Shown one piece after another: positions 1-64,000 of a stretch of DNA of 64,000 bases. The stretch is from contig OZ240219.1 of the NCBI GenBank assembly GCA_965197645.1, forward strand, positions 352,001-416,000. The letters are read 5' to 3'. Source of the DNA: Dehalococcoidia bacterium (GTDB taxonomy: Bacteria; Chloroflexota; Dehalococcoidia; Plut-88900). Made by a program: the position numbers and the translations under genes. Within the stretch, counting starts at the first letter, position 1. Each line of letters begins with the position of its first letter. A model generated the notes under the pieces. It saw only the letters and a program-made list of their open reading frames with translations. It did not search any database and had not been told where the DNA came from.

Positions 1-755
1 TGCTCCACGTCCAGCCCCATGAACTCCAATGGAGCGGAGATGGCGACAACCCCGTCCAGCGACTCGGTAGCCGCCAGCTTCAGCGATGCAGTGCCTCCCA
101 TGCTGGCTCCCAGCAGAAACACCTGCTTAGCTCCACTGCTGCGTACGAAGTCCACCGCCGCTTTCGCATCTTTGCCGATTTCTTCGATGACCCTTTCGCC
201 CTCGGACACGCCGTAGCCCCGGAAGTCCAGTGTCAATGCGGTGTAGCCCTCGTCGGCGAGCACCTGGGCGAAGGGATACCAGCTGGTCTGGTCCGAGGGG
301 AACATGTGGAGCAAGACTACAAAGATATCACTATCCCCGAACCGACGGCCTCGCAGGAGCACCCCATCTTCCGAGGTAAAGGGTACATACACCTCGAGCG
401 ATACCGCACCCACCAGTCCCTCATCCATCGTCGTCGTGACGGTGGCGTTTCCCGATAAGACTCCCGTTGCCAGCCCGTTTTCGTCTACTGTGATCACCGA
501 TTCGTCGGAGCTGCTCCACGTAACACTAGTCGTCATGTCCACCCGGGTCTCATCGGCCAGCACACCTACTGCCGAGAGCTGAAGGGTCGAGTCCTCGTCT
601 AGTACGGGGTCCAGGGGCAATACTTCCAGCGAGACAATAGCTGGATCTTGGTCCGGGCTTGGGTAAACAGGCTGGCCCTTGTCCGAAGGCGAGCACGCAA
701 CCAGGAACGCCAGCAGGGTAATGGCCAGCGCGTGCGCGCCGAGTCTCCTACGCAC
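1..755 (-). CDS. Lipoprotein with Ig-like (Big_2-type) domain fused to alpha/beta hydrolase; runs off the window edge
   Basis: Not in ORF track; translated by hand from GTG at 755: MRRRLGAHALAITLLAFLVAC (lipobox), Ig-like segment ...VTWSSSDESVITVDENGLATG..., then LDFRGYGVSEG and nucleophile motif GASMG. Confidence 0.8.
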   Translation of the reverse strand, partial: MRRRLGAHALAITLLAFLVACSPSDKGQPVYPSPDQDPAIVSLEVLPLDPVLDEDSTLQLSAVGVLADETRVDMTTSVTWSSSDESVITVDENGLATGVLSGNATVTTTMDEGLVGAVSLEVYVPFTSEDGVLLRGRRFGDSDIFVVLLHMFPSDQTSWYPFAQVLADEGYTALTLDFRGYGVSEGERVIEEIGKDAKAAVDFVRSSGAKQVFLLGASMGGTASLKLAATESLDGVVAISAPLEFMGLDVE

Positions 756-769
756 TCTATCCAGGTGTT

Positions 770-1315
770 CTACTTGGCCGAACCCTTCTCCTCGTACCGG
801 GCTAGGACGAAGAGTAGAGAGCTAAGCCTATTAAGGTATCTGATAATCTGATCGTTGTGGATAAGGTCTTGCTCCTTGAGCTCGACCGCCCGCCTCTCCG
901 CCCGTCTGACGATGGTACGGGACATGTCCAACGCCGCCGCAGCGGGAGTGCCTCCGGGCATTATGAACTCGGTGGGCATCTCGACTCTAGAAGCGTAATC
1001 GTCGGTCACGTGTTCCAGCCGGTCGACCATCTCCGGGGTCACTACCCCGAAGTGTTTGAGGAGCTTGTCGTAGTGCTCTGCGGCGGTGGCCAGCTCCCCA
1101 CCCACGATGAAGGCCTCCTTCTGCAGGTCGAGAAGCAGCCGGCGCATCTCCTCGTCAGTGGAGAGGGAGCGGGCCAGCCCCATAGCGGATACGGTCTCAT
1201 CGAGGGTGCCATAGGCCTCGCAGTGGAGGTTGGCCTTGGAGACACGGCCGCCGTAGAGGAGGCCGGTCTCGCCGCTATCACCCCTTCGGGTGTACATTTT
1301 TGAGGATGCAGTCAT
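770..1315 (-). CDS. pduO: ATP:cob(I)alamin adenosyltransferase, PduO/MMAB type
   Basis: YTRRGDSGETGL, EAYGTLDE, SRTIVRRAER, YLNRLSSLLFVLAR motifs. Confidence 0.92.
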   Translation of the reverse strand: MTASSKMYTRRGDSGETGLLYGGRVSKANLHCEAYGTLDETVSAMGLARSLSTDEEMRRLLLDLQKEAFIVGGELATAAEHYDKLLKHFGVVTPEMVDRLEHVTDDYASRVEMPTEFIMPGGTPAAAALDMSRTIVRRAERRAVELKEQDLIHNDQIIRYLNRLSSLLFVLARYEEKGSAK

Positions 1316-1381
1316 GATGGCACCGGGCCAATTATACCAAGAGCGGGTTGGGCGTGTAATGAAAACGTACGCGGAGTGAGG

Positions 1382-2341
1382 TTAGACGCCGAGGCTGTCC
1401 CGCAGCTGCTCCAGCGAGATGTTGCCGCCGCTGAGGACCAGCACCACCTTGCGCCCTTGAATTCGGTCTCTCATGTTCAGGGCGGCAGCTAGAGCGGCAG
1501 CCCCCGCGCCTTCGGCCAGGTTGTGGGTCTTCTCCAGCATCAGCACGATGGCGCGACGGATCTCGTCTTCCGTGACCAGGACGAAATCGTCCAGCTGCTC
1601 CCTCATTATTACCTGGGGTATCTCGAAGGAGGTTCGTACCGCTATTCCCTCAGCAAAGGTCTCCATGGGAGACTCCACCAACCTGCCCTCTTTCCAGGAT
1701 AGGTAGGGCGATTGGGCCTTCTCGGAGCACACGCCGATTATCGTAATCTCAGGCTTGATGCTCTTGCAGGCCAAGAGCAGGCTGGATATCAGGCCTCCTC
1801 CGCCCACCGGTGCGATCAGGATGTCGGTCTCCGGCAGCTGTTCCAGTATCTCAAGCCCCAGGGTGGCTAGACCCGCTACGAAAAAGGGTTCCTCGGCATC
1901 GTTGAACAGATAGGAGCCGCGTTCCCGAGCGATCACCTCGATGTGGTCTCTGGCCTCGTCGTAGTCGCGGCCGTGTAGGATGAGCTCCGCGCCGAAGTTC
2001 CGGATCGCCTCGGCTTTGGAGGGGTTGGGGTTGGCGGGCAGTGCCACGGTGGCCTTCACCCCGAACATCCGCCCTGCGTAGGCCACCGCTTGCCCGAAAT
2101 TACCGGAGGAGGAGACGATCACACCCTTGCTCCGTCGCTCCGCGTCCAGGTTGGCAATGGCGTTGATTCCGCCCCGTATCTTGAACGATCCGATGGGGGT
2201 GTGGTTCTCGTGTTTGACATAGACCTGGGCATCGAGAAGCTGACTCAGCCCCGTGTACTCGTGGAGGGGCGTGATCGGTAGGTACCGCCTCAGCAATCTC
2301 CGGGCGGCGAACACGTCTGCGAGGGTGGTGTTGGGATGCAT
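1382..2341 (-). CDS. PLP-dependent threonine/serine dehydratase family protein
   Basis: SFKIRG (PLP Lys), SSGNFG, PVGGGGL, LSGGN; no regulatory ACT domain. Confidence 0.9.
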   Translation of the reverse strand: MHPNTTLADVFAARRLLRRYLPITPLHEYTGLSQLLDAQVYVKHENHTPIGSFKIRGGINAIANLDAERRSKGVIVSSSGNFGQAVAYAGRMFGVKATVALPANPNPSKAEAIRNFGAELILHGRDYDEARDHIEVIARERGSYLFNDAEEPFFVAGLATLGLEILEQLPETDILIAPVGGGGLISSLLLACKSIKPEITIIGVCSEKAQSPYLSWKEGRLVESPMETFAEGIAVRTSFEIPQVIMREQLDDFVLVTEDEIRRAIVLMLEKTHNLAEGAGAAALAAALNMRDRIQGRKVVLVLSGGNISLEQLRDSLGV

Positions 2342-2352
2342 ATGAATCGTTC

Positions 2353-3609
2353 CTAGTGGGGGACCAGCCGCTCGTCGTAGGGCGCCTGGGAGATCACTAG
2401 AGGGCCGTCTGCTGTAACGATGAGCTGCTCCTCCAGCTTCACCTGCTCCCGGCCGCCGCTCCTCCCGAAGCTGGCCTCCATGGACATCACCATGTTCTCT
2501 TGCAGCACTCCCTCGTAGTTGGTCCCGCCGTCAGGCCTATCGTCATTCAGGAAGAATATCCCCGGCCACTCGTCGGACATGCCATCGCCGTGAGCGATCA
2601 GCGGATACCTGTTGGCCTGATACTCTTCGGGCACCTCAGGCACCTTTTCGGCAAACTCTTGGAATGAGACTCCCGGCTGGAACAGAGGCAGCGATTGTTG
2701 GATGAAATCGTAGGCCCGGTGATAGGCGTCCAGCTGTTCTTCGTTGGGCTTGCCGTCGCCGCACAGGTAGGTGCGAGATATATCGGCGAAATAGCCCATG
2801 GGGCCCACCATATCCGTGTCCATGCCGACGAGATCGCCTGGCCGGATGATCCTATCGCTGGAGTTTCTCTTCAGCCAGGGATTGGTGTTGCCTCCCGCCG
2901 TCAGCTGTTTGTCGTCTATCCGCTCTCCGCCGTACCTCAGGTTGGTGTACATCAGGACGGCGAACATATCGTCCTCGGTAACGCCGGGCTCTATGGCCTG
3001 CTGTACCTCCCACAGCGACACGTCGGCTATGGCGCAGGCCTGCTTGATTAGGGCTATCTCATCGACGGTCTTCACCGCGCGGGCCATGCTCAACGGCTCG
3101 AGGGCGTCGTCCAGCCGGACGCCGTTATCTTCGAGGGCATGCATAGTGAGGGCGTCGAGACGATCGACACCCACCTTCTCGTTGGCCGCACCCATCTCCT
3201 CGAGACTGGCCTTCAGCTCCGCGGCCCATTGCTTGATGTTGCCCCGGGTGTGGCTGCCGGTGGACCAGAACTCGATGGAGATGGCGTGCCGCCGGTGGAT
3301 GTCGTCTCCGAGCACCACGTCCTCCAACTCGTTGCCGTTGAACAGGATTGGCTTGCCTTCCACCGGCACCAGTGCGTGGCGGGCCTTGAACCGGAGGCCG
3401 AAGTTCTCCATGAGCCGTGTGCCGGTAGCATACCGGACGTTGGTAGGATCGAAGAGGAGCACCGAGCCCAGGTCCTGCTTGGCCATCTCGGCCTGCAGCC
3501 TTTGGATCCGCTCTCTCCGCAGCCGTTCGATGTCGACCCGCTCTTCAAAGTCGACAGCGTGGACGCCCAGTAGGTCCTTCTGGTGTATGCCGTTGACGTC
3601 TTCAGCCAT
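2353..3609 (-). CDS. M24 family metalloenzyme, DddP (DMSP lyase)-like
   Basis: LLFDPTNVRYAT, GGNTNPW, DTD..ADISRT, YPLIAHGDGMSDEWP, E-x14-E; start moved to ATG 3609 behind GGAGG. Confidence 0.82.
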   Translation of the reverse strand: MAEDVNGIHQKDLLGVHAVDFEERVDIERLRRERIQRLQAEMAKQDLGSVLLFDPTNVRYATGTRLMENFGLRFKARHALVPVEGKPILFNGNELEDVVLGDDIHRRHAISIEFWSTGSHTRGNIKQWAAELKASLEEMGAANEKVGVDRLDALTMHALEDNGVRLDDALEPLSMARAVKTVDEIALIKQACAIADVSLWEVQQAIEPGVTEDDMFAVLMYTNLRYGGERIDDKQLTAGGNTNPWLKRNSSDRIIRPGDLVGMDTDMVGPMGYFADISRTYLCGDGKPNEEQLDAYHRAYDFIQQSLPLFQPGVSFQEFAEKVPEVPEEYQANRYPLIAHGDGMSDEWPGIFFLNDDRPDGGTNYEGVLQENMVMSMEASFGRSGGREQVKLEEQLIVTADGPLVISQAPYDERLVPH

Positions 3610-3797
3610 TTGAAGCCTCCAATGGGGAACATCGGGACAAAACCATACGACCTTCTCTGTTATAAGATTCGGGGACGGGCCCCGGGTTGCATCCGCGCGG
3701 CCCACCGTCATACCTGCCATTCAACGGAGAATCCCTGAACCCGTTCAGTAACGGGCCTGTTCAGGACATTTCTAGTTCATGGGCCCTGCTCATCAGC

Positions 3798-4916
3798 CTA
3801 GTTCATCGGAAAGTTGTACAGCCGCGCCGCGTTTTCGAAAACTATCTTCCTCTTCTGCTCTTCCGGCACGTCCTTGAACTGGCGCTCTATGGCTTCCTGG
3901 CTGTGGGGAAAGGTGCCCTCGTCGTGGGGATAGTCGCTGCCCCACATCAGACAGTCGTCGCCGGTGAGGCCTATGTTGTTGATGCCCGCCTCGTCATCCT
4001 GGAAGGTGAAGCGCACCTGCCGCTTGATCTGCTCGCTGGGCAGCGTTTCCGATTCCTTCTGACCGAACTGCCTGCCTATATCGGTCATCTGGTCTATCCG
4101 GTTGAACAGCCAGGCCAACCATCCGATATCACACTCGACGAACGCTATGGGCATACCAGGGTGACGCTCCAACATACCGCTTCCCACGATGGTGCACAGC
4201 GTCTCCATCGGTTCTATGGAGATGCTGACCGCGCCGAAAAGGGTTACATTCAAGCTCTGGATCGAGTGCCAGTCGTCGGTCTCAGGCTTGCTGATGGTAC
4301 TGACGTGGAAGCTCACCGGCACGTGGGCCTCTTCCAGAGTACTCCAGAGAGGCTCGAAGGAGGGATCGGTGTACGGCCTCTCGGGCACTCCGAGGGGCAG
4401 CAGCGCCGCTCTGTATCCCAGCTTGACTACTCGCTGGACCTCCTCCACCGCGGCATCAACGTCCGAAGTTGGGATTAGCCCAACGGGAACGAACTTATCG
4501 GTGTACTCACCGAATATCTCGGCGTAGTAGTCGTTGTAGGTACTGCAAATCGCCGTCTGATAGACGGGATCGGGGGAGGTGAAGGCCCGAAAGATGCCCT
4601 GGGGATAGATCACCTCGGCGCTTATGCCGTCCTCTTGCAGGTCTGCCAGCCGAATCGGGATGTCCAGTCCGGCCTCCCGCCCGTAACCCGCCGTAAGCTC
4701 CTCACCACCCCTGAACTCCCGCCTCTTGGCCTCCTCCGTCAGAGGGATGGAGGAGTCCATCGGCCTGGGAACCGAGCCTTCGGCTACCCAGTATCTTTTT
4801 CCGTCGATAACCTCGGTGTGAGGAGCTCTGTCCCGGAACTCCGCCGGCATCCGGTCCCGGATATTGTCGGGTTCGCTGGCGTGGGAGTCCGCTGAGATCA
4901 CCTTGAGCTCTGCCAT
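3798..4916 (-). CDS. Amidohydrolase_2 family protein
   Basis: SADSH, FHV, ECDIGW, WGSDYPHDEGTFP. Confidence 0.9.
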   Translation of the reverse strand: MAELKVISADSHASEPDNIRDRMPAEFRDRAPHTEVIDGKRYWVAEGSVPRPMDSSIPLTEEAKRREFRGGEELTAGYGREAGLDIPIRLADLQEDGISAEVIYPQGIFRAFTSPDPVYQTAICSTYNDYYAEIFGEYTDKFVPVGLIPTSDVDAAVEEVQRVVKLGYRAALLPLGVPERPYTDPSFEPLWSTLEEAHVPVSFHVSTISKPETDDWHSIQSLNVTLFGAVSISIEPMETLCTIVGSGMLERHPGMPIAFVECDIGWLAWLFNRIDQMTDIGRQFGQKESETLPSEQIKRQVRFTFQDDEAGINNIGLTGDDCLMWGSDYPHDEGTFPHSQEAIERQFKDVPEEQKRKIVFENAARLYNFPMN

Positions 4917-4931
4917 GACATCACTCCTTGG

Positions 4932-6203
4932 CTAGCCGAAAAAGCGCCCGTCGTAAGGGGCTTTGGAAAGGAGCTCGGGGCCATCCTTGGTTATCAGCAC
5001 CTGCTCCTCCAGCTTGACGCTCTCCCGTGCCCCCTCCTTGCTCGCCAGCCCCTCGATGCACATCACCATCCCCTCTTCCAGCACATCGGGATCGTTGCCG
5101 AACCCGCTCCAGCTGGCGTCGGGCCAGTAGATGGTGGGCCACTCGTCGGACATTCCCGCGCCGTGGGAGATCATCGGGTAGCGCTGGTTCTTGTACTCTT
5201 CGGGATACTCGGGACACTTCTCGGCGATCTCCTGGAACTCCACGCCCGGCACGAACAGGGGCATCGACTCGTATATGAAATTGTAGCCGAGCTTGTAAGC
5301 CTCAAGCTGCTCGGCGTTGGGCTTGTAGACCGAGTTGTCGCCGTAGGGGCAGAGGTAGGTCCGCGAGAAGTCGGCGAAGTAGCCCATAGGCCCGGCCATA
5401 TCGGTATCGTAGGCCACCAGGTCTCCCGGCCGGACTATCCGGTCGCTGGCGGAGCCGGTCCAGGGGTTGGTGTTGCCTCCGGCGGTGAGCAGCCTGGCGT
5501 CCATGTGCTCGCCGCCGTAGGCTATGTTGGTAGCCGTCAGGACGGAGAACAGCTCCTCCTCGGTTACACCCGGCTTGATGGCGTCCCTGGTCTTGGTAAT
5601 GGCGATGTCCGCCACCGCGCACGCCTGCTTTACCAGCGATATCTCGTCCACGGTCTTGATGGCCCTGGCCCTCTCCAACGGTATCCGGCCGTCGGCTAGC
5701 GGGATCTCCTGGGCCCGGAGAGATTCCATGCTGTAGAAGTCCAGCTTATCGAAGCCCAACCGCTCGCCGGCTATGCCCAGCTTGTTCATTATCTCCTTCA
5801 CGTCCTCACCCCACAGGCGGGCGGCCTCCTCCACGTTTCGACCACAGGGGAAGAAATCCCAGAACGCGCCCTTCTTCCTTCGCCACCCGGCCTCCGGCCA
5901 TCCGCCGTTGTAGTCCACCGGCGATTCGTCCAGGCTCTCGCTGGAGACGTGGGGCTGCCCCTCCTGGGGCACGATGGCGTAGTCCAGCATGAATCTCATG
6001 GAGAACACCCCGGCGTTTCGAACTGCCGTGGCATACCTTATGTTGACGGGATCAAACAGGAGCAGTCCCCCGAGGTTTGCCTTGGCCATCTGGGCCTGGA
6101 GACGTTCCAGTCGTTCCCTTTTGAGACGGGACATGTCCACCCGCTCATCGAAGTCCACGATGTTCTGGCCCAACAGATCGCGCTCGTGACCTAACTTGAC
6201 CAT
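4932..6203 (-). CDS. Second DddP-like M24 family metalloenzyme
   Basis: Paralog of 2353..3609: LLFDPVNIRYAT, GGNTNPW, YDTD..FADFSRT, YPMISHGAGMSDEWP, VKLEEQ. Confidence 0.82.
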   Translation of the reverse strand: MVKLGHERDLLGQNIVDFDERVDMSRLKRERLERLQAQMAKANLGGLLLFDPVNIRYATAVRNAGVFSMRFMLDYAIVPQEGQPHVSSESLDESPVDYNGGWPEAGWRRKKGAFWDFFPCGRNVEEAARLWGEDVKEIMNKLGIAGERLGFDKLDFYSMESLRAQEIPLADGRIPLERARAIKTVDEISLVKQACAVADIAITKTRDAIKPGVTEEELFSVLTATNIAYGGEHMDARLLTAGGNTNPWTGSASDRIVRPGDLVAYDTDMAGPMGYFADFSRTYLCPYGDNSVYKPNAEQLEAYKLGYNFIYESMPLFVPGVEFQEIAEKCPEYPEEYKNQRYPMISHGAGMSDEWPTIYWPDASWSGFGNDPDVLEEGMVMCIEGLASKEGARESVKLEEQVLITKDGPELLSKAPYDGRFFG

Positions 6204-6278
6204 AGAGCTACCTCCCTCGGGTTAAAGGTATTCCTGGGAGTCGAGAACGGGGTCATTATACCCGTACCTCAGGCACGC

Positions 6279-8249
6279 CTACAACTCCACGCCCACCTCA
6301 TGGCCCTCCACCGTAGCCACTTCTATGTCCCTGGGTTGAAAGCTATCTCCGATGTGACGCAGCTCTTCCACCACGCCTCTGAGCCGGTGGTAGAGCCCGT
6401 CTTCAGCCACCCCTCCGGCAGCGAGGACAACCGTGTCCACGTTGCGGATGTACCTGGGCTCCCAGGTTACGGTGTTGTATACGTACAACGAGTCCTCCAG
6501 CACCTCGAACACGCCGGTAAAGGGGGTCAGGACCACACCCCTTTTCATCAGGTTTTCGGTCATGTGGTGCCACACCGGCGGCGGAATCTCCCGCCCGACA
6601 TACTGCAGTCCCGTGACGATCTCCACCTGCTTTCCCATCTCCGCCAGGTACTCTCCGACCACGGAGCCTTCGGGTCTGCCCTGGGTGTCCACAACGACTA
6701 CCCTATCCCCCATCTCGGCCGTGCCCGTGAGCACGTCCCAAGTGCTTACCACGTTCCTCCCATCTATCCCGGGAATCGAAGGACGGTAAGGGGTGGAGCC
6801 GGTGGCGATGATCACCGAGTCCGGCTTCTCCGCCAGGACGTCGTCTACGTCGGCTTCACAAGAGGTCCTTACTTCGACGCCCAGCTTGGGCAGCTGCCGC
6901 TCGAAGAAGAGAATGATCTCCTCGAAGCTGTCGCGCTTGGGTGTCTTCATCACCAGGTTTATCTGTCCTCCAAGCCGCTTCGCCTTCTCGAACAACACGA
7001 CGTGGTGACCCCGCTCTGCGGCTACCCGGGCCGCCTCCATCCCCGCCGGTCCTCCTCCTACAACCACCACCTTCTTCCTCTCGACGGCCGGCGCTACCTC
7101 CGCCCACTCCCGCTCTCTGCCGGTGACCGGATTGTAGATGCAGCTCACACCAAGGCCGAGATAGACGTGACCCGCACAGCTCTGCGTGCAACCGATGCAG
7201 TAGCGGATGTCTTCGGCCCGGCCCTCCTTGGCCTTGTTGGGCAGATGGGGGTCGGCTATCAGGGCCTTCACCATGCCGACCAGGTCCATCTTGCCCTCTA
7301 CAAGTATCTGCTCCGCCGTGGCCGGCGAGTCTATCCGCCCCACTCCTATCACAGGCAAGCTTACGACCTCCTTGACCCCGGCGGCCAGGTAGGCGAACTG
7401 GCCCGGCTCGTAGTAGTGGGGGGCCCAGTGGACACGGCCGCTTCGCAGGTCGGCCACGGCGCCCAGCCACACGTTGAAATAGTCCAGCATTCCAGTGGAC
7501 TCCAGCAACGGGGCTATGAACTTGAGATCGTCCAGGTCCAGGCTGTAGTCAACGCGATCATCGTACATACGGACGCCTAGCAGCAGGTCCGGCCCCAGAG
7601 CCTTGCGCACCGTATCCATGATCTCATAGAGGAAGGTCATCCGTTCCTCCAGGGTATTGCCGCCGTACCTGTCGGTGCGAAGGTTGCTCGACTCAGCTAG
7701 GAACTGGGCGACGAGATAACCCATTCCCACGGTGATCTCCACCCCGTCCATCCCACCTTCCCGCGCCCGGCGCGCCGCTGCAGCAAAGGCTCTCACGATA
7801 CCTTCCACCTCCTCGGTCTCGAGAACGTGGGGCATCAGCTGGGGAGCAGAGCTATCGGGCGCGGGCGCCGCGGAGGGCGCTACCAGGGGCCTTCCGAGGA
7901 ATCCGGCCGCGTCGGGGATGGACCTGCCCCTGTGACCCAGCTGGGCAAGGACCGGCACGTCGAACTCGTGGGCCGCCTCCGCAAACTCCCTGTACTTGGG
8001 GATGATGCGATCATCGTAGTTGGTCAGGGACATGGTCAGGTCCCCGTCTCGATACACCACCGTGTGGCCGGTGACTATCATCCCCACCCCACCCTTCGCC
8101 CGCTCCCGAACGTAGTCTATGTAGCGGTAGGTGGGCATCCCCTCGCTGGTCTGGAAGTGGGCCGCGTGCCCCGTATTGACTATCCGGTTCTTGAGGGTGT
8201 ACTTGCCCACTTTGAGGGGGCTGAATAAGTGGGGAAAGGGCTGAGACAT
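6279..8249 (-). CDS. Old-yellow-enzyme TIM barrel/4Fe-4S/FAD oxidoreductase (FadH/DgcA/TMADH-like architecture)
   Basis: LFSPLKVG..LKNRIV, ERAKGGVG, NLRTDRYGG, CIGCTQSC...C, GGGPAGMEAA. Confidence 0.9.
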   Translation of the reverse strand: MSQPFPHLFSPLKVGKYTLKNRIVNTGHAAHFQTSEGMPTYRYIDYVRERAKGGVGMIVTGHTVVYRDGDLTMSLTNYDDRIIPKYREFAEAAHEFDVPVLAQLGHRGRSIPDAAGFLGRPLVAPSAAPAPDSSAPQLMPHVLETEEVEGIVRAFAAAARRAREGGMDGVEITVGMGYLVAQFLAESSNLRTDRYGGNTLEERMTFLYEIMDTVRKALGPDLLLGVRMYDDRVDYSLDLDDLKFIAPLLESTGMLDYFNVWLGAVADLRSGRVHWAPHYYEPGQFAYLAAGVKEVVSLPVIGVGRIDSPATAEQILVEGKMDLVGMVKALIADPHLPNKAKEGRAEDIRYCIGCTQSCAGHVYLGLGVSCIYNPVTGREREWAEVAPAVERKKVVVVGGGPAGMEAARVAAERGHHVVLFEKAKRLGGQINLVMKTPKRDSFEEIILFFERQLPKLGVEVRTSCEADVDDVLAEKPDSVIIATGSTPYRPSIPGIDGRNVVSTWDVLTGTAEMGDRVVVVDTQGRPEGSVVGEYLAEMGKQVEIVTGLQYVGREIPPPVWHHMTENLMKRGVVLTPFTGVFEVLEDSLYVYNTVTWEPRYIRNVDTVVLAAGGVAEDGLYHRLRGVVEELRHIGDSFQPRDIEVATVEGHEVGVEL

Positions 8250-8262
8250 GACTCACCTCTGT

Positions 8263-9453
8263 TTAGTGAATGCCGATCTCGCCGAACAGCCAGGCAGAGG
8301 GCAAGGGCCAGCCCTCTTGGAAGCGCCTGGAGGTGAAGATGGAGACGTCTATCAGGCTGGTCTCCCCCTCGACAATCAGCTCCGCCATCAGCTCGCCGGC
8401 CACCGGGGCCTGCTGCATACCAAGCCCTCCCCACCCCACCAGGTTGTAGAACCCCTCGACCTCTTCCGATTGCTCGATGATTGGGGACTCGTCGGGCGTG
8501 ATATCGTAGGCACACGAGTAACCACCCCTATATGACGCTCTCTCCAGGGCCGGGAACGTTCGACGGCCCTTGGCCAACGCCTTGACCAGGATCTCCTCGT
8601 CGGCGTCCTCGGGCATCGTGTCCGGGTCCACGATTTCCGGCTCCAGGATCTCCAGCGTGTCGACCGTATTGATCAGGTTGTCCGGCTCGCATCTGAAGAT
8701 GTAATCGGTGCGGCCATCGTGAAATATGGGCGTGAACGGGGGTAGGTCCCAGGGCAGCCGGAGAATCACCCCCTGGCCCCGTGTGGGTTGGATGGGAATT
8801 TCGATCCCCACCATTTGGCCGATTTGAGCTCCCCATATGCCGGCGCAGTTGACTACCGTAGGCGTAGATATCGACCCCTGTTTTGTCCTCACCGAGCGAA
8901 CCTTACCCATCGCCGACTCGATACCGGTGACCCCCGTCTCTTCGAAGATTAACGCACCCAACTCCCTTGCCCTATTGGCGTAGGCCACGGTCACTGCACC
9001 GGGGTTGCTATAGCCGGCGTCGGGGAAGTGCGCTGCGATACCCAGGCCATCGGCATTCAGGCCGGGCATCATCGTCGCCAGGTCCTGGATGGAGATGAAC
9101 TCGGCCTTGATCCCTACCTTTTGCGACAGGGCAACGGCCTGCTCGATGACGGGTCTCTTGGAATGCGGTTCGGCCCACACCCGGCCCAGCTTCCGGAAAT
9201 CGATGTCTCCTCCAACCACATCGTCGAAGTTCAGGTAGATGTCGTTGGCCTTCTTGATGATTCGAACCGTCTCCTCAACGGCATGGTAGGGCCGGACGTT
9301 GGCCAGCGACTTGCCGGTGGGGCCGCCGGCCAGGTAGCCTTTCTCCAGCAATACCACCTTCTTTACGCCCAGCTTGGCCAAGTGATAGGCGGTGCTTGCC
9401 CCCATGACCCCTCCACCTATGATCACCACTTCGGCCGTTTTGGGAAGCTCCAT
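8263..9453 (-). CDS. FAD-dependent amine oxidoreductase (DAO/sarcosine oxidase beta-like)
   Basis: IIGGGVMGASTAYHLA, VVNCAGIW, YDITPDESPII, GWGGLG; start at MELPKTAEV. Confidence 0.88.
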   Translation of the reverse strand: MELPKTAEVVIIGGGVMGASTAYHLAKLGVKKVVLLEKGYLAGGPTGKSLANVRPYHAVEETVRIIKKANDIYLNFDDVVGGDIDFRKLGRVWAEPHSKRPVIEQAVALSQKVGIKAEFISIQDLATMMPGLNADGLGIAAHFPDAGYSNPGAVTVAYANRARELGALIFEETGVTGIESAMGKVRSVRTKQGSISTPTVVNCAGIWGAQIGQMVGIEIPIQPTRGQGVILRLPWDLPPFTPIFHDGRTDYIFRCEPDNLINTVDTLEILEPEIVDPDTMPEDADEEILVKALAKGRRTFPALERASYRGGYSCAYDITPDESPIIEQSEEVEGFYNLVGWGGLGMQQAPVAGELMAELIVEGETSLIDVSIFTSRRFQEGWPLPSAWLFGEIGIH

Positions 9454-9590
9454 TGCAGGTCCTTTGCTATACGGGAGTTCGAGGGCAAGATATAGCCCTC
9501 GAGTCAATTTCGTCAAGCGGCTAGAAGTGGCTGGACCAGCGACCCATGTGGTAACGTTACCGGCGCTATCTGCACCTGAGGAGGAACAAC

Positions 9591-10250
9591 TTGAAACTCG
9601 ATCTAGCATCAGTCGACCACGTGCTCAATACCACCCGGTCCGTCCGCAAGCGCCTCGACTTCACCCGACGCGTCGAGCCCGAGGTGATCGAAGAGTGTCT
9701 GGACATCGCCATCCAGGCACCCACCGGCTCAAACCGGCAGGAGTGGTTCTTCATGGTGATTACGGACGAAGAAAAACGCCGCTCCATCTCCGAGCTGTAC
9801 AAGAAGGGGTTCTTCGCCTACATCACGCCCGAGACCGACATCGGGTCGGACTTCCCTGCCGATGATCCCCGCACCGAGCAGTCGACTCGGGTACGAGACT
9901 CCGCCATCTACCTCGCCGATAACATGCACCGGGCGCCGGTGTTCATCATCACGTGCATCGAAGGGCGCGTATCGGGCGGCAACGAGTCGGCCGCGGGGTT
10001 GATGGGCTCGATCTTGCCGGCCACATGGTCGTTGATGCTGGCCCTGCGATCCCGGGGTCTGGGCTCCGCCTGGACCACTCTCCACCTGCCCTACGAGCAG
10101 GAGACCGCCGAAATCCTAGGCATCCCGGACACCGTCAGCCAAGCGGCCCTCTTGCCCGTGGCCTACTTCACCGGTGAGGACTTCAAACCCGCCAGGCGTA
10201 TTCCCGCCAGAGAGGTGACCTACTGGGACTCGTGGGGAGCCAAGCGCTAG
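9591..10250 (+). CDS. Nitroreductase family protein
   Basis: TTRSVRKRL, QAPTGSNRQEW, LALRSRGLGSAWT; TTG start behind GAGGAGG. Confidence 0.9.
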   Translation: MKLDLASVDHVLNTTRSVRKRLDFTRRVEPEVIEECLDIAIQAPTGSNRQEWFFMVITDEEKRRSISELYKKGFFAYITPETDIGSDFPADDPRTEQSTRVRDSAIYLADNMHRAPVFIITCIEGRVSGGNESAAGLMGSILPATWSLMLALRSRGLGSAWTTLHLPYEQETAEILGIPDTVSQAALLPVAYFTGEDFKPARRIPAREVTYWDSWGAKR

Positions 10251-11206
10251 CGCTTGATCCTCTCGATGAAGAGAGCCAGGAACCGGTTGGAGCTCACCCC
10301 CATGGCAACGCGACAGTTGGGAGGCGTCTTCACCTTGCCGCTGTTACCGAAAGGCACGGTCATACCCTGGGTCAGGCCCTCTTTGGTCTCGACGTAGAGC
10401 CTCATCGGTTCCAACCGCACCAACGACGGATCGATGACCGCTCCGACCGCGAGGGGATCGTGCAGGTAGGCGCCATCCATCCCAGCCTGGTTCCGCTCGA
10501 AGTCCATGTAGAGCCGGGAGCAGTCCACCACGAACTGGGGCACGGTGTTCGGGCCCGTCGCCAGCTCCCTCTCCGCCAGCACTCGTAACAATTTCGCTTT
10601 GTGGGTCACGTCCAGCGGCACCATCGTCACCGGGACGCAGAACCCAAACACCACGTCCTGGGCCTCCGGGTCTACGTAGGTGTTGAACTCGGCAGCCCCG
10701 AGGGGAGGAGCGTTGCCGGGTTCGATGATGGCGCCTCCCATGATGACGATCTCCTTGGCCTGGGACATGGCTATAGGGTGGGCCTGGACCGCCTTGGCGA
10801 CGTTGGTGACGGGGCCCGTAGCGATTATCGTCACCTCCCCCGAGTGCTCCTCGACCAACTCGGCCATCAGTTCCACTCCCGTTTTCTCCGAGACGTGCTT
10901 CCAGTCCAGCGGGGGAAAGTAGTCGTCCCCCAGGTCGCCGAGGCCATCGTTCCCGTGGACGCTGGAGGCGAAAAAAGCCTCCTTCACCAGCGGCCTGTCC
11001 TCCCCTCTGGCAACCATGGGCGGGTTCTCGATCCGGAGCACGGAAAGCACCCGCAGCACGTTCTTGGTGCAGTGGTCCACGTGGGTGTTGCCGCTGACCG
11101 TGGTAATGGCCAGCACATCCAGCTCCGGCGAGTTCATAGCCAGGATTATGGCCAGCGCATCATCAACGCCGCAGTCCACGTCCAGAATTACTTTCTTTCT
11201 CTCCAT
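10247..11206 (-). CDS. Inosine/uridine-preferring nucleoside hydrolase family protein
   Basis: DVDCGVDD Ca-binding motif, VHGNDGLG, AEFN, GAYLHDP; ATG 11206 behind AGGAG. Confidence 0.92.
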   Translation of the reverse strand: MERKKVILDVDCGVDDALAIILAMNSPELDVLAITTVSGNTHVDHCTKNVLRVLSVLRIENPPMVARGEDRPLVKEAFFASSVHGNDGLGDLGDDYFPPLDWKHVSEKTGVELMAELVEEHSGEVTIIATGPVTNVAKAVQAHPIAMSQAKEIVIMGGAIIEPGNAPPLGAAEFNTYVDPEAQDVVFGFCVPVTMVPLDVTHKAKLLRVLAERELATGPNTVPQFVVDCSRLYMDFERNQAGMDGAYLHDPLAVGAVIDPSLVRLEPMRLYVETKEGLTQGMTVPFGNSGKVKTPPNCRVAMGVSSNRFLALFIERIKR

Positions 11207-11214
11207 TTCGACTC

Positions 11215-12171
11215 CTAGCTCTTCATACTGTTCAGAAACAGTCTTACGAATCTCCCCGAGTCGGCCGACATGGCCACTCGGCAGTTGGGTGGGTTGCCGA
11301 CCTTTCCGTGGCTTCGATACCGGACCGTCATGCCCCGGGTTGGCGTGTTGGTGGTGTCTACGTATATCCGGCACGGTTCAGTCTCTATGAAAGAAGGATC
11401 TATGACCGCGCCCACGGTTAGAGGGTCGTGCAGTCAGGCTCCATCGAAACCCTCCTCCTCCTTTCCGATGTCCATGTACATCCTCGAAGACTCTGCTATG
11501 AATCTGGGCACGGCGTTCTCTGCCATTCCCAGCTCCTCCATCTGTTTCCTGGATACGCAGGCCTGATAGGTCGCGTCCACGGCGACCAACGTAACCGGCA
11601 CAGTAAACCCCAGGACTATCTCCAGCGCCTCCGGGTCGACGTAGGTGTTGAAGTCCGCTATCCTCAGCGGCGGCATCACACCCATCTCGTGGATAGCGCC
11701 GGCCATTACAACAATCCCTTTGGCTTTGGACATGGCCACCGGCTCCGATTGAATAGCTCGCGCTATGTTGGTAAGCGGCCCAACCCCTATGATGGTGACC
11801 TCGCCCGGGTGCTGCTCGATCAGTCTTGGCATTAGCTCCGTTGCCGGCTGGGACGATACCAGTCCCCAGTCGAGGGGCGGATAGTAATCGTCTCCCAGGT
11901 CGCCCAGACCGTCAAACCCGTGGACGAAGTCGGCGTAAACCGGCTCTTTGACGAGGGGGCGGTCCTCGCCTCTGGCCACCACGGGAGGAGATTCCATGTC
12001 CAACAACGCCAGTATGCGGAGCACGTTCTTGGTGCAATGGTCCACGTGGACATTACCGGTAACGGTGGTAATCGCCGCCACCTCCAGTTGAGGGGAGCGC
12101 AGGGCGAGAATGATGGCCATCGCATCGTCCACTCCGGCGTCCACGTCCAGAATCACTTTCTTTCTGTCCAT
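11215..12171 (-). CDS. Nucleoside hydrolase paralog with in-frame TGA at codon 246 (11434-11436); candidate selenoprotein, alternatively a nonsense pseudogene
   Basis: ORFs 11434..12171 and 11215..11415 are in frame; read-through gives GFDGA-[TGA]-LHDPLTVGAVIDPS, 318 aa versus 319 aa for the neighbouring paralog. Confidence 0.75.
11398..11436 (-). promoter_or_regulatory. Candidate bacterial SECIS hairpin after the nucleoside hydrolase UGA
   Basis: UGA, then UCUA-ACCGU-[GGGC]-GCGGU-(CA)-UAGA; the G-initiated apical loop starts 20 nt after UGA. Confidence 0.5.
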
Positions 12172-12265
12172 GTGAGCAGTTAGCCCTCGACGTGAGTATC
12201 TGATAAATTACATCCACCCTTGGGCATAGTCAAACCTGAACGATTCAGATATCGGGAAGCAGAAG

Positions 12266-13183
12266 TTGACACGAAGACCGATAGTTGTCGCCGGAAGCAT
12301 TAATATGGACCTGGTCGTCGGCCTGGAGAGGATGCCGAGGCCGGGCGAGACGGTGATGGGGGACGACATCCGGTACATTCCCGGGGGTAAGGGCTCGAAC
12401 CAGGCCATCGCCGCCAGGCGGCTCAGCGAGGCGCCAGTCACGCTGATCGGCAAGCTGGGCCGGGACGCCTTTGGCGACGAACTGCTCGACTACCTCCAGG
12501 CCCAGGACCTGCTGCTGCAGGGGCTCACCCGGTCTGAAAAGCCCAGCGGCACGGCCATCATAACCATAGATGCTACCTCTGAGAACGCCATCGTCGTCGT
12601 ACCGGGAGCGAACTTCGATCTGACTGTCGAGGACATTGACCAGATGGAAAACACGATAGCGAGCGCCGGTGTTGCCGTCTCCCAGCTGGAGCTGTCGTTG
12701 TCCGCTACGGAGCACTTCCTGCAGGTCGCCAAGGAGAAAGGCGCAGCGACGATCCTGAACGCCGCTCCGGCACGGCAGCTTGGCCGGACCATCCTCTCCT
12801 CCGTCGACTACCTGGTGGTCAACGAGACCGAGCTGGCCTTTTTCACCGGAGGAGGAGAGCCGACGGAAGACCGCAATTTGGTGATTGCCGGGGCGAAGAA
12901 GCTCCAGGCGCAAGGCCCACCCAACGTGGTCGTTACCCTCGGCGCCAAGGGCTCGGTCACCGTCGCCGGTGACGAGGTGATCTCCATCGATGGGTTGAGA
13001 GTAAACGCGGTCGACCCCACGGGTGCGGGCGACACCTTCATCGGCGGTCTGGCAGCCAAGCTCAACGCCGGTGCCGACCTCGAGCAGGCCCTGAACTTCG
13101 CCAACCGGGCCGCAGCCCAGGCGGTGCAGCGCCTGGGCGCCAGCTCTTCCATCCCCCACCTTTCCCAGGTAGTCGGGCCATGA
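12266..13183 (+). CDS. rbsK: Ribokinase (PfkB family)
   Basis: GSINMDLV, PGGKGSNQA, VNETE, DPTGAGDTF; divergent from the nucleoside hydrolase genes. Confidence 0.9.
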   Translation: MTRRPIVVAGSINMDLVVGLERMPRPGETVMGDDIRYIPGGKGSNQAIAARRLSEAPVTLIGKLGRDAFGDELLDYLQAQDLLLQGLTRSEKPSGTAIITIDATSENAIVVVPGANFDLTVEDIDQMENTIASAGVAVSQLELSLSATEHFLQVAKEKGAATILNAAPARQLGRTILSSVDYLVVNETELAFFTGGGEPTEDRNLVIAGAKKLQAQGPPNVVVTLGAKGSVTVAGDEVISIDGLRVNAVDPTGAGDTFIGGLAAKLNAGADLEQALNFANRAAAQAVQRLGASSSIPHLSQVVGP

Positions 13184-13205
13184 CACCATCCTTACAATCG
13201 GGATT

Positions 13206-14465
13206 ATGAACCTCGACTCCTCCATGGGTCCTTACCGGGCCTTGGACCTGACCGAAGGCGGATTCAACTGGTGCGGCAAAGTGCTGGCGGACCTGGGTGC
13301 GGACGTCATCAAGATCGAGCCGCCCAGGGGAAGCGACACCCGATACCGCGCTCCCTTCTACAACGATGAACCACACCCCGAGCGGAGCCTCTTCTGGTAC
13401 GCCTACTGTGTCAACAAGCGGGGCATCACCCTCAACCTGGAAACCGGCGACGGCCGAGAGCTGTTCAAACGGCTCGTTGCCGGTGCGGACTTCGTTCTGG
13501 AGTCCTTCCCGCCGGGCTACATGGCCGGCCTGGGCCTCGGCTACGAAGATCTGTCGAGGATCAACCCGCGTCTGGTGGTGACATCCATGACCCCTTACGG
13601 TCAGACCGGGCCCCATTCCCTTCACAAGACAACGGACATGGTGTCCTGGTCCATGGGCGGCATGCAGTACCTGACCGGCGAAGAGGACCGCGCCCCGCTT
13701 CGCATAACCTTTCCCCAGGCGGAGTTTCTGTGTGGCGCCCAGGCCTACGCCGGTTCGATGACTGCCTTCTGGCACCGGCAGAACACCGGCGAGGGCCAGC
13801 ACGTCGACGTCTCCACCCAGGTTGCCGTCATCTGGACCCTCATGAACGCCACCGCTTACCCCAAGCTGCACAAGGTAAATGTCGAGCGGGCCGGGATCTA
13901 CCATGGCGCCGGTCTGGTCGAGATTCGTACCGTCTTTCCTTGCAAGGACGGCTACATCGCCCTGACATTCGGAGGCGGACTGTTTGGGCCGTCGACTTCC
14001 GCCCTCGTCCGGTGGATGGACGAGGAGAGCATGGCGCCCGGTTTCATGGTGGAGCGGGACTGGCCGGCCTGGGACTTCGCCGATATCGCAGGTCAGGGAG
14101 AAAAGGGGGCGGCCGAGGTCCGGGCCATCGAAGGACACATGACCCGGTTCTTTGGCACCAAGACCAAGTCCCAGCTGTACCAACGCGCCTTCAACGATCG
14201 GATCCTCATCGGCCCTTGCAACAACGTCAAGGACATATGGGAGTATGAGCAGCTTCGGGCGCGGGGCTTCTATATCGAGGTGCATCACCCGGAGCTCCAG
14301 GTCTCCCTACCCTATCTGGGGCCCTACGTCAAGCTCGGTGAGTCACCCATTCAGATCCGACGTCCGGCGCCTGGGATAGGGGAACACAACGATGAGATAT
14401 TCGGCGACGAGCTGGGCCTGACCCGTGATGAACTGCTGCAGCTCGAAGGGATAGGAGCGGTCTAG
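13206..14465 (+). CDS. Class III CoA transferase (CaiB/BaiF), probable non-catalytic subunit
   Basis: LADLGADVIKIEPP, NKRGITLNL, TPYGQTGP; the catalytic Asp position reads PQAEF. Confidence 0.88.
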   Translation: MNLDSSMGPYRALDLTEGGFNWCGKVLADLGADVIKIEPPRGSDTRYRAPFYNDEPHPERSLFWYAYCVNKRGITLNLETGDGRELFKRLVAGADFVLESFPPGYMAGLGLGYEDLSRINPRLVVTSMTPYGQTGPHSLHKTTDMVSWSMGGMQYLTGEEDRAPLRITFPQAEFLCGAQAYAGSMTAFWHRQNTGEGQHVDVSTQVAVIWTLMNATAYPKLHKVNVERAGIYHGAGLVEIRTVFPCKDGYIALTFGGGLFGPSTSALVRWMDEESMAPGFMVERDWPAWDFADIAGQGEKGAAEVRAIEGHMTRFFGTKTKSQLYQRAFNDRILIGPCNNVKDIWEYEQLRARGFYIEVHHPELQVSLPYLGPYVKLGESPIQIRRPAPGIGEHNDEIFGDELGLTRDELLQLEGIGAV

Positions 14466-14468
14466 CTT

Positions 14469-15731
14469 TTGCCACAGCGAACAGCGTTTGAAAACATCAG
14501 GGTGCTGGACTTCACCTGGGTCGGTGTGGGGCCCATAACCACCAAGTACCTGGCGGACCACGGCGCAACGGTTCTGCGGGTGGAGTCGGCGTCCCGACCA
14601 GACCTGCTCCGCACCCTGGCACCTTTCAAGGACGGCGTGCCCGGCATCAATCGGAGCCAGTTCGCCGCCAACTTCAACACCAACAAGCTGAACCTGGGCC
14701 TCGATATGTCAAAGTCCCAGGCTAGAGAGCTGATACGGCGCATCATCCGCCTGTGGCAACCCGACATCGTCGCCGAGAGCTTTACCCCCAAGGTAATGCG
14801 CAACTGGGATCTGGACTACGAGCACGTGAAGGAGCTCAAGCCCGACGTAGTCTATTTCAGCGCCTGTCAGCAGGGTCAGACCGGCCCCTACTCCAGCTAC
14901 GCCGGTTATGGAGAGCTGGCTGCCGCCATGGCCGGCTACTACCACATCACCGGGTGGCCCGATCGGGACCTGATCGCTCCGTACGGCGCCTACTCCGACT
15001 TCGTCAACCCGCCCAACGCCTTCGGGGCCATAGTGGCCGCCCTGGAGTACCGACGCCGCACGGGCAAGGGGCAGCATATCGACCTCGCTCAGCTGGAGTG
15101 CGCCGCACATTTCATGGCTCCAGCCCTGATGGACTACGCTTCCAGCGGCAGGATCATGGCAAGGAACGGCAACCGGGACGATACCTTCGTGCCCCACGGC
15201 GTGTACCCCTGCAAGGAGAGCCCTTCAGACGACCCGGAAGTGCCCAGCCAGAGCGGGCACTGGTGTGTCATCGCCGTCTCATCAGACCAGGAATGGCGGG
15301 ACCTTTGTGAAATCATGGGCAACCCGGACTGGTGCCTGGAAGACCGGTTCGCCACCTTCTCGGCTCGGCGACAGCACGAGGACGACCTGGACCGCCTGAT
15401 CGGCCGGTGGACCTCCCGGTTCGAGGCAAAGGAGTTGATGGAGATGTGTCAGAGAGCCGGCGTTCCCTCGGGAGTGGTGCAGAGCCAGACTCAGCTGTGG
15501 GCCGACCCTCAGCTAAAGCATCAGGAGTACTTCCGGTGGCTGGACCACGTCGAGTGCGGTCCCATGCCCTACGACGGCCTCCAGTTCCAGCTTTCCAAAA
15601 CTCCCGGCGAGCATCTCAACGCCCATGCCCTCATCGGTCAGCACAACGAGATGGTGCTCAAGGAGTTCATCGGCCTGACCGACGAGGAGATCGGCCAGCT
15701 GGTGATCGACGAGGTACTGGAGACCTCCTAG
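14469..15731 (+). CDS. Class III CoA transferase (CaiB/BaiF), probable catalytic subunit
   Basis: VLDFTWVGVGP, LADHGATVLRVES, GQTGPY, AYSDF (Asp retained), TGKGQHID. Confidence 0.9.
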   Translation: MPQRTAFENIRVLDFTWVGVGPITTKYLADHGATVLRVESASRPDLLRTLAPFKDGVPGINRSQFAANFNTNKLNLGLDMSKSQARELIRRIIRLWQPDIVAESFTPKVMRNWDLDYEHVKELKPDVVYFSACQQGQTGPYSSYAGYGELAAAMAGYYHITGWPDRDLIAPYGAYSDFVNPPNAFGAIVAALEYRRRTGKGQHIDLAQLECAAHFMAPALMDYASSGRIMARNGNRDDTFVPHGVYPCKESPSDDPEVPSQSGHWCVIAVSSDQEWRDLCEIMGNPDWCLEDRFATFSARRQHEDDLDRLIGRWTSRFEAKELMEMCQRAGVPSGVVQSQTQLWADPQLKHQEYFRWLDHVECGPMPYDGLQFQLSKTPGEHLNAHALIGQHNEMVLKEFIGLTDEEIGQLVIDEVLETS

Positions 15732-16651
15732 CTGAGGACGGGTCTGGGCAGCTGCTCTGCCAGCGTGGCGATGTGCTCCAGACCGGTCCCGCAACACCCA
15801 CCTATGATCTGCACCCCCATCTCCACCCAGGTCTTACAATGCTCCAGGTAGTCCTCCGGCGATACCGGGTTATCGAAGACCCATTCCGGCCGTTTCCACG
15901 TTCCCAAGTTGGGGTAGGCCCCCAGGGAACCATCCCATCTCTCCTTCACGATCTCTAGGCCCGGGGCAGTATTCTCGATCTCGGAGTGCATCACCGTTAC
16001 CGCCGACCCTCCCAGCGACAACAGGGCATCCAGGCACTTGGCGAAGGGGATGTTTTTTTCAATCTCGTCCATTATCAGATCTCCGGACTCGGCGCGCTGG
16101 ATGGTGAACCCTATCCACACCGGCAGGCCGGTGGAGAGAGCGGCCTGGGTGCAGAGGGTGGCCTGCTCTATGTCCGTCATCATCTCCAGCACGAGCAGTT
16201 CGGCTCCCGCTTCGGCCAGGATGTCGGCCTGCTCGTGGTAGAAATCCTTCCCGTCATCAGCAGCCGACAGGGACGGCACTTTAGTGGCCATGGTACCCCC
16301 GTAGGTCGACATCGATCCTGCGACGTACACCGGCCTGTCCCCGGCGACGTTGTCCCGCGCCTCCTGGGCCAGCTTCACCGCCAGTGCGTTCAGCTCCCTG
16401 GTCTCGTCGCCCAGACCCGCGTCCGCCAGGGCGGGACGGGCCGAGGAGAAGGAGTTGGCGGTAACAATGTCGGCGCCGGCCCGGATGTAGTCCTCGTGGA
16501 TCTCCCTCACAGTGTCCGGGTGAGTCTTCAGAGCTTTGCCGGACCACGAGGCGTGATCCATGGGTACGCCTCTCGCCTGGAGCTCAGAGCCGGTGGCCCC
16601 GTCCAGCAGGATGATTTCTCCGTTCCTTAACCTCTCGTCTATACTACCCAT
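15728..16651 (-). CDS. Homocysteine S-methyltransferase family protein
   Basis: LLDGATGSEL, HEDYIRAGADI, GAYPN, IIGGCCG. Confidence 0.9.
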   Translation of the reverse strand: MGSIDERLRNGEIILLDGATGSELQARGVPMDHASWSGKALKTHPDTVREIHEDYIRAGADIVTANSFSSARPALADAGLGDETRELNALAVKLAQEARDNVAGDRPVYVAGSMSTYGGTMATKVPSLSAADDGKDFYHEQADILAEAGAELLVLEMMTDIEQATLCTQAALSTGLPVWIGFTIQRAESGDLIMDEIEKNIPFAKCLDALLSLGGSAVTVMHSEIENTAPGLEIVKERWDGSLGAYPNLGTWKRPEWVFDNPVSPEDYLEHCKTWVEMGVQIIGGCCGTGLEHIATLAEQLPRPVLS

Positions 16652-16729
16652 GTCCGGTCCTCCAGCCCCGAGCAATTAACCTGCTCTCGTTAACGTCAGG
16701 GGCTGTATTGTAAAGTAGTTCACCAGAAC

Positions 16730-18673
16730 ATGTCACACCCCGCGACGAATCGAACATCCAACATCACGAACGACCTGGCTTACCTGGGCCTCGGCGCCGT
16801 CACGGTCGTATTCGGCCTCCAGGTACTGCGCATGTTCATCGTCCTCATGGGGGTCTACCTCCGCCAGATCGAGGATGTTGGCACCGTCACGCTGGGCGTT
16901 GTCGCGCTCCTCGTCTTTGCATCCGGGTTACTCGCTCCCATGGTGCCTCGTGTCCTGGGTCAACGGGATGCGCTCATCCTGACCGCAGGAGGCCTGGGGT
17001 TGGTGCGACTTATCGAGCAACTGGTATCCTCGCCACCTGCAGATGTCGCACTGTCCATCGCCGGCACGGTGCTGTTCCTGTGGTTCATCCCCACCTTTGT
17101 TCAGGACCTTCAAGCTAGCGATTCCAGCGGGCGCAGCCGCCTTGCTTTTCCGATTCTGATCGGTATCTCGTCGGACACTGCCATCAAGGGGATGTTCGGA
17201 ACCATGGACACGTCGTGGGTTGGCGGCGTCGCTCCCCACGTTCTCATAGCGGTCCTGGTGGTGTGCCAGTGGGCTCTTCTGCTGCGATCTGCAATCCGCC
17301 GCCCGGAGGAGCCCGGGTCACACTCCCCGGTTAGTGCAGGCTCTCTACTAGCGTTGGGTCCGGCCATCTCCCTGGAGTTCATGCTGTTCCAGAACATGGC
17401 CCAGCAGACGGCCATCATCGATTGGGCCCAGCCAGCCGTTTTCGCCTGGATAATGGCAGCCAACCTGGCCGGAATCGTAGCTGCCGCCGCCCTACTCCCG
17501 AACTCAACCCGCATCATCCCATATGGTCTCTCAGTACTGGGTCCATTGCTGGTTCTCCTGGTCATCGAGCAGCACTCCGGCCTTCCAGCCGCCCTGGCGC
17601 TGCTGGCGGGGCAGGTCATCCTATCCCTCTTCATCGCCGCCGCCTTGGCCGGCCGTTCCCAGACAGAGGCAACGAGCTTCGGTAGGGCGTCGACGTGGAG
17701 CGGGGCCGGGATGATTCTCTTCGTGCTGTTCATCTTCGCCTACTACGCCTCTTACGACGTCAACCTGTTGGTCCCCGGCAAGGCTGTGCCGCCCATCGCC
17801 GCAGCCCTGGTTGTCCTGCCTGTTCTGATCGTGAATCTGCGACCACACGGTAATGCACTGCCTGCCAGCTTCAAGTGGGTCTTCCTGGTTCCCGCTGTAA
17901 TCCTGCTGTTTCTACCTCTGGCCCGCTTCATGACGTGGGAAGAAGTATCGGCGTCGGAGGGGGACGGATTACCGGTTAGGGTGATGTCCTACAACATCCA
18001 CCAGGGTTTCGATGTCGAAGGCGTGCTGGGCATGGAGGCTCTGGCCCGTGTCATCGAGGCGCAAGACCCCGATATCGTGGCGCTGCAAGAGGTGTCCCGT
18101 GGATGGGTCATCAACGGCTCAACCGATACCCTGGTATGGCTCTCCCAGCGGCTGGAGATGGACTACGTGTGGGGACCTGCCGCCGACTCTACCTGGGGAA
18201 ATGCGGTCCTCTCTCGATTTCCTGTGTTGGACTCTCAGAACATATCCATGCCCAACAACGATGAGATCCGCTTGGACCGAGGGTTTCTAGACGTAGATAT
18301 AAACATTGGCAATGGAGAGGTATTGAGGGTGGTGGCGACCCATCTTCACGCCGGGGACACCGAGGGTGTCTTTCGAGAACCTCAGATTCGGGCCATCACC
18401 GGTTTCTGGAACGGCGCCGACCGGACGGTCCTGCTGGGCGACCTCAATGCCCAGCCCGGCGACCCTGAGATGCTTCACCTGGCCGAAGCCGGAATGTTGG
18501 ACGCTTTTCTCATCTCCGGCACCTCGGGCCCGGGCTTCACCTCCGAGGCTGACGACCCCCGCCAGCGCATCGATTACATCTGGGTCTCACCGGACCTGAA
18601 CGCCGGGGATTTCGTAGTTACCCAGAGCCTGGCCTCCGACCATTTCCCAGTAACAGCTACCCTGTTCCGCTAG
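16730..18673 (+). CDS. Polytopic membrane protein with C-terminal endonuclease/exonuclease/phosphatase (EEP) domain
   Basis: About 400 aa of hydrophobic helices, then MSYNIHQG, DIVALQEV, GNAVLSRFP, GDLN, RIDYIW, SDH. Confidence 0.88.
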   Translation: MSHPATNRTSNITNDLAYLGLGAVTVVFGLQVLRMFIVLMGVYLRQIEDVGTVTLGVVALLVFASGLLAPMVPRVLGQRDALILTAGGLGLVRLIEQLVSSPPADVALSIAGTVLFLWFIPTFVQDLQASDSSGRSRLAFPILIGISSDTAIKGMFGTMDTSWVGGVAPHVLIAVLVVCQWALLLRSAIRRPEEPGSHSPVSAGSLLALGPAISLEFMLFQNMAQQTAIIDWAQPAVFAWIMAANLAGIVAAAALLPNSTRIIPYGLSVLGPLLVLLVIEQHSGLPAALALLAGQVILSLFIAAALAGRSQTEATSFGRASTWSGAGMILFVLFIFAYYASYDVNLLVPGKAVPPIAAALVVLPVLIVNLRPHGNALPASFKWVFLVPAVILLFLPLARFMTWEEVSASEGDGLPVRVMSYNIHQGFDVEGVLGMEALARVIEAQDPDIVALQEVSRGWVINGSTDTLVWLSQRLEMDYVWGPAADSTWGNAVLSRFPVLDSQNISMPNNDEIRLDRGFLDVDINIGNGEVLRVVATHLHAGDTEGVFREPQIRAITGFWNGADRTVLLGDLNAQPGDPEMLHLAEAGMLDAFLISGTSGPGFTSEADDPRQRIDYIWVSPDLNAGDFVVTQSLASDHFPVTATLFR

Positions 18674-18733
18674 GATGAGCCAGCCCTGAGCCGATAGCCG
18701 CTCGTGCTATACTGGAACGCCGAACGTTACCCC

Positions 18734-18809
18734 GCCCCTGTAGCTCAGAGGATAGAGCAACGGTTTCCTAAACCGTGTGTCGGCGGTTCGAGTCCGCCCA
18801 GGGGTACCA
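18734..18809 (+). tRNA. tRNA-Arg (anticodon CCT)
   Basis: Cloverleaf: GCCCCTG/CAGGGGT acceptor, GCTC/GAGC D arm, ACGGT-TTCCTAA-ACCGT anticodon arm, GGCGG-TTCGAGT-CCGCC T arm, encoded CCA. Confidence 0.97.
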
Positions 18810-18844
18810 TGCCGGAGAAGCGCCGGCCCTGGGAATGCTCCAGG

Positions 18845-18950
18845 AGCTAGCCCTGCCTGACTTGGCCTTGATCTCCTTGACGACCGAACGAAGGTCCTGG
18901 TTTCCGTCAACTCGTTGGTCTTGAGGAGGTCGACCATTTCTGCGTCATAG
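18845..18950 (-). pseudogene. Probable C-terminal remnant of a large serine recombinase next to the tRNA 3' end
   Basis: LLKTNELTETRTFVRS / frameshift / VKEIKAKSGRA resembles recombinase C-terminal tails (recalled, not searched); the position at a tRNA 3' end fits. Confidence 0.4.
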
Positions 18951-19205
18951 TCAAAGAACCTCTGGCAACTTCAGCGATCTCCTCAAAGCAGCTCTCCCCC
19001 CGTAAGTTGTCTTACCGCTCCTTGCTTCCGGATACCCCTCCGTTTAAGATACACTTTACCGATCACCGTCTGGCTAAGATCGTTCTTGACCATTAGCCAG
19101 TTAAGGTTTAGGCGCCTCATCAGTGAGGTTTCGCGGCCCTAAGCCGACCAAACGACCGAGCTATAGGCTACAAACACATACAGGTGTATAAGGGAGGGTG
19201 CCACG

Positions 19206-20666
19206 ATGGCAGAGCTAGGTTTACTGTCTCAGACTATTTCAGAACTAGCCCCCCGGATTAAATCCAGAGAGGTTTCCCCCGTCGAGGTGACCGAGAGCGC
19301 CTTGGAGCATGCAGAACGGATGCAGCCCATACTCAAATCGTTCATCACTCTGACCTCGGATCTGGCCCTTCGCCGCGCTCAAGAGCTGGAACAAATGCTG
19401 ATGCGCGGCGAGTATCTGGGGCCACTGCACGGGATTCCGATAGGCCTTAAAGACATGCTGCTGACAGCAGGGGTAAGGACTACGGACGGCGGAAAGCCTT
19501 TAGAAAACTACGTCCCGGAGGAAGATGCTGAAGTAGTCCGCAGACTCAGGTCGGCCGGAGCCGTCATTATTGGCAAGGAGAATATGCATGAGGTCGGAGC
19601 CGGCTTCGTAAGTGACAACCAGTGGTATGGCCGAGTAAGCAACCCCTGGGACCTGGATAGACCTGCCGGTGGGTCCAGTGGGGGATCGGCCGCCAATGTC
19701 TCCTCTTTTGTTACTTTCGCATCGATAGGGACCGATGGTGGCGGATCGGTGCGTCAACCGGCAGCAGTCTGCGGCCAAGTCGGACTCAAACCTACCTACG
19801 GCCGTATCCCCATTCGAGGCGGCTTGGAAGGGCCCGATCCTTCCACCTATCACATGGGGCCTCATGTGCGTTCAGTTCGAGACTCCGCTGTCATGCTGCA
19901 AGCTATGGCGGGATATGATCCCCTGGACGCCACCACTGCTCCAGTCCCCGTGGACGACTACACCAGCACCCTGGGTCAGAGCATCAAGGGACTGAGGATG
20001 GGTATCCCCACCAACCACTTTTATGATCCGTTGGACCCGGAGATAGGTGCGGCCACCTCGAAAGCTATCTCTGATCTGGAGGGCCTGGGGGCCGAGCCGG
20101 TCGAGGTTGAGGTGAAGTACACGGAAGAAATGTTCAAGGTTGGCAGCGTCTTGCTGGCCGGTTACATCGTTCCCTATGAGAAGATTGTGCGGGAAAACCG
20201 AGAAAACATGAGTCCACCCGAGCGTTACTGGGTCATGACCAGCCAGTTCGTATTGGCCACCGATCTGGTCAAAGCACAGCAGGTTCGCCATCTGTTCCAG
20301 CAGGCATGGAATGAGATGATGCAGGAGGTCGACTTCCTGGTTGTTCCCACAACGGCGGCTCTTCCCTGGAAATTCGGGGACAAGACGGTCAAGGTGGGGG
20401 ATACTGAGCACGACGTGAGCAGTCTTCCGCACGCGGCGAATGGATGGATTATGGGCCGTAACACAATCCCCGGAAACTATACAGGAGTGCCTGCGATTAC
20501 CGTCCCCTCAGGGTTCTCAAGCGCAGGTCTACCTATCGGCCTTCAGATCATGGGTAGACCCTGGGAAGATACCCTGGTGCTGCGTGTGGCCCACCAATAC
20601 GAACAGGTCAACCCCCAGTCAGGCAAGGTGCCTCCGGCCGTCCAAGAGGCCATCGGGGCAAGTTAA
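19206..20666 (+). CDS. Amidase signature family protein (GatA/AtzE-like)
   Basis: GPLHGIPIGLKD, GGSSGGSA, GTDGGGSVRQP (Lys-cisSer-Ser triad). Confidence 0.93.
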   Translation: MAELGLLSQTISELAPRIKSREVSPVEVTESALEHAERMQPILKSFITLTSDLALRRAQELEQMLMRGEYLGPLHGIPIGLKDMLLTAGVRTTDGGKPLENYVPEEDAEVVRRLRSAGAVIIGKENMHEVGAGFVSDNQWYGRVSNPWDLDRPAGGSSGGSAANVSSFVTFASIGTDGGGSVRQPAAVCGQVGLKPTYGRIPIRGGLEGPDPSTYHMGPHVRSVRDSAVMLQAMAGYDPLDATTAPVPVDDYTSTLGQSIKGLRMGIPTNHFYDPLDPEIGAATSKAISDLEGLGAEPVEVEVKYTEEMFKVGSVLLAGYIVPYEKIVRENRENMSPPERYWVMTSQFVLATDLVKAQQVRHLFQQAWNEMMQEVDFLVVPTTAALPWKFGDKTVKVGDTEHDVSSLPHAANGWIMGRNTIPGNYTGVPAITVPSGFSSAGLPIGLQIMGRPWEDTLVLRVAHQYEQVNPQSGKVPPAVQEAIGAS

Positions 20667-20716
20667 CGTCTTCCAACAACCCCATTGGTAACGTCCGATC
20701 AAACAGGGAGGCCAAG

Positions 20717-20893
20717 ATGACAATAAGCAAAGAGTTGGTTGTGAGACTGATCGAGGAGCAAGGGCTGATTCCGATGTCTGATGAAGAGTTGGAGATCGCC
20801 TTACCCACCATCCAGTCTATAGCGGACAACATGAAGGAGATATCGGAGTTGGACCTATCGGGAGTAAGAACCAGCCACGTTTTTCGTGCCTAG
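20717..20893 (+). CDS. Small (58 aa) GatC/AtzG-like amidase accessory protein
   Basis: Below the ORF-track cutoff; GGGAGG RBS; MTISKELVVRLIEEQGLIPMSDEELEIALPTIQSIADNMKEISELDLSGVRTSHVFRA directly after the amidase. Confidence 0.65.
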   Translation: MTISKELVVRLIEEQGLIPMSDEELEIALPTIQSIADNMKEISELDLSGVRTSHVFRA

Positions 20894-21033
20894 GTCTAAA
20901 CGGATAATCCGTTCCTTCGAGCATCCTGCTAATTTCTAGGGCATTTCCATATCCACAACGGCCTCGGTTCCTCGAGGCCGCTAATCCGCAGTGGCGTTCC
21001 TCGGTTGCCGCTACACATGAAGCGTCCTAATCC

Positions 21034-21981
21034 ATGACACGTTTCATCCTCGTTCGCATAGCCACCTCTATCTTGACTATTTGGGGCGTGGCCACCCTGG
21101 TGTTCATCGCCCTGCACTTTGTTCCAGGCGGATTCGCGGAAGTGCTTTTGGGCGCCAGTGCTACCCCCGAGGTCATCGAGCGCATGAATGCGAAGTTTGG
21201 CCTCGATAAGCCGGTCCCCGTTCAATACGGCTACTGGTTTTTCAACGCATTGCAGGGGGACTTGGGAACGTCACTACGGAGCCACAATTCGGTGGTGTCG
21301 GAGATATTCCGAAGGTCTCAGGTAACCGTTGAACTGACCTTGCTGTCGACGTTGTTCTCGATCATCGTAGGAGTCCCGGCGGGAATTTTTGCCGCGCGGC
21401 GTAGAGGCTCCCCATTGGCAGTAGCCGTCCAAGGGCTATCCGTCGCCGGTCTATCGATACCGGACTTCGTCCTAGGAACCATTCTCATCTACTTTGTATC
21501 CACTCAGGGAATAGGTCTTCCCGTCTCCGGTTACGTTCCCCCGGGGGAAGACCTCCTGGGACACTTCTATTCCATGGTGCTTCCGACACTGACGCTTGGA
21601 TCTATAACCACGGCAATCGTTGCTCGGGTTACGAGGTCGAGCGTCCTGGAGATCCTGTCGGAGCAGTATGTAACCACGGCTCGAAGCAAAGGGTTGCGAG
21701 ATTGGTTGGTAATCCGGAGGCACGTGTTACGCAATGCGCTTATTCCCACGGTGACGGTGGTGGGTGTAAACGTGGGGTATCTACTAAGTGGGGCCGTCAT
21801 AGTTGAGCAACTCTTCTCTCTGCCGGGCATCGGGCGTTATGCCCTGCAGGGAGTTTTGTCTAGAGACTATCCGGTAGCTCAAGGCGCCGTCCTGCTCGGT
21901 GCAACCTTGTTCGTGTCGGTCAACTTCATAGTAGACATGATCTACGCATACTTGGATCCCCGTATTCGTTACCACGAGTAA
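21034..21981 (+). CDS. Peptide/nickel ABC transporter permease (DppB/OppB-like)
   Basis: FGLDKPVPVQY, GDLGTS, YVTTARSKGL, HVLRNALIP, YAYLDPRIR. Confidence 0.93.
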   Translation: MTRFILVRIATSILTIWGVATLVFIALHFVPGGFAEVLLGASATPEVIERMNAKFGLDKPVPVQYGYWFFNALQGDLGTSLRSHNSVVSEIFRRSQVTVELTLLSTLFSIIVGVPAGIFAARRRGSPLAVAVQGLSVAGLSIPDFVLGTILIYFVSTQGIGLPVSGYVPPGEDLLGHFYSMVLPTLTLGSITTAIVARVTRSSVLEILSEQYVTTARSKGLRDWLVIRRHVLRNALIPTVTVVGVNVGYLLSGAVIVEQLFSLPGIGRYALQGVLSRDYPVAQGAVLLGATLFVSVNFIVDMIYAYLDPRIRYHE

Positions 21982-21989
21982 GGCGTTCA

Positions 21990-22871
21990 GTGGCAACTGC
22001 AAATCGCATGCGAACTACACTATCCCATCGCTTATGGGTCTTGTCGAAGTTTGCCTTCCGCAATAAGACCGCCTCGGTCGCGGTCCTATTCTTGCTAGCC
22101 GCCGTGTCCTTCTCGATTATCGGGCCCTTGGTGGGGACCGGAAATCCACAGGAAATCCACCCCACCGCAACTTTCGGCGCCCCGTCATCGGAATTCCCAA
22201 TGGGAACGGATCGCCTGGGCAGAAGTATGTTTGCTCGGCTTGTTGTGGCATTTCGATACTCCCTGGGACTGGCCGTATTGTGTGCCGCCATTGCTGCTGT
22301 TTTCGGAACGCTTCTGGGAATGTTAGTCGGATATCTCGGCGGGCTGACGGACCAGATAGTCATGCGGTTTATGGACATGGGCTTTGCTTTTCCAATGCTG
22401 TTGATGGCCATCCTGGTCGCCGCGGTAATAGGCACAGGCGCCCCTAGTGTCGTGGTCACCATCATCGTTGTGACACTGCCGGCCTTCTCCAGAGTAGCCC
22501 GCGGTCCTACGTTAAGCGTTAGAGAGAGGGAGTACGTAACGGCTGCCATAGTAAACGGGGCGGGTCTTCTGCGAATCCTGAGCCGACATGTGTTGCCCAA
22601 CATTCTGCCCCCGGTCTTGGTCCAGCTGTCATTCACCTTGTCCGTAGCATTGATAGTGGAAGGTGCACTGAGCTTCCTTGGACTTGGCATTCAACCCCCA
22701 CAACCGTCCCTCGGCTCCCTGTTACGCGATGGCAAGAACTATCTGGAGATCGCCCCCTGGACAGTGCTGTTCCCGGGTATGGCTCTGGCGTTGGCAATCC
22801 TGGCCATCAACATATTCGGAGACTGGCTGCGAGACTTTCTCGATCCCAAGCTTCGCCACCAGGAACGATAG
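21990..22871 (+). CDS. Peptide/nickel ABC transporter permease (DppC/OppC-like)
   Basis: MGTDRLGR, REYVTAA, RHVLPN, LSFLGLG, GDWLRDFLDP. Confidence 0.93.
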   Translation: MATANRMRTTLSHRLWVLSKFAFRNKTASVAVLFLLAAVSFSIIGPLVGTGNPQEIHPTATFGAPSSEFPMGTDRLGRSMFARLVVAFRYSLGLAVLCAAIAAVFGTLLGMLVGYLGGLTDQIVMRFMDMGFAFPMLLMAILVAAVIGTGAPSVVVTIIVVTLPAFSRVARGPTLSVREREYVTAAIVNGAGLLRILSRHVLPNILPPVLVQLSFTLSVALIVEGALSFLGLGIQPPQPSLGSLLRDGKNYLEIAPWTVLFPGMALALAILAINIFGDWLRDFLDPKLRHQER

Positions 22872-23161
22872 TCCTGGCATTAGCCTCTGAGAAATGGGGC
22901 GATGCTGGCCCTGGATTACCGACCCGCGTACGGGTACTGATGGCAGGACATTCAGATCATGGACCAGGCGTCGATCAGACTAGACCTCATAGCTGGCCTA
23001 ACAGGCAGCATAATTGGATTATTCCAAAGAGGGCGTAAATCGAGTCGCTGAGCCTCGGCATCAGCGATTCACAGAACGAGACGTTGTGGGCAAGTTCGGA
23101 GCCATTGGACAGTCATATCCTGACATGTTCATTGAACATCTACTGGAACGAGTACAATAAC

Positions 23162-23190
23162 TTGACAAATTGGGGACGGTGGTCTAGTTT
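23162..23190 (+). promoter_or_regulatory. Sigma70-type promoter for the solute-binding protein gene
   Basis: TTGACA-N17-TAGTTT; palindrome ATGTTCA-T-TGAACAT at 23125-23139 just upstream. Confidence 0.55.
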
Positions 23191-23306
23191 CTCCTCGGAC
23201 GTGCGGGATTACAACTCTAACCACGAAACTACCTCGGGAGCCACTTACGTCGTAACTGATGCCCTAAGGTAGTCACATCGTAGGCGAAGACGGAGAGATA
23301 GAGGAA

Positions 23307-24962
23307 ATGATGAAAACCTTCAAAAAGAAAAGCTTATCGGCATTTCTGGTGCTTGGGGTGATAGCCCTGTTGATCATCGCCGCCTGTGGCGGTTCTGAGA
23401 CTCCCACAACGGCACCCGAAGTAGCCGCACCGGAGGAAGAGGCGACTGCCACGGCCGCCCCAGCCACCCCAGAGCCGGAAGTAATGGCGCCATCCTCAGG
23501 CGGCAAGCTGGTCATCGGAAAACCGTGTGAAGCCCAGTCGAAGGACCCACACAACAGTCCCTTCCAATGCTCCTGGGAAATTCACGCCTTGGTCTATGAA
23601 CCGTTGGTCTTTTTGGACGACGATTTGAACCCGATTCCTGGGCTGGCAACGAGTTGGGAAACCCCCGACGATCGGACCTATGTATTCAACCTGCGCCAGG
23701 GAGTGGACTTCCACAATGGCCGAGAAATGGTTGCGGAGGACGTCGTTTTTAGCCTGAATAGGGTGCTGGATCCCGATACGGCCTCTTTTTGGGCCACTAA
23801 GATGGGCCCGATCGACAGCATAGAAGCAACAGGAGAGCACCAGGTTACGGTGCGTTTGTCCGACCCCTACTCACCTTTCCTGTTTGCTCTCGGCTCCATA
23901 ATGACCTCCATCGTGCCGGGCCAGGAGGTACAGTCGGGTGACCTGAACGTGGAAACGGACATGATAGGCACCGGCCCCTTCATGCTCGTTGACCATCAGG
24001 AAGACCATCGATGGTTGTTTGAAAAGTTCGATGGTTACTGGCAGGAAGGCGAGCCTTCATTGGATGAAGTGGAATGGCGGATTATTCCCGACGACTCGGC
24101 ACGAGTGGCTGCGCTGCGTCAAGGGGAAATCAACCTCACCTTCTTCGAGAACCCCAAGATGTTGGATCTGCTGGCAGATGATGCCGATATCGACACTTAC
24201 GACCAGCTGACAACCAACTATTATCCCCTGATGATTAACTCCAACCAGGAACACCTCAGCGATCCGAGGGTGCGTCAGGCCATCTCCCTGGCGATCGATA
24301 GAGAAGAGGTCCGGCAACTGGCCAACTTCGGGTTTGGAGTGCTCTCGGGACCCCTTCCGATCGGTTTCGGCTCCTTGGCCAACCCGGTGGATGGGTTGCC
24401 GTACTACACTCACGACCTCGCCCAAGCACAAGCCCTTCTTGACGAGGCAGGTTACTCGGACGGCCTGACCATGCGAATATGGGTTACTCCGGATATTCCG
24501 ATCACCGTTGCGATTGCGGAAGTGTTGGTGGAGCAGTTGGGAGAGGTAGGAATATCAGTTGAAATCGTGCAACGCGAGTTGGGTCCTTTCGTGGACGACT
24601 ATTGGATCAATGGCGTACATGAGGCTGCCATCTCCTGGTGGGCCGGATATAGCGACCCGCACCTGCTGTTCAGCAACATCACCAGCAATGGGGCAAAGGT
24701 GCTTGGCGTCGATCGAGAGGAAGAAGCCAGGTTCTATCAATTGATGGATGAGGCCGCTCAAGCCCCAGACGATTCGTCTCGCGAGTCCGCATTCAAGGCC
24801 CTAGACAACTACCTGGCCGAGAATGCGACCCTGTTGCCCATGGTAACTCGCGATAACTTCATAGCGTGGAGGACCGATCAAGTAGAAGGCGTTGAATTCA
24901 AAGATGTAGACGGGTACGGACTTTCGATCTGGCACTCGATAAAGCAGATCACTAGTAAGTAA
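23307..24962 (+). CDS. ABC transporter family 5 solute-binding lipoprotein
   Basis: Lipobox IAAC, Pro/Ala/Thr linker, PGLATSWE, LRQGVDFHNG, IGTGPF, DPRVRQAI. Confidence 0.93.
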   Translation: MMKTFKKKSLSAFLVLGVIALLIIAACGGSETPTTAPEVAAPEEEATATAAPATPEPEVMAPSSGGKLVIGKPCEAQSKDPHNSPFQCSWEIHALVYEPLVFLDDDLNPIPGLATSWETPDDRTYVFNLRQGVDFHNGREMVAEDVVFSLNRVLDPDTASFWATKMGPIDSIEATGEHQVTVRLSDPYSPFLFALGSIMTSIVPGQEVQSGDLNVETDMIGTGPFMLVDHQEDHRWLFEKFDGYWQEGEPSLDEVEWRIIPDDSARVAALRQGEINLTFFENPKMLDLLADDADIDTYDQLTTNYYPLMINSNQEHLSDPRVRQAISLAIDREEVRQLANFGFGVLSGPLPIGFGSLANPVDGLPYYTHDLAQAQALLDEAGYSDGLTMRIWVTPDIPITVAIAEVLVEQLGEVGISVEIVQRELGPFVDDYWINGVHEAAISWWAGYSDPHLLFSNITSNGAKVLGVDREEEARFYQLMDEAAQAPDDSSRESAFKALDNYLAENATLLPMVTRDNFIAWRTDQVEGVEFKDVDGYGLSIWHSIKQITSK

Positions 24963-25078
24963 CCTGTCCCAAGCCGCCACCTGCAGAAATCATCGTAGAC
25001 AATAGCAGCCAGTCATAATCTAGAACGACTGGGCCTGCCGGAACTCCGGTCCTTCGGGTCTGCCTGCCAAGAACAGGT

Positions 25079-25110
25079 AAGGGCCCCAGCGAAATCGCTG
25101 GGGCCCTTTT
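25079..25110 (+). terminator. Rho-independent terminator
   Basis: AAGGGCCCCAGCGA-AA-TCGCTGGGGCCCTTTT. Confidence 0.8.
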
Positions 25111-25211
25111 CGTAGATTTAATCGCCGATCCCTCGTGGGATCGGCGGTTGAGCTTGTCTCAAAAGCACGGACGTCTTAGTCCCAACCGCCCGCCCTCGGA
25201 AGGTTTTGTAG

Positions 25212-25266
25212 CTGAGGGAACATCCCCCAGGCTCCCTGCCAGAGGGAAGTTTCCCTCTGGACTCTC
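25212..25266. repeat. REP-like palindromic repeat (family also near 35.4, 41.4 and 48.9 kb)
   Basis: GAGGGAACATCCCCCAGGCTCCCTGCCAGAGGGAAGTTTCCCTCTGGACTCTC. Confidence 0.6.
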
Positions 25267-25411
25267 TCAAAGCAGGGTTCTGACACAGGCGCAGTTCAGT
25301 ACGGGCAGGGGTGCCAGTTGAGCTCTCAGTGTTCTGACCAAAGCTGGCAATACATATGACACCAAACGAGTCTGTTTGATATGGGGGCAGAACGCCTCGT
25401 ACCAATTCGAG

Positions 25412-25870
25412 TTAAGGATTTTGATCGTTGTCGTCGATTTCTTCGGGATTGACTTCTTGCACAACCGGATCGCCGATCTGAACGTAGGAGTCTTCTTCAT
25501 CCAACTCTTCCACAGCCGCCTCTTCCGTCTTAAGCGTCTCATATTGTGTTTCCCACTTGGGAGGTTCAAACAACCTACTGCCGAACCCCCCCAATCCACT
25601 ACCGCCAACATTTACTCTTCGCTTACGGTACGTTGTTGCGACAGCGATTCTGTCATATACAACTTTGACTTTGACCCTGGTCTTTACCAATTCAACAGAG
25701 CCTAAGGTTTCTTGTGTGTCTGGGTCTCTAATTTCCGACCCTTTAAGGCTAAGAACTTTGAAGATCATTCCAACTTTGACACCGTCTCGCTGGCCCTTGT
25801 TTATAGCGACTTCTCTTGTGTTAAGCACACGAGCTATTTTCCCGCTTATGAGTTCAAGCTGACTTGTCAT
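25412..25870 (-). CDS. Hypothetical protein with FlgT C-terminal-like beta domain
   Basis: VAINKGQRDGVKVGMIF, IRDPDTQETLG; low GC; start at ATG 25870 overlaps the end of the upstream gene. Confidence 0.65.
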   Translation of the reverse strand: MTSQLELISGKIARVLNTREVAINKGQRDGVKVGMIFKVLSLKGSEIRDPDTQETLGSVELVKTRVKVKVVYDRIAVATTYRKRRVNVGGSGLGGFGSRLFEPPKWETQYETLKTEEAAVEELDEEDSYVQIGDPVVQEVNPEEIDDNDQNP

Positions 25871-26291
25871 TTCTCGCACTTCTCCTTTCGATTTCGTCCA
25901 CCTCCTCGGGAACGATATCTCGCCAGTCTTCCATGGCATCCTGGCCGGTCCGAATGTGTTCGTCTACTAGAGCTTGAATCAAATTCAATCTGTGATCAGG
26001 TCCATCGCGCTTCAGATCTTCAACTTTCTCAGACAATCGATACAAACTGACATACAAAGCTGTAACTCGCCTGAAAGCGGCGCGGGCATGTATACGAATC
26101 ACATCATCAGCTCCTTCTCGCTCCATCTTTCTGCCGAAGATGTAAGAGCCGAGTAACCCACTTACCAAGATTACTACTTGGAAGAGCACAACCTCAAAAT
26201 TGGTTGGATCTCGATTGATGGTGAGAACAACAAATATTGCCACCGCCGCGAGACATGCGGCAAACAGCAGGTAGTGAAACTTATCTTTCAT
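25854..26291 (-). CDS. Hypothetical two-TM membrane protein with helical cytoplasmic tail
   Basis: Two N-terminal hydrophobic helices; overlaps the downstream gene; low GC. Confidence 0.7.
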   Translation of the reverse strand: MKDKFHYLLFAACLAAVAIFVVLTINRDPTNFEVVLFQVVILVSGLLGSYIFGRKMEREGADDVIRIHARAAFRRVTALYVSLYRLSEKVEDLKRDGPDHRLNLIQALVDEHIRTGQDAMEDWRDIVPEEVDEIERRSARNDKSA

Positions 26292-27034
26292 TGTTTTTAC
26301 CGTGCCTCAATCATTACTTGGTCGACATCTCTCCGCCCATAGTCGAAGATATAATCAATTTAGAGTTTGCGAGTTACTATTCCCGTCAAAAAGCTACTTC
26401 AGAAAAGTGTACACCGTCAGCAGTAATGAGACAGATCTGAGGGCAGGAAAAGCCGAGAGTTTGGAGGGGTGTGGGCTCCTGAACCTGGTAGTCGATGATT
26501 CGTTGACTGCTCTGCCATGCCTGATGGAACGGAGTTTTCGGTCGATTGCTGACAACCATCATCAACCAACTCCGTTCAACACGATTGGTCCTTTAGAGGA
26601 TGGATCTTGAGAGGTTTAACGCCTGTAGGTCGTGTACTCTATAGATGAGTTACTAAGTCCGAAGTTCGCAGTTGAGCCTGGGCAGGGGTACCCGGCCTTA
26701 CTGTTAACACCTCTGCGTCACGGGTGCTCTGGCATAGTCAAGTTTACACCGTTTATGACTCATGCTACCGTTGCTCTCGTCGACGATGGCGTCGTGATTA
26801 GCCCAGGTCAGTTTGATATGAGCGATTCCGGCTAAGCCAGTCTGCATGATAACTTGACCGATTTGGTCTGTGGAGCATTGAGAGCCGGGTAGTCGTCGAT
26901 AATGGCGCCTCGACGGAAGGCGGGGCCGGATACTATCGTTGCAGGAGCTGCGTTATGGCCTGTGTGATGCCGCCCCGATAGAACCTTCCCGAGGATAACC
27001 ACCTGCACGAGAAAGGCAAGGAGGCACCATCGTC

Positions 27035-28321
27035 ATGTCCACCAGTTCCCTACCGGAGTTCCAGATTAAGGTCCTTCCCGAGCGCCTCTGTAACTATGGA
27101 CGGCTGCTGGAAACGATGGAAGCTCGAGGCCTGGATGGCATAGTCGCCACGTCCAGGTACAACGCATTTTACCTGAGTGGGTTCCATCCCAATGCCTACC
27201 ACCAGGACGAGCCGCCCCAGGCCGCTGTCGTGATATCAAGACACGAGCCTGACCACCCGGCAATGGTGGTAGCAGAGCACGTCATGGCGGGCTTCCTGCT
27301 CCAGCCGACCTGGTTGGAGGACATCCGCCCCTTCCGTTGTGTGATCACAAACCTGGACCTGGAGCTGAGCCAGTCGGATTTGGACCGCTTCATTCCGCAG
27401 TGGGGCATGAACACGCCGTGGGTCCAGCACGCTCGCGAGCACTACTCGACGAACATAGTCGAGGCTCTCAGGAACGTCATGCGGGATCTCGGGCTCGACA
27501 AGGGGAAAGTAGGGTTCGATTACCCCGGACTTGCTGGACCGCTTGGTTTCTCGGAACTGCAGGAGGTGGACGGCCGCGGTCCGGTTGTGTTCACCCGGCA
27601 GGTGAAGACGCCCGAAGAGGTCCAACTAATCCGCGAGGCGATTCAGATAAACCAGAGGTCCATCCATAAGACTGTGAAGGCTTGGGACAAAGGTATGACC
27701 TGGAAAGAGCTCAACTACGCCTATCACAAGGCTACTGTGGACGTGGGAGGCTACATAGACGACCCGCGGGGATTCGTCTTCGTTAACCCCAGGGGGTCGG
27801 ACTCTCACGTCTCCCTACGCAACGGACTGGACGACCACGTTGTTGAGTCCGGTACTAACATCATCTTCGATGGTCACGGCACCTGGAACATGTACTGCTG
27901 GGACGGCGGCAAGACATGGGTCGTGGATGACGAACCGGCGGGTAGCACGCACGAAGTAGCGGAGGCCACGAAGGCGGGGGTGATGGAGCTGAGGCAGATT
28001 ATGCGGCCCGGGATGAAGGTGAGCGATCTTCAGGCCAGGACAAGACAGGTCTTCAAGGGCTTCGGCGCGGCACCCGATTCGGTGTACATCTTCTTCCACG
28101 GGCTCGGTCTGAGCCACTCGGACCTGGAGCAGCATGTGTCGGAGGGCGAACCCCACCCGGACTGGGCTCTCGAGGAGGGCATGGTGGTGGCAACACACCT
28201 TCTCTCCCCAGGCAGCGACCGGGAGAGATACTGGGCAGAGGACGTCGTGTTGATACGAAACGACGGAGCGGAATCACTTTACACCTGGGACTTCGACCCG
28301 ATAACCGGTCGGGGTGACTGA
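27035..28321 (+). CDS. Divergent M24 (Xaa-Pro peptidase/creatinase fold) protein
   Basis: MEARGLDGIVAT..NAFYLSG, RQVKTPEEV, FHGLGL, LEEGMV, AEDVVLI; AAGGAGG RBS. Confidence 0.85.
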   Translation: MSTSSLPEFQIKVLPERLCNYGRLLETMEARGLDGIVATSRYNAFYLSGFHPNAYHQDEPPQAAVVISRHEPDHPAMVVAEHVMAGFLLQPTWLEDIRPFRCVITNLDLELSQSDLDRFIPQWGMNTPWVQHAREHYSTNIVEALRNVMRDLGLDKGKVGFDYPGLAGPLGFSELQEVDGRGPVVFTRQVKTPEEVQLIREAIQINQRSIHKTVKAWDKGMTWKELNYAYHKATVDVGGYIDDPRGFVFVNPRGSDSHVSLRNGLDDHVVESGTNIIFDGHGTWNMYCWDGGKTWVVDDEPAGSTHEVAEATKAGVMELRQIMRPGMKVSDLQARTRQVFKGFGAAPDSVYIFFHGLGLSHSDLEQHVSEGEPHPDWALEEGMVVATHLLSPGSDRERYWAEDVVLIRNDGAESLYTWDFDPITGRGD

Positions 28322-28364
28322 GCCGGCACAGCGACAATGCAATTGCGATCATACACCCCGCGGT

Positions 28365-29216
28365 TCATTCGTCGGTGCCGAATGAAGTGAAGCTGTCCGA
28401 ACCGTCGTTCTGTATGACGTATTGGAACCGTAGCTCATCATGGTCTTCTCCCCGTGTATCGTCTTTGATCGAAAGCACACGGACGGCGGCATAGAACCCG
28501 TTTTTGTTCCGCAACACGACGATCTGACCGACGCAGGGAGTCCTTACAGGCGACGTGTAATCTAGTGATGAAGCATTGACTACCTGTTGTATGGTCGCCC
28601 ATTCGCGAGGAGCGAGAGCTATGCCGTTGATCGAAGGAGGATCGTTATACGCATAGATTCTGATGTCGCTTGCCTTACTCCATTTGGTTTCGAACTCCAG
28701 CGTACCGTGGCCGACAACATAGCGTCCGTTGTGGCTACTGTAGTCGAACACAGCCTCGCCGACCAGAGAAGTCATGCGAGGGGGAGGTACGTCAGAAGCC
28801 TTGCCCTCAAAAGGCTTTAGCCCTAGCTTCTGAACTATCATTGATGCGATCTCAGCCGGTGAGTGATCCCCAGCTTGGAGATAGTGAACGCTGTCTGGTA
28901 AGCCAGGCACTGCGGTGTCATCAAATCGGACAGGTAGGAGGTACTCACCCGGTTCCAGCACCGCTCTGCTCAATGCTGCTCGTCGTTCGTGCCTTGGCCA
29001 AGCCCTTTCGACCCAGGCCTTTGATATGAAGAGGACCACGCAGCCAGCCTTGTACTCGTACACGGCCTGCAACTCCTCGCCGAGATCCTTTCCCCACAGC
29101 GCGCTCTTCTCGAATTCATCGTAGAACACGCCTATGCCACGAGCTTGTAGAGCCAACGCTACCCCTTCAACGTATCTACGCTGTTCACCGGCAAAGGACA
29201 ATGCTACTTCATACAT
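28365..29216 (-). CDS. TIR-domain protein with uncharacterised C-terminal beta domain
   Basis: YEVALSFAGEQR, VFYDEF, LWGKDL, FISKAW..WPRHE (catalytic Glu position), LLPVRFDD. Confidence 0.88.
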   Translation of the reverse strand: MYEVALSFAGEQRRYVEGVALALQARGIGVFYDEFEKSALWGKDLGEELQAVYEYKAGCVVLFISKAWVERAWPRHERRAALSRAVLEPGEYLLPVRFDDTAVPGLPDSVHYLQAGDHSPAEIASMIVQKLGLKPFEGKASDVPPPRMTSLVGEAVFDYSSHNGRYVVGHGTLEFETKWSKASDIRIYAYNDPPSINGIALAPREWATIQQVVNASSLDYTSPVRTPCVGQIVVLRNKNGFYAAVRVLSIKDDTRGEDHDELRFQYVIQNDGSDSFTSFGTDE

Positions 29217-29410
29217 GATCGAAGGTGGCGGTTTGACTTGATCTCTATTGAATCAGCATACACTATCTTTATGCTGTCACAGAGACAGAGGTGCGAGACT
29301 GAACTGATGCGACTGACCGCCGCCGGCCACCCCTATGAGACTACCGGCTCCGGTCGCCATTTCAACTTTCCAGGCAATGGGGTCCGTCTTGTCGGATCCC
29401 CGACCGTGCC

Positions 29411-30343
29411 TTATGTTCCGGTTGCCCAGGCTTTGATCAGATGGTGGGCTATAGCCGACGGTCCAGGCAGCTCCAGTTCCGGGTTTTTGCCGTCCAGAGC
29501 CAGAAGGACCTCCCTGCGCTGGAACCAACGGACGTCGGCCATCTCATCATCGTCCATTACGATGTCTGTGCTTGCCGCGTCCGCATGACAACCTATCATT
29601 AGCGACCATGGGAAGGGCCAAGGCTGTGAGGAGTGGTACCGGATGTTCTCCACCTGGATACCCGACTCCTCCCCGATTTCTCTCATCACGGCCTCTTCGA
29701 TCGATTCTCCCTGGTCCATGAAACCGGCGAGTGCGGAGTACATCTTCTCACCGAAGCCCCTGTCGCGGGAGCGACCCAGTAGGCAGTGGTCCTTATCCGA
29801 CACCAGAGTTATAACCACCGGATCAGTGCGGGGGAAGTGCTCGACATTGCAGTTTGAGCACTGACGTATTTGGCCACCGCGCTTGACGAACGTCTCGTGT
29901 CCACACACGGAGCAGAAGCCATTGCGATTGTGCCACTCCACCTGTATGTGGGCTTGGGCCACTATTCCACAGTCAGCTTTGCTCAGATTATCGGTGGCCT
30001 CATAGGCGTCCCTGAATCTCCATTTCCCGCTCTCGCGTAGCTCCAGTACCGCAGCGGCTTTACCTGATACATCGACGGCGAAACAGGCCTCCTGGCTCCT
30101 CAATCCCAGGAATATTGCCTTTGTAGCGACTCCCAGCCGGCCCAACTCATCGGCGCTCAACCAACCAAGGCGCTGATCTGGCCCGACGGAAACGAGGACT
30201 TCCAGGTCTGACAGCGGTAGGAACCTACTCGTAGGGTCCTTCGCCTTTCGGGCTAACCATTCTTCATCTCGGCGCTCACGGTCCCCTCTATCCAGGGGAT
30301 TGCTGGCGTAAACATGGGAGATCATCGATTGCTTGTTTCTCAT
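29411..30343 (-). CDS. nudC: NAD(+) diphosphatase / NAD-cap decapping Nudix enzyme
   Basis: Zn ribbon CxxC..CxxC, FPRTDPVVI, Nudix box GESIEEAVMREIGEESG, SQPWPFP. Confidence 0.93.
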   Translation of the reverse strand: MRNKQSMISHVYASNPLDRGDRERRDEEWLARKAKDPTSRFLPLSDLEVLVSVGPDQRLGWLSADELGRLGVATKAIFLGLRSQEACFAVDVSGKAAAVLELRESGKWRFRDAYEATDNLSKADCGIVAQAHIQVEWHNRNGFCSVCGHETFVKRGGQIRQCSNCNVEHFPRTDPVVITLVSDKDHCLLGRSRDRGFGEKMYSALAGFMDQGESIEEAVMREIGEESGIQVENIRYHSSQPWPFPWSLMIGCHADAASTDIVMDDDEMADVRWFQRREVLLALDGKNPELELPGPSAIAHHLIKAWATGT

Positions 30344-30486
30344 GGCCTCGTCCCGTGAAATTCTTCTTACGGTGATATGTTCAAGGTCTACATACTTTGA
30401 ATGCGAGCGGAGTCTACCAGGAACGGATATTATATCTAAGGTTGGGCGTATAATCCTTACCCGTCCTACTCACAGGAGGAGCAATA

Positions 30487-31437
30487 ATGGGAGCTGTAGA
30501 TTCGTTGCAGTCCCGGCTGAAGTCCGGGGAGGTCATCATCATGGATGGAGGCACAGGCTCTGAGCTCCATCGCCGAGGCCTGCCGGTAAGCGAGAAGGCC
30601 TGGTCCGGGGAGGCGATGTACTCTCACCCGGACGGCATTCGTGAGATTCATGAGGACTATATCCGGGTTGGTGCCGAGATCGTTATCGCCAACACGTTCT
30701 CAGCCAGTCGGTCCGTACTGAAAGAGGCGGGACTGGGCGAACGGACCGTCGAAATAAACAAGTTGGGTGCAAAAGTCGCCCGGGAAGCGCGAGACCGGTC
30801 CGAGGGGAACGGGTCGATAATAGTTGCTGGCTCCATGTCCACCTACGTTCCCTGGCTGGAACCGGCCGTAACCCCGTCCTATGAAGATATGTTGGCGGAC
30901 TACCGAGAGCAGTCCCAAGCCCTGGCAGAAGCCGGCGTCGACTTGATAGTGATCGAAATGCTGGTACGTACACTCGATGCCCGGGCCGCTGCAAAGGCGG
31001 CGGCCGAGACCGGGCTTCCCGTTTGGATAGGCTACTCGGTGGCAGAAGACGGGGGCAATCTGTATGTTGGAGTACGTGGTAGGCACGCTAACGAGAGCAT
31101 ACAGTCTGCCGTAGAAGCGGTATCGTTCGCCGGGGTTTCCGCCTTCTTCATCATGCACTCGGCCGTGGAGCATACCGGCCCCGGACTCAGGGAGCTACGG
31201 CAGTACACGGACCTACCCATTGGTGCGTATGCCCACGCAATAGGTCACCGCACCGGGCCTCTGCCCAAGGATATGGGCTGGAGGGAACTACCGCCGGAAG
31301 AATACCTGCGATATGCTCGGGACTGGATGACAGAGGGTGCCCAGATCATCGGGGGCTGCTGCGGCACTACCCCGGAGCACATCCGGGTACTCAAGGATGG
31401 ACTGCCTGCGCGGATTCCCGCTGCGGGTAAAGCGTAA
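30487..31437 (+). CDS. Homocysteine S-methyltransferase family protein
   Basis: MDGGTGSEL, HEDYIRVGAEI, IIGGCCGTTPEHI; paralog of 15728..16651. Confidence 0.9.
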   Translation: MGAVDSLQSRLKSGEVIIMDGGTGSELHRRGLPVSEKAWSGEAMYSHPDGIREIHEDYIRVGAEIVIANTFSASRSVLKEAGLGERTVEINKLGAKVAREARDRSEGNGSIIVAGSMSTYVPWLEPAVTPSYEDMLADYREQSQALAEAGVDLIVIEMLVRTLDARAAAKAAAETGLPVWIGYSVAEDGGNLYVGVRGRHANESIQSAVEAVSFAGVSAFFIMHSAVEHTGPGLRELRQYTDLPIGAYAHAIGHRTGPLPKDMGWRELPPEEYLRYARDWMTEGAQIIGGCCGTTPEHIRVLKDGLPARIPAAGKA

Positions 31438-31507
31438 GAAATCCCGCCGGACTGTCGACAAAGATTGCTCCGTTCGGGGCGTTATCAGTTGCCGTGTCCG
31501 TCAATCC

Positions 31508-31909
31508 CTACTCGGAAGAGTGCCAGAGGCAGGCGCCGGCGCCGGCAAGAACGAGAGGGTTGAGAAACGAGACCAGCAGCCATCCGACGTTCTGTGCGTC
31601 GGACTGGGTATCGCCCATGATCAGGGAAAACCAGAGCGGGAAGAAGATGATGGCGAGGGCAAGGGAGATGTATACACCTGCCTGGGCGGTGAGCCGTCGG
31701 ACGGGGTCGGTTTCAGCTACCGAGCGGAGATTGACAATTGCGACTGCGATGGCAATCAGGATGCCGGCGCCCGTTATGAAATTGAAAACGTCCCAGATCT
31801 GCTCGGGGTCCAACGCGTCTACATAAAAGCGGCTGAAGAGCACCTGGGCCGTGTAGACGACGGCATATAGGAATAGGACGCCTCCGACGGCCCGTTTGGC
31901 ACCATACAT
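31508..31909 (-). CDS. Small four-helix membrane protein
   Basis: Four hydrophobic segments; purine-rich RBS upstream. Confidence 0.7.
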   Translation of the reverse strand: MYGAKRAVGGVLFLYAVVYTAQVLFSRFYVDALDPEQIWDVFNFITGAGILIAIAVAIVNLRSVAETDPVRRLTAQAGVYISLALAIIFFPLWFSLIMGDTQSDAQNVGWLLVSFLNPLVLAGAGACLWHSSE

Positions 31910-32014
31910 AGCGTCTCTCCCTTGCCTGGACTGACTTGCACCCTGGCTTGCAGTGTACTGGGTTCCACCCTGGCGGAACCCGAAATCACGTACCTCTTCT
32001 CTGTTTGAATACTC

Positions 32015-32962
32015 CTACAACAACGGCCTCACCTGATCAGCGAACCGCTCCAGATGCTCCAGAATGTCGGCCTCGGGCTCCAGGTTGTAACCGAGCATCA
32101 GACGCCGGACACCCACCTCCTCGAAGGCGTTGATATCGTCGGCTATCTGCCGGGCAGTCCCGGTGAAGGGTCGGTGTTTCCCGTTGGACAGTTGCTGAGC
32201 TTGCCCCAGGCTGTATACAGGCATGACATAAGCGACATCGATCTCGGAAGGGTCCCGACCCACCTCCTCAGCGTGGTGGTGAATGCGAGAGAGGTAGTCG
32301 CTGAACTGGGCCGTTGTTTCCACCATGTGTCGAGGGTTGTTGCCTATGGGGAACCATCCCTCCGCCAGCCGGCCCGTTCGGCGGAGCGCCGGTGGGCTTT
32401 CGCCGCCTATCCAGATGGGTGGATGGGGCTTCTGCACCGGTTTGGGCAGGAAGGTGATGTCGGAGAAATTGGAGTACTTTCCCTGAAATGTAGGTGTATC
32501 GCTGGTCCAGAGCTCTTTGAAGGCCAGGATATACTCGTCGCTGGCGGCGCCCCGCTCTTCGAAAGGCGGCGCACCGATAGCCTCGAACTCCTCTCGCATC
32601 CATCCTACCCCGCACCCTACGATGAGACGCCCTTGCGACAGCACATCTATCGTTGCCAGCATCTTCGCTGTGGGGACCGGGTTCCGGTGAGGCAGCACCA
32701 TCACCGAGGTCAGCAGCCATGCCTTGGAGGTGTGCGCGGCCACGAAGCCCATCATAGTCAGCATCTCCAGGCATTCCTCCCCCCAAATGTACTGACCGGC
32801 CTCGCCGTAAGGGTACCGGGACCGGATGCTGTTCGGCATGACGATGTGATCGCTGACGCTGATTATCTCGAACCCCAACTCCTCGCCCTTGCGGGCCTGC
32901 CTGGCTATGCCTTCGGGGTTGGCCAGCGGCCCACCGGTGCCAATATCGAATCCGAACTCCAT
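32015..32962 (-). CDS. LLM-class, probably F420-dependent, oxidoreductase (Rv2161c-like)
   Basis: VSDHIVMP, RNPVPTAKMLATIDVLSQGRL, GVGWMREEF, PKPVQKPHPPIWIGG; ATG behind AGGAGG. Confidence 0.9.
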   Translation of the reverse strand: MEFGFDIGTGGPLANPEGIARQARKGEELGFEIISVSDHIVMPNSIRSRYPYGEAGQYIWGEECLEMLTMMGFVAAHTSKAWLLTSVMVLPHRNPVPTAKMLATIDVLSQGRLIVGCGVGWMREEFEAIGAPPFEERGAASDEYILAFKELWTSDTPTFQGKYSNFSDITFLPKPVQKPHPPIWIGGESPPALRRTGRLAEGWFPIGNNPRHMVETTAQFSDYLSRIHHHAEEVGRDPSEIDVAYVMPVYSLGQAQQLSNGKHRPFTGTARQIADDINAFEEVGVRRLMLGYNLEPEADILEHLERFADQVRPLL

Positions 32963-33237
32963 TTGCTGTCCTCCTGTTGATGATTGGAACGACAGTATGG
33001 TAACCGGATTCTCAATAAATCTCACCTTGCCCTGGGAACCCGTGAGACTTCACCCGGCCTGAGGTCATCCCCGTAGCCGGCCGATGGAACATCGAGGATA
33101 ATCAGCCCTTCTGGACGAGCGCCAGCTTCTGCTTCGATACATTCATCTGGTATTCTACGTATCCCCGGCTCGCAGTCCCTTGACGATTGCTTGTGCCGGT
33201 AGCGGGGGCCATTCATCCAGATCAAGGAGGGACGGAC

Positions 33238-33990
33238 ATGACGGAAAGTTACGACGGCAAAGTGGTTCTGGTCACAGGAGGAAGCTCGGGAATAGGGCGT
33301 GCTACCAGCGTGGTCTTCGCTCGGGAAGGAGCGAAAGTGGCCATAGCGGACGTGAACCGCCCAGGCACAGAAGAGACAGCCCGCATGATAGAGGCCGCCG
33401 GCGGAGAAGCCACCGTGTTCGAGGTGGATGTCAGCAAAGCCGACCAGGTGAGATCGTTGATAGACGATATCGTGCGGATTTACGGACAGCTGGACTGCGC
33501 CTTCAACAACGCAGGAATAGCCGGAGAGATGGGAAGCACCGTAGACTATGCCGAAGAGGACTGGGACCGGGTGATAGACGTCAACCTGAAAAGCGTATGG
33601 CTCTGCATGAAATACGAGATACCTCAGATGGAGAAGCAGGGTGGCGGGTCTATCGTGAACACCGCCTCCATTAACGGTCTCACCGGGTACCCCGAATCCA
33701 TCGCTTATGTTGCTTCCAAGCACGGAGTCGTCGGAGTCACCAAGGTCGCAGCCCTGGAGTACGCCACTGCCGGCATCCGGGTTAACGCCGTCTGCCCAGG
33801 CTACATCCAGACCCCAATGAATAAAGATGCCCCGGCCGAGTACAAGGAAAGCATGCTTTCCCTGACACCCTTTGGACGCTTCGGAGAACCGGAGGACATA
33901 GCCGAAGCGGTGGTGTGGCTGGGCTCCGATGCAGCATCCTTCGTCACAGGCCATACCATGGCCGTCGACGGCGGCTACATGGCCCAATAG
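33238..33990 (+). CDS. Short-chain dehydrogenase/reductase
   Basis: TGGSSGIG, NNAG, YVASK, NAVCPG, VDGG. Confidence 0.93.
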   Translation: MTESYDGKVVLVTGGSSGIGRATSVVFAREGAKVAIADVNRPGTEETARMIEAAGGEATVFEVDVSKADQVRSLIDDIVRIYGQLDCAFNNAGIAGEMGSTVDYAEEDWDRVIDVNLKSVWLCMKYEIPQMEKQGGGSIVNTASINGLTGYPESIAYVASKHGVVGVTKVAALEYATAGIRVNAVCPGYIQTPMNKDAPAEYKESMLSLTPFGRFGEPEDIAEAVVWLGSDAASFVTGHTMAVDGGYMAQ

Positions 33991-34189
33991 CTTGATCAAG
34001 GTCGGTTACCGTTGGCCGGTTGCCTCAAGGTAGACCTATTCGAATATCCTTGGGGTACTTTCGAGAGAAGGCAGGCGGGCTAGTATTGCCATACCGTTGG
34101 CTGAAAGATTATCATGCCATGGCCGCTGTTTAGTTGTGTGCAAAGAAGCTTGGAAGATCGTCTGAGCACTTGAAAAAGGGGGAGCAGCT

Positions 34190-35284
34190 ATGAAGACCCG
34201 AGGAGCGGTCTTATACGACTTCAACAGCCCGATGGTAGTCGAGGATCTGGAGTTGGACCCACCCGGGCCCGGCGAGGTCCTGGTCGCGATGAGCGGAAGC
34301 GGCGTTTGTCACAGCGATTACCGGGTAATAAAGGGCGAGTGGAAAGAGATGCTCGGCTCAGGCTCCTTCCCGACCGTGCTGGGCCACGAGGGAGCCGCTG
34401 TTGTGCAGGAGGTGGGAGAGGGAGTGACGTCGGTCAAGCCCGGCGATCACGCCATCCTGTCCTTCCATCCCAACTGTGGAAAGTGCTACTACTGCGTCAA
34501 GGGCTTCTCCAATCTATGCGAGGACATTCAATCCTCCGATCCGGGCCGGATGCACAAGGGTTCTGAACCGATATACACCTTTGCCGGTCTGGCCACCTTT
34601 GCAGCGCACAATGTGGTCTCCGAGGCCGCCGTCATCCCGATTCCCGATGACGTACCTCTCGATAAGGCGTGCTTGGTCGGCTGTGGCGTTACCACGGGCG
34701 TCGGAGCCGCCATCAACACCGTCCAGGTGGGAGCAGGCGATGCAGTCGTCGTTTTCGGCACCGGCGGTGTTGGCCTCAACGTGATCCAGGGCGCGGCAAT
34801 CTCAGGCGCCGATCCCCTCATTGCCGTCGACGTCCTCCAGAACAAGCTGGAGTTCGCCAAGGAGTTCGGCGCCACCCACACTATCAACGCCCGCGAGGAG
34901 GACCCGATCGAGGCCATCAAAGCCCTCACCCAGGGTAGGGGCGCCCAGTACGCCTTCGAGGCCATCGGCAACACCGAGGTAGCCGTCCAGGCCCTGGCCT
35001 CCGTCTGCAAAGGCGGTACTGCCGTCATCGTTGGTCAGGCCCCCTTCAATGACGAAATCTCCTTCCCGGCTCACATGCTTTGGGAAGAGGCCAGCATAGT
35101 GGGGTCCTACTACGGCTCCTCCAGAATGCGACTCTTCATGCCTCGCCTCATCGATATGTACATGACCGGCAAGCTCAAGCTGGACGAGCTGGTCACCAGG
35201 ACCTTTCCGCTGGACCAGATCAACGAGGCCTTCGAAGTCCTGGAGAAGGGCGAAGTGGCCCGCAGCGTCATCCGCTACGACTAG
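34190..35284 (+). CDS. Zn-dependent alcohol dehydrogenase (class III-like MDR)
   Basis: GVCHSD, LGHEG, CGKCYYC..C, GCGVTTGVG, GTGGVG. Confidence 0.93.
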   Translation: MKTRGAVLYDFNSPMVVEDLELDPPGPGEVLVAMSGSGVCHSDYRVIKGEWKEMLGSGSFPTVLGHEGAAVVQEVGEGVTSVKPGDHAILSFHPNCGKCYYCVKGFSNLCEDIQSSDPGRMHKGSEPIYTFAGLATFAAHNVVSEAAVIPIPDDVPLDKACLVGCGVTTGVGAAINTVQVGAGDAVVVFGTGGVGLNVIQGAAISGADPLIAVDVLQNKLEFAKEFGATHTINAREEDPIEAIKALTQGRGAQYAFEAIGNTEVAVQALASVCKGGTAVIVGQAPFNDEISFPAHMLWEEASIVGSYYGSSRMRLFMPRLIDMYMTGKLKLDELVTRTFPLDQINEAFEVLEKGEVARSVIRYD

Positions 35285-35340
35285 CCCTCGAACGGCTTCA
35301 TTCAGCGAGAACGCCCTTCCGGTTGGCACAAGCACGGTGC

Positions 35341-35487
35341 TGACAAACGCTCTCGCGGCCATCCCCCCGCCCCATTCCCGGCCGGGAATGGGGCCGAAAT
35401 AGAGATTGTCTCTGAGGGACACCCTCAGACTCCCGACCCCCAGCAGGCAGTCTCAGAAGAATTTGATTCGCCCCTCTGCACACGCCA
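35341..35487. repeat. Composite REP-like palindromic element between convergent genes
   Basis: CCCATTCCCGG-CCGGGAATGGG hairpin, GAGGGACACCCTCAGACTCCC and TTCGCCCCTCTGCACAC shared with 41315..41550. Confidence 0.7.
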
Positions 35488-35502
35488 TTTTTCAACAGCC
35501 TG

Positions 35503-36483
35503 TTAGATGTTTGGAAACATCTCAGTGAGCCGCGCCGGGTCTCGGGTTGTGCTCAGCGCCAGCATAAGCTTTACCTGGGCCTTGGATGCCCGCAGACTCC
35601 CTCCCGGCAGCACCCCCATATCGAAGAGCTGGTCTATTCCGCCGTCCTCGCTCGCGTACGTCCCGACGCCCAGCGATCCTCCATAGGACCGGGTGACCAG
35701 GACTATCGTTACACCCTTCTCTCCGGCCCTGCCGATGGCGGGCACCATCCCCGGCGGAACGCAGCCCGGAGCGAACCCTACCAGAACGATGCCGTCGGAA
35801 AACTCCGCTGCGGCATCCAGCAGCTTCCCATCGTCACCCTCGACGGCCGGGACTATCGACACCCGGGCGTTGATTCGGTCGACGGGAATGTGCTCCTTGA
35901 CGATAGGGCGTCGAAACATGGTTGCCTGGTAGTTCCTGACGACCCCCACGGGGCCGTACTCCAACGAGCGAAAGGTCGCCAGGTCAACCGAGTTGGTCTT
36001 GACCACGTCTCGGGGGTCGTGAAGCTCGCCGTTGGCGCAGATGAGGACTCCCCAGCCTCGGGTCTGGTCGGACACCGCAGCGATGGCCGAGTCCAGTATG
36101 TTGCCCGGGCCATCGGCGCTGGGGTGTGAATGGACCCGCATCGCCCCGGTAACTACCACCGGTATCTCTTCCTTGAGAAGCAGGTGCAGCATGTAGGCGC
36201 ACTCGGGGAGGGTAGCAGTGCCCATCGTCAGGACGATCCCATCGGTCTCACCGGCGCCGGCCACTCTCTGGCACTCTTTAGCGAAGGCAAGGAAGTCCTC
36301 CGGAGACAGAGTGTTGCTGGCCACGTTGGCCAGCTGTAGCACCTCTACCCGAGCGATCTCCGCCAGCTGGGGCACGGCCTGCACCAGGTCCTCACCCGTA
36401 ACGGCAGCCACCGCTCCGCCCTGGGCTTCGTCCCACCTGTAGGCGATGGTGCCCCCGGTTGCGATGATCTTCAACCTCTTCAT
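35503..36483 (-). CDS. Asparaginase/glutaminase family protein with altered active site
   Basis: IATGGTIA, PVVVTGAMR, ADGPGN, VVKTNS; HGTDT replaced by MGTAT. Confidence 0.87.
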   Translation of the reverse strand: MKRLKIIATGGTIAYRWDEAQGGAVAAVTGEDLVQAVPQLAEIARVEVLQLANVASNTLSPEDFLAFAKECQRVAGAGETDGIVLTMGTATLPECAYMLHLLLKEEIPVVVTGAMRVHSHPSADGPGNILDSAIAAVSDQTRGWGVLICANGELHDPRDVVKTNSVDLATFRSLEYGPVGVVRNYQATMFRRPIVKEHIPVDRINARVSIVPAVEGDDGKLLDAAAEFSDGIVLVGFAPGCVPPGMVPAIGRAGEKGVTIVLVTRSYGGSLGVGTYASEDGGIDQLFDMGVLPGGSLRASKAQVKLMLALSTTRDPARLTEMFPNI

Positions 36484-36597
36484 ATACCCAACTTTCCGGC
36501 TCTGGTGGAGGAGTTCACCGGGCCCATGCCATGGTACATCGGCCAAGTATTGACGTACAGGAAAGGGCTAGGGTCTGGTCACACTCCCGCCCTCCAA

Positions 36598-36776
36598 TGT
36601 CATTCCGAAACGGAGCGCAGCGTAGTGAGGAATCTATAGCCTATGTCCCCAGTCCGACGTGCCCAGGAGGGCTTATCGACTCATACATACAATCCCGCGA
36701 TTATGGGGCCAGCCGACGGAATCGGACCGCGACTCCCAACAACCCCCTTAGATTCCTCACTGCGTTCGGAATGACA
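36598..36776. repeat. Inverted-repeat (REPIN/RPE-like) element
   Basis: TGTCATTCCGAA..GCAG..TGAGGAATCT ... AGATTCCTCACTGCGTTCGGAATGACA inverted ends. Confidence 0.7.
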
Positions 36777-37019
36777 TCCAAGCTGTATAGGTTGCATGGT
36801 CTAAATGTAAACAGGCCCTAGTCACCGCTGCCGATACCACGGCAATCTGCCCCAGCCCATCCAGTGTCCTCCTCATCCGCACCACTTCTGGCCTATGAAA
36901 GGTAAGCTGCCCCAGCGTTGATAATACAATACGGGACTGGTAGATTAACCTATGTACACCCACTCTCCAGACTCGTTTAGCAGGACCACCTAGTCGGACG
37001 GACCGTAGGAGTTAGCAAC

Positions 37020-38171
37020 ATGTCCAGAAATGGATTCCATATAGTCGATAGCGACCTGCACGTAATGGAGCCCCACGACCTCTACGAGAAGTACATGGAC
37101 GCCGAGTATCGAGACCGGGCGCCGGTCTGGAAGGTTCGTCCTGAAAACGGCCAGATGGACTTCGTCGTCCAGGACGGTACCCCGCCCTCGGAGGGGTGGC
37201 GAAAGAAGGAGTGGGTATCCCGCAGAAACCTCGACGACAGCAAAGCGGACGTCTACCAGGATGAGATGGCCCATGGCTACACGCCGGAGCTGACCTTGAA
37301 GGCCATGGACCGGGAGGGAATCGACATGGCGATACTGTTTCGCACTTCGGCCCAGATGGCCATCCAGGTCGATGGTCAGGACCCCAATTTCACCTTCGCC
37401 GTGTGTCGCGCCTTCAATGACTGGCTGAAGGACTTTGCGAGTATCGACACGGAACGGCTCAGGGGATCGGCCATATTGGCGCTGAACGATGTATCGCTGG
37501 CGGCCCGGGAGGCCGTTCGCAGCGTGCAGGACCTGGGCATGACTGCGGTCACCTTGCTGCCCACCGCCGTCGATGAGAGGATGCCCCACGATACGGAATG
37601 CGATCCGCTCTGGTCCACCCTCCAGGACATGGACGTGGCTCTGACCTTCCACGATACCTCGTCCGGGTTCTCCGCCAGGAATCCCGGCAACTGGCTCAGG
37701 GAGCACCCCAACAACCTGGTCCTGGTCCATACTTTCTCCTTCCCGATGACCCTGATGCTGGCTCTCGGTTGCATGACCACCGGAGGGGTACTCCAGAGAT
37801 TTCCACGCCTGAGGGTGGCCTTCCTCGAAGGGAACTGCTCGTGGGTGCCATGGCTGCTGTACCGGCTGGACGAGCAGTGGGAGATATACGGCGAAAGCCA
37901 GGATGTCCAGCTGGACCTCCGACCCAGTGAGTACTTCAAGAGGCAGTGCTACGTTTCCACCGAGACCGATGGTGAGCTCCTGTACCAGGTGGTCGAGGAG
38001 GTGGGTGACGACAACGTGGTCCTTTCCACCGACTACCCCCACACCGATTCCAGCTATCCCCACGCCGTGGAGAGCTTCCTCAAATACGACAAGGTTTCCG
38101 ACGAATCGAAGCGCAAGATCCTGTGGGATAACTGCGCCCGTCTGTACAACCTGACGAAGGTTCCCGCTTGA
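37020..38171 (+). CDS. Amidohydrolase_2 family protein
   Basis: DSDLHVMEP, MDREGID, RVAFLEGNCSW, STDYPHTD, ILWDN. Confidence 0.92.
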   Translation: MSRNGFHIVDSDLHVMEPHDLYEKYMDAEYRDRAPVWKVRPENGQMDFVVQDGTPPSEGWRKKEWVSRRNLDDSKADVYQDEMAHGYTPELTLKAMDREGIDMAILFRTSAQMAIQVDGQDPNFTFAVCRAFNDWLKDFASIDTERLRGSAILALNDVSLAAREAVRSVQDLGMTAVTLLPTAVDERMPHDTECDPLWSTLQDMDVALTFHDTSSGFSARNPGNWLREHPNNLVLVHTFSFPMTLMLALGCMTTGGVLQRFPRLRVAFLEGNCSWVPWLLYRLDEQWEIYGESQDVQLDLRPSEYFKRQCYVSTETDGELLYQVVEEVGDDNVVLSTDYPHTDSSYPHAVESFLKYDKVSDESKRKILWDNCARLYNLTKVPA

Positions 38172-38229
38172 TCTCGATCTTCGTGCCTGCTATGACAACA
38201 GCAGCGAGCACGCCGGCCCGGAGGACTCC

Positions 38230-39378
38230 ATGAAGAACGGACTCAAGGTGTTCGATGCGGACATGCACGTGATGGAGGGGCTGAAGTTCGTGGAGCACAT
38301 GGACCCCGAGTACCGAGACCGGGGCCCCAAGCCGCTGGACGGCGTTTCCGATTTCGGTTGGACAGCCCTGGAAGGCAAGGAGCTTTTCGGCCCATCCCAC
38401 ATTTTCAAACCAGAGAACGCCAAAGCCAGCGTAGACCTGGCCAGCGACTCCTACGTCGAAGCCACGGGCAAGTACCGGGAGGCCCTGGCCGATAGCTTCG
38501 GGCCGGGGTCACAGATGCAGGCGTTGGAGCGGGAGGGCATAGACGTAGGGGTGATGTACCCGTCGTCCACCATCCTCGCCTTTCCCTCGCCCAGGACAAA
38601 CGGTCTCGACCCCAAGCTCTCGGCGGCCATATGCCGGGGCTACAACGACTGGCTCTCCGATTTTTGCAGCCATGACGCCGGCCGATTGAAGGCAGTAGCT
38701 GCGGTCCCTATTCACGACGTGGAGGAATCGGTAATCGAGATCCGGCGCGCCGCCAGCGAAAAGGGACATATAGCGGCCTTCGTCCGGCCCAACGTAGTCA
38801 ATGGCCGCAACCTGCACGATTCCTACTACGACCCCTTCTACAGCGAGCTGGAGGACCTGGGAATACCTCTTGCCGTTCACGAGGGGACCGCCGGCGGGCC
38901 GCCTGGGGCCGATCAGAGGTTTCACGGCAGCTGGATCATGATGCATATGGCCGCTCATCCCCTGGAGCAGATGTTGGCCTGCGAAAGCATCATCGTGGGA
39001 GGCGTACTGGAGCGGCATCCCAGGTTGCGTGTGGCGTTCCTGGAGTGCGGCTGCAGCTGGCTGGTCTACTGGCTATGGCGGCTGGACGAAGAGCTGGAAG
39101 CCTGGGGTTGGCATGAGACTCCCTGGCTGAAAGCCAAGCCCAGCGAGTACTATCTGAGACAGTGCTTTTCCTCCTTGGAGGGGGATGAGCCCGGCGCTCG
39201 CGCTTACATCGAGATGCATGGCGACGATAACCTGTTGTGGGCCTCCGACTATCCCCATCCCGACGCTTCCTACCCCGATGCTTCCTCGGGATTTCTGGCG
39301 ATAGAGTCCCTATCGACGGAGACGAAGAGGAAGGTGCTGTGGGACAACCCGATGCGGTACTACGGCCCGATGCCATAA
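38230..39378 (+). CDS. Amidohydrolase_2 family protein
   Basis: DADMHVME, VHEG, RVAFLECGCSW, ASDYPHPD. Confidence 0.92.
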   Translation: MKNGLKVFDADMHVMEGLKFVEHMDPEYRDRGPKPLDGVSDFGWTALEGKELFGPSHIFKPENAKASVDLASDSYVEATGKYREALADSFGPGSQMQALEREGIDVGVMYPSSTILAFPSPRTNGLDPKLSAAICRGYNDWLSDFCSHDAGRLKAVAAVPIHDVEESVIEIRRAASEKGHIAAFVRPNVVNGRNLHDSYYDPFYSELEDLGIPLAVHEGTAGGPPGADQRFHGSWIMMHMAAHPLEQMLACESIIVGGVLERHPRLRVAFLECGCSWLVYWLWRLDEELEAWGWHETPWLKAKPSEYYLRQCFSSLEGDEPGARAYIEMHGDDNLLWASDYPHPDASYPDASSGFLAIESLSTETKRKVLWDNPMRYYGPMP

Positions 39379-39554
39379 TACGGGTTACAGGGCGGTCATT
39401 TCTAAGCACAGCATCGCGCCGGGTCCCGTTCGTATTGAAGAGGCCCGGGTACGATAGGCGCCGGTTGTCAGTCCGAGAGGCGTGTGTTAACTTTTTCCTG
39501 TTGTAGGATGGGACTCAGTGCGGCATACTTCGGACGAATGGGAGGAGACGACTC

Positions 39555-41309
39555 ATGAACGGCAGCTACTCGTTGAAGTTCGAGCCCAACATCCCCGTGA
39601 CCATGAGGGACGGCACCGTTACTTACGCCGACGTATTTCGGCCCGATGCGTCAGGCAAGTTCCCGGCGATTCTTCAACGCACCCCGTATGACAAGGGCGC
39701 CGCGATGAGCATTACCAACTCGCCGGTCGATGCTATCAGGGCAGCGATGGAGGGATACGCCGTCGTCATTCAGGACGTGCGCGGCCGGTACACGTCCGAG
39801 GGCGAGTTCTACACCTTCGTCAACGAGATAGATGACGGCTATGACTCGGTTGAGTGGACGGCGAGCCAGCCGTGGTGCAGCGGCAAGGTCGCGATGAACG
39901 GGGTGTCCTACGTCGGCGCCACCCAGTGGCTGGCCGCAAAGGCCAAGCCGCCTTCGCTGGCGGCGATAGCCCCCGGTGTCACCGGTTCCAACTATCAGGA
40001 GGGGTGGGCCTGGCAGGGCGGCGCCTTCGAGCTGGGCTTCAACCTGTCATGGACCATCGGATCCCTGGTCGCGGCCAACTGGGACAATCTGTCAAAACGG
40101 CTGCCCCTGTCTCCGGAGGGACTGGATAAGGTAATGGACGCGGCGGACAATCTGACGGTGGGACTCAACCATCTCCCGCTGCGGGACCTCCCCGATTTCA
40201 AGGGTGACCTCGCCCCCTACTACTACGACTGGCTGGCACACCCGGAGTACGATAGCTACTGGCAAGACGTCAGCATCGAGGAGGCGCACCCGGAGATAAC
40301 GGTCCCCGCCTACAACTTCGGCGGTTGGTACGATATCTTCCTGGGAGGAACAATCCGAAACTTCAGCCGCATGCGGGAAATGGGTGCGACCGAGGACGCT
40401 AGGCGCGGCCAGAAGCTGGTCATAGGACCCTGGGTACACGATGGCGCTCCGGGCAACATTTCGGGAGCGTTCAACTTCGGCACAGGCGCTTCGGCCCTGA
40501 CCCTCGACCTGCAAGGGGACATACTGCGGTACTACGATTACTGGCTCAAGGGCGAGGACAACGGGGTGATGGGCGAAAAGCCGGTCCGTATCTTCGTCAT
40601 GGGCGACAACGTCTGGAGGTACGAGGATGAGTGGCCCCTCAGCCGCGCCAACGAAGTAAGGTACTATCTGCACAGCGGAGGCAAAGCCAACACCCTGAAC
40701 GGCGATGGGTCTCTCTCGCCGGAGTCTCCGGGAAGCGAATCGCCCGACGTCTACGTGTACAACCCGATAGACCCTGCGCGCACGCAAGGAGGCGGCCTCT
40801 GCTGCGATGCATGGTTCATGGCCTCGGGCGCCTTCGACCAGAGGGCCATCGAGGCTAGGCCGGATGTCCTGGTCTACTCGACGCCTCCCATGGACCAGGA
40901 CACCGAGGTGACAGGGCCGATAACGGTAACCCTGTACTCTTCGACCTCGGCCCCGGACACCGACTTCACCGCAAAGCTGGTTGACGTAGGACCGTGCGGC
41001 TTCGCCCGCAATCTGACCGATGGGATCATACGCGCCAGGTACAGGCAGCCCCGCCAGCCGGCCAGTCTGATAGAGCCGGGCCAAGTCTACGAGTACACCA
41101 TAGACCTGTGGGCCACCAGCAATGTGTTCAAGAAGGACCACCAGATACGGCTGGAGGTCTCCAGCAGCAACTTCCCCCGGTTTGATCGCAACACCAACAC
41201 GGGTGAAGAGATCGGCGCCGATAGCGGGTTCGTTTCGGCGCTTCAGACGGTGTACCACACCTCGGAGTATCCCTCTCACGTGACGCTGCCCATCGTCCCG
41301 AAGGACTGA
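39555..41309 (+). CDS. CocE/NonD family serine hydrolase
   Basis: RTPYDK, QDVRGRYTSEG, GVSYVG, GGWYDIF, IGPWVH, SSSNFPRFDRN. Confidence 0.95.
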   Translation: MNGSYSLKFEPNIPVTMRDGTVTYADVFRPDASGKFPAILQRTPYDKGAAMSITNSPVDAIRAAMEGYAVVIQDVRGRYTSEGEFYTFVNEIDDGYDSVEWTASQPWCSGKVAMNGVSYVGATQWLAAKAKPPSLAAIAPGVTGSNYQEGWAWQGGAFELGFNLSWTIGSLVAANWDNLSKRLPLSPEGLDKVMDAADNLTVGLNHLPLRDLPDFKGDLAPYYYDWLAHPEYDSYWQDVSIEEAHPEITVPAYNFGGWYDIFLGGTIRNFSRMREMGATEDARRGQKLVIGPWVHDGAPGNISGAFNFGTGASALTLDLQGDILRYYDYWLKGEDNGVMGEKPVRIFVMGDNVWRYEDEWPLSRANEVRYYLHSGGKANTLNGDGSLSPESPGSESPDVYVYNPIDPARTQGGGLCCDAWFMASGAFDQRAIEARPDVLVYSTPPMDQDTEVTGPITVTLYSSTSAPDTDFTAKLVDVGPCGFARNLTDGIIRARYRQPRQPASLIEPGQVYEYTIDLWATSNVFKKDHQIRLEVSSSNFPRFDRNTNTGEEIGADSGFVSALQTVYHTSEYPSHVTLPIVPKD

Positions 41310-41314
41310 CGGGG

Positions 41315-41550
41315 AACATACACTTTCGCGACCATCCCCCTGGCCCCCTTCCTGGCCAGGAAGGGGGGATAGATAAAGAAAGTTTCCGAGGGACACCCTC
41401 AGACTCCCGGCAAAGGGGCTTCGCCCCTCTGCACACCCCTTGTCAAATCAACGCGCATCCACAGTTTGCGGGGTGGGATGGCCGCGGCCATAATCCGGAG
41501 GAGCCGAGAGAGTTTCCCTCTGGCAGCGGGGTTAGGGGGTGCCCCCCAAA
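41315..41550. repeat. Composite REP-like element (hairpin plus forward and inverted REP copies) between convergent genes
   Basis: CCCCTTCCTGG-CCAGGAAGGGG; GAGGGACACCCTCAGACTCCCGGCAAAGGGGCTTCGCCCCTCTGCACACCCC; inverted degenerate copy at about 41501-41547. Confidence 0.75.
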
Positions 41551-41581
41551 TTTACCAAACGTCCCAGGGCAGGGGGGCCGG

Positions 41582-44467
41582 TTATCGCTTGCCCAGCGCC
41601 TCGAGGACGCGGTCCGGTGTGGCCGGGATGTCGTAGACCCGGGCTCCGGTCGCATCGGCTATGGCGTTGACCACGGCAGCGACAATGGGAACGTCGCTCA
41701 TCTCGCCTCCGCCCTTAGCGCCGAAGGGGCCTTTGGAGTATTCGCTACCGACGACGGACACCACGGTGATCTTCTCTGGGGCCTGTCGAGTGGTGGGAAG
41801 CCCGTAGGCCTTGATGGTCCTGGTCTCTCCGGGCACGTACCTTTCGCTCAGGGCCAGGCCCATGCCGAAGACGATGCCGCCTTCGCACTGGCCCTCGAAG
41901 CTCAAGGGGTGAAGGATTTTGCCGGAGTCGGCGGCGTAGAGGACCCTGAGCACTTTGACCTGTCCAGTATCGATGTTCACGTCCGCCTCGACGAGGGTGG
42001 TGCCGAAGGAGAACACATCGCAGTTGGACCCCTGGCCGGTTTCGGGATCGAAAGCCTGCTTGTTAGATTTTTCGCTGTAGGCCTTGGCGTGCTTGAAGGC
42101 GAAAGATCCTTCGTATTTCGTAGGGGCCTTCATCTTCTGAAGATGGCGGAAAATGAGATGGTACGGCAGCCTCTCGCCGGGAGCGCGTTTCGAGTAGGCG
42201 TGGCCGGCCTCGAAAAGGACGTTTTCCGGGGTGTCCTCCAGGATCTCCGACGCCGCTTGCGCCATGGCCGCCTTCAGCTTCTTCGATGCGTCGTGGACTG
42301 CGCCCCCGACCAGGGTAACGGTGCCCTGGGAAGCAGTGATGTGCGGATAGGGGGCGAGGATAGTATCGCCCATGACCATGTCCACCGACTCCAGGGGAAG
42401 CGCCAGCTCCTCGGCGGCGATCTGGGCCATGACCGTGCGGCTCCCCTGGCCCTTCTCCACCGCGCCGACGAACACCTTGATCCTGTCGTTTTCCAGCAGC
42501 TCGACCGCGGCCTTGTACTCGCCGCCCACACCGACAGCCCGCCACCCGCATCCTATGCCCACGCCTCGTTTCCAGGGCATGGCCGGAGGGTCCGACTCGG
42601 CCAGGTCCAGGGCCTGGCGATAGGGCTCTCGCACCGCTTCCAGTGTCGCTTTGACTCCCACGCTCTCCTCCAGGGGCATGCCGGTATGTAAGACGTCGCC
42701 TACCTCGAGGGCGTTGAGAATCCGGAAATCCAGCTTGTCCATGCCCAGCTTCTCGGCCAACAGGTCCATCTGGGTCTCATGGGCCAGGGCCGAGGCTATG
42801 CTGGTTATGCCCCTGATGGGGATGGCCCGGGGACTGTTGGTGCAAGCCTCGTTGGCCTCGATGTAGACGTTGGGCACGCGATAGGGACCGGTGATGAAAT
42901 AGGCGTTGCGGCTCACACAATCGTTGATGGCCTCGCCGGGGTTGTGACTCCAGGCCCCACCATCGACCAGCATGTCGGCTTCCATAGCCACCAGCTTTCC
43001 CTCTCTGGTGGCCCCCGTTCTGCACTTCATCAGAAAGGAGTACCACTTGGACGAGCCCAACAGTGATTCCTCCCGGCTGTACACCAGCCTCACCGGTTTC
43101 CGGGTTTTGACTGCAAGCAGGGCCAGGATGCCGGCGTGAAGGTAGTCCTCTCTCCCGCCGAAATTGCCTCCCATCTCGGGGCAGATGATGCGTATTCTGT
43201 CCCGCTCCATGTTCATCAGTCCGGCCAGGAAGGCGTGGCCCTCGAAGGCCTCGTGGGAGGGGAACTCCAGCAGCAGCCTGCCGTCATCATCCAGGTAGGC
43301 GACGCCCGCCTCCGGCTCCATGTAGAAATGCTCCTGTCGAGGAGTGGTGAAGGTGCTCTCGACGATGACCTCGGCCCGAGCCAGACCTTCCTTTGCATCG
43401 CCGGAGACCACCCTTCGAGCGTGGACTACGTTAGGTTCGGGGGGGTTGATGAGAGGAGTGGTTGGGTCTCCGGCCTTGAGGTAGTCCAGAACGGGAGGCA
43501 GTGGATCGTACTCAACGTGGATGCTGTCCAGGGCGGCTTCGGCGGCCTCTTTGGTTGTGGCGGCTACAGCGGCTATGGCCTCGCCGAGAAACCGGACCTT
43601 GTCACGGGGAAAGAGGTAGGTCTGCGGTTTCCCGTTGGGCATCATGGGACTGCCGGGTATATTCTCGGCTGTGACCACCGCCTCGACACCTTCCAGCGCC
43701 TCGGCCTCAGAGGTGTCTATGGAGACGATGCGGGCGTGGTGATAAGGGCTGCGGAGTACCCTGGCATGGAGCATACCCTCCATCTTCAGATCGGCGGCAT
43801 ACCTGGCGGCGCCGGTCACCTTGTCCAGATCGTCTAGCCGGGGAACGCTGGCCCCGACTATCGGGCCGCCGGATACGGGTACGGACCGAACGCCGCCGGC
43901 CCCTCGCATGGCCTTGGCGGCATCCAGGACGGCGTCGATGACTTTGACGTAGCCGGTGCAGCGACAGATGTTGCGGGAAAGCCGTTTGACCACATCTTCC
44001 CTTGCGGGCTCCGGGTTCCGCTCCAACAGGGCCGAGGCCTCCATGATGATGCCCGGAATGCAGAACCCGCACTGGGATGCGCCGAGCTCGATGAAGGCGT
44101 CCTGGAGGGGGTGCAGGTCGCTGTTGTCGAGAGCTTCGGGAGTCGAGTCCTCATGATATCGGGAGGCCAGACCTTCGATAGTGGTGATCTCTTTACCCTG
44201 GGCCCGGCGCACCGGGAGGAGACAGGACATGACCCCCTTGTTGCCAAAGAGGACTATACAGCTCCCGCATTCGCCTCCGTCGCAAGCCTCTTTCGTCCCC
44301 GTGAGGTCCAGGTCGTCCCGCAGCACGTCGAGCAAAGTGCGGTCGGGGACGGTGTTCACCACCCGTCTCTCGCCGTTTACGGTAAGGGCTATGGCTGCTT
44401 TCGCCGGCAACTGCTTTATCGAGGTACTTCCGTTTCGTTCGTCAACGTCCCGAAGATGGTAGCACAA
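41582..44467 (-). CDS. Xanthine oxidase family molybdenum hydroxylase, fused 2x[2Fe-2S] and molybdopterin domains (aldehyde oxidoreductase-like); start uncertain
   Basis: GTKEACDGGECGSC, QCGFC, NICRCTGY, KVTGAARYAAD, MGGNFGGR, EKGQGS, GAKGGGE. Confidence 0.92.
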   Translation of the reverse strand: MCYHLRDVDERNGSTSIKQLPAKAAIALTVNGERRVVNTVPDRTLLDVLRDDLDLTGTKEACDGGECGSCIVLFGNKGVMSCLLPVRRAQGKEITTIEGLASRYHEDSTPEALDNSDLHPLQDAFIELGASQCGFCIPGIIMEASALLERNPEPAREDVVKRLSRNICRCTGYVKVIDAVLDAAKAMRGAGGVRSVPVSGGPIVGASVPRLDDLDKVTGAARYAADLKMEGMLHARVLRSPYHHARIVSIDTSEAEALEGVEAVVTAENIPGSPMMPNGKPQTYLFPRDKVRFLGEAIAAVAATTKEAAEAALDSIHVEYDPLPPVLDYLKAGDPTTPLINPPEPNVVHARRVVSGDAKEGLARAEVIVESTFTTPRQEHFYMEPEAGVAYLDDDGRLLLEFPSHEAFEGHAFLAGLMNMERDRIRIICPEMGGNFGGREDYLHAGILALLAVKTRKPVRLVYSREESLLGSSKWYSFLMKCRTGATREGKLVAMEADMLVDGGAWSHNPGEAINDCVSRNAYFITGPYRVPNVYIEANEACTNSPRAIPIRGITSIASALAHETQMDLLAEKLGMDKLDFRILNALEVGDVLHTGMPLEESVGVKATLEAVREPYRQALDLAESDPPAMPWKRGVGIGCGWRAVGVGGEYKAAVELLENDRIKVFVGAVEKGQGSRTVMAQIAAEELALPLESVDMVMGDTILAPYPHITASQGTVTLVGGAVHDASKKLKAAMAQAASEILEDTPENVLFEAGHAYSKRAPGERLPYHLIFRHLQKMKAPTKYEGSFAFKHAKAYSEKSNKQAFDPETGQGSNCDVFSFGTTLVEADVNIDTGQVKVLRVLYAADSGKILHPLSFEGQCEGGIVFGMGLALSERYVPGETRTIKAYGLPTTRQAPEKITVVSVVGSEYSKGPFGAKGGGEMSDVPIVAAVVNAIADATGARVYDIPATPDRVLEALGKR

Positions 44468-44547
44468 AGCGACTTATTTAAGCTTGCCAGGCCCGGGGAA
44501 ACGGGTTCCCCAAGGTGTTACCCTAAGGAACGGCATATTAGAGGCGA

Positions 44548-46137
44548 GTGGGAACAGCAGGCCCGAATTCAACAAGGCGAGTGAGGATGATGGAGGAAGC
44601 CATGACCAAGGAATACGACATCATAATCATCGGGGGAGGGCACAACGGGCTAGTGGCGGCGGCCTACCTTGCCGACGCGGGACTGGATGTGCTCGTGCTG
44701 GAGAGGCGGGACATCATCGGTGGGGCCTGCGTCACCGAGGAGCTGATACCGGGCTTCCGGTTCTCCACGGCCTCCATGTTCGTGGGCTCGCTCAATCACA
44801 AAGTCATAGAAGACCTGGAGCTCTCCAAGTACGGATTCGAGTGGTACACCACAGATCCCACCGACATCTTCATGTTCCCGAACGAGCGCTGCCTATGTTG
44901 CTGGAAAGATGAGGGGAGGCTGGTGGAGGAGATTTCCAAGTTCTCTAAGAAGGATGCCCAGGCCTACCTGCAGTTTGAACGGGAGTACCAGCAATACGAG
45001 GAGTATCTGACCCCGTTGGAGCTTCGCCCTCCGCCAAGCTTTCCCGAGGTCGCCAGCCGGTTCAAGACCCCCGATGAGCAGGAGCTTTTTCGCACTTTCA
45101 TGCTGGGCAGCATGGCCGAGTTCGTGGAGTCCCGGTTCGAAACGGAAGAAGCTCGGATGCTTGTTGCAGCCCTGGCCACTGTGGGCCATTCCCTCAGCCT
45201 ACGGAGCAAAGGCAACATGCACCCGTACATCAGGGACCACTGGGGTTTCAGCCGGGGTGGGATGGGAGCCATCACGAGGGCAATGGCCGAGTCAGCCCGG
45301 TCGAGAGGGGCCTCCATCAGGGCCAACGCCGAAGTGAAGCATGTGTTGGTGAGAGACGGAAAGGCAGCCGGCGTGGTGCTGGTGGACGGCGAAGAGATTC
45401 GTGCAAAGGCCGTGGCTTCCAACGCCGACCCCAAGAGGACCTTCCTCCACCTGGTCGAGCCCGAACATCTCGAGGAGAAGTTCAGGGACAAGGTGGACAA
45501 CATCCAGATGAAGGGCGATTTCGCCAAGCTCTTCATCGCCCTGGATGGCCGGCCCCAGTGGGAATGCTTCGGAGACGAGGACCCGGGCACGAGGGACCAT
45601 GGCTTCATAACTATCAACCCCTCCATCGAATACAGCGAGAGGGCACTGAGGGACTGCATGGACGGCCACCCATCGCAGGACCCGTTGTTCATGCTGCACC
45701 TCCAGTCCCTCACGGACGACTCACTGGCGCCTCCCGGCAAACACGCTATGACGGTCTATGTTCAATACGCCCCCTACAACCTGAAGGAAGGAAGCTGGGA
45801 AGATAAACGAGACCGGTTCTCCAAAAGGTGCATCGATACCCTGGCCGAGTACAGCCCCAATCTCAAAGACCTGATTGTGGACCACGCTTTCTTCGGGCCT
45901 CGTGACATAGAGGAGCGATTCTACCTCACCGAGAGTACCATGCTGCACGGCGACGTCTTCCCGGACCAGATGTTTGGGAATAGGCCGGTGCCCGGTTGGT
46001 CCCAGTACCGGACACCCCTGCAGAACCTGTATCTCTGCGGCTCGGGCGCTTATCCGGGCGGCGGCGTGACGGGCGTTCCCGGTCACAACGCCTCTCAGGC
46101 CATCATCCAGGACTGGCGAGAGGGAGTCATTGGCTGA
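44548..46137 (+). CDS. Phytoene dehydrogenase-like NAD(P)/FAD oxidoreductase; true start probably about 44587-44602
   Basis: IIGGGHNGLVAAAYLA, GGACVTEE, GGMGAIT, NLYLCGSGAYPGGGVTG. Confidence 0.9.
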   Translation: MGTAGPNSTRRVRMMEEAMTKEYDIIIIGGGHNGLVAAAYLADAGLDVLVLERRDIIGGACVTEELIPGFRFSTASMFVGSLNHKVIEDLELSKYGFEWYTTDPTDIFMFPNERCLCCWKDEGRLVEEISKFSKKDAQAYLQFEREYQQYEEYLTPLELRPPPSFPEVASRFKTPDEQELFRTFMLGSMAEFVESRFETEEARMLVAALATVGHSLSLRSKGNMHPYIRDHWGFSRGGMGAITRAMAESARSRGASIRANAEVKHVLVRDGKAAGVVLVDGEEIRAKAVASNADPKRTFLHLVEPEHLEEKFRDKVDNIQMKGDFAKLFIALDGRPQWECFGDEDPGTRDHGFITINPSIEYSERALRDCMDGHPSQDPLFMLHLQSLTDDSLAPPGKHAMTVYVQYAPYNLKEGSWEDKRDRFSKRCIDTLAEYSPNLKDLIVDHAFFGPRDIEERFYLTESTMLHGDVFPDQMFGNRPVPGWSQYRTPLQNLYLCGSGAYPGGGVTGVPGHNASQAIIQDWREGVIG

Positions 46138-46236
46138 CGTGTCCAACCGTCTGACAAAGCCCATCTCAAACAAGGGGAGAACGGCGCCATAACAGAACCG
46201 CCCAAGATAGAACGCCCCTCCAGGTACCGATGGGCG

Positions 46237-47418
46237 GTGCTCCTGTTTTGGCTGGCCCCCCACGTGTGGGGCTATGTAATGATGGGGAGCCTAGGGTTCC
46301 TTCTCCCCAGCATGAGAAAGGAGCTGGGACTCAGCCCTCTTCAGGAGGGGTTTCTGGGAGCTGCCCCTCCGGTTGCCAATATCCTACTGGCAATACCCTT
46401 CGGCTGGCTTCTATCCAGTTTCAAACCGAAGCTTCTCAGCTCCTTCAGCTTCTTCGCCATGGCCGGTCTCGTCTTCTTCCAGGGCTGGGCGCCGGTATAC
46501 CTACTGCTGCTGTTGGGCCGCTTCCTGTACGGCGTCGCCTCCATCTCTCGAGAGCCGGCCCGGGTGCTTTTGATACGGCAATGGATACCACCAAGGGAGA
46601 TAGTGATAGCCAACGCCCTGGCCAACTTCCTGTGGGGCATTGTGGGACTGGGTTTCATTCTCATACCGGTGGTTCTGGGGCTGCTCGACGACAACTGGCG
46701 GCATACCATGTACGTGTTCGGAATAGTGTCGATAGCAGTAGCTCTGACGTGGCAGATTTTCGGCAAGGAGAGGCGGACCGCGGAATTCGAAGAGCAGATG
46801 CAAGGGCAGGAGACCACTCCTCTCGCCACGATGTTCCAGCACCGGGAGCTCTGGATGGTGTCCTTCGGCATGCTGGGCGTAGGCGTGAATTTCTCCGCTT
46901 TCCAGACCTTCTGGCCCAGCTTGATGCTGGACCAACACGGACTGTCGTTGACCGCCTCCGCCGTCGCTATGTCCGTAGGTGGGGCATTCTCCGCATTCGT
47001 CGGCCTGGGGGTGGGCCTGGTAGCCAGCAGGGTTGGCAAGAAGAGACAGATCCTGGTCCTATCCGGGCTTATCCTAACCGGCACAACGATGAGCCTGCTG
47101 TGGATCAGCAACTACCCCTTACTGATGGTGCTCTTCCTGGTCCAGAGTGTCGGCTTCTCCTTCTTCCCCATAGCCATGACCATCCCCTACGAGCTGCCGG
47201 GCATCAGGCCTCGAGAGGTGGCCGTTGCGTCCAGCATCCTCTACACGATGCTGTGGATAGGTACGTTCATAGGACCGGTGCTGGCCGGAGCCCTCACCGT
47301 CGAGGAATCCCCGGAAGCCTTGCGATTCGCGCTTCTGGTCACCAGCTGTGGCGCCTTCCTCATGACCGTGTCGGGCTTTCTGCTGCCGAGGAAGTGGGAC
47401 CGGCCCCCGGGGATCTGA
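46237..47418 (+). CDS. MFS transporter; start probably further upstream
   Basis: About 12 TM helices; the frame stays open upstream (ITEPPKIERPSRYRWAV). Confidence 0.85.
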   Translation: MLLFWLAPHVWGYVMMGSLGFLLPSMRKELGLSPLQEGFLGAAPPVANILLAIPFGWLLSSFKPKLLSSFSFFAMAGLVFFQGWAPVYLLLLLGRFLYGVASISREPARVLLIRQWIPPREIVIANALANFLWGIVGLGFILIPVVLGLLDDNWRHTMYVFGIVSIAVALTWQIFGKERRTAEFEEQMQGQETTPLATMFQHRELWMVSFGMLGVGVNFSAFQTFWPSLMLDQHGLSLTASAVAMSVGGAFSAFVGLGVGLVASRVGKKRQILVLSGLILTGTTMSLLWISNYPLLMVLFLVQSVGFSFFPIAMTIPYELPGIRPREVAVASSILYTMLWIGTFIGPVLAGALTVEESPEALRFALLVTSCGAFLMTVSGFLLPRKWDRPPGI

Positions 47419-47677
47419 GACCCGAGCCCGCTTGATCGGCTTCCATTCCCAGTCTCCACCATCGAACGCTGGAGAGCATCGGGAGGTCTGTCCGGCTTTG
47501 TAGCGGTAGTCGACGCTAGGAGAGATGCGAGATGGCTTTGTGGCTGGCACGCGTTCGTTGACGGTACCGACGGGTGATGTACAATGGCCCTCTCGGAGGA
47601 AACCATCTTCACCTGCGGCCGGAACGGCCGTATGTGAGTAATCCAGTCAGGATCTAGTAGGCAGAAGGAGGTCCGCC

Positions 47678-48763
47678 ATGAAGGCAGTGGTGATGAGGGA
47701 ACCCTACGTACCGGTAGAGGTCGAGGACGTGGAAGTGGGCACGCCCGGGCCTCGTGAGGTCCTGATCCGTACCGGTGCGGCAGGTGTGTGTCACAGCGAT
47801 CTACACTACGTCGATGGACTGTACACCACCGAACTGCCGACGATCCTCGGCCACGAGTCTGCCGGGACCGTCGAGGAGGTTGGTGAGCTGGTCACCTACT
47901 TTCAGCCCGGCGACCGGGCCATAACTTGTCTTTCAGTATTCTGCGGGACCTGCGACAAATGCCTGACGGGCAACATGGCCCTGTGCCGGAGGATCGGTCT
48001 TGATCGCAGGCCCGATGAGCCGCCCCGCCTCCACAAAGGCGATGAGCTGATATATCAGTACGCCAATCTGTCCTCCTTTGCCGAGTACATGCTGGTGCAC
48101 GAAAACGCTGCGGTGAAGGTGGATGACGACGTTCCCATCGAGGTACAAGCCCTGATCGGATGTGGGGTGACCACCGGCGTGGGAGCGGCGCTCAACACGG
48201 CCCAGGTGGAGCCGGGCAGCACCGTCGCCGTCATAGGGTGCGGGGGCGTGGGCTTGAGCGCGGTGAACGGTGCATACATCGCAGGTGCGGCCCGGGTAAT
48301 CGCCATAGATGCCGTGGAGGACAAGCTGGCCCTTGCCCAGAAGGTAGGGGCCACCGATGTCATCGACGCCTCGGGCGGTGGAGTCGTAGAGAAGGTGATG
48401 AACTTGACCGGAGGCATGGGCGTCGATTACTCCTTCGAGGCGATTGGAAAGAAAGAGACTGCGGAGCAGGCCTTCAATATGCTGGACAAGGGCGGCGCCG
48501 CTACCATCATCGGCATGATACCCGAGGGCACCGAGATCCACATCGATGGACCGTCGATCCTGGCCGGAAAGAAGATCCAGGGGAGCAGCATGGGGTCCAA
48601 CAGGTTCCGGGTGGATATGCCCCGGTACATGGAGCTCTACCGACAGGGCAGGCTGAAGTTGGACGAGATCATCTCCAAGCGAATCAGGATCGAGGACATC
48701 AACGAGGCCTTTGAGGACATGCGAGACGCTCACACAGCTCGCAGCGTCATCATGTTCGACTAA
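47678..48763 (+). CDS. Zn-dependent alcohol dehydrogenase (class III-like MDR)
   Basis: GVCHSDLH, LGHES, CGTCDKC..C, GCGVTTG, GCGGVG. Confidence 0.93.
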   Translation: MKAVVMREPYVPVEVEDVEVGTPGPREVLIRTGAAGVCHSDLHYVDGLYTTELPTILGHESAGTVEEVGELVTYFQPGDRAITCLSVFCGTCDKCLTGNMALCRRIGLDRRPDEPPRLHKGDELIYQYANLSSFAEYMLVHENAAVKVDDDVPIEVQALIGCGVTTGVGAALNTAQVEPGSTVAVIGCGGVGLSAVNGAYIAGAARVIAIDAVEDKLALAQKVGATDVIDASGGGVVEKVMNLTGGMGVDYSFEAIGKKETAEQAFNMLDKGGAATIIGMIPEGTEIHIDGPSILAGKKIQGSSMGSNRFRVDMPRYMELYRQGRLKLDEIISKRIRIEDINEAFEDMRDAHTARSVIMFD

Positions 48764-48786
48764 CGGGCCGCATTTCCGACCTGGCT

Positions 48787-48970
48787 AGATTGCCACGCCC
48801 CGACTTCGTCGGGTCTCGCAATGACGAGGCCGTCGTTGCGAGCGACCGGCGAGGGAGAAACACCTCAGACTGCCGGCAAGGGGCGTCGCCCCTCTGCAGA
48901 CCCCACGTACCTTGACCAGGGAGTCCAGAGGGCTTCCCTCTGGCCGGGGGTTTGGGGGACGTTCCCCCAA
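48787..48970. repeat. Composite palindromic element: RPE-like arm plus forward and inverted REP-like copies
   Basis: AGATTGCCACGC..CTCGCAATGAC; GAGGGAGAAACACCTCAGACTGCCGGCAAGGGGCGTCGCCCCTCTGCAGACCCC; inverted GGAGTCCAGAGGGCTTCCCTCTGG.. Confidence 0.7.
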
Positions 48971-49041
48971 GTCCACAATCGTCTCAGGGTGGGTGGGAGG
49001 GAAAACCAACCACTTGGGCCGGGTGGGGTTGCACACCCGGA

Positions 49042-50370
49042 TTAGACCGGGAGTTCCGATCGATCCTTGACGGTAGGCCCATCGACCGGCTGGGTCAGCA
49101 TCCGCACCGCAGCCCTCAGCAGATCGATTCGCCAGGCCTGCTCATGCTCTGAGGTCAGCTTCGGGTCGCCCAGTGGATGATGGAATCTCCCCTCGGTTCT
49201 GAAAATCCGGTTGGCGCCGACCCTCTCGGCGATGCTGACGAGGGCGGTGATAAGCACCACGGGGATACCGGCCCGTTCGATCTCCTTGGCTAACGTAGCG
49301 CCGCTACGGGTTCCCGTGCCTCAGGTGGCGGTTAGAATCGCCGCCCGGACGTCCCGTGCCTTCATGTCCTCGGCCATTTCGCGCCCGATCCGGGTCATCG
49401 TCTTGATGTTGGCCATGTTCCCGGTGGTGACGTAGTAGTGGTCGGATAGCCGGCTGATGACGCCTGTTTTCTCCAGGAACCGAGCGGCATCGAGAGGCAC
49501 GGTACGATCGGGTGCATCGTTGGTGCCGCTGGTGTCACAGCCGCCGTGCCACGCCTCGTAGTCGCCCCGCCTTAGACTGTTGAGACCCTTGATCGGATAC
49601 TTGAGCCACTTGGACGCGTTCCAGGTCTCCAGCCTGTCGGGGTTGCCTGAAGGCACGAGACCTGACTCGGTGACCAGGGCCACAAGGCTGCGGCTGAGGT
49701 CTGCTATCTCAGGCGCCGGGGGTACGTTGTCGAAATCGGGAATTGGCAGCTCTGTGCGGTACGAACGTCCATCAAGCTTCGCCAGCAGCATGTTCGCGGC
49801 CCGCTCGGCGGCGCCCTGCTTCACCCTTACGTTTCGCCGGACGCCCCGGGGGAGGTACCCCTCGTCATCGGCCGGTCCGATCTCAACACCGCGGCCGAGT
49901 TTAACGACGAAGTCGGCCAGCCTGGGTAGAGCGTCGTTCATCGATGCTGCCGTCGGGCTGGTGGGCAGGATGTAGACGTCCTCACGGAACAGCTCGACGC
50001 CCGGGTTATTGACGTTCATCGCCGTCACCGCGGGCTTGCCTCGTTGCTGCAAGGCTTGAGCAATCGCTCCGCAGGCCGTGCCATAACGACCCGAGTTGAA
50101 GGCGGGTCCGGCCGCCAGCACGTCGGCAGGATGAGAGTCGGCCAGGGCTATGAGTCGACTTGTCGCCTCATCCTGGTTCTCGATGAAGTAGTTGTCGCCG
50201 CAGACCAGCGTCCCGGTGATAGTGGCCCGGTCGGCAAGATGCTTGGCCAGGCCGACGCCGGGCCCGACGGGGCCGGGACGGTACTGGGGAGGAGCGTCCG
50301 CATGGTCCTCGCCTCCTATGCCGCCGAAGAACTGGTTTACGTAGTGGATAACGGTGATTTCGTGATTCAT
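49042..50370 (-). CDS. Glycine/sarcosine/betaine reductase selenoprotein B-like (GrdB family); Sec at codon 350 (TGA 49321-49323)
   Basis: HYVNQFFGGIGGE, AGPAFNSGRYG, AILTAT-[TGA]-GTGTRSGATLAKEIERAGIPVV..VGANRI..HPLGDP; the frame continues to TAA at 49042. Confidence 0.92.
49288..49323 (-). promoter_or_regulatory. SECIS hairpin of the grdB-like gene
   Basis: UGA GGC ACGGG AACC-CGUAGC-[GGC]-GCUACG-UU A GCC; perfect 6-bp stem, G-initiated loop 18 nt after UGA. Confidence 0.7.
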
Positions 50371-50385
50371 GCTAAATTCCCAGCG

Positions 50386-51678
50386 CTAGAAATCCCTGGC
50401 GGTAAAGCCGTTGGTCTGCATCATCCAGAAGCCGGCGTACATCTCGTGGGCGCTGAGGGTGAGACTGCCAGACGCCCGGAGGCGGTGGCCCCACTCCTCG
50501 TTGGAGCTGAAGACCAGCTCCTCGCCTCCAACCACCCGCTTCATCCCGGGCACGGTGAACTGCCTGTCGGCGCCTCCGCCGGAGACTATCGCATCGGCTT
50601 CGCTAGCGTAATCCACAATCGGCCAGTCCCTCCCTTCGATACCACCCAGCTCATGCACCATCTGGACGGTCTGCACCCCCGAGCTCTCCAGTGCCTTAAC
50701 GCTCTGCATGAAGTCCACCCAGGTATTGCCGGTGCCCTCCAGAGTCATCACCGCGCCCTTGACATCCAGCATTCTGGCGACGTTTGCGACCATGTAGCCG
50801 TTCCTCTCCTTGAGCTCATGGTCGTCGTGGTGTCCACGGCATAGTATCACCCCTGCGAAGTCCAGGTCTCGGCCGTGGCGGCTGTACAGGTCCCGGATCA
50901 CGGGATGGTTCAGGCGTAGCCACGTTGGGACCTTCATCATGTTCCGGTAGTTGCCGCTGACCACGGCGCCGTCGAAGTACTCGTTGGGGTGCAGTACCGT
51001 GGGCGCCAGCGAGGCTACCGGCTGGCCGTACAGAAAGGTCTGCACCAGAAACCCCTGCTGCTGCACCTGGTCGACGTAGGCCACCCTGGGCAGGACCGGG
51101 TCTACGTCACCAAGCTCGAACTGCTCAATCTCATCGGGGTCCGTTGCGCTGGTGGCGACCTCGGCAAGGTGCTGTGAGACGCGAAGGCTGCCCATGCGAA
51201 TGGCGTTCTCGAACTCCTCGTTGGTGGCACCACGGCGAGGGGTAAACACCAGGGCGAGGTTATGGGTGTCGGAGCAAGCGGAGAGCTCGGCGCCCGGTCC
51301 GCTCATATCTATGATGCCCTCATTGAACTCCAGGATCCCGCTGGTCGGTTCGGGGAGCCGGGCCGATTGCAACACCGCCAGTCCCTTTAGTCGACGGGTC
51401 ACACCGGCGCCTACGGTGCGGGCGGGCCCCAGAAAGCCGGGGAAGGCGACGGTATCCTCGGTAGCCTTGATGCGGGGCTCGATGGCGTCCAGGACGTGGA
51501 TGATGCGGGTCTCTTCCCCCGGCGAGGCCAGCTCTATCCGAACATCCGATACGGAGTCGTCGTACCTGGCGATCCGGGACACCTCTTCCCGGTCGATGAT
51601 GAGGGCGCCGTTGACCAGGCGGGTCTCGGGACCGAACTGAAGAGCATCGACAGAATAGCTTTCAAGCCGCAGCTTCAA
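50386..51678 (-). CDS. Glycine/sarcosine/betaine reductase component B partner subunit (GrdE/GrdG/GrdI family)
   Basis: ASPGEETRIIHVLDAIEPR, IIDMSGPGAE, PTVLHPNEYFDGAVVSGN, NHPVIRDLYSRHG, ADAIVSGG; TTG start behind GGAGGAG. Confidence 0.9.
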   Translation of the reverse strand: MKLRLESYSVDALQFGPETRLVNGALIIDREEVSRIARYDDSVSDVRIELASPGEETRIIHVLDAIEPRIKATEDTVAFPGFLGPARTVGAGVTRRLKGLAVLQSARLPEPTSGILEFNEGIIDMSGPGAELSACSDTHNLALVFTPRRGATNEEFENAIRMGSLRVSQHLAEVATSATDPDEIEQFELGDVDPVLPRVAYVDQVQQQGFLVQTFLYGQPVASLAPTVLHPNEYFDGAVVSGNYRNMMKVPTWLRLNHPVIRDLYSRHGRDLDFAGVILCRGHHDDHELKERNGYMVANVARMLDVKGAVMTLEGTGNTWVDFMQSVKALESSGVQTVQMVHELGGIEGRDWPIVDYASEADAIVSGGGADRQFTVPGMKRVVGGEELVFSSNEEWGHRLRASGSLTLSAHEMYAGFWMMQTNGFTARDF

Positions 51679-51714
51679 GCCGCTCCTCCCGTTGGTGTCA
51701 TGACTGCTCCACGG

Positions 51715-52464
51715 CTACAGAGCGGTAAAGCCGCCATCGATGACCAGCTCCGAGCCCGTCACGTAGGACGACTCATCGGACGCCAGGAAGAGGATGGCGT
51801 TGGCCACCTCCTCGGGTGTGCCAAACCGTTTCATCGGCACGGCATCGATGTACTTCTGATGGTAACGGGGATTCGCCTTTATCGGGTCCATCATGGGAGC
51901 GTCTATCGGGCCTGGATGCACCGAGTTGGCTCGAATACCGTTCCGGGCATACTGTACGGCCGTCGACTTGGTCAGGTTTCGCACGGCGGCTTTGGAGGCG
52001 CCGTAAGCAGAGCCGGTGGCCGAGCCCAGGATGCCGCCGACCGACGAGAGGTTGACGATGGACCCGGCGCCCGCCTCGATCATCTCCGGAACGACGTACT
52101 TGGTGCCGAGGAACACCCCCTTGGCGTTCACCTCCATGATGCGGTCCCAGTCCTCGCTGCTGGTATCCGCCACACGGTCCCGCTTGATGATTCCGGCGTT
52201 GTTCACCAGCACATCCAGCTTGCCGAAGCGGTCGAGTGTCGTGCGCACCGCCGCTTGCCAGTCCTCTTCGCTGGTGACGTCCAGCTTGAAGAAGGTGACC
52301 TGGCCGCCGGACTCGGCGATCTCCTCGGCCAGCTGCTGCCCTTCCGTCTCCAGCACGTCGCCGATGGCGAGGCTGGCTCCTTCCCTGGCGAAGAGCTTGG
52401 CCTCGGCCGCGCCGATACCCCTGGCGCCACCGGCAATCAGGGCCACTTTGCCTTCGAGTCTCAT
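51715..52464 (-). CDS. Short-chain dehydrogenase/reductase
   Basis: AGGARGIG, LVNNAG, YGASK, NSVHPG, IDGG. Confidence 0.93.
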   Translation of the reverse strand: MRLEGKVALIAGGARGIGAAEAKLFAREGASLAIGDVLETEGQQLAEEIAESGGQVTFFKLDVTSEEDWQAAVRTTLDRFGKLDVLVNNAGIIKRDRVADTSSEDWDRIMEVNAKGVFLGTKYVVPEMIEAGAGSIVNLSSVGGILGSATGSAYGASKAAVRNLTKSTAVQYARNGIRANSVHPGPIDAPMMDPIKANPRYHQKYIDAVPMKRFGTPEEVANAILFLASDESSYVTGSELVIDGGFTAL

Positions 52465-52474
52465 GGCGTGCCTC

Positions 52475-53638
52475 CTAGTCCTCCTTGAGAGCGGGGATGA
52501 CCTCACTGCCAAGTAGCTCGATGGAACGCATGGTCGCCCGGTGGGACATGGCGCCGCACTGGGCCTCCAGCATCAGAGAGCCGATGCCGAGCTGGCGCTT
52601 GATGTGCAACAGCTTCTCCGTGACGGTGTCGGGCGTCCCCACGATGATGCGGTAATCGTCCTGAAGCTCCTGGTAGCTCATCTTCTGCAGCGGTACGGTC
52701 TTACCACCCGTGCTCTTGGCCGAGTTTATCACCGCGCTCTTCCTGCCGGCCCTGCTCAGATATCCGGGTGGAGCGAAGTACTCCCGCGGGCCGAGCAACG
52801 GTCCCCGCATTCGCCACATGATGTGCCTACCCTCCTCTTGGGCCTTCTCCTCGGTGTCGTTGACGTGACAACAGACCATGAAGGCGAATTTTTCCGGGCC
52901 TGCCTCGATACCCTCTTCGGCGGCATAGTTGCGATAGAGGTCAAACAGGCCCTGGGCAGTCTCCAGCGACGTCAGGAAGGCGGCGTAGGTGTAGCCCCGG
53001 CGAGCGGACCACTCAACCGTCTCGGGACTGCCCGTGCCCGGCGTCCAGATGGGCGGGTGGGGCTTCTGCAAGGGCAGCACCCAGGGGTTGACCACGCGGA
53101 AATCGAAGTGGTCACCCTCCCATCGAAAGGGTCCGGGGGTAGTCCAGGTTTTGACCATCAGGTCGTGCGCCTCTTCGAACCGCTCCCGGTTATGTACGGG
53201 ATTGGTGTTGGTGGCCCAGCTTTCGACTCCCAGGCCCCGCACGATGCCCGAGATCAATCGGCCCCCCGAGATAAGGTCCACCATCGCTATCTCTTCCGCC
53301 AGGCGCACCGGATTGTCCGTCGTCGAGATCAGGTTGCCCAGTATCAGGATCTTCGCCCGGGTGGTCATCCGCGCCAGGATGCCGGCGATCACGTTCACCC
53401 CGACGTTCATGCAGGAGCAGCTGTTGTGGTGCTCGTTGATCATCAGACCATCGAAACCCACCTCGGCGGCGTACTGGTACTCGTCCAGGTAGCGCTGGAA
53501 CAGGCCCTGAGCCGTTGGGGCATCAAAGTAAGTGTTGGGGAAGGTCAGGCGCATGGAGGGATAGTTGTCGGCTTCCGACTCGTCGAACTCGGCGTAGGGC
53601 ATTTCGCTGAACCAGTAGACGTCCATACCGGTCTCCAT
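52475..53638 (-). CDS. LLM-class flavin-dependent oxidoreductase/monooxygenase
   Basis: GFDGLMINEHH, NPVRLAEEIAMVDLISGGRL, LQKPHPPIW, IVGTPDTV. Confidence 0.92.
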   Translation of the reverse strand: METGMDVYWFSEMPYAEFDESEADNYPSMRLTFPNTYFDAPTAQGLFQRYLDEYQYAAEVGFDGLMINEHHNSCSCMNVGVNVIAGILARMTTRAKILILGNLISTTDNPVRLAEEIAMVDLISGGRLISGIVRGLGVESWATNTNPVHNRERFEEAHDLMVKTWTTPGPFRWEGDHFDFRVVNPWVLPLQKPHPPIWTPGTGSPETVEWSARRGYTYAAFLTSLETAQGLFDLYRNYAAEEGIEAGPEKFAFMVCCHVNDTEEKAQEEGRHIMWRMRGPLLGPREYFAPPGYLSRAGRKSAVINSAKSTGGKTVPLQKMSYQELQDDYRIIVGTPDTVTEKLLHIKRQLGIGSLMLEAQCGAMSHRATMRSIELLGSEVIPALKED

Positions 53639-53651
53639 TCAGTAAGTGCGA

Positions 53652-54437
53652 TCAGTCCAGAAAGCCCAATACCGTACGAACGAACTCGTCCGGCTTCTCG
53701 ATCTGGGGTGAATGGCCGCAGTTCTCGATGATCGATAGCCTGGCGCCGGGGATGGACCGCTGGTACAGCTCTCCGCAGTTCAGAGGCACAATACGGTCCT
53801 CTCGACCCCAGACGATGAGGCTGGGCACGTCGACCCGTTGCAGAAGGCCGGGGAGCCGGGGATCGTGCATGTAAGGCTTCCAGCAGAGGCGCACGGCCAT
53901 CTCCCGGTTTGACTCCTGGGTCTGCTTCTCCTCATCGGTCAGGGTGCGTTCGTACAGCTCGCTCCACTCCGGGACCTGGCCGGGATCGAAGAAACCGAGC
54001 TGAGCAACCTGTTGGGGGGTAATGAGAAAGACGTCGGCGATTTCCCCCTCCGTGGGTTTGATACCCACGGCGCCCACCAGCACCAGCCGCTCGAGATTAT
54101 GGGGGCACATAACCGCCATCTCGGCTGCTATCCACCCGCCCATGGAGAAGCCCATAAGCCGGACCCTGTCCAGATTCAGCCGGTCCAGAAACCAGAGGTA
54201 GAAGCAGGCCATATCGGGAATGGTCTCGAGCCACGGGGGTCTTTGAGATCGATCATAGCCTGGGTGAGAGGGGACATAGAGGGTGAATCTCTGGGCGAGG
54301 GCCTCGTTGTACTTGCGCCATCCCCGGTGTCCTCCTGCGCCGTGGAGGACCAGCAGGGGCTCTCCGACGCCGCCCTTCATGAAGTGGACCTCGGAGCCAC
54401 CGATGTTGACCTGTTCTTCGCGCCACTCTACCGTCAT
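53652..54437 (-). CDS. Alpha/beta fold hydrolase
   Basis: VLHGAGG, GFSMGG, WGREDRIVP, CGHSPQIE. Confidence 0.92.
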   Translation of the reverse strand: MTVEWREEQVNIGGSEVHFMKGGVGEPLLVLHGAGGHRGWRKYNEALAQRFTLYVPSHPGYDRSQRPPWLETIPDMACFYLWFLDRLNLDRVRLMGFSMGGWIAAEMAVMCPHNLERLVLVGAVGIKPTEGEIADVFLITPQQVAQLGFFDPGQVPEWSELYERTLTDEEKQTQESNREMAVRLCWKPYMHDPRLPGLLQRVDVPSLIVWGREDRIVPLNCGELYQRSIPGARLSIIENCGHSPQIEKPDEFVRTVLGFLD

Positions 54438-54588
54438 TATCCGTCTCTTTCCCATCGCCCTCGGGGCATCTCTTCTCAGTCGATGCCAAGGTCGCCATCG
54501 GCCAGGCCGGTCTTGGATACGCCGATACCCCCGGCACTACCGGCTATCAAGGCTACTTTCCCTTCGGGTCTCATGGCAAGCTTCCTAG
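54349..54588 (-). repeat. Repeat unit A: SDR 5' fragment, linker and hydrolase 5' end
   Basis: 54461-54530 matches 56037-56106 at 69/70 nt; 54520-54577 resembles the SDR start at 52410-52467. Confidence 0.85.
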
Positions 54589-54863
54589 CGCTTGTTGGGA
54601 TCGGGGATTACGTCTTTTCCCAGCAGGCCATCCGATAGCATTCTATCAATTCGGTGAAGGGGTACATCGACCATGATGTTGTCGGTCATGCCGTTGTTGG
54701 CCAGTCTGGTATGGAGATACTCGGTCTCCTCCTGGCTAACGACCCCGTCCGAGATCACGCCCCTGGCAAGCCTAATCAAAGTGTCCATTTGCCAGTTGTT
54801 GATGCGGGACGAGGAACGGACCAATCCGGCAAGCTCCTCATCACAATAATAGACGGCTATCAT
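54585..54863 (-). pseudogene. Degenerate fragment resembling the N-terminal helical region of BRCT-associated proteins
   Basis: QMDTLIRLARGVISDGVVSQEETEYL..RIDRMLSDGLL, truncated at the repeat unit; family recalled, not searched. Confidence 0.35.
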
Positions 54864-54883
54864 TACATCTGTTCTCTTGCTGC

Positions 54884-55828
54884 CTACGGTCCTGGCGGAT
54901 CCAGGGGTATTCCGTACATCGAGTCCGGCTTCAGCCTCGCCGCCTCCGACCCGGGTAGAGGTCGGGACGTCCTGGGCGTTCTGGACGTTCTGGGTGTCTT
55001 AGGCGGCAGGACCGGACCGAGCATGGGTGGAAGAGGCCCCTTGATGCGCCTCAGCAGGTAGGCTGTGAGGAACGCCCCGATGGCCGGCACCCCGACGGCT
55101 ATCAGGATGCTGAACATTATGAAGCCCATCTCCAGCCATTGCCGCAGGAAAAAGACGATGTCGTAACCAGGATAGAACCATAGCCACCTCATCACGGTCA
55201 ATATCCCGAACAGCAAGGCGATCGTCTTCCACGGTATCCGGTCGGTCTCCTTCATTCGCACGGCGCCCCAGACGACCACCAGTGTCCCGCAAAGGCTGAG
55301 AACGTCTAGGATGATGGCCCACTCCATATTTCCAAATCTCAACCACAGCAATGAATAAGGATAGTGCCAGCTTGGGCCTGTGACCAGTGCGAGAAACGGT
55401 AGTATCCGGCTGTAGTGCCGTCCCGTGTAGGTGGCGGCAAAGAAAAACATCCCGAGAAAGTTCATTGCTACCAGAATCCACCATATTGTTGAATAAATGT
55501 CGGACCCCAGTGACTCCGAACGTGAAACGTACCTGACGTTTTGCGCAGCAGACAGCGCCAGTAGGTAGAGATCGTAAGCGACGAAGTAAGCGAGGAACCT
55601 CTGCCGTACCTTGACCAGCACGGCTAGCAACACGATAGATGGGACAGCCATCTCCAGGTTCAGCACCAGCGTGAACAGCGCACTATTGGTCCAAAACCAG
55701 CGTACTGGCCAAAACCATGTCTTTGCATCAAAGACGAAAGAGACCAGGAGAGGCACGGCGAGCACTGTCACCACAGGCCAGAGGTACTTCCTACGCCTCC
55801 TGACGATGAGTTGCATCCGTCTCATCAT
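54884..55828 (-). CDS. Hypothetical polytopic membrane protein with Pro/Arg-rich tail
   Basis: Multiple TM segments; AGGAG RBS; tail PKTPRTSRTPRTSRP. Confidence 0.75.
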   Translation of the reverse strand: MMRRMQLIVRRRRKYLWPVVTVLAVPLLVSFVFDAKTWFWPVRWFWTNSALFTLVLNLEMAVPSIVLLAVLVKVRQRFLAYFVAYDLYLLALSAAQNVRYVSRSESLGSDIYSTIWWILVAMNFLGMFFFAATYTGRHYSRILPFLALVTGPSWHYPYSLLWLRFGNMEWAIILDVLSLCGTLVVVWGAVRMKETDRIPWKTIALLFGILTVMRWLWFYPGYDIVFFLRQWLEMGFIMFSILIAVGVPAIGAFLTAYLLRRIKGPLPPMLGPVLPPKTPRTSRTPRTSRPLPGSEAARLKPDSMYGIPLDPPGP

Positions 55829-55886
55829 TCTCCTACCTTAGAGCCGTAGTCTTGCCGGGATGCTCCTCTCGACCCTCGTGAAGGGA

Positions 55887-56285
55887 ACCAGCAGGGGCTC
55901 CCCAACCCCACCCTTCATCTTCCTCTCCCTTCCTACTCTTCCTCCTCGTTGGAGGACGAGCCGGACTGCCTGGAGTCGATGTTGACTTGATCTTCTCTCC
56001 ACTGTACCGCCATTATCCGTCTCTTTCCGATCGAATTCGGGGCATCTCTTCTCAGTCGATGCCAAGGTCGCCATCGGCCAGGCTGGTCTTGGATACGCCG
56101 ATACCCCTGGCGCCACCGGCTATCAGGGCCACTTTCCCTTTGAGTATCATGGCGTCCTCCTAGTCCTCCTTGAGAGCGGGAATGACCTCACTGCCCAGCA
56201 GCTCGATGGAACGCATATTCGCCTGGTGGGACATTCGCCGCGCTGGGTCTCCAGCATCAGGGAACCGATACCAAGCCGGCGCTTG
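55887..56285 (-). repeat. Repeat unit B: LLM 3' fragment, SDR 5' fragment, linker and degenerate hydrolase 5' end
   Basis: 56096-56285 is a diverged copy of 52410-52601; 55887-56106 is a copy of 54349-54530 with an insertion. Confidence 0.85.
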
Positions 56286-56455
56286 TGGGTGACGGGGTCT
56301 CGGCCCAGGTCAATGGCGAGCTGCTCGAGGCGTCCGGGGGATCTGCGTGTAATGGTAGTCATGAGGAGATTACATGCGATTCTCCCCATCAGCTATGAGA
56401 TCAGCGCACCATAGCCGCTTTCCTTCCACCCCACCCACTCCCAGGCATCGGACTA

Positions 56456-57139
56456 CTATTCCTCCCCGGATGTGAGGATTTCGAGGATTTCCGTGTGCCC
56501 TCGCCATGCCGCTTCGCTGACTGCCGTATTACCATCCGGGTCAGCCGCCAGTGGGTCAGCTCCGGCCTTGATCAATGCCCTGACGACATCTTCATGACCC
56601 CGCCATGCCGCCTCAATCAATATCGGGCTATCGTCAGCATCAAGAGCGTTGGGGTTGGCCCCTGCATCTAGGAGGATTTGTACGATCTCCGCATCCCCCC
56701 GCCACACAGCCTCATAGATGACCGGGTTCCCATCTGAGTTACGGCCGTTAACGTCCGCGCCCGCGGCGACCAATGCCCTCACTGCATCAGCATTTCCTCT
56801 CCAAACGGGCTCGTTCAGAATCGCGTCTCCCTCAGCGTCCGTAGCATCCGATATCGAAGTCCGTGTGGCCGTCAGGTCCGGGGACGGTGTGGCCGTCAGG
56901 TCCGGGGACGGTGTGGGCGTCAGGTCTGGGGACGGTGTGGACGTCGGGTCTGGGATCGGTGTGGACGTCAGGTCTGGAGACGGCTCCGGAATAGACGTGG
57001 GTGTGGGGTCGGAGGGGAGAGCTAGGGGCACCGTCGGTTCGGAGTCGGATATGGTTAACACCACCACCACCACTAAGGCCGCTATGAGGCCAAGAAACAG
57101 GGACAGCGTGACTGCGATAACAGGTTTCGATAAGTTCAT
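56456..57139 (-). CDS. Membrane-anchored ankyrin repeat protein with Pro/Thr/Ser linker
   Basis: N-terminal TM helix, (TPSPDLTx)n linker, four ankyrin repeats each with E-x-x-WRG. Confidence 0.88.
   Translation of the reverse strand: MNLSKPVIAVTLSLFLGLIAALVVVVVLTISDSEPTVPLALPSDPTPTSIPEPSPDLTSTPIPDPTSTPSPDLTPTPSPDLTATPSPDLTATRTSISDATDAEGDAILNEPVWRGNADAVRALVAAGADVNGRNSDGNPVIYEAVWRGDAEIVQILLDAGANPNALDADDSPILIEAAWRGHEDVVRALIKAGADPLAADPDGNTAVSEAAWRGHTEILEILTSGEE
56863..56982. repeat. 24-bp tandem repeat x5 encoding the ankyrin protein linker
   Basis: GTGTGGCCGTCAGGTCCGGGGACG and variants. Confidence 0.85.
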
Positions 57140-57324
57140 TTGATGGTCTCTTTCACCGGCTTGCCAGCCGGAACACTCAGAATGGGACTGACCGCCTCCT
57201 GGAGCGTCGCGTAGTTTATGCCCCTAGTCCCTCCATTGCAACTGCGCGTGTATAATGGGGGCATGGTGACCCTGAGCGCACCCAAGGTCTTGCGCAGTTT
57301 CTCGTATCGTTCATCGTCAGCCAT
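57136..57324 (-). CDS. Small hypothetical protein
   Basis: AAGGAG RBS; ATGA overlap with the ankyrin gene. Confidence 0.45.
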   Translation of the reverse strand: MADDERYEKLRKTLGALRVTMPPLYTRSCNGGTRGINYATLQEAVSPILSVPAGKPVKETIK

Positions 57325-57345
57325 CTTCTTCTCCTTGCAGTGTGC

Positions 57346-57600
57346 CTACTTTCCGTACATAGCTCGGAATTCGTAGGAGTCTATCTTTAACAGAACAGCT
57401 ACGAGCATGTTGTTGCGCTGACCCTGGCTCGTGATGCTCACAACAACATAACCAGGAGAACGATTTAACATCTCTTCTAGTAGCTCTGCGTCTCTACTTT
57501 CTGCGGAGAACATACCTGTATCGTGAGCCTGTACGACCTTCCAAGTTGGAGGTTCACCCGGTCGTCCAGGCGGTCTAGGCGGATCCCGATACAGTGCCAT
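57346..57600 (-). CDS. Small hypothetical protein
   Basis: AAAGGAG RBS; 84 aa; lower GC. Confidence 0.55.
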   Translation of the reverse strand: MALYRDPPRPPGRPGEPPTWKVVQAHDTGMFSAESRDAELLEEMLNRSPGYVVVSITSQGQRNNMLVAVLLKIDSYEFRAMYGK

Positions 57601-57632
57601 CTCTTACTCCTTTCAAATCGTCTCTGGCGAGG

Positions 57633-57736
57633 ATCAGCGGGGGCTCTCCAACCCCGCCCTTCATGAAGTGGACCTCAGAGCCTCCGATGTCCACCTGTTG
57701 TTCGCTCCACTCTACCGTCATTGCTCGTCTCTCTCC
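57633..57736 (-). repeat. Repeat unit C: truncated hydrolase 5' end
   Basis: MTVEWSEQQVDIGGSEVHFMKGGVGEP versus MTVEWREEQVNIGGSEVHFMKGGVGEP of the intact gene. Confidence 0.85.
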
Positions 57737-57857
57737 GGTCGCTCCGGGCCATCCCCATCCGGTCGTCTCCGGGCCCACCATTGTATCAACCTCTATCAAA
57801 CGGGCCATCCCCCTTGGAACCGGGGCTTATAATGGGGCAGTATCCGTCCCACCAACC

Positions 57858-59390
57858 ATGAGCAATCTAGACATACAGGCCAGCTGGTCTTACCACAACA
57901 GCACCAAGCACTCATACGAGAGCCTGCGAGCCCAGGCCCACCACCTGGACTGGCCCAACCAGCCTGTGCCCTTCAAGATCTACAAATCGCTGGATGGGAT
58001 GCCCCTGGGCCTGGAGATGGAGTTCACCAACGTCCCCGCGCTGGAGGTGATCTCCTCCCCACCCATGTCTCCCGAGAAGGAATCCGTGCCCGATCTGGCG
58101 ACCCTTGCCCAGCTCCTTCACCTTTCGGCGGGCATAACCAAGCGCAAGGACTACGGCAACGAGATGCAGGTCTTCTTCAGAGCGGCGGCGTGCACCGGCG
58201 CCCTCTATCACATCGATCTCTACCTCGTCTGTCGCGACCTGCCGGGGCTGGAGGCCGGGGTCTACCACTTTGCCCCCAACGATTTCTCGTTGCGTAGGCT
58301 CCGGGAGGGCAACTACCTGCCTCTGCTGGCCCGGGCCGCCGGAGACGAGACCTCTTTGATGGGGGCCCCGGCGGTGATCGTGTGCGCCGATACGTACTGG
58401 CGCAACTCGTGGAAGTACCGGGCGAGGGCCTATCGCCACACCTTTTGGGACAGCGGGACGCTGCTAGCCAACCTTCTGGCCGTAGCGTCGGCCCACCGTA
58501 TGCCCGCCAGGGTCATATCGAGTTTTGTCGATGAGACGGTAAACCGGTTGCTGGGCCTCGATGGAAAGCTTGAGGCTGCTCAGGTCCTGGTGCCCATCGG
58601 GTCGACGACGCCCATCGAACCCGCAGATACGGACCCCCTGGACCAGCTGGAGTACGAGATTGAACCGCTGTCCAACAGCGAGGTGGAGTACCCCGCCATC
58701 TACGAGATGCACTCGGCCTCGTCCCTCCATACCGGGGAAGAGGTGGCCGAGTTGCAGGGGAAGCGTTTGGAGCTTCCCGTAGACAACCCGGTGGGCCCTC
58801 TGTACCCGCTCCATGACGAGTCGGTGGAGGGCCGGGGCATAGAAGAGACGATCGTTCACCGAGGCTCCACCAGGCGATTCGCTCGTGACAGCATCACCCT
58901 CGACCAGCTTTCCGCGATTCTAAGCACCGCGGCCGAGCCGGTGGACGCCGACCTTCTGCAACCCTACGGCGCTACGATGAACCATCTGTACCTGATAGTA
59001 AACGCCGTCGAAGGTCTGGACAGCGGCGCCTATCTCTATCATCGGGACCGGAGGGCGCTGGAGCTGCTAAGGAAGGGCGACTTCAGGGACAGGGCGGGCT
59101 ACCTGGGGCTGGAGCAGGAGATACCGGCGGATGCCAGCGTCGACGTGTTCTTTTTGGCCGATCTGGACTCGGCACTGGCGATGTATGGCAATCGGGGCTA
59201 TCGCATGGCCCAGCTGGAGGCGGGAGTCCTGGGGGGCAGGCTGTACCTGGCGGCCTATGCTCAACGGCTGGGAGCAAGCGGCCTCACCTTCTACGACGAC
59301 GAGGTGATAGAGTTCTTCTCACCTCGTGCCGAAGGTATGAGCGTCATGTTCCTCGTCGCCCTCGGCAAATCGGTGCGGCGAAAAGAGTAA
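57858..59390 (+). CDS. SagB/ThcOx-like tandem nitroreductase-domain protein
   Basis: YHNSTKH, FRAAACTGALY, WKYRARAYRH, RGSTRRF, GNRGYRMAQLEAG, GLTFYDD; start moved to ATG 57858. Confidence 0.88.
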   Translation: MSNLDIQASWSYHNSTKHSYESLRAQAHHLDWPNQPVPFKIYKSLDGMPLGLEMEFTNVPALEVISSPPMSPEKESVPDLATLAQLLHLSAGITKRKDYGNEMQVFFRAAACTGALYHIDLYLVCRDLPGLEAGVYHFAPNDFSLRRLREGNYLPLLARAAGDETSLMGAPAVIVCADTYWRNSWKYRARAYRHTFWDSGTLLANLLAVASAHRMPARVISSFVDETVNRLLGLDGKLEAAQVLVPIGSTTPIEPADTDPLDQLEYEIEPLSNSEVEYPAIYEMHSASSLHTGEEVAELQGKRLELPVDNPVGPLYPLHDESVEGRGIEETIVHRGSTRRFARDSITLDQLSAILSTAAEPVDADLLQPYGATMNHLYLIVNAVEGLDSGAYLYHRDRRALELLRKGDFRDRAGYLGLEQEIPADASVDVFFLADLDSALAMYGNRGYRMAQLEAGVLGGRLYLAAYAQRLGASGLTFYDDEVIEFFSPRAEGMSVMFLVALGKSVRRKE

Positions 59391-59534
59391 CCGGACCGGC
59401 TAACCTGCAACGGCGGCCTCTGTACGCAAGAGCGAAATGGAGTACCCCCCGTTGGTATCCTGACGTTGTTGCCTAAGGAGACCACTACTGCCGGTTAGGT
59501 GGTCAAACATGGCGTCAAATAAGCCGCCACAGTA

Positions 59535-59563
59535 TTGACCTGACAAACCTCATTTGGTATCTT
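59535..59563 (+). promoter_or_regulatory. Possible sigma70 promoter of the Fic gene
   Basis: TTGACC-N17-TATCTT. Confidence 0.4.
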
Positions 59564-59647
59564 GCACGCATGTATTAGCTCCTGATTCTGCGTCAATGAA
59601 TGTACCATATATGTGGCCAAGTAGTGAGTCAATGAGAGGCAGCGACG

Positions 59648-60856
59648 TTGGATGCCAAGAGATTTTGGGATGAGTTTCACTTTGACTATCGACTTGAGCA
59701 AAAAAGAATCTATGAATCTTTGATAACTATAGAGGCTCATAGGCAGACTGCTCAAAATCTTATCCTCGCACCTGAATGGCGTCGACAGCTAGACCGACTG
59801 AACAGGGTACGAGCAGTCCACGGCACAACTGCGCTCGAGGGGAATCCTTTGTCGGAGGCAGAGGCTTCTTATCAAATTGATGTTGTGGATCAGGAAAGTG
59901 ACATGCCGGTAGAGCGCGTAACTAGAGAGCAGCAACAAATCCGGAATGCAGCCAATGCTCAAGATTGGGTAAAGGACCGGTTCACCGCTGACCAACCACC
60001 TGTCCGCCTAAACGATATCCTCACGATGCATAGAATGATTACCAAAGGTTCGGATGAGAACAATAACATCCCCGGTAGACTTCGCTCACAGTCAGTAACA
60101 GTGGGCTCTCCAAACATGGGCGGCGTACATGTTGGAGCTCCTCATGACACTCTGGCTGACCTTATGGAAGAGTTTGTCAGGTTTGTGAACTCGAACCAAT
60201 TCCGTAGCGAACATCCGGTGGTACGAGCACTGCTGGCACACTTCTTCTTGGTGACTATTCATCCGTTTGGCGATGGCAATGGAAGGGTGTCCAGGCTACT
60301 CGAGGCTGGAGTCCTCTTTCAGAACGGATACAACGTCCACGGGTTTTATGGCCTTTCAAACTTTTTTTACAGCAGTGGAGATCAATACAAGACCTTGCTT
60401 CAACAAACCCGCCGGACCCAACCATTTGACGTTACTTCATTCGTGACATTCGGAATAAAGGGATTCGTCGAGGAACTGGAAGGCATAAACAATTTCATCA
60501 AGACAAAAATCAATCGTGTAATGTACCGGCAAATGCTGGTGGCGGCTCTAGGCGAGAAGGTCAGCGAACGCCGCCGAAAGTTAAACGCCAGGGAATACCA
60601 ACTGTTGATCTATCTGTTGAGTGAGACTGAGCCGATAGACCCGTTTTCTGAACAACCGTCCCGTCGAATAGAGTTAGATGAGCTAGTCAACTCTTCGTAT
60701 GTAAGCGGTGCTTATCGCAATGTAACCCGACGAACCTTTATGAGAGAACTTCTTAGATTGCGTGAGATGGAATTTATCAAGGTAGATACTAGTGAGCCGA
60801 ACCGATTCATCATCGAGATCGACTTCGAGGCAATCGCCAAACATCAAATGTATTGA
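59648..60856 (+). CDS. Fic domain protein with C-terminal wHTH-like region
   Basis: HPFGDGNGRVSR catalytic motif; TTALEGN inhibitory-helix-like motif; low GC. Confidence 0.92.
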   Translation: MDAKRFWDEFHFDYRLEQKRIYESLITIEAHRQTAQNLILAPEWRRQLDRLNRVRAVHGTTALEGNPLSEAEASYQIDVVDQESDMPVERVTREQQQIRNAANAQDWVKDRFTADQPPVRLNDILTMHRMITKGSDENNNIPGRLRSQSVTVGSPNMGGVHVGAPHDTLADLMEEFVRFVNSNQFRSEHPVVRALLAHFFLVTIHPFGDGNGRVSRLLEAGVLFQNGYNVHGFYGLSNFFYSSGDQYKTLLQQTRRTQPFDVTSFVTFGIKGFVEELEGINNFIKTKINRVMYRQMLVAALGEKVSERRRKLNAREYQLLIYLLSETEPIDPFSEQPSRRIELDELVNSSYVSGAYRNVTRRTFMRELLRLREMEFIKVDTSEPNRFIIEIDFEAIAKHQMY

Positions 60857-60943
60857 ACTCCTCCCCGTTTTCCTCCTGCCATTCCTCTTTTACCTGCAGC
60901 CTCTCAACCGAGTTTCGCACTTGGCTCAACGTAAGACCTTCGA

Positions 60944-60973
60944 TTGACATTTGCTTCTGCCCGCATGTACAAT
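60944..60973 (+). promoter_or_regulatory. Sigma70-type promoter of the thiolase/OB-fold operon
   Basis: TTGACA-N18-TACAAT. Confidence 0.55.
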
Positions 60974-61084
60974 ACCGCCGCTTGTTAGCCGTTTCCCGAT
61001 AGCCTCGCTTTTGAAGCTCTCGGCGCGGCGCAGGAGGTGGGGACTCTCCCCTTTACCACACGCAATCATCTCAAGGAGGTAACC

Positions 61085-62230
61085 ATGGCAGATCTCTCGC
61101 GAAAAGCTGCCATCGTCGGTGTCGATGAATCCGACGAAATCGGAACCGTTCCCAACAAGTCCCGGCTGCAGCACGCCGCCGAGGCCTCTTTCAACGCCCT
61201 CGATGACGCCGGTCTGACCCTCAAGGACATCGACGCCATCTTCATCGCAGGTCCATCTCCCTACGTGATGGCCGAGTACCTGGGCTTCACCCCCAAGTTT
61301 ACCGATGGGACCCAGGTGGGCGGCTCGTCCTTCGTCATCCACGTGGGCCACGCCCTGGCAGCCATCAACGCCGGCTGGATAGAAACGGCCCTCATAATCC
61401 ACGGCGAGGCAGGCAGGAGCAGCAGGGCCTACGGCGAGGCGGACCACAACATGCCCGCGGCCCAGTACGAAGAGCCCTACGGCTTCGTGATCGAGCCTCA
61501 CGCCTACGGCCTGGCCTGCTCCCGCTACATGCACGAGTTCGGTGTCGAGCGGACCCAGAACGCTCTCGCCGAGATTGCCGTATCCACCCGCAAGTGGGCT
61601 CAGCTCAACCCCAAAGCCGTGATGAAAGACGATATGACCCTGGAGGACTATCACAACTCTCGCATAATCTCCTGGCCCTTCCACCTCTTCGACTGCTGCC
61701 TCGTGACCGATGGCGGCGGCGCCACCGTGATAGCATCAGCCGACGTGGCCCGAAACACCAAGAAGAAGCCCGTGTGGATACTGGGCACTGCGGAAGGCCA
61801 CGACCACGGCGAAGGTATCGGGCAGCAGGCAGACCTGCTCTCGACCGTCGCACGGGAGACCGGCCCCAGGGCCCTCTCCATGGCGGGCGTGACCCACGAC
61901 GACATCGACGTAGCCATGATCTACGACTCCTTCACCTACACCACCCTCGTAACCCTGGAGAGCCTGGGGTTCTGCGGAAGGGGCGAAGGTCCCGACTTCG
62001 TCGCCAACCAGCGTACGGCGCCGGGCGGCGAGTTCGCCCTCAACACCAACGGCGGCGGCCTCTCCTACTGCCACACAGGCATGTACGGGATGTTTCTACT
62101 GCTGGAGGCTGCTCGACAGCTCAGGGGCGAATGCGGTGACAGGCAGGTGCCCGATGCCAAGCTTTCCCTGGTTAACGGAACGGGAGGCACTCTCTCCTCC
62201 TGTGGCACCCTGATACTGGGCTCTGACTAA
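61085..62230 (+). CDS. Thiolase-fold (SCP2/Ltp2-like) protein
   Basis: AAIVGV, WAQLNPKA, DCCLVTDGG, YDSFT, NTNGGGLSYCH; ATG behind AAGGAGG. Confidence 0.9.
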   Translation: MADLSRKAAIVGVDESDEIGTVPNKSRLQHAAEASFNALDDAGLTLKDIDAIFIAGPSPYVMAEYLGFTPKFTDGTQVGGSSFVIHVGHALAAINAGWIETALIIHGEAGRSSRAYGEADHNMPAAQYEEPYGFVIEPHAYGLACSRYMHEFGVERTQNALAEIAVSTRKWAQLNPKAVMKDDMTLEDYHNSRIISWPFHLFDCCLVTDGGGATVIASADVARNTKKKPVWILGTAEGHDHGEGIGQQADLLSTVARETGPRALSMAGVTHDDIDVAMIYDSFTYTTLVTLESLGFCGRGEGPDFVANQRTAPGGEFALNTNGGGLSYCHTGMYGMFLLLEAARQLRGECGDRQVPDAKLSLVNGTGGTLSSCGTLILGSD

Positions 62231-62264
62231 CTGAAACCGGAGAGAACTTCGAGAGGAGATTAAC

Positions 62265-62675
62265 ATGGCAGACTACGATCTTCCCCTTCCCGTAGCCCAA
62301 CCCGAGTCCGACTACTACTGGGAGAAGGCCAAGGCCCACGAGCTCTGGCTGCGAAAGTGCAACGCCTGCAACAAGGCCTACTTCTATCCCAGGGACTTCT
62401 GCCCTACCTGCCAAAGCAAGGACGTGACCTGGATACAGAGTAGCGGCAAGGGCACGCTATACGCCTTTTCCATCGTGCACCGCTCTCCGCCGCCATTCCG
62501 GGCGGTTTGTCCCTACGTCATCGCTCTGGTAGAGGTCGAAGACGGCGCTCGCATCCCGACCAACATCGTCATCGAAGACCCGACCCCGGAGAACCTCTCC
62601 GTGGGCATGGCCCTCGAGGTCACTTTCGACGACGTAACCGAAGAGGTAACCCTACCCAAGTTCAAGCCCGCCTAG
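62265..62675 (+). CDS. DUF35 Zn-ribbon/OB-fold protein
   Basis: CNAC..YPRDFCPTC, SGKGTLYAFSIVH, PYVIALVE. Confidence 0.92.
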   Translation: MADYDLPLPVAQPESDYYWEKAKAHELWLRKCNACNKAYFYPRDFCPTCQSKDVTWIQSSGKGTLYAFSIVHRSPPPFRAVCPYVIALVEVEDGARIPTNIVIEDPTPENLSVGMALEVTFDDVTEEVTLPKFKPA

Positions 62676-62694
62676 CTGCTTCGGAAAGCGGACC

Positions 62695-62730
62695 AAAAAA
62701 GGGGCGTCCACTCGCGAGTGGACGCCCCTT
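62695..62730. terminator. Rho-independent terminator between convergent genes
   Basis: AAAAAAGGGGCGTCCACT-CGCG-AGTGGACGCCCCTT; the long U tract is on the minus strand. Confidence 0.85.
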
Positions 62731-62750
62731 ATCTATTGGCCGGACTATCG

Positions 62751-63449
62751 CTAGTTGGATGAAAAGCGGTTTTTGGGCAGCTCCTCGATCGAGGAATCGT
62801 CCGAGTCTGCTTTCTCTTTGGCCTCTAGGAAGAGCCGCAAGGCCAGGTTCTCAGCCTCCAGCAGCTTGAGCTCCTCCGTTATCCTATCCGCCACCGACAA
62901 CGTCTCCAGCAGCATCTGCTTCCGCCGCATATCCGTCTTGATGATGGATGCAATCTTGTAAGACAGCTTCTCCGGATCGTTCAGAGGTTTGACCGGCCTG
63001 GGCTTTGCCCCGGCCAGCTTGGCATAGAGACCTACGTAAGTATCGAAGTGGCCGTTGAGCCGGATCGTCAGCCGGTCCAGGTCCTCCACCTGCTCCTCCT
63101 GCGGAGCCAGCCACTCGACGGTACCGACCAGGTAGGGCAGATCATGATTCAGCTCAAGGATCCTGAACCGCTTCTCCCCTATCGTGGCGATGTTCATTCG
63201 TCCGTCCGGCTGGGACACGACGTCGGTTATGCGGGCTAAAGTACCTACGTCATAGGGAACGGCGGCCTCGCCCACCTCTCGGCCGGACCTGATGAGCACA
63301 ACCCCGAAGCACCTCTCGCCTTCCAGGCATCGCCTCATCATCAGCCTGTACCGCTCTTCGAAGATGTGGAGCGGCAAAGTCATTCCCGGGAACAGTACCG
63401 TCCCCAGAGGGAACAGGGGCATCTCCTGAGGTTCGATGTTTCCCATCAC
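62751..63449 (-). CDS. LON peptidase substrate-binding domain protein
   Basis: PLFPLGTVLFPG..LPLHIFEERYRLM, GEKRFRI. Confidence 0.92.
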   Translation of the reverse strand: MMGNIEPQEMPLFPLGTVLFPGMTLPLHIFEERYRLMMRRCLEGERCFGVVLIRSGREVGEAAVPYDVGTLARITDVVSQPDGRMNIATIGEKRFRILELNHDLPYLVGTVEWLAPQEEQVEDLDRLTIRLNGHFDTYVGLYAKLAGAKPRPVKPLNDPEKLSYKIASIIKTDMRRKQMLLETLSVADRITEELKLLEAENLALRLFLEAKEKADSDDSSIEELPKNRFSSN

Positions 63450-63455
63450 AAAGCC

Positions 63456-63929
63456 TTATGAAGAGGAAGCGGGGGCCGGTTGTCCCGACTGGCTGGCCAC
63501 CAGCCTCTCCTCTATCAAACGAAAGTCCGACTCAGTCAGCAGGTGCACGTTACCCTGAAAGGCCAGGTGCCAGTGTTCGGCGGGCCACCTCTTCGGGTAC
63601 TCCATCTCCGGCACCACAGATTTCGCGTCCACGAACTGGGGCGGGGCCAGGATGACGTCCGGCTTGATCTCGACCCGGAAGGGGTAGTCCTCACCCTTTT
63701 TCTTACCGCTCCATATCGGGTTGTGGTCTTCGAAGTACTCCGAGGTTATGGTCGCCGTGCCCCCGAACTGCTGAATCCCCGTCAGGTAGTAAACTATCCG
63801 GTCGCCGGGGGCCATCTTCTCGGCCTTCTTGCGATGCCGGCTCTTCATTCCCTGGATCGAAAACTCCAGGTTTCTGGACACCTCGAAGTTGTCCGCCGAG
63901 CTTACCAACATCCAGTAGTTTGTACTCAT
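63456..63929 (-). CDS. EVE (PUA-like) domain protein
   Basis: YWMLV, MAPGDRIVYY, YPFRV, AFQG..LTESDF. Confidence 0.85.
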   Translation of the reverse strand: MSTNYWMLVSSADNFEVSRNLEFSIQGMKSRHRKKAEKMAPGDRIVYYLTGIQQFGGTATITSEYFEDHNPIWSGKKKGEDYPFRVEIKPDVILAPPQFVDAKSVVPEMEYPKRWPAEHWHLAFQGNVHLLTESDFRLIEERLVASQSGQPAPASSS

Positions 63930-63947
63930 ATAGCCGTTCGGTCCTCC

Positions 63948-64000
63948 CTAGCCTCCGATGTGATACATCTCCACCTTCTTGCCGGGCATATCCGAGCTCG
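63948..64000 (-). CDS. 3' end of a gene entering from beyond the window
   Basis: ...SSDMPGKKVEMYHIGG-TAG, followed by the GGAGG RBS of the EVE gene. Confidence 0.4.
   Translation of the reverse strand, partial: SSDMPGKKVEMYHIGG

Follow-up and report, generated by a model that had tools for sequence, protein, structure and literature searches.

The nucleoside hydrolase of solved structure that most resembles the protein considered here is RihA (YbeK) of E. coli, a group I enzyme (PDB 3G5I and 1YOE) that aligns with it over residues 6-317 (E=1.3e-50). According to the cited sections of PMC2898832, Asn158 and Glu164 of RihA are ligands of the ribose O5', His240 is the proton donor and Asp241 is the third Ca ligand. 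The C-terminal strands of nucleoside hydrolases complete the central sheet (as described in part of PMC8910321), and they mediate oligomerisation (cited sections of PMC2898832 and PMC8910321). In the group III enzymes a Cys replaces the catalytic His, and mutagenesis has shown this Cys to be involved in leaving-group activation (PMC8910321, section cited). Metazoan enzymes of this group, such as those of C. elegans and X. laevis, therefore provide a precedent for a chalcogen in the pocket of this fold. They are not selenoproteins.

Cys residues in thiol-redox motifs were the starting point of most known bacterial selenoproteins, and the few families that have no Cys homologs include GrdA (PMC1794560, in the part cited here). 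The thiol-redox selenoproteins are recognized by UxxC, CxxU or TxxU motifs together with widespread Cys homologs (PMC1794560, same part), neither of which is found in the hydrolase that we describe; no thiol-redox motif flanks its UGA. The original prediction treated the nucleoside hydrolases as a family that had not been known to contain selenoproteins, and this agrees with a search of the full-text literature, in which no paper linked selenoproteins to IU-nucleoside hydrolases, although the supplementary tables of selenoproteome surveys could list one.

The window, by which we mean the whole 64,000-nucleotide stretch of DNA that was analysed, contains on its reverse strand an IU-nucleoside hydrolase gene (11215..12171; Pfam PF01156) whose frame of 318 codons plus TAG is interrupted once, by an in-frame UGA at codon 246 (11434..11436, reverse strand). 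We refer to this gene as the TGA copy. The UGA stands in the context GFDGA-*-LHDP, two codons before a His-Asp pair, at a position where relatives have Tyr and RihA has Pro238. The part upstream of it (11437..12171, reverse strand; 245 codons) is the product reported by gene callers and contains the DVDAGVDD fingerprint, Asn40, His84 and Thr134, while the 72 codons past it (11218..11433, reverse strand) encode His248-Asp249 (11425-11430) and the C-terminal strands and helix. The read-through product matches the Pfam IU_nuc_hydro model with 273.5 bits (cut-off 34.2) over residues 6-309, covering positions 1-296 of the 297 in the model. By itself the 245-residue N-terminal part scores 212.3 bits and covers model positions 1-232, and the 72 residues past the UGA score 44.8 bits (cut-off 34.2; E=1.7e-11) and cover positions 235-296, so that one codon is affected and nothing else.

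Eight nucleotides downstream of the TGA copy lies an intact tandem paralog of 319 amino acids (10247..11206, reverse strand), which has Tyr at the column in question and the same coverage of the Pfam model. Its ATG is at 11204-11206, and its ribosome binding site, AGGAG (11212-11216), overlaps the TAG of the TGA copy (11215-11217). The features on which the original prediction was built, namely a single in-frame TGA ahead of the His-Asp pair, a read-through length of 318 residues next to a Tyr-containing paralog of 319, and a downstream part that is free of any other lesion and ends within the ribosome binding site of the next gene, were thus all recovered. On the forward strand a PfkB-family sugar or nucleoside kinase is encoded divergently (12266..13183; PF00294, 3.3e-60). 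The further proposal that the hydrolase feeds this kinase has adjacency as its only basis. A nitroreductase gene is convergent on the other side of the two hydrolase genes.

The active site of the TGA copy is the same as that of RihA in its DxDxxxDD motif, Asn40, His84, the backbone ligand Thr134, Asn175 and the His-Asp pair. The residues of RihA that correspond to the fingerprint aspartates, Thr134, Asn175 and His248-Asp249 are Asp10 and Asp15, Thr124, Asn166 and His240-Asp241, respectively. The fingerprint (residues 9-16) is invariant in our alignment of 40 sequences (A3) and among those three of the strain sequences that include it; the fourth, P0124, starts after the fingerprint region. 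The pair His248-Asp249, conserved in 39 of 39 homologs, is encoded past the UGA and so reaches the protein only by read-through. Among the differences from RihA, Pro238 corresponds to UGA246, Asn158 to Val165 (11677..11679, reverse strand) and Glu164 to Asp173 (11653..11655, reverse strand). Val165 and Asp173 are common to all four strain sequences, whereas Asn and Glu are found at these two positions in all 39 homologs. Apart from the two O5' binders, all Ca and ribose ligands of the N-terminal part are retained. The tandem paralog, which belongs to the same operon, keeps the Tyr, the Asn and the Glu where the TGA copy has UGA, Val and Asp. With respect to the group III enzymes the arrangement also differs: there the Cys directly precedes the last Ca-binding Asp, whereas the TGA copy retains the His and has its UGA two residues ahead of it.

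The organism decodes UGA as selenocysteine, and does so often. Its genome, a single contig of 3.21 Mb, encodes a tRNA-SeC(tca), which is the sole UGA-cognate species among the 50 tRNAs found, as well as SelA (449.1 bits), SelB (wing domain 73.3 bits, in a frame of 621 amino acids) and a Sec-type SelD with U at residue 18. The capacity that the original prediction had assumed is thereby borne out. Searches with protein families, in which stops were read through, found a TGA within the family match in all four UGSC genes, all five DSBA genes and five of 11 AhpC-TSA genes. In three GrdB and two GRDB-like genes the TGA lies in or adjoins the match and the frame continues beyond it, and in DsrE, DUF1989, ArsC, Rdx and CoA-transferase genes the Pfam domain lies at or across the TGA. 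In all, at least 25 genes in the genome have a family match across or abutting a TGA. The hydrolase resembles the Prx/AhpC, DsbA-like, ArsC-like and UGSC genes of this genome in having an in-frame UGA inside a conserved domain and the same decoding machinery at its disposal. A different genetic code was considered and rejected, since TGA terminates 746 long frames and no tRNA cognate to UGA was found apart from tRNA-Sec.

The stop at codon 246 is real, old and common to several diverged strains. The protein collection holds a 245-residue product in five records, all ending in GFDGA, from at least four assemblies including this genome. The contigs of the five records measure 3.21 Mb (this genome), 1.02 Mb, 3.15 Mb and, in two cases, about 16 kb. 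The other four records, which come from at least three other assemblies, are 95, 90, 95 and 91% identical to that of this genome, and the paralogs encoded on the same contigs make up a parallel cluster with identities of 90-95%. As DNA the TGA codon was seen in this genome, and the other strains are known by the ends of their proteins; in those lineages too the stop at site 246 would be TGA rather than another stop. Sequence of the stretch is shared by 11 of the 12 sequencing runs listed, which belong to five studies, and runs X1 and X2 contain all of the sampled words. An independent contig assembly of run X1 likewise contained a fraction of 1.00 of 110 sampled words. An error of sequencing or assembly was rejected as the source of the stop, given the same stop in four other protein records and the complete set of sampled words in X1; the same evidence speaks against the doubts raised at the outset as to read support and uniqueness to one assembly. 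One run with a small share of the sequence is labelled as a sponge metatranscriptome. An RNA run, X10, yielded one 152-nt contig over 12027-12178, by which expression is not established.

Run X3 provided a 9,890-nt contig that spans positions 10200-12300 of the window with 135 substitutions and no gaps. When its 39 listed variants were applied to the paralog, protein P0127 was reproduced at 119 of 119 residues; X3 therefore represents the strain of the 1.02-Mb contig, whose TGA-copy product is the 245-residue P0123. In one strain the N-terminal part of the TGA copy contains an insertion of one codon, which is in frame.

A stop beside an intact paralog could also be the mark of a pseudogene, in which a nonsense mutation struck a redundant duplicate and was passed on to the strains by descent, and the sequences allow this account to be weighed. 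Among the four strain sequences 33 of 240 columns vary in the N-terminal part, compared with 29 of 240 in the intact paralog of the same assemblies. The columns that vary are the less conserved ones in the family (mean 0.513 versus 0.681; permutation P=0.00025), and only four of the 89 highly conserved columns vary among the strains. Silent divergence next door is high: in codons 185-303 of the paralog the listed variants of the X3 strain amount to 27 synonymous and seven replacement codon changes, so the silent divergence between the strains is substantial. Since all of the strain sequences compared already carry the stop, the constraint on the N-terminal part acted after the stop arose, and a neutrally decaying pseudogene is therefore unlikely. 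Decay is also hard to square with an insertion that keeps the frame and with the lack of indels over the whole gene in X3. It would, for its part, fit the loss of the conserved Asn and the change of the Glu, both of which are peculiar to the TGA copy, and it could supply the two base changes that lead from Tyr to TGA; at 61% G+C a frame of 72 codons would be open by chance with a probability of roughly 0.1, as computed from composition, and an intact paralog does adjoin. Of the readings that we weigh, we consider this one the least probable, and quite improbable.

The segment past the UGA was also compared with the paralog. The two copies are 62% identical upstream and 57% identical downstream of the column, and on either side of the TGA their dN/dS is about 0.2 (dN 0.207 and dS 1.12 over the first 110 codons; dN 0.377 and dS 1.86 past the TGA). 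Changes specific to the TGA copy and to the paralog, counted with three outgroups, number 33 and 22, 27 and 24, and 32 and 19 upstream and 11 and 9, 10 and 10, and 10 and 6 downstream, so that lineage-specific changes in the TGA copy are no commoner downstream of the TGA than upstream. Gene conversion by the paralog was examined as a means by which the C-terminal piece might have been kept intact, and was rejected on account of the downstream dS of 1.86 between the copies.

In a tree of 24 sequences (FastTree) the TGA copy stands on its own branch of 0.445, outside the paralog and the orthologs from the same family, with weak support (0.17-0.85), while the paralog groups with the single-copy orthologs of related genera. 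The root-to-tip distance of the TGA copy, about 0.47, is close to that of the paralog (0.48), which again does not suit a decaying gene. On these comparisons the TGA copy appears to be an old and normally evolving paralog rather than a recent broken duplicate.

Further evidence comes from a single small protein. The first start codon past the UGA is a GTG (11413..11415, reverse strand), 18 nt downstream, which opens an ORF of 66 amino acids (11215-11415); the exact sequence of this ORF is absent from the protein collection. With the 72-residue piece as the query only one protein was found, P0132, which has 66 residues, is encoded on a 601-nt contig and starts at the position of the same GTG. 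A search adapted to short fragments returned P0132 as the sole close relative (seven proteins of 25 candidates). Searches for relatives gave two loci among metagenome contigs (61%, partial, and 33%) and one among genome contigs (57%, in a Tyr-type Chloroflexota MAG). P0132 is identical to the C-terminal piece of the TGA copy at 48 of 65 positions and to the paralog at 30 of 65, and is therefore taken as the ortholog from a more distant lineage. Since it was called complete from the GTG and does not run to the contig edge, an in-frame stop just upstream is suggested in that lineage too, on the basis of the start position of the ORF only. Of the 17 differences between P0132 and the C-terminal piece, 10 are BLOSUM62-positive (P=0.009 in 5000 neutral simulations, and 0.006 when the absence of stops was imposed as well). 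The differences avoid columns that are conserved in the family (0.410 versus 0.634; P=0.00015), and only one of 15 highly conserved columns is changed. This pattern is contrary to decay, and the segment past the UGA looks translated.

Translation of this segment could be achieved without decoding of the UGA, if the UGA were a true stop and the 66-residue fragment were made by re-initiation at the GTG; alternatively, the 245-residue fragment might be the only product. Gene callers do give these pieces, the 245-residue product here and a 66-residue ORF from the same GTG in the other lineage. The loss of an Asn kept by all 39 homologs would suit a protein that no longer needs catalysis, and such a product could associate with the intact paralog as a non-catalytic partner. 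Yet no Shine-Dalgarno-like purine run lies 5' of the GTG (CCCTCTAACC), and the six codons that separate the UGA from the GTG, which would go untranslated, encode LHDPLT; of the five residues that this stretch has in common with the paralog, three are specified by different codons. Conservation of this stretch with synonymous differences makes a restart at the GTG hard to reconcile with the sequence. A fragment ending at residue 245 would also be without the His that donates the proton, the Asp that is the third Ca ligand and the strands that complete the sheet, and so would lack essential parts (by the cited sections of PMC2898832 and PMC8910321), though its Ca and ribose ligands have been kept apart from the two O5' binders. 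We regard a split or truncated product as unlikely, and as the least unlikely of the three alternatives to selenocysteine that we consider.

If the UGA is decoded as selenocysteine, a SECIS element would be expected past it, and the original prediction had pointed to a hairpin with a G-initiated loop there. The hairpin, ACCGU-GGGC-GCGGU (11405..11418, reverse strand; nt 19-32 counted from the U of the UGA), is the sole SECIS candidate at the right distance, with five base pairs, a stem energy of -4.6 kcal/mol and a loop that begins 20 nt after the UGA. We assessed it using criteria that follow the bacterial SECIS consensus (a contiguous stem of at least 4 bp and a loop of 3-8 nt that has G in its first two positions and starts at nt 17-38). 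By this measure an equal or better hairpin was present at 14.6% of 746 gene-end TGAs and at 19.1% of 4000 out-of-frame TGAs. The Tyr-type ortholog L005 has ACUGU-GGCA-ACGGU at the same place (L046 is the same here), and stronger hairpins occur elsewhere in the search window at two of 13 Tyr-type sites; the pairing arises because of the codons for Thr-Val-Gly-Ala-Val. The hairpin thus exists at the usual spacing, as had been claimed, but it is at chance level and has a homolog where Tyr is encoded. For the 71 nt that follow the UGA the folding z-score was -1.58. A larger hairpin at nt 25-67 after the UGA was rejected as too distant and as having no G-led loop.

Twenty Sec sites that had been found by family, with no filter for hairpins, were examined in the same way. 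Stems at 16 of these were stronger (down to -11.6 kcal/mol) and at four weaker than that of the TGA copy, and the 48-nt folding energy of the TGA copy (-13.0) was matched by equal or weaker values at five of the 20. Since some of the family-found Sec sites have weaker hairpins still, a weak hairpin does not exclude selenocysteine. The 20 elements share only a generic hairpin; a conserved G in the loop is described for bacterial SECIS elements (PMC1794560, part cited). The Rfam model SECIS_4 gave a weak match at the grdB gene in the window (22.9 bits, E=0.016). Rfam gave no SECIS match at the TGA hydrolase gene, the scan of positions 10000-13500 returning only four irrelevant weak matches. We conclude that the hairpin neither favours nor excludes selenocysteine.

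The absence of a clear SECIS leaves room for the UGA to be read through by a near-cognate tRNA such as tRNA-Trp, at a low level and with an aromatic or other residue at position 246. Codon 246 is followed by C, and UGA-C is a leaky termination context in E. coli. Since 33 of 39 homologs have Tyr or Phe at this column, Trp could be tolerated. A single change from TGA to TGG would, however, give full expression, and so the long persistence of the stop, across strains that differ by 5-10% in protein sequence and probably across a lineage that differs by 26%, is hard to explain on this reading. The cell moreover possesses the cognate tRNA-Sec, which serves at least 25 of its genes. We infer that the UGA is decoded as selenocysteine rather than by a near-cognate tRNA, and we judge read-through of the latter kind to be improbable, slightly more so than a split product and slightly less so than a pseudogene.

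The residues that homologs have at column 246 speak rather against selenocysteine. Among the 39 homologs in the alignment there are 30 with Tyr, three with Phe, two with Cys and one each with Thr, Pro, His and Ala, and the column that precedes it has Cys in 20 of 39. The two homologs with Cys at column 246 are distant ones. In each of the 11 other genomes of the same family the gene is present once, without a stop and with Tyr, and none of the 11 has the TGA form. In a search of 401 genomes of the class, 106 had a family match (a tally that includes one stop-free row from the unpublished genome G243), and no other full-length match carried a stop; the only other stop-bearing match was a fragment of 69 positions in G339. 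Among the genomes searched, the TGA form is thus limited to a single genus-level lineage. The original prediction had named orthologs with Tyr or Trp and never Cys or TGA as evidence against it: the orthologs do have Tyr and not Cys, but Cys is present in the two distant homologs.

Taken together, the TGA copy is probably functional and read through, to judge from the conservation of its sequence. Our preferred reading is that it is a functional and lineage-specific paralog of the Ca-dependent IU-nucleoside hydrolases in which UGA246 is read through and in which the inserted residue is most likely selenocysteine, a reading to which we give an even chance of being correct. All other readings together, set against selenocysteine, remain a substantial possibility that falls short of even. 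The selenocysteine-containing hydrolase that was first proposed is supported in part: the stop is shared among strains, both of its sides look selected and the machinery is complete, while a SECIS at chance level and the Tyr, not Cys, of its relatives speak against it.

The TGA copy is the first gene of a two-gene operon. If position 246 is selenocysteine, a ribosome arriving at UGA246 would accept tRNA-Sec delivered by SelB, giving an enzyme of 318 amino acids. Sec246 would be placed two residues ahead of the proton donor, His248, which is followed by the Ca ligand Asp249, and may line the leaving-group pocket. Val165 and Asp173 could, more speculatively, shift the substrate to a 5'-altered or other riboside. 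A possible role, put forward by analogy and more doubtful than the presence of selenocysteine itself, is that Sec has taken the place of a clade-conserved Tyr in a non-redox hydrolase, which would make this a new family of selenoproteins. Loss of the O5' ligands would, together with the Sec, retool the pocket for a 5'-modified riboside, such as a 5'-deoxy, 5'-thio or 5'-seleno nucleoside, and the selenolate would help to activate the leaving group or act in covalent catalysis, in a manner comparable to the Cys of the group III enzymes.

Should the UGA be read through without selenocysteine, it would still be unusual for the gene of a bacterial enzyme to have a functional UGA read-through that is long conserved. 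Nearly all of the selenoproteins known from bacteria are oxidoreductases of the thiol type, with Sec in place of a redox Cys. If the preferred reading is true, selenocysteine in a Ca-dependent, glycosidase-type active site, where it replaces Tyr, would widen the enzymatic uses of selenium, and searches that demand a Cys homolog and a strong SECIS would miss real cases. In the same genome a TGA also falls within the domain of a CoA-transferase gene, and this sponge-associated lineage of the Chloroflexota may therefore be well suited to the search for non-canonical selenoproteins.

The divergence between the source genome and the related strain represented by a 9,890-nt contig of sequencing run X3 was not even over the hydrolase pair. 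Between window positions 10298 and 10652, within the intact paralog, the two strains differ by 39 substitutions per 355 bases (11%), while over the remainder of window 10200-12300 they differ by 96 substitutions per 1746 bases (5.5%), and this unevenness suggests that recombination between strains has taken place inside the paralog.

Short contigs also matched parts of the TGA-containing copy. Its 5' end (window 12027-12178) is matched with one difference by a 152-nt contig of X10, a sponge metatranscriptome, but this lone match is too little to call the gene expressed. High-depth short contigs from three runs match a single stretch of 68 bases (window 11858-11925), with 7 differences and 2 gaps, and these probably represent the conserved VHGxDGLGD region of hydrolases from other organisms. 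On the other side of the divergent PfkB-family kinase gene, and adjoining it, are two tandem family III CoA-transferase genes, together with a minus-strand homocysteine S-methyltransferase gene (window 13206-15731 and 15728-16675).

The Sec TGA of the grdB-like gene is located at window 49321-49323 on the minus strand, and the hairpin directly downstream of it (49283-49320) shows a weak match to the Rfam family SECIS_4 (22.9 bits, E=0.016). Another in-frame TGA is located near window 18589 (genome position 370589, minus strand), with a hairpin of -9.8 kcal/mol; 18 codons precede this TGA and 99 come after it, and the site may be noise.

The selenoproteome of the source genome is very large. 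Across the whole genome, a TGA falls within the family match in 4 of 4 cases for UGSC, 5 of 5 for DSBA, such that all of the DSBA-family genes found are of the Sec form, and 5 of 11 for AhpC-TSA. A TGA in or adjoining the family match was also found for GrdB (three times), GRDB-like (twice), SelD, DsrE, DUF1989, ArsC and Rdx. Outside the window, a CoA-transferase gene (locus L041, C1:1709612-1710487), in which PF01144 covers residues 9-223, has an in-frame TGA as residue 103, in the context KDNT-U-GIMY. Its product is a second candidate selenoprotein from a non-redox enzyme family in this genome.

Follow-up and report, generated by a model that had tools for sequence, protein, structure and literature searches.

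A selenocysteine-encoding protein B gene pair of an uncharacterised Grd-type clade in a Dehalococcoidia bacterium

The GrdE/GrdB proteins of A. noterae (locus L021) and the GrdG/GrdF proteins of P. acidaminophilum (L019) share with the gene pair described here the fold families PF09338 and PF07355, the position of selenocysteine (Sec) and the placement of the SECIS element, and the N-terminal YxNx6GGE and CGD motifs are common to GrdB, GrdF and the present protein. The betaine reductase component GrdI/GrdH of E. gilvus (L020; Eubacterium acidaminophilum in the literature) also consists of two subunits with Sec at the aligned position, and its genes are clustered with trxB, trx, grdA, grdC, grdD and a BCCT transporter gene, all of which are missing beside the present pair. 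A further GrdE/GrdB-homologous pair with Sec is FarE/FarB of Cloacibacillus porcorum (PMC10838667). According to that report, the Sec of FarB is not followed by CxxC, and the cysteines for pyruvoyl formation are missing from FarE, which, like GrdI, is thus not a proprotein; the farEB operon contains neither component A nor component C, and FarEB is predicted to pass a carboxymethyl-selenoether on to shared GrdA and GrdC. The UxxCxxC motif has been described as that of the Grd/Prd selenoprotein B superfamily (review PMC13188914), and individual motifs of GrdB and GrdF are given in PMC9751293.

The locus studied lies in a 64-kb window, that is, the whole stretch of 64,000 nucleotides analysed (contig OZ240219.1, positions 352,001 to 416,000), and contains five genes, all co-oriented on the minus strand, the last with an in-frame TGA:

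53652-54455, minus strand: alpha/beta-fold hydrolase, first gene of the array (267 aa; Pfam Abhydrolase_1 PF00561, 4.1e-30)
52475-53638, minus strand: luciferase-like (LLM) flavin or F420-dependent oxidoreductase (387 aa; Bac_luciferase PF00296, 3.6e-38)
51715-52512, minus strand: SDR (265 aa from a TTG start; adh_short_C2 PF13561, 3.5e-77)
50386-51678, minus strand: GrdE-like alpha subunit of Grd protein B (430 aa; PF09338, 1.3e-111)
49042-50370, minus strand: GrdB-like selenoprotein subunit of Grd protein B (442 aa; PF07355, 2.8e-125)
49321-49323, minus strand: in-frame TGA at codon 350 of the GrdB-like gene, translated as selenocysteine
49283-49320, minus strand: bacterial SECIS hairpin, directly 3' of the TGA
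49006-49022, minus strand: terminator-like hairpin with T-run, 20 nt past the grdB-like stop codon

The first intergenic gap of the array is 13 nt, the third 36 nt and the fourth 15 nt; the second is 8 or -38 nt according to where the SDR begins, the alternative SDR start being an ATG at 52467, 15 codons in, which would give 250 aa. The terminator-like site at 49022-49006 is the only one on the minus strand in 48700-55000; such sites are no more numerous than in shuffled sequence and thus constitute weak evidence. The best NCBIfam match of the hydrolase is HsaD (100 bits, cut-off 400), its weak matches being meta-cleavage-product and lactone-type hydrolases, and the LLM protein falls below every NCBIfam subfamily cut-off, with TIGR03858 at the top (104 bits, cut-off 462). 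The window also contains, more than 17 kb from the pair, a gene for a DAO-family oxidase and two for homocysteine S-methyltransferases (PF02574).

For family placement, membership of the superfamily is evident from the scores with TIGR01918 (450 bits vs 65), PF07355 (419 vs 22) and PF09338 (374 vs 22), and all 18 related loci have a GrdE-like homologue upstream of their GrdB-like gene. The two genes are accordingly annotated here as the predicted subunits of a substrate-specific Grd-type protein B. None of the functional models was reached: the GrdB equivalog TIGR01917 gave 414 bits against a cut-off of 602 (A. noterae GrdB, 946), the sarcosine reductase models for GrdF and GrdG gave 447 vs 800 (NF040794) and 293 vs 780 (NF040793), the D-proline reductase PrdA/PrdB models 66 vs 300 (TIGR04483) and 38 vs 700 (TIGR04480), and the GrdH model NF040795 419 vs 775, which is below the score with the GrdF model. 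The GrdE-like protein is not a FarE orthologue either, its 128 bits on the FarE model NF053623 (cut-off 675) being exceeded by the canonical GrdE (201), GrdG (206) and GrdI (172). The identity of the GrdB-like protein is 43% to GrdB and GrdF and 40% to GrdH, and that of the GrdE-like protein to GrdI is 32%. In the tree, the subclade of the window comprises 12 rows (support 100/98) nested among rows linked to grdC, and the enclosing clade of 36 rows (100/99) stands apart from P. acidaminophilum GrdF and E. gilvus GrdH. By these comparisons, the pair is assigned to a large uncharacterised environmental protein B clade, separate from GrdB, GrdF and GrdH, and the preliminary description is supported in that the pair is not an equivalog of these three. 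The clade is hosted by Dehalococcoidia/SAR202, Rokuibacteriota, Methylomirabilota, Acidobacteria and Nitrospinae, that is, by Chloroflexota and other largely aerobic lineages, whereas FarE/FarB belongs to rumen Synergistota.

The in-frame TGA is a true Sec codon with a real SECIS element. It is the single TGA of the frame, which runs on for 92 further codons up to a TAA. All 18 related loci, which by record title come from five or more phylum-level groups, have a TGA at the homologous codon, and alignment places the codon at the Sec of GrdF, GrdH and the GrdB of A. noterae. The five closely spaced co-oriented genes and the GrdB-like Sec codon that had been read from the sequence beforehand are confirmed. 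The post-Sec peptide (84-92 residues) is 51-80% identical to that of the window across the 18 loci, and 75-80% identical in 14 of them, the linked loci L010 and L011 included, so that constraint shows no sign of having been relaxed. The SECIS stem starts 11 nt downstream of the TGA and has 7 bp (GCGUAGC-GGN-GCUACGC; RNAalifold, 16 sequences), of which six are kept in 16/16 sequences and the seventh in 15/16, synonymous sites included, with covariation being impossible. Rfam SECIS_4 matches over its full length with 22.9 bits (E=0.01), below the gathering score of 38, and the single-sequence fold of the region is by itself not distinctive (z=+1.15). It could be supposed that translation simply ends at the TGA, or that the pair is a decaying remnant, yielding a truncated 349-aa protein and no functional selenoenzyme, as gene callers end the protein at about 349 aa, at the TGA codon, in all of the best 120 database homologues, and as selA, selB, selD and tRNA-Sec were not found in the window, where the sole tRNA is tRNA-Arg. 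This is hardly credible in view of the TGA retained throughout, the similarity of the residues beyond it, the conserved hairpin at canonical spacing and the alignment with the Sec codons of three characterised reductases.

Around Sec350 the context is TAT-U-GTGTRSGATLAKE, i.e. UxxGxxS replacing UxxCxxC. Seventeen of the 18 related loci have U-GTGTRS and one has U-GSGTRS, while GrdF, GrdB and also GrdH retain U-GTC-TRC; both of these cysteines are absent from the clade, and the UxxCxxC superfamily motif was found neither in the window nor in its 18 related loci. The motifs of PMC9751293 are partly matched, the window having GPAFNSGRYG for ..AGRYG, WHGGCDT for AHGGxD, RTVPLD for RV[IL]PxD and TTGNMANI for TxGNxTxV. 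The clade thus has TxGN as in the GrdB motif and not the TTGTGT of GrdF; the GrdF motifs IHGGYDR and TTGTGT are absent from the window, which has WHGGCDT and TTGNMA.

For the GrdE-like subunit, Tyr244 aligns with the pyruvoyl-forming Cys242 of GrdE and GrdG. Cys242 is reportedly the cleavage site of GrdE, as Bednarski et al. are said to have found in 2001. The position reads SGN-Y in 16/16 rows of the clade; A. noterae GrdE and P. acidaminophilum GrdG have SGN-C there, and E. gilvus GrdI has SGS-F. The prediction from Tyr244 is that the GrdE-like protein, which also lacks the second Cys of GrdE and GrdG, does not undergo self-cleavage as a proprotein. The lack of a Cys at this position, with Phe in GrdI and Tyr in the protein of the window, is consistent with a substrate unable to form a Schiff base. 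The clade has both deviations of FarEB, the first of which, the loss of the pyruvoyl Cys, is also that of GrdI, the comparison with FarB being made from its description in part of PMC10838667. Unlike FarE/FarB, the pair has no adjoining radical-SAM gene or oxalate/formate-type antiporter gene.

The resemblance to GrdI (PMC10838667, in the part concerned) raises the question of whether the clade is an aerobe-adapted reductase B for glycine betaine or another methylated glycine, isofunctional with GrdHI. In a group of five syntenic loci (the L004 group), genes for an ABC transporter of the ProVWX type (betaine/proline/choline) follow 4-7 kb downstream (ProV 411 bits, cut-off 327; ProX 367, cut-off 215), and a methyltransferase resembling sarcosine/dimethylglycine N-methyltransferase (188 bits, cut-off 550) is also present. 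The PF02574 and DAO-family genes of the window would also suit such a substrate, though at more than 17 kb. The transporter link, however, represents one independent context of nine, and the BCCT/OpuD transporter that accompanies the E. gilvus pair is not found beside this one. The GrdH model also scores lower than the GrdF model, the clade is separate in the tree from E. gilvus GrdH and its representative, and GrdH keeps UxxCxxC. A betaine-type function, which is a proposal on substrate and compatible with dependence on components A and C, is thus regarded as rather unlikely.

As for the partner components, grdA, grdC, grdD, trx, trxB and grdX were absent from the 64-kb window, both by Pfam on its 49 ORFs and by six-frame tblastn of its whole length with queries from E. 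gilvus and P. acidaminophilum (E<=1e-3) and from A. noterae plus the GrdC and GrdA of locus L011 (E<=1e-4), so that their absence as first described is upheld. Likewise, no A, C, D or Trx genes occur within 10 kb on either side in 11 of 11 isolated-type Dehalococcoidia relatives with full flanks. Four of the 18 related loci, all outside the subclade of the window, do have grdC downstream of the pair, directly in L010, L011 and L018 and 3.4 kb away in L017, and the GrdC of L011 scores 559 bits against an equivalog cut-off of 450. Among these linked loci, grdA is present in L011 (with the CxxU motif) and L017 (3' end only, at the contig edge) and grdD in L017, and a thioredoxin system was not seen even beside the grdC-linked pairs. 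As grdC, with or without grdA and grdD, adjoins the pair in these loci and the subclade of the window is nested among linked forms, the clade is not intrinsically stand-alone, contrary to the preliminary description. The identity of GrdB to that of L011 is 62-68% for the SAR202-type forms, overlapping the 62-70% of the linked ones, and the isolated SAR202-type forms exhibit no acceleration or motif change relative to their linked relatives. Of the matches listed, 11 contigs are apparently common to GrdB-like and GrdC, and four to GrdB-like and GrdA. The Mb-scale contigs with a SAR202-type GrdB-like gene are absent from the best 120 of 7734 GrdC matches and from the best 120 of 308 GrdA matches, which is suggestive.

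For characterised organisms, it is normal that a protein B pair lies far from components A and C. In P. acidaminophilum (NZ_CP007453.1), grdG-grdF at 512-515 kb have no A, C or D genes within 9 kb and lie about 250 kb from grdA, at 762 kb on the same replicon, and the farEB genes of C. porcorum, by the prediction in the part of PMC10838667 cited above, draw on shared A and C components. On this point the stand-alone reading is not supported, and the overall interpretation offered beforehand is partly supported.

The preferred reading, to which a probability of about 0.55 is given, is that the pair is the protein B of an uncharacterised clade and feeds components A and C encoded elsewhere in the genome, with the hydrolase, LLM and SDR genes as lineage-specific neighbours. 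The enzyme would bind a substrate of the X-CH2-COO- type that needs no Schiff base; the candidates are a betaine (quaternary ammonium or sulfonium), a tertiary amine, for example dimethylglycine, and a haloacetate. Sec350 may then attack the alpha carbon with expulsion of X, and the resulting carboxymethyl-selenoether would be handed to selenoprotein A and protein C, whose genes would lie in another part of the genome, to give acetyl phosphate as the putative product. Against this A/C-dependent explanation stand the absence of A, C, D, trx and trxB both from the window and within 10 kb of the pair in the 11 isolated loci with full flanks, the suggestive absence of the Mb-scale SAR202-type contigs from the best 120 GrdC and the best 120 GrdA matches, and the lack of a thioredoxin system even beside the grdC-linked pairs. 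SAR202 are also described as aerobic organic-matter oxidisers (PMC5395668), whereas Grd enzymes are considered anaerobic (bioRxiv 10.1101/2022.07.06.499078; PMC9321204).

For the neighbouring genes, the order hydrolase-LLM-SDR-GrdE-GrdB recurs in 0 of 18 related loci, which share only the GrdE-like/GrdB-like pair; this outcome had been set beforehand as one that would refute the interpretation. A hydrolase homologue adjoins the pair in none of the 18 loci, the nearest being 6 kb off in L015 with 27% identity, and SDR homologues of at least 60 bits are missing from all 18. The three genes are a lineage-specific, and probably co-transcribed, juxtaposition. Hydrolase and SDR genes do not recur beside the pair, and LLM-class genes do: of nine independent isolated contexts, four have one within 2 kb of the pair and six have one within 5 kb. 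Seven LLM genes lie within 5 kb and one beyond (one-sided binomial p=0.014), and a split at 2 kb gives five and three (p=0.005), both values being uncorrected for the choice of family and distance cut; Pfam on 39 far-flank ORFs yielded no additional LLM gene. In L015, a co-oriented array with gaps of 14-95 nt comprises LLM, CN-hydrolase, beta-lactamase-fold protein, PNPOx, lactonase, GrdE-like and GrdB-like genes, and in the L004 group the GrdE-like and GrdB-like genes are followed by MsnO8-family and NtaA/DmoA-family LLM genes with gaps of 11 and 31 nt. The subfamilies differ, being F420-type in L006 and L015, FMN-type in L014, and MsnO8 and NtaA/DmoA in the L004 group, while the LLM of the window fits no subfamily. 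The recurrence of the class leaves some metabolic coupling possible, for instance by substrate supply or product removal.

An alternative, which restricts the preliminary interpretation to the SAR202-type subclade, is that the pair there has lost components A and C and become a stand-alone Se-dependent enzyme cleaving C-N, C-S or C-halogen bonds, coupled to LLM flavoenzymes and hydrolases in a catabolic pathway. Such a role is favoured by the tight five-gene array with its terminator-like site only after the grdB-like gene, by the two other independent co-oriented arrays (L015 and the L004 group) that join the pair to LLM genes, by the concentration of LLM genes near the pair, and by the lack of A, C and D within 10 kb of isolated pairs and of large contigs among the best 120 GrdC and GrdA matches. 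However, the LLM neighbours provide no single orthologous partner, two of them are on the opposite strand, their p-values carry the reservation given above, hydrolase and SDR genes do not recur, and SAR202 genomes are exceedingly rich in LLM paralogues, with 152 in five partial genomes (PMC5395668). Moreover, a carboxymethyl-selenoether bound to protein B needs a resolving thiol or selenol; the clade lacks the two Cys near Sec, and close relatives use GrdA. With the isolated forms also unchanged in rate and motifs relative to the linked ones, this alternative is considered unlikely, and the A/C-dependent reading is retained.

A bolder form of the idea, put forward as a doubtful speculation, is that the pair of SAR202-type Dehalococcoidia, freed from A and C, is an oxygen-tolerant stand-alone selenoenzyme without oxidation-prone cysteines and pyruvoyl group, which would cleave carboxymethyl-X compounds (betaine, sulfonium, N-carboxymethyl amine or haloacetate) alongside LLM flavoenzymes. 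If true, aerobic carbon turnover in the deep ocean would thereby gain a Stickland-type chemistry that depends on selenium.

For SAR202, a scheme from alcohol to ketone, lactone and acid has been proposed with an SDR, a type II Baeyer-Villiger LLM/FMNO and an esterase or lactonase (PMC5395668). The scheme leaves no place for a Grd-type selenoenzyme, and in the text of the paper words that start with 'selen' are confined to an author name in the references and 'glycine' does not appear. By themselves, the hydrolase, LLM and SDR of the window belong to the enzyme classes of this scheme, which counts in favour of the preferred reading, and the gene content of the window fits the paralogue-rich style of SAR202 described there.

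In the Dehalococcoidia window, the GrdE-like and GrdB-like genes that correspond to Grd protein B (hereafter the pair) lie at the end of a tight array at 49042-54455. The preliminary description had claimed five co-oriented, closely spaced genes, and these were found as described, all on the minus strand with gaps of 36 nt or less (13, 8, 36 and 15 nt, the second being a 38-nt overlap if the other SDR start is chosen).

Genes of the array in the window
53652-54455, minus strand, alpha/beta hydrolase
52475-53638, minus strand, luciferase-like (LLM) oxidoreductase, of the flavin or F420-dependent class
51715-52512, minus strand, SDR
50386-51678, minus strand, GrdE-like protein
49042-50370, minus strand, GrdB-like protein

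A terminator-like hairpin just 3' of the GrdB-like gene is the only one on the minus strand in 48700-55000, and, given the tight gaps and the position of this sole hairpin after the last gene, a single transcript over the five genes is plausible in the window genome. The statement that grdA, grdC/D, thioredoxin and thioredoxin reductase are missing from the window also held: neither Pfam searches of the 49 window ORFs nor six-frame tblastn of the whole window, with queries from three reference organisms and a clade relative, detected these genes, grdC and grdD each included, or grdX. Gene content comprises M24 creatinase-like proteins, Amidohydro_2, family III CoA-transferases, LLMs, zinc ADHs and an OYE fusion, and by this content and its closest relatives (Dehalococcoidia or SAR202) the window is assigned to SAR202-type Chloroflexota. 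The hydrolase, LLM and SDR by themselves match the alcohol to ketone to lactone to acid scheme proposed for SAR202 in the genome paper (PMC5395668).

The GrdB-like frame contains a single in-frame TGA at codon 350, followed by 92 codons to TAA. For comparison, 18 related loci were obtained from a scan of species-representative genomes, namely 13 Dehalococcoidia MAG contigs and five others titled, one each, as Rokuibacteriota, Methylomirabilota, Acidobacteria, an uncultured Dehalococcoidia short contig and 'Candidatus Moanabacter'. The GrdE-like gene is upstream of the GrdB-like gene in all 18 (directly adjacent in 17), TGA occupies the same codon in every one, and the peptide that follows it (84-92 residues) is 51-80% identical to that of the window. 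The best 120 database homologues are all annotated at about 349 aa, ending at the TGA codon, because gene callers stop there. A 7-bp hairpin, GCGUAGC-GGN-GCUACGC, starts 11 nt past the TGA and is almost unchanged across all 16 aligned sequences, with one pair differing in the window; synonymous sites within it are kept while flanking third positions vary, and there is no covariation to score. The Rfam SECIS_4 model matches over its full length exactly at this hairpin (22.9 bits, E=0.01, under the gathering score of 38). The single-sequence fold of the region was not distinctive (z=+1.15), and the alignment and Rfam match were used instead. As the TGA also falls on the Sec position of GrdF, GrdH and GrdB in alignments, the selenoprotein assignment made in the preliminary description stands, and codon 350 is confidently predicted to encode selenocysteine.

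Both subunits pass the superfamily models, and neither reaches an equivalog cut-off.

Scores of the window pair against equivalog models
GrdB model: 414 bits, cut-off 602
GrdF model: 447 bits, cut-off 800
GrdH model: 419 bits, cut-off 775
GrdG model: 293 bits, cut-off 780
FarE model: 128 bits, cut-off 675
PrdB model: 66 bits, cut-off 300

For reference, A. noterae GrdB scores 946 bits on the GrdB model, and the window protein is 40-43% identical to reference GrdB, GrdF and GrdH. In a maximum-likelihood tree of 47 rows, it falls in a 36-row clade (support 100/99) that is separate from GrdF of P. acidaminophilum and GrdH of E. gilvus. The best 120 listed of 1141 matches, as 90%-identity clusters, each share 62% identity or more with the window protein. 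Among 50%-identity representatives, the best full-length match reaches only 43%. None of 76 such representatives attains the NCBIfam cut-off for GrdB, GrdF or GrdH, so model scores cannot assign a substrate and this approach was ruled out; all but three end at or near the Sec codon, and one (P0309) leans strongly to GrdH, under its cut-off. The diversity of the family extends far beyond its three studied members. A search for solved-structure relatives returned no match to the GrdB-like protein at E<=1, and an azurin match to the GrdE-like subunit (E=0.66) was dismissed as chance, with no true relative found. In the literature on SAR202, the host phyla and Grd or selenoproteins, no paper describing the clade was found, supplements aside. 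We regard the pair as a putative uncharacterised variant of Grd protein B, not described in the literature found, within a superfamily that is itself known.

The catalytic motifs of the clade depart from those of the studied reductases at two places. The SGN-C242 of GrdE from A. noterae and GrdG from P. acidaminophilum is replaced by SGN-Y in all 16 clade rows; this cysteine, reportedly in work of Bednarski et al. from 2001, becomes the pyruvoyl group. E. gilvus GrdI has Phe at this position, in contrast to the Tyr of the clade. A second nearby Cys of the alpha subunit is likewise absent from the clade. After Sec, GrdB, GrdF and GrdH continue with GTC-TRC (UxxCxxC), whereas the clade has GTG-TRS in 17 of 18 loci. 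The clade is accordingly classed, on its alignments, as lacking both the pyruvoyl cofactor site and the Sec-adjacent cysteines, and this double loss points to a substrate with a good leaving group. The fluoroacetate system FarEB is the sole studied system reported with both losses; its published description gives FarB no CxxC after Sec and FarE no pyruvoyl Cys (PMC10838667). That source adds that FarE, like GrdI, is hence not a proprotein, and ascribes to the CxxC a role in shielding Sec from oxidation (PMC10838667). Sequence motifs for GrdB and GrdF, as given in another paper (PMC9751293), are only partly present in the window protein. Other cysteines are peculiar to the clade: C135 and C280 in the GrdE-like protein, and C278 (HGGCDT) in the GrdB-like one. 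C280 lies in a Cys/His-rich stretch, LCRGHHDDH, present in all clade rows at GrdE-like residues 279-288 (gene 50386-51678) in place of the LTNENVY of GrdE/GrdG; this stretch may bind a metal.

Even though the window lacks the partner genes, relatives of the pair are joined to them. grdC directly follows the pair in L010 (Rokuibacteriota), L011 (Dehalococcoidia) and L018 ('Candidatus Moanabacter'); in L011 its product passes the equivalog cut-off (559 versus 450 bits), and a grdA with a CxxU motif comes next. L017 (Acidobacteria) has grdC and grdD 3.4 kb downstream of the pair and, upstream of it, the 3' end of a grdA at the contig edge; L012 has no grdC in the 1.1 kb that follow its pair. Among the best 120 matches listed, at least 11 same-sized contigs are common to the GrdB-like and GrdC lists and at least four to the GrdB-like and GrdA lists, which points to frequent co-location on metagenomic contigs. 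Judged by gene linkage, the clade as such is firmly predicted to work with proteins A and C. The window belongs to a 12-row subclade (support 100/98) in which every pair is isolated, with no grdA, grdC or grdD within 10 kb, and because this subclade is nested among linked rows in the 47-row maximum-likelihood tree, isolation is taken to be derived.

It is plausible that A and C are encoded elsewhere in the window's genome, with a probability of roughly 0.55. In P. acidaminophilum, 250 kb separate grdA from a solitary grdG-grdF on one replicon, and the paper on the fluoroacetate system predicts that farEB hands over to A and C proteins used in common, noting that in many bacteria several B components serve a single reductase (PMC10838667). 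The Sec motif is also common to isolated and linked forms, whose C-terminal peptides are almost identical, and a carboxymethyl-selenoether would require a resolving partner in a clade devoid of Sec-adjacent cysteines. However, no Mb-scale contig with a SAR202-type pair occurs among the best 120 of 7734 GrdC matches or the best 120 of 308 GrdA matches, which is only suggestive. The same considerations make the truly stand-alone selenium-dependent C-N or C-S cleaving enzyme of the preliminary description rather unlikely, and partners encoded at a distance are the reading followed here.

The proposed mechanism builds on a Sec-containing B component with neither a pyruvoyl site nor a CxxC, whose relatives are joined to GrdC and GrdA. 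The substrate would be X-CH2-COO- with a leaving group not requiring a Schiff base; Sec350 would displace X, and the carboxymethyl group would pass to GrdA and then to GrdC, giving acetyl phosphate. Candidate substrates are glycine betaine, dimethylglycine, dimethylsulfonioacetate and haloacetates, and to our knowledge dimethylglycine is the sole methylated glycine without a known reductase. Grd-type reductases are textbook enzymes of strict anaerobes. The hosts of the clade are mostly aerobic and very abundant, including SAR202 of the dark ocean as well as soil and groundwater Rokuibacteriota and Acidobacteria. A large branch of the Grd substrate-binding component occurs in these lineages. 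The substrate, once found, would add a selenium-dependent turnover route for osmolytes or halogenated acids in oxic environments, and would also mend the widespread mis-annotation of these proteins as truncated "glycine reductase" or "betaine reductase". Grd enzymes are regarded as anaerobic in two sources (bioRxiv 10.1101/2022.07.06.499078; PMC9321204), and the text of the SAR202 genome paper contains no word beginning 'selen' outside its reference list and no 'glycine' (PMC5395668).

The gene order hydrolase-LLM-SDR-GrdE-GrdB, which had been put forward as an operon, is not a conserved unit, since homologues of the window's hydrolase, LLM and SDR adjoin the pair in none of the 18 related loci and flanks vary from locus to locus, except in five syntenic loci (L004, L005, L007, L008 and L009; the L004 group). 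The association with LLM genes in general was assessed in nine independent isolated contexts (the window, L001, L002, L003, L004 for its group, L006, L014, L015 and L016), excluding L011 as linked, L012 and L013 as short, and all non-Dehalococcoidia loci. Four of the nine contexts have an LLM gene within 2 kb of the pair, and six have one within 5 kb. Seven LLM genes fall within 5 kb (90 kb of sequence) versus one farther away (118 kb), for a nominal one-sided binomial p=0.014, or p=0.005 at the 2-kb cut, with no correction for which family and cut were chosen; Pfam on 39 ORFs revealed no missed LLM in the far flanks. Co-oriented tight arrays with an LLM occur in three contexts: the window; L015, with LLM, CN-hydrolase, beta-lactamase-fold protein, PNPOx, lactonase, GrdE-like and GrdB-like genes; and the L004 group, with GrdE-like, GrdB-like, MsnO8-family LLM and NtaA/DmoA-family LLM genes. 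However, the LLMs near the pair span different subfamilies and two are on the opposite strand. Of the LLM linkage first described, proximity persists and the particular partner does not, which hints at metabolic coupling rather than an operon partner. LLM paralogues are abundant in SAR202 genomes, according to the genome paper (PMC5395668).

In the L004 group, the stretch downstream of the pair (L004:11340-19963) encodes the MsnO8-family LLM, the NtaA/DmoA-family FMN monooxygenase (538 bits versus 280), a ScyE-family protein, a betaine-type ABC transporter (ProV/ProW/ProX) and a methyltransferase similar to sarcosine/dimethylglycine N-methyltransferase (188 bits versus 550). The transporter and methyltransferase lie 4-9 kb downstream of the pair, in this one context. 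ABC ATPases of L006 cluster with ProV but prove to be of the OppD/OppF type, so the link to betaine transporters comes from the L004 group only. Upstream of the pair, the group carries a partner-switching set of STAS, SpoIIE-type phosphatase, anti-sigma kinase-like protein and sensor kinase. L004 (CBDCFV010000006.1) and L009 (CBDCFV010000003.1), from the same MAG, have near-identical pair copies and the same flanking genes over 21 kb, so that the region was either duplicated recently or assembled separately from two haplotypes. In L007 (7304-10001), the pair is split by about 2.7 kb holding a minus-strand gene for an AAA_21/AbiEii-type ATPase (8267-9601) and an ORF of 206 aa, which looks like a mobile or defence insertion. 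The 'Candidatus Moanabacter' GrdB-like gene (L018:10833-11320, grdC next) needs frame changes for alignment both before the TGA and in the post-TGA peptide, reflecting either assembly indel errors or a decaying copy. L006 has a flavin reductase gene (2196-2693) 6 kb upstream of the pair and, directly downstream of the GrdB-like gene and adjoining an F420-type LLM, an 83-aa CXXCXGXG zinc-finger-like ORF (11447-11698).

Several other window genes deserve mention. A 598-aa double nitroreductase-domain protein (57594-59390) lies 3 kb upstream of the array, and L014 encodes a homologue of 45% identity (17852-19453) at 6.5 kb from its pair. A molybdopterin hydroxylase gene likewise occurs both in the window (41582-44467), near the pair, and in L002 (6100-8403), where the pair immediately follows it; both recurrences may be due to chance in paralogue-rich genomes. 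The window hydroxylase is a 961-aa 2Fe-2S and molybdopterin fusion whose second-best NCBIfam match is selenium-dependent xanthine dehydrogenase, and it is possibly a second selenium-linked enzyme of the window, at a score (550 bits) far under the cut-off of 830. A TIR-domain protein (28365-29216), a Fic/DOC-family protein (59648-60856) and an ankyrin-repeat protein (56456-57139) that has a signal-anchor and a repeat linker rich in Pro, Thr and Ser are odd for a catabolic neighbourhood. The stretch 20000-28000 has a GC content of 0.52-0.55 versus about 0.60-0.63 elsewhere, and carries a peptide/opine-type ABC transporter, whose permeases lie at 21034-22871 and whose family-5 binding protein lies at 23307-24962.
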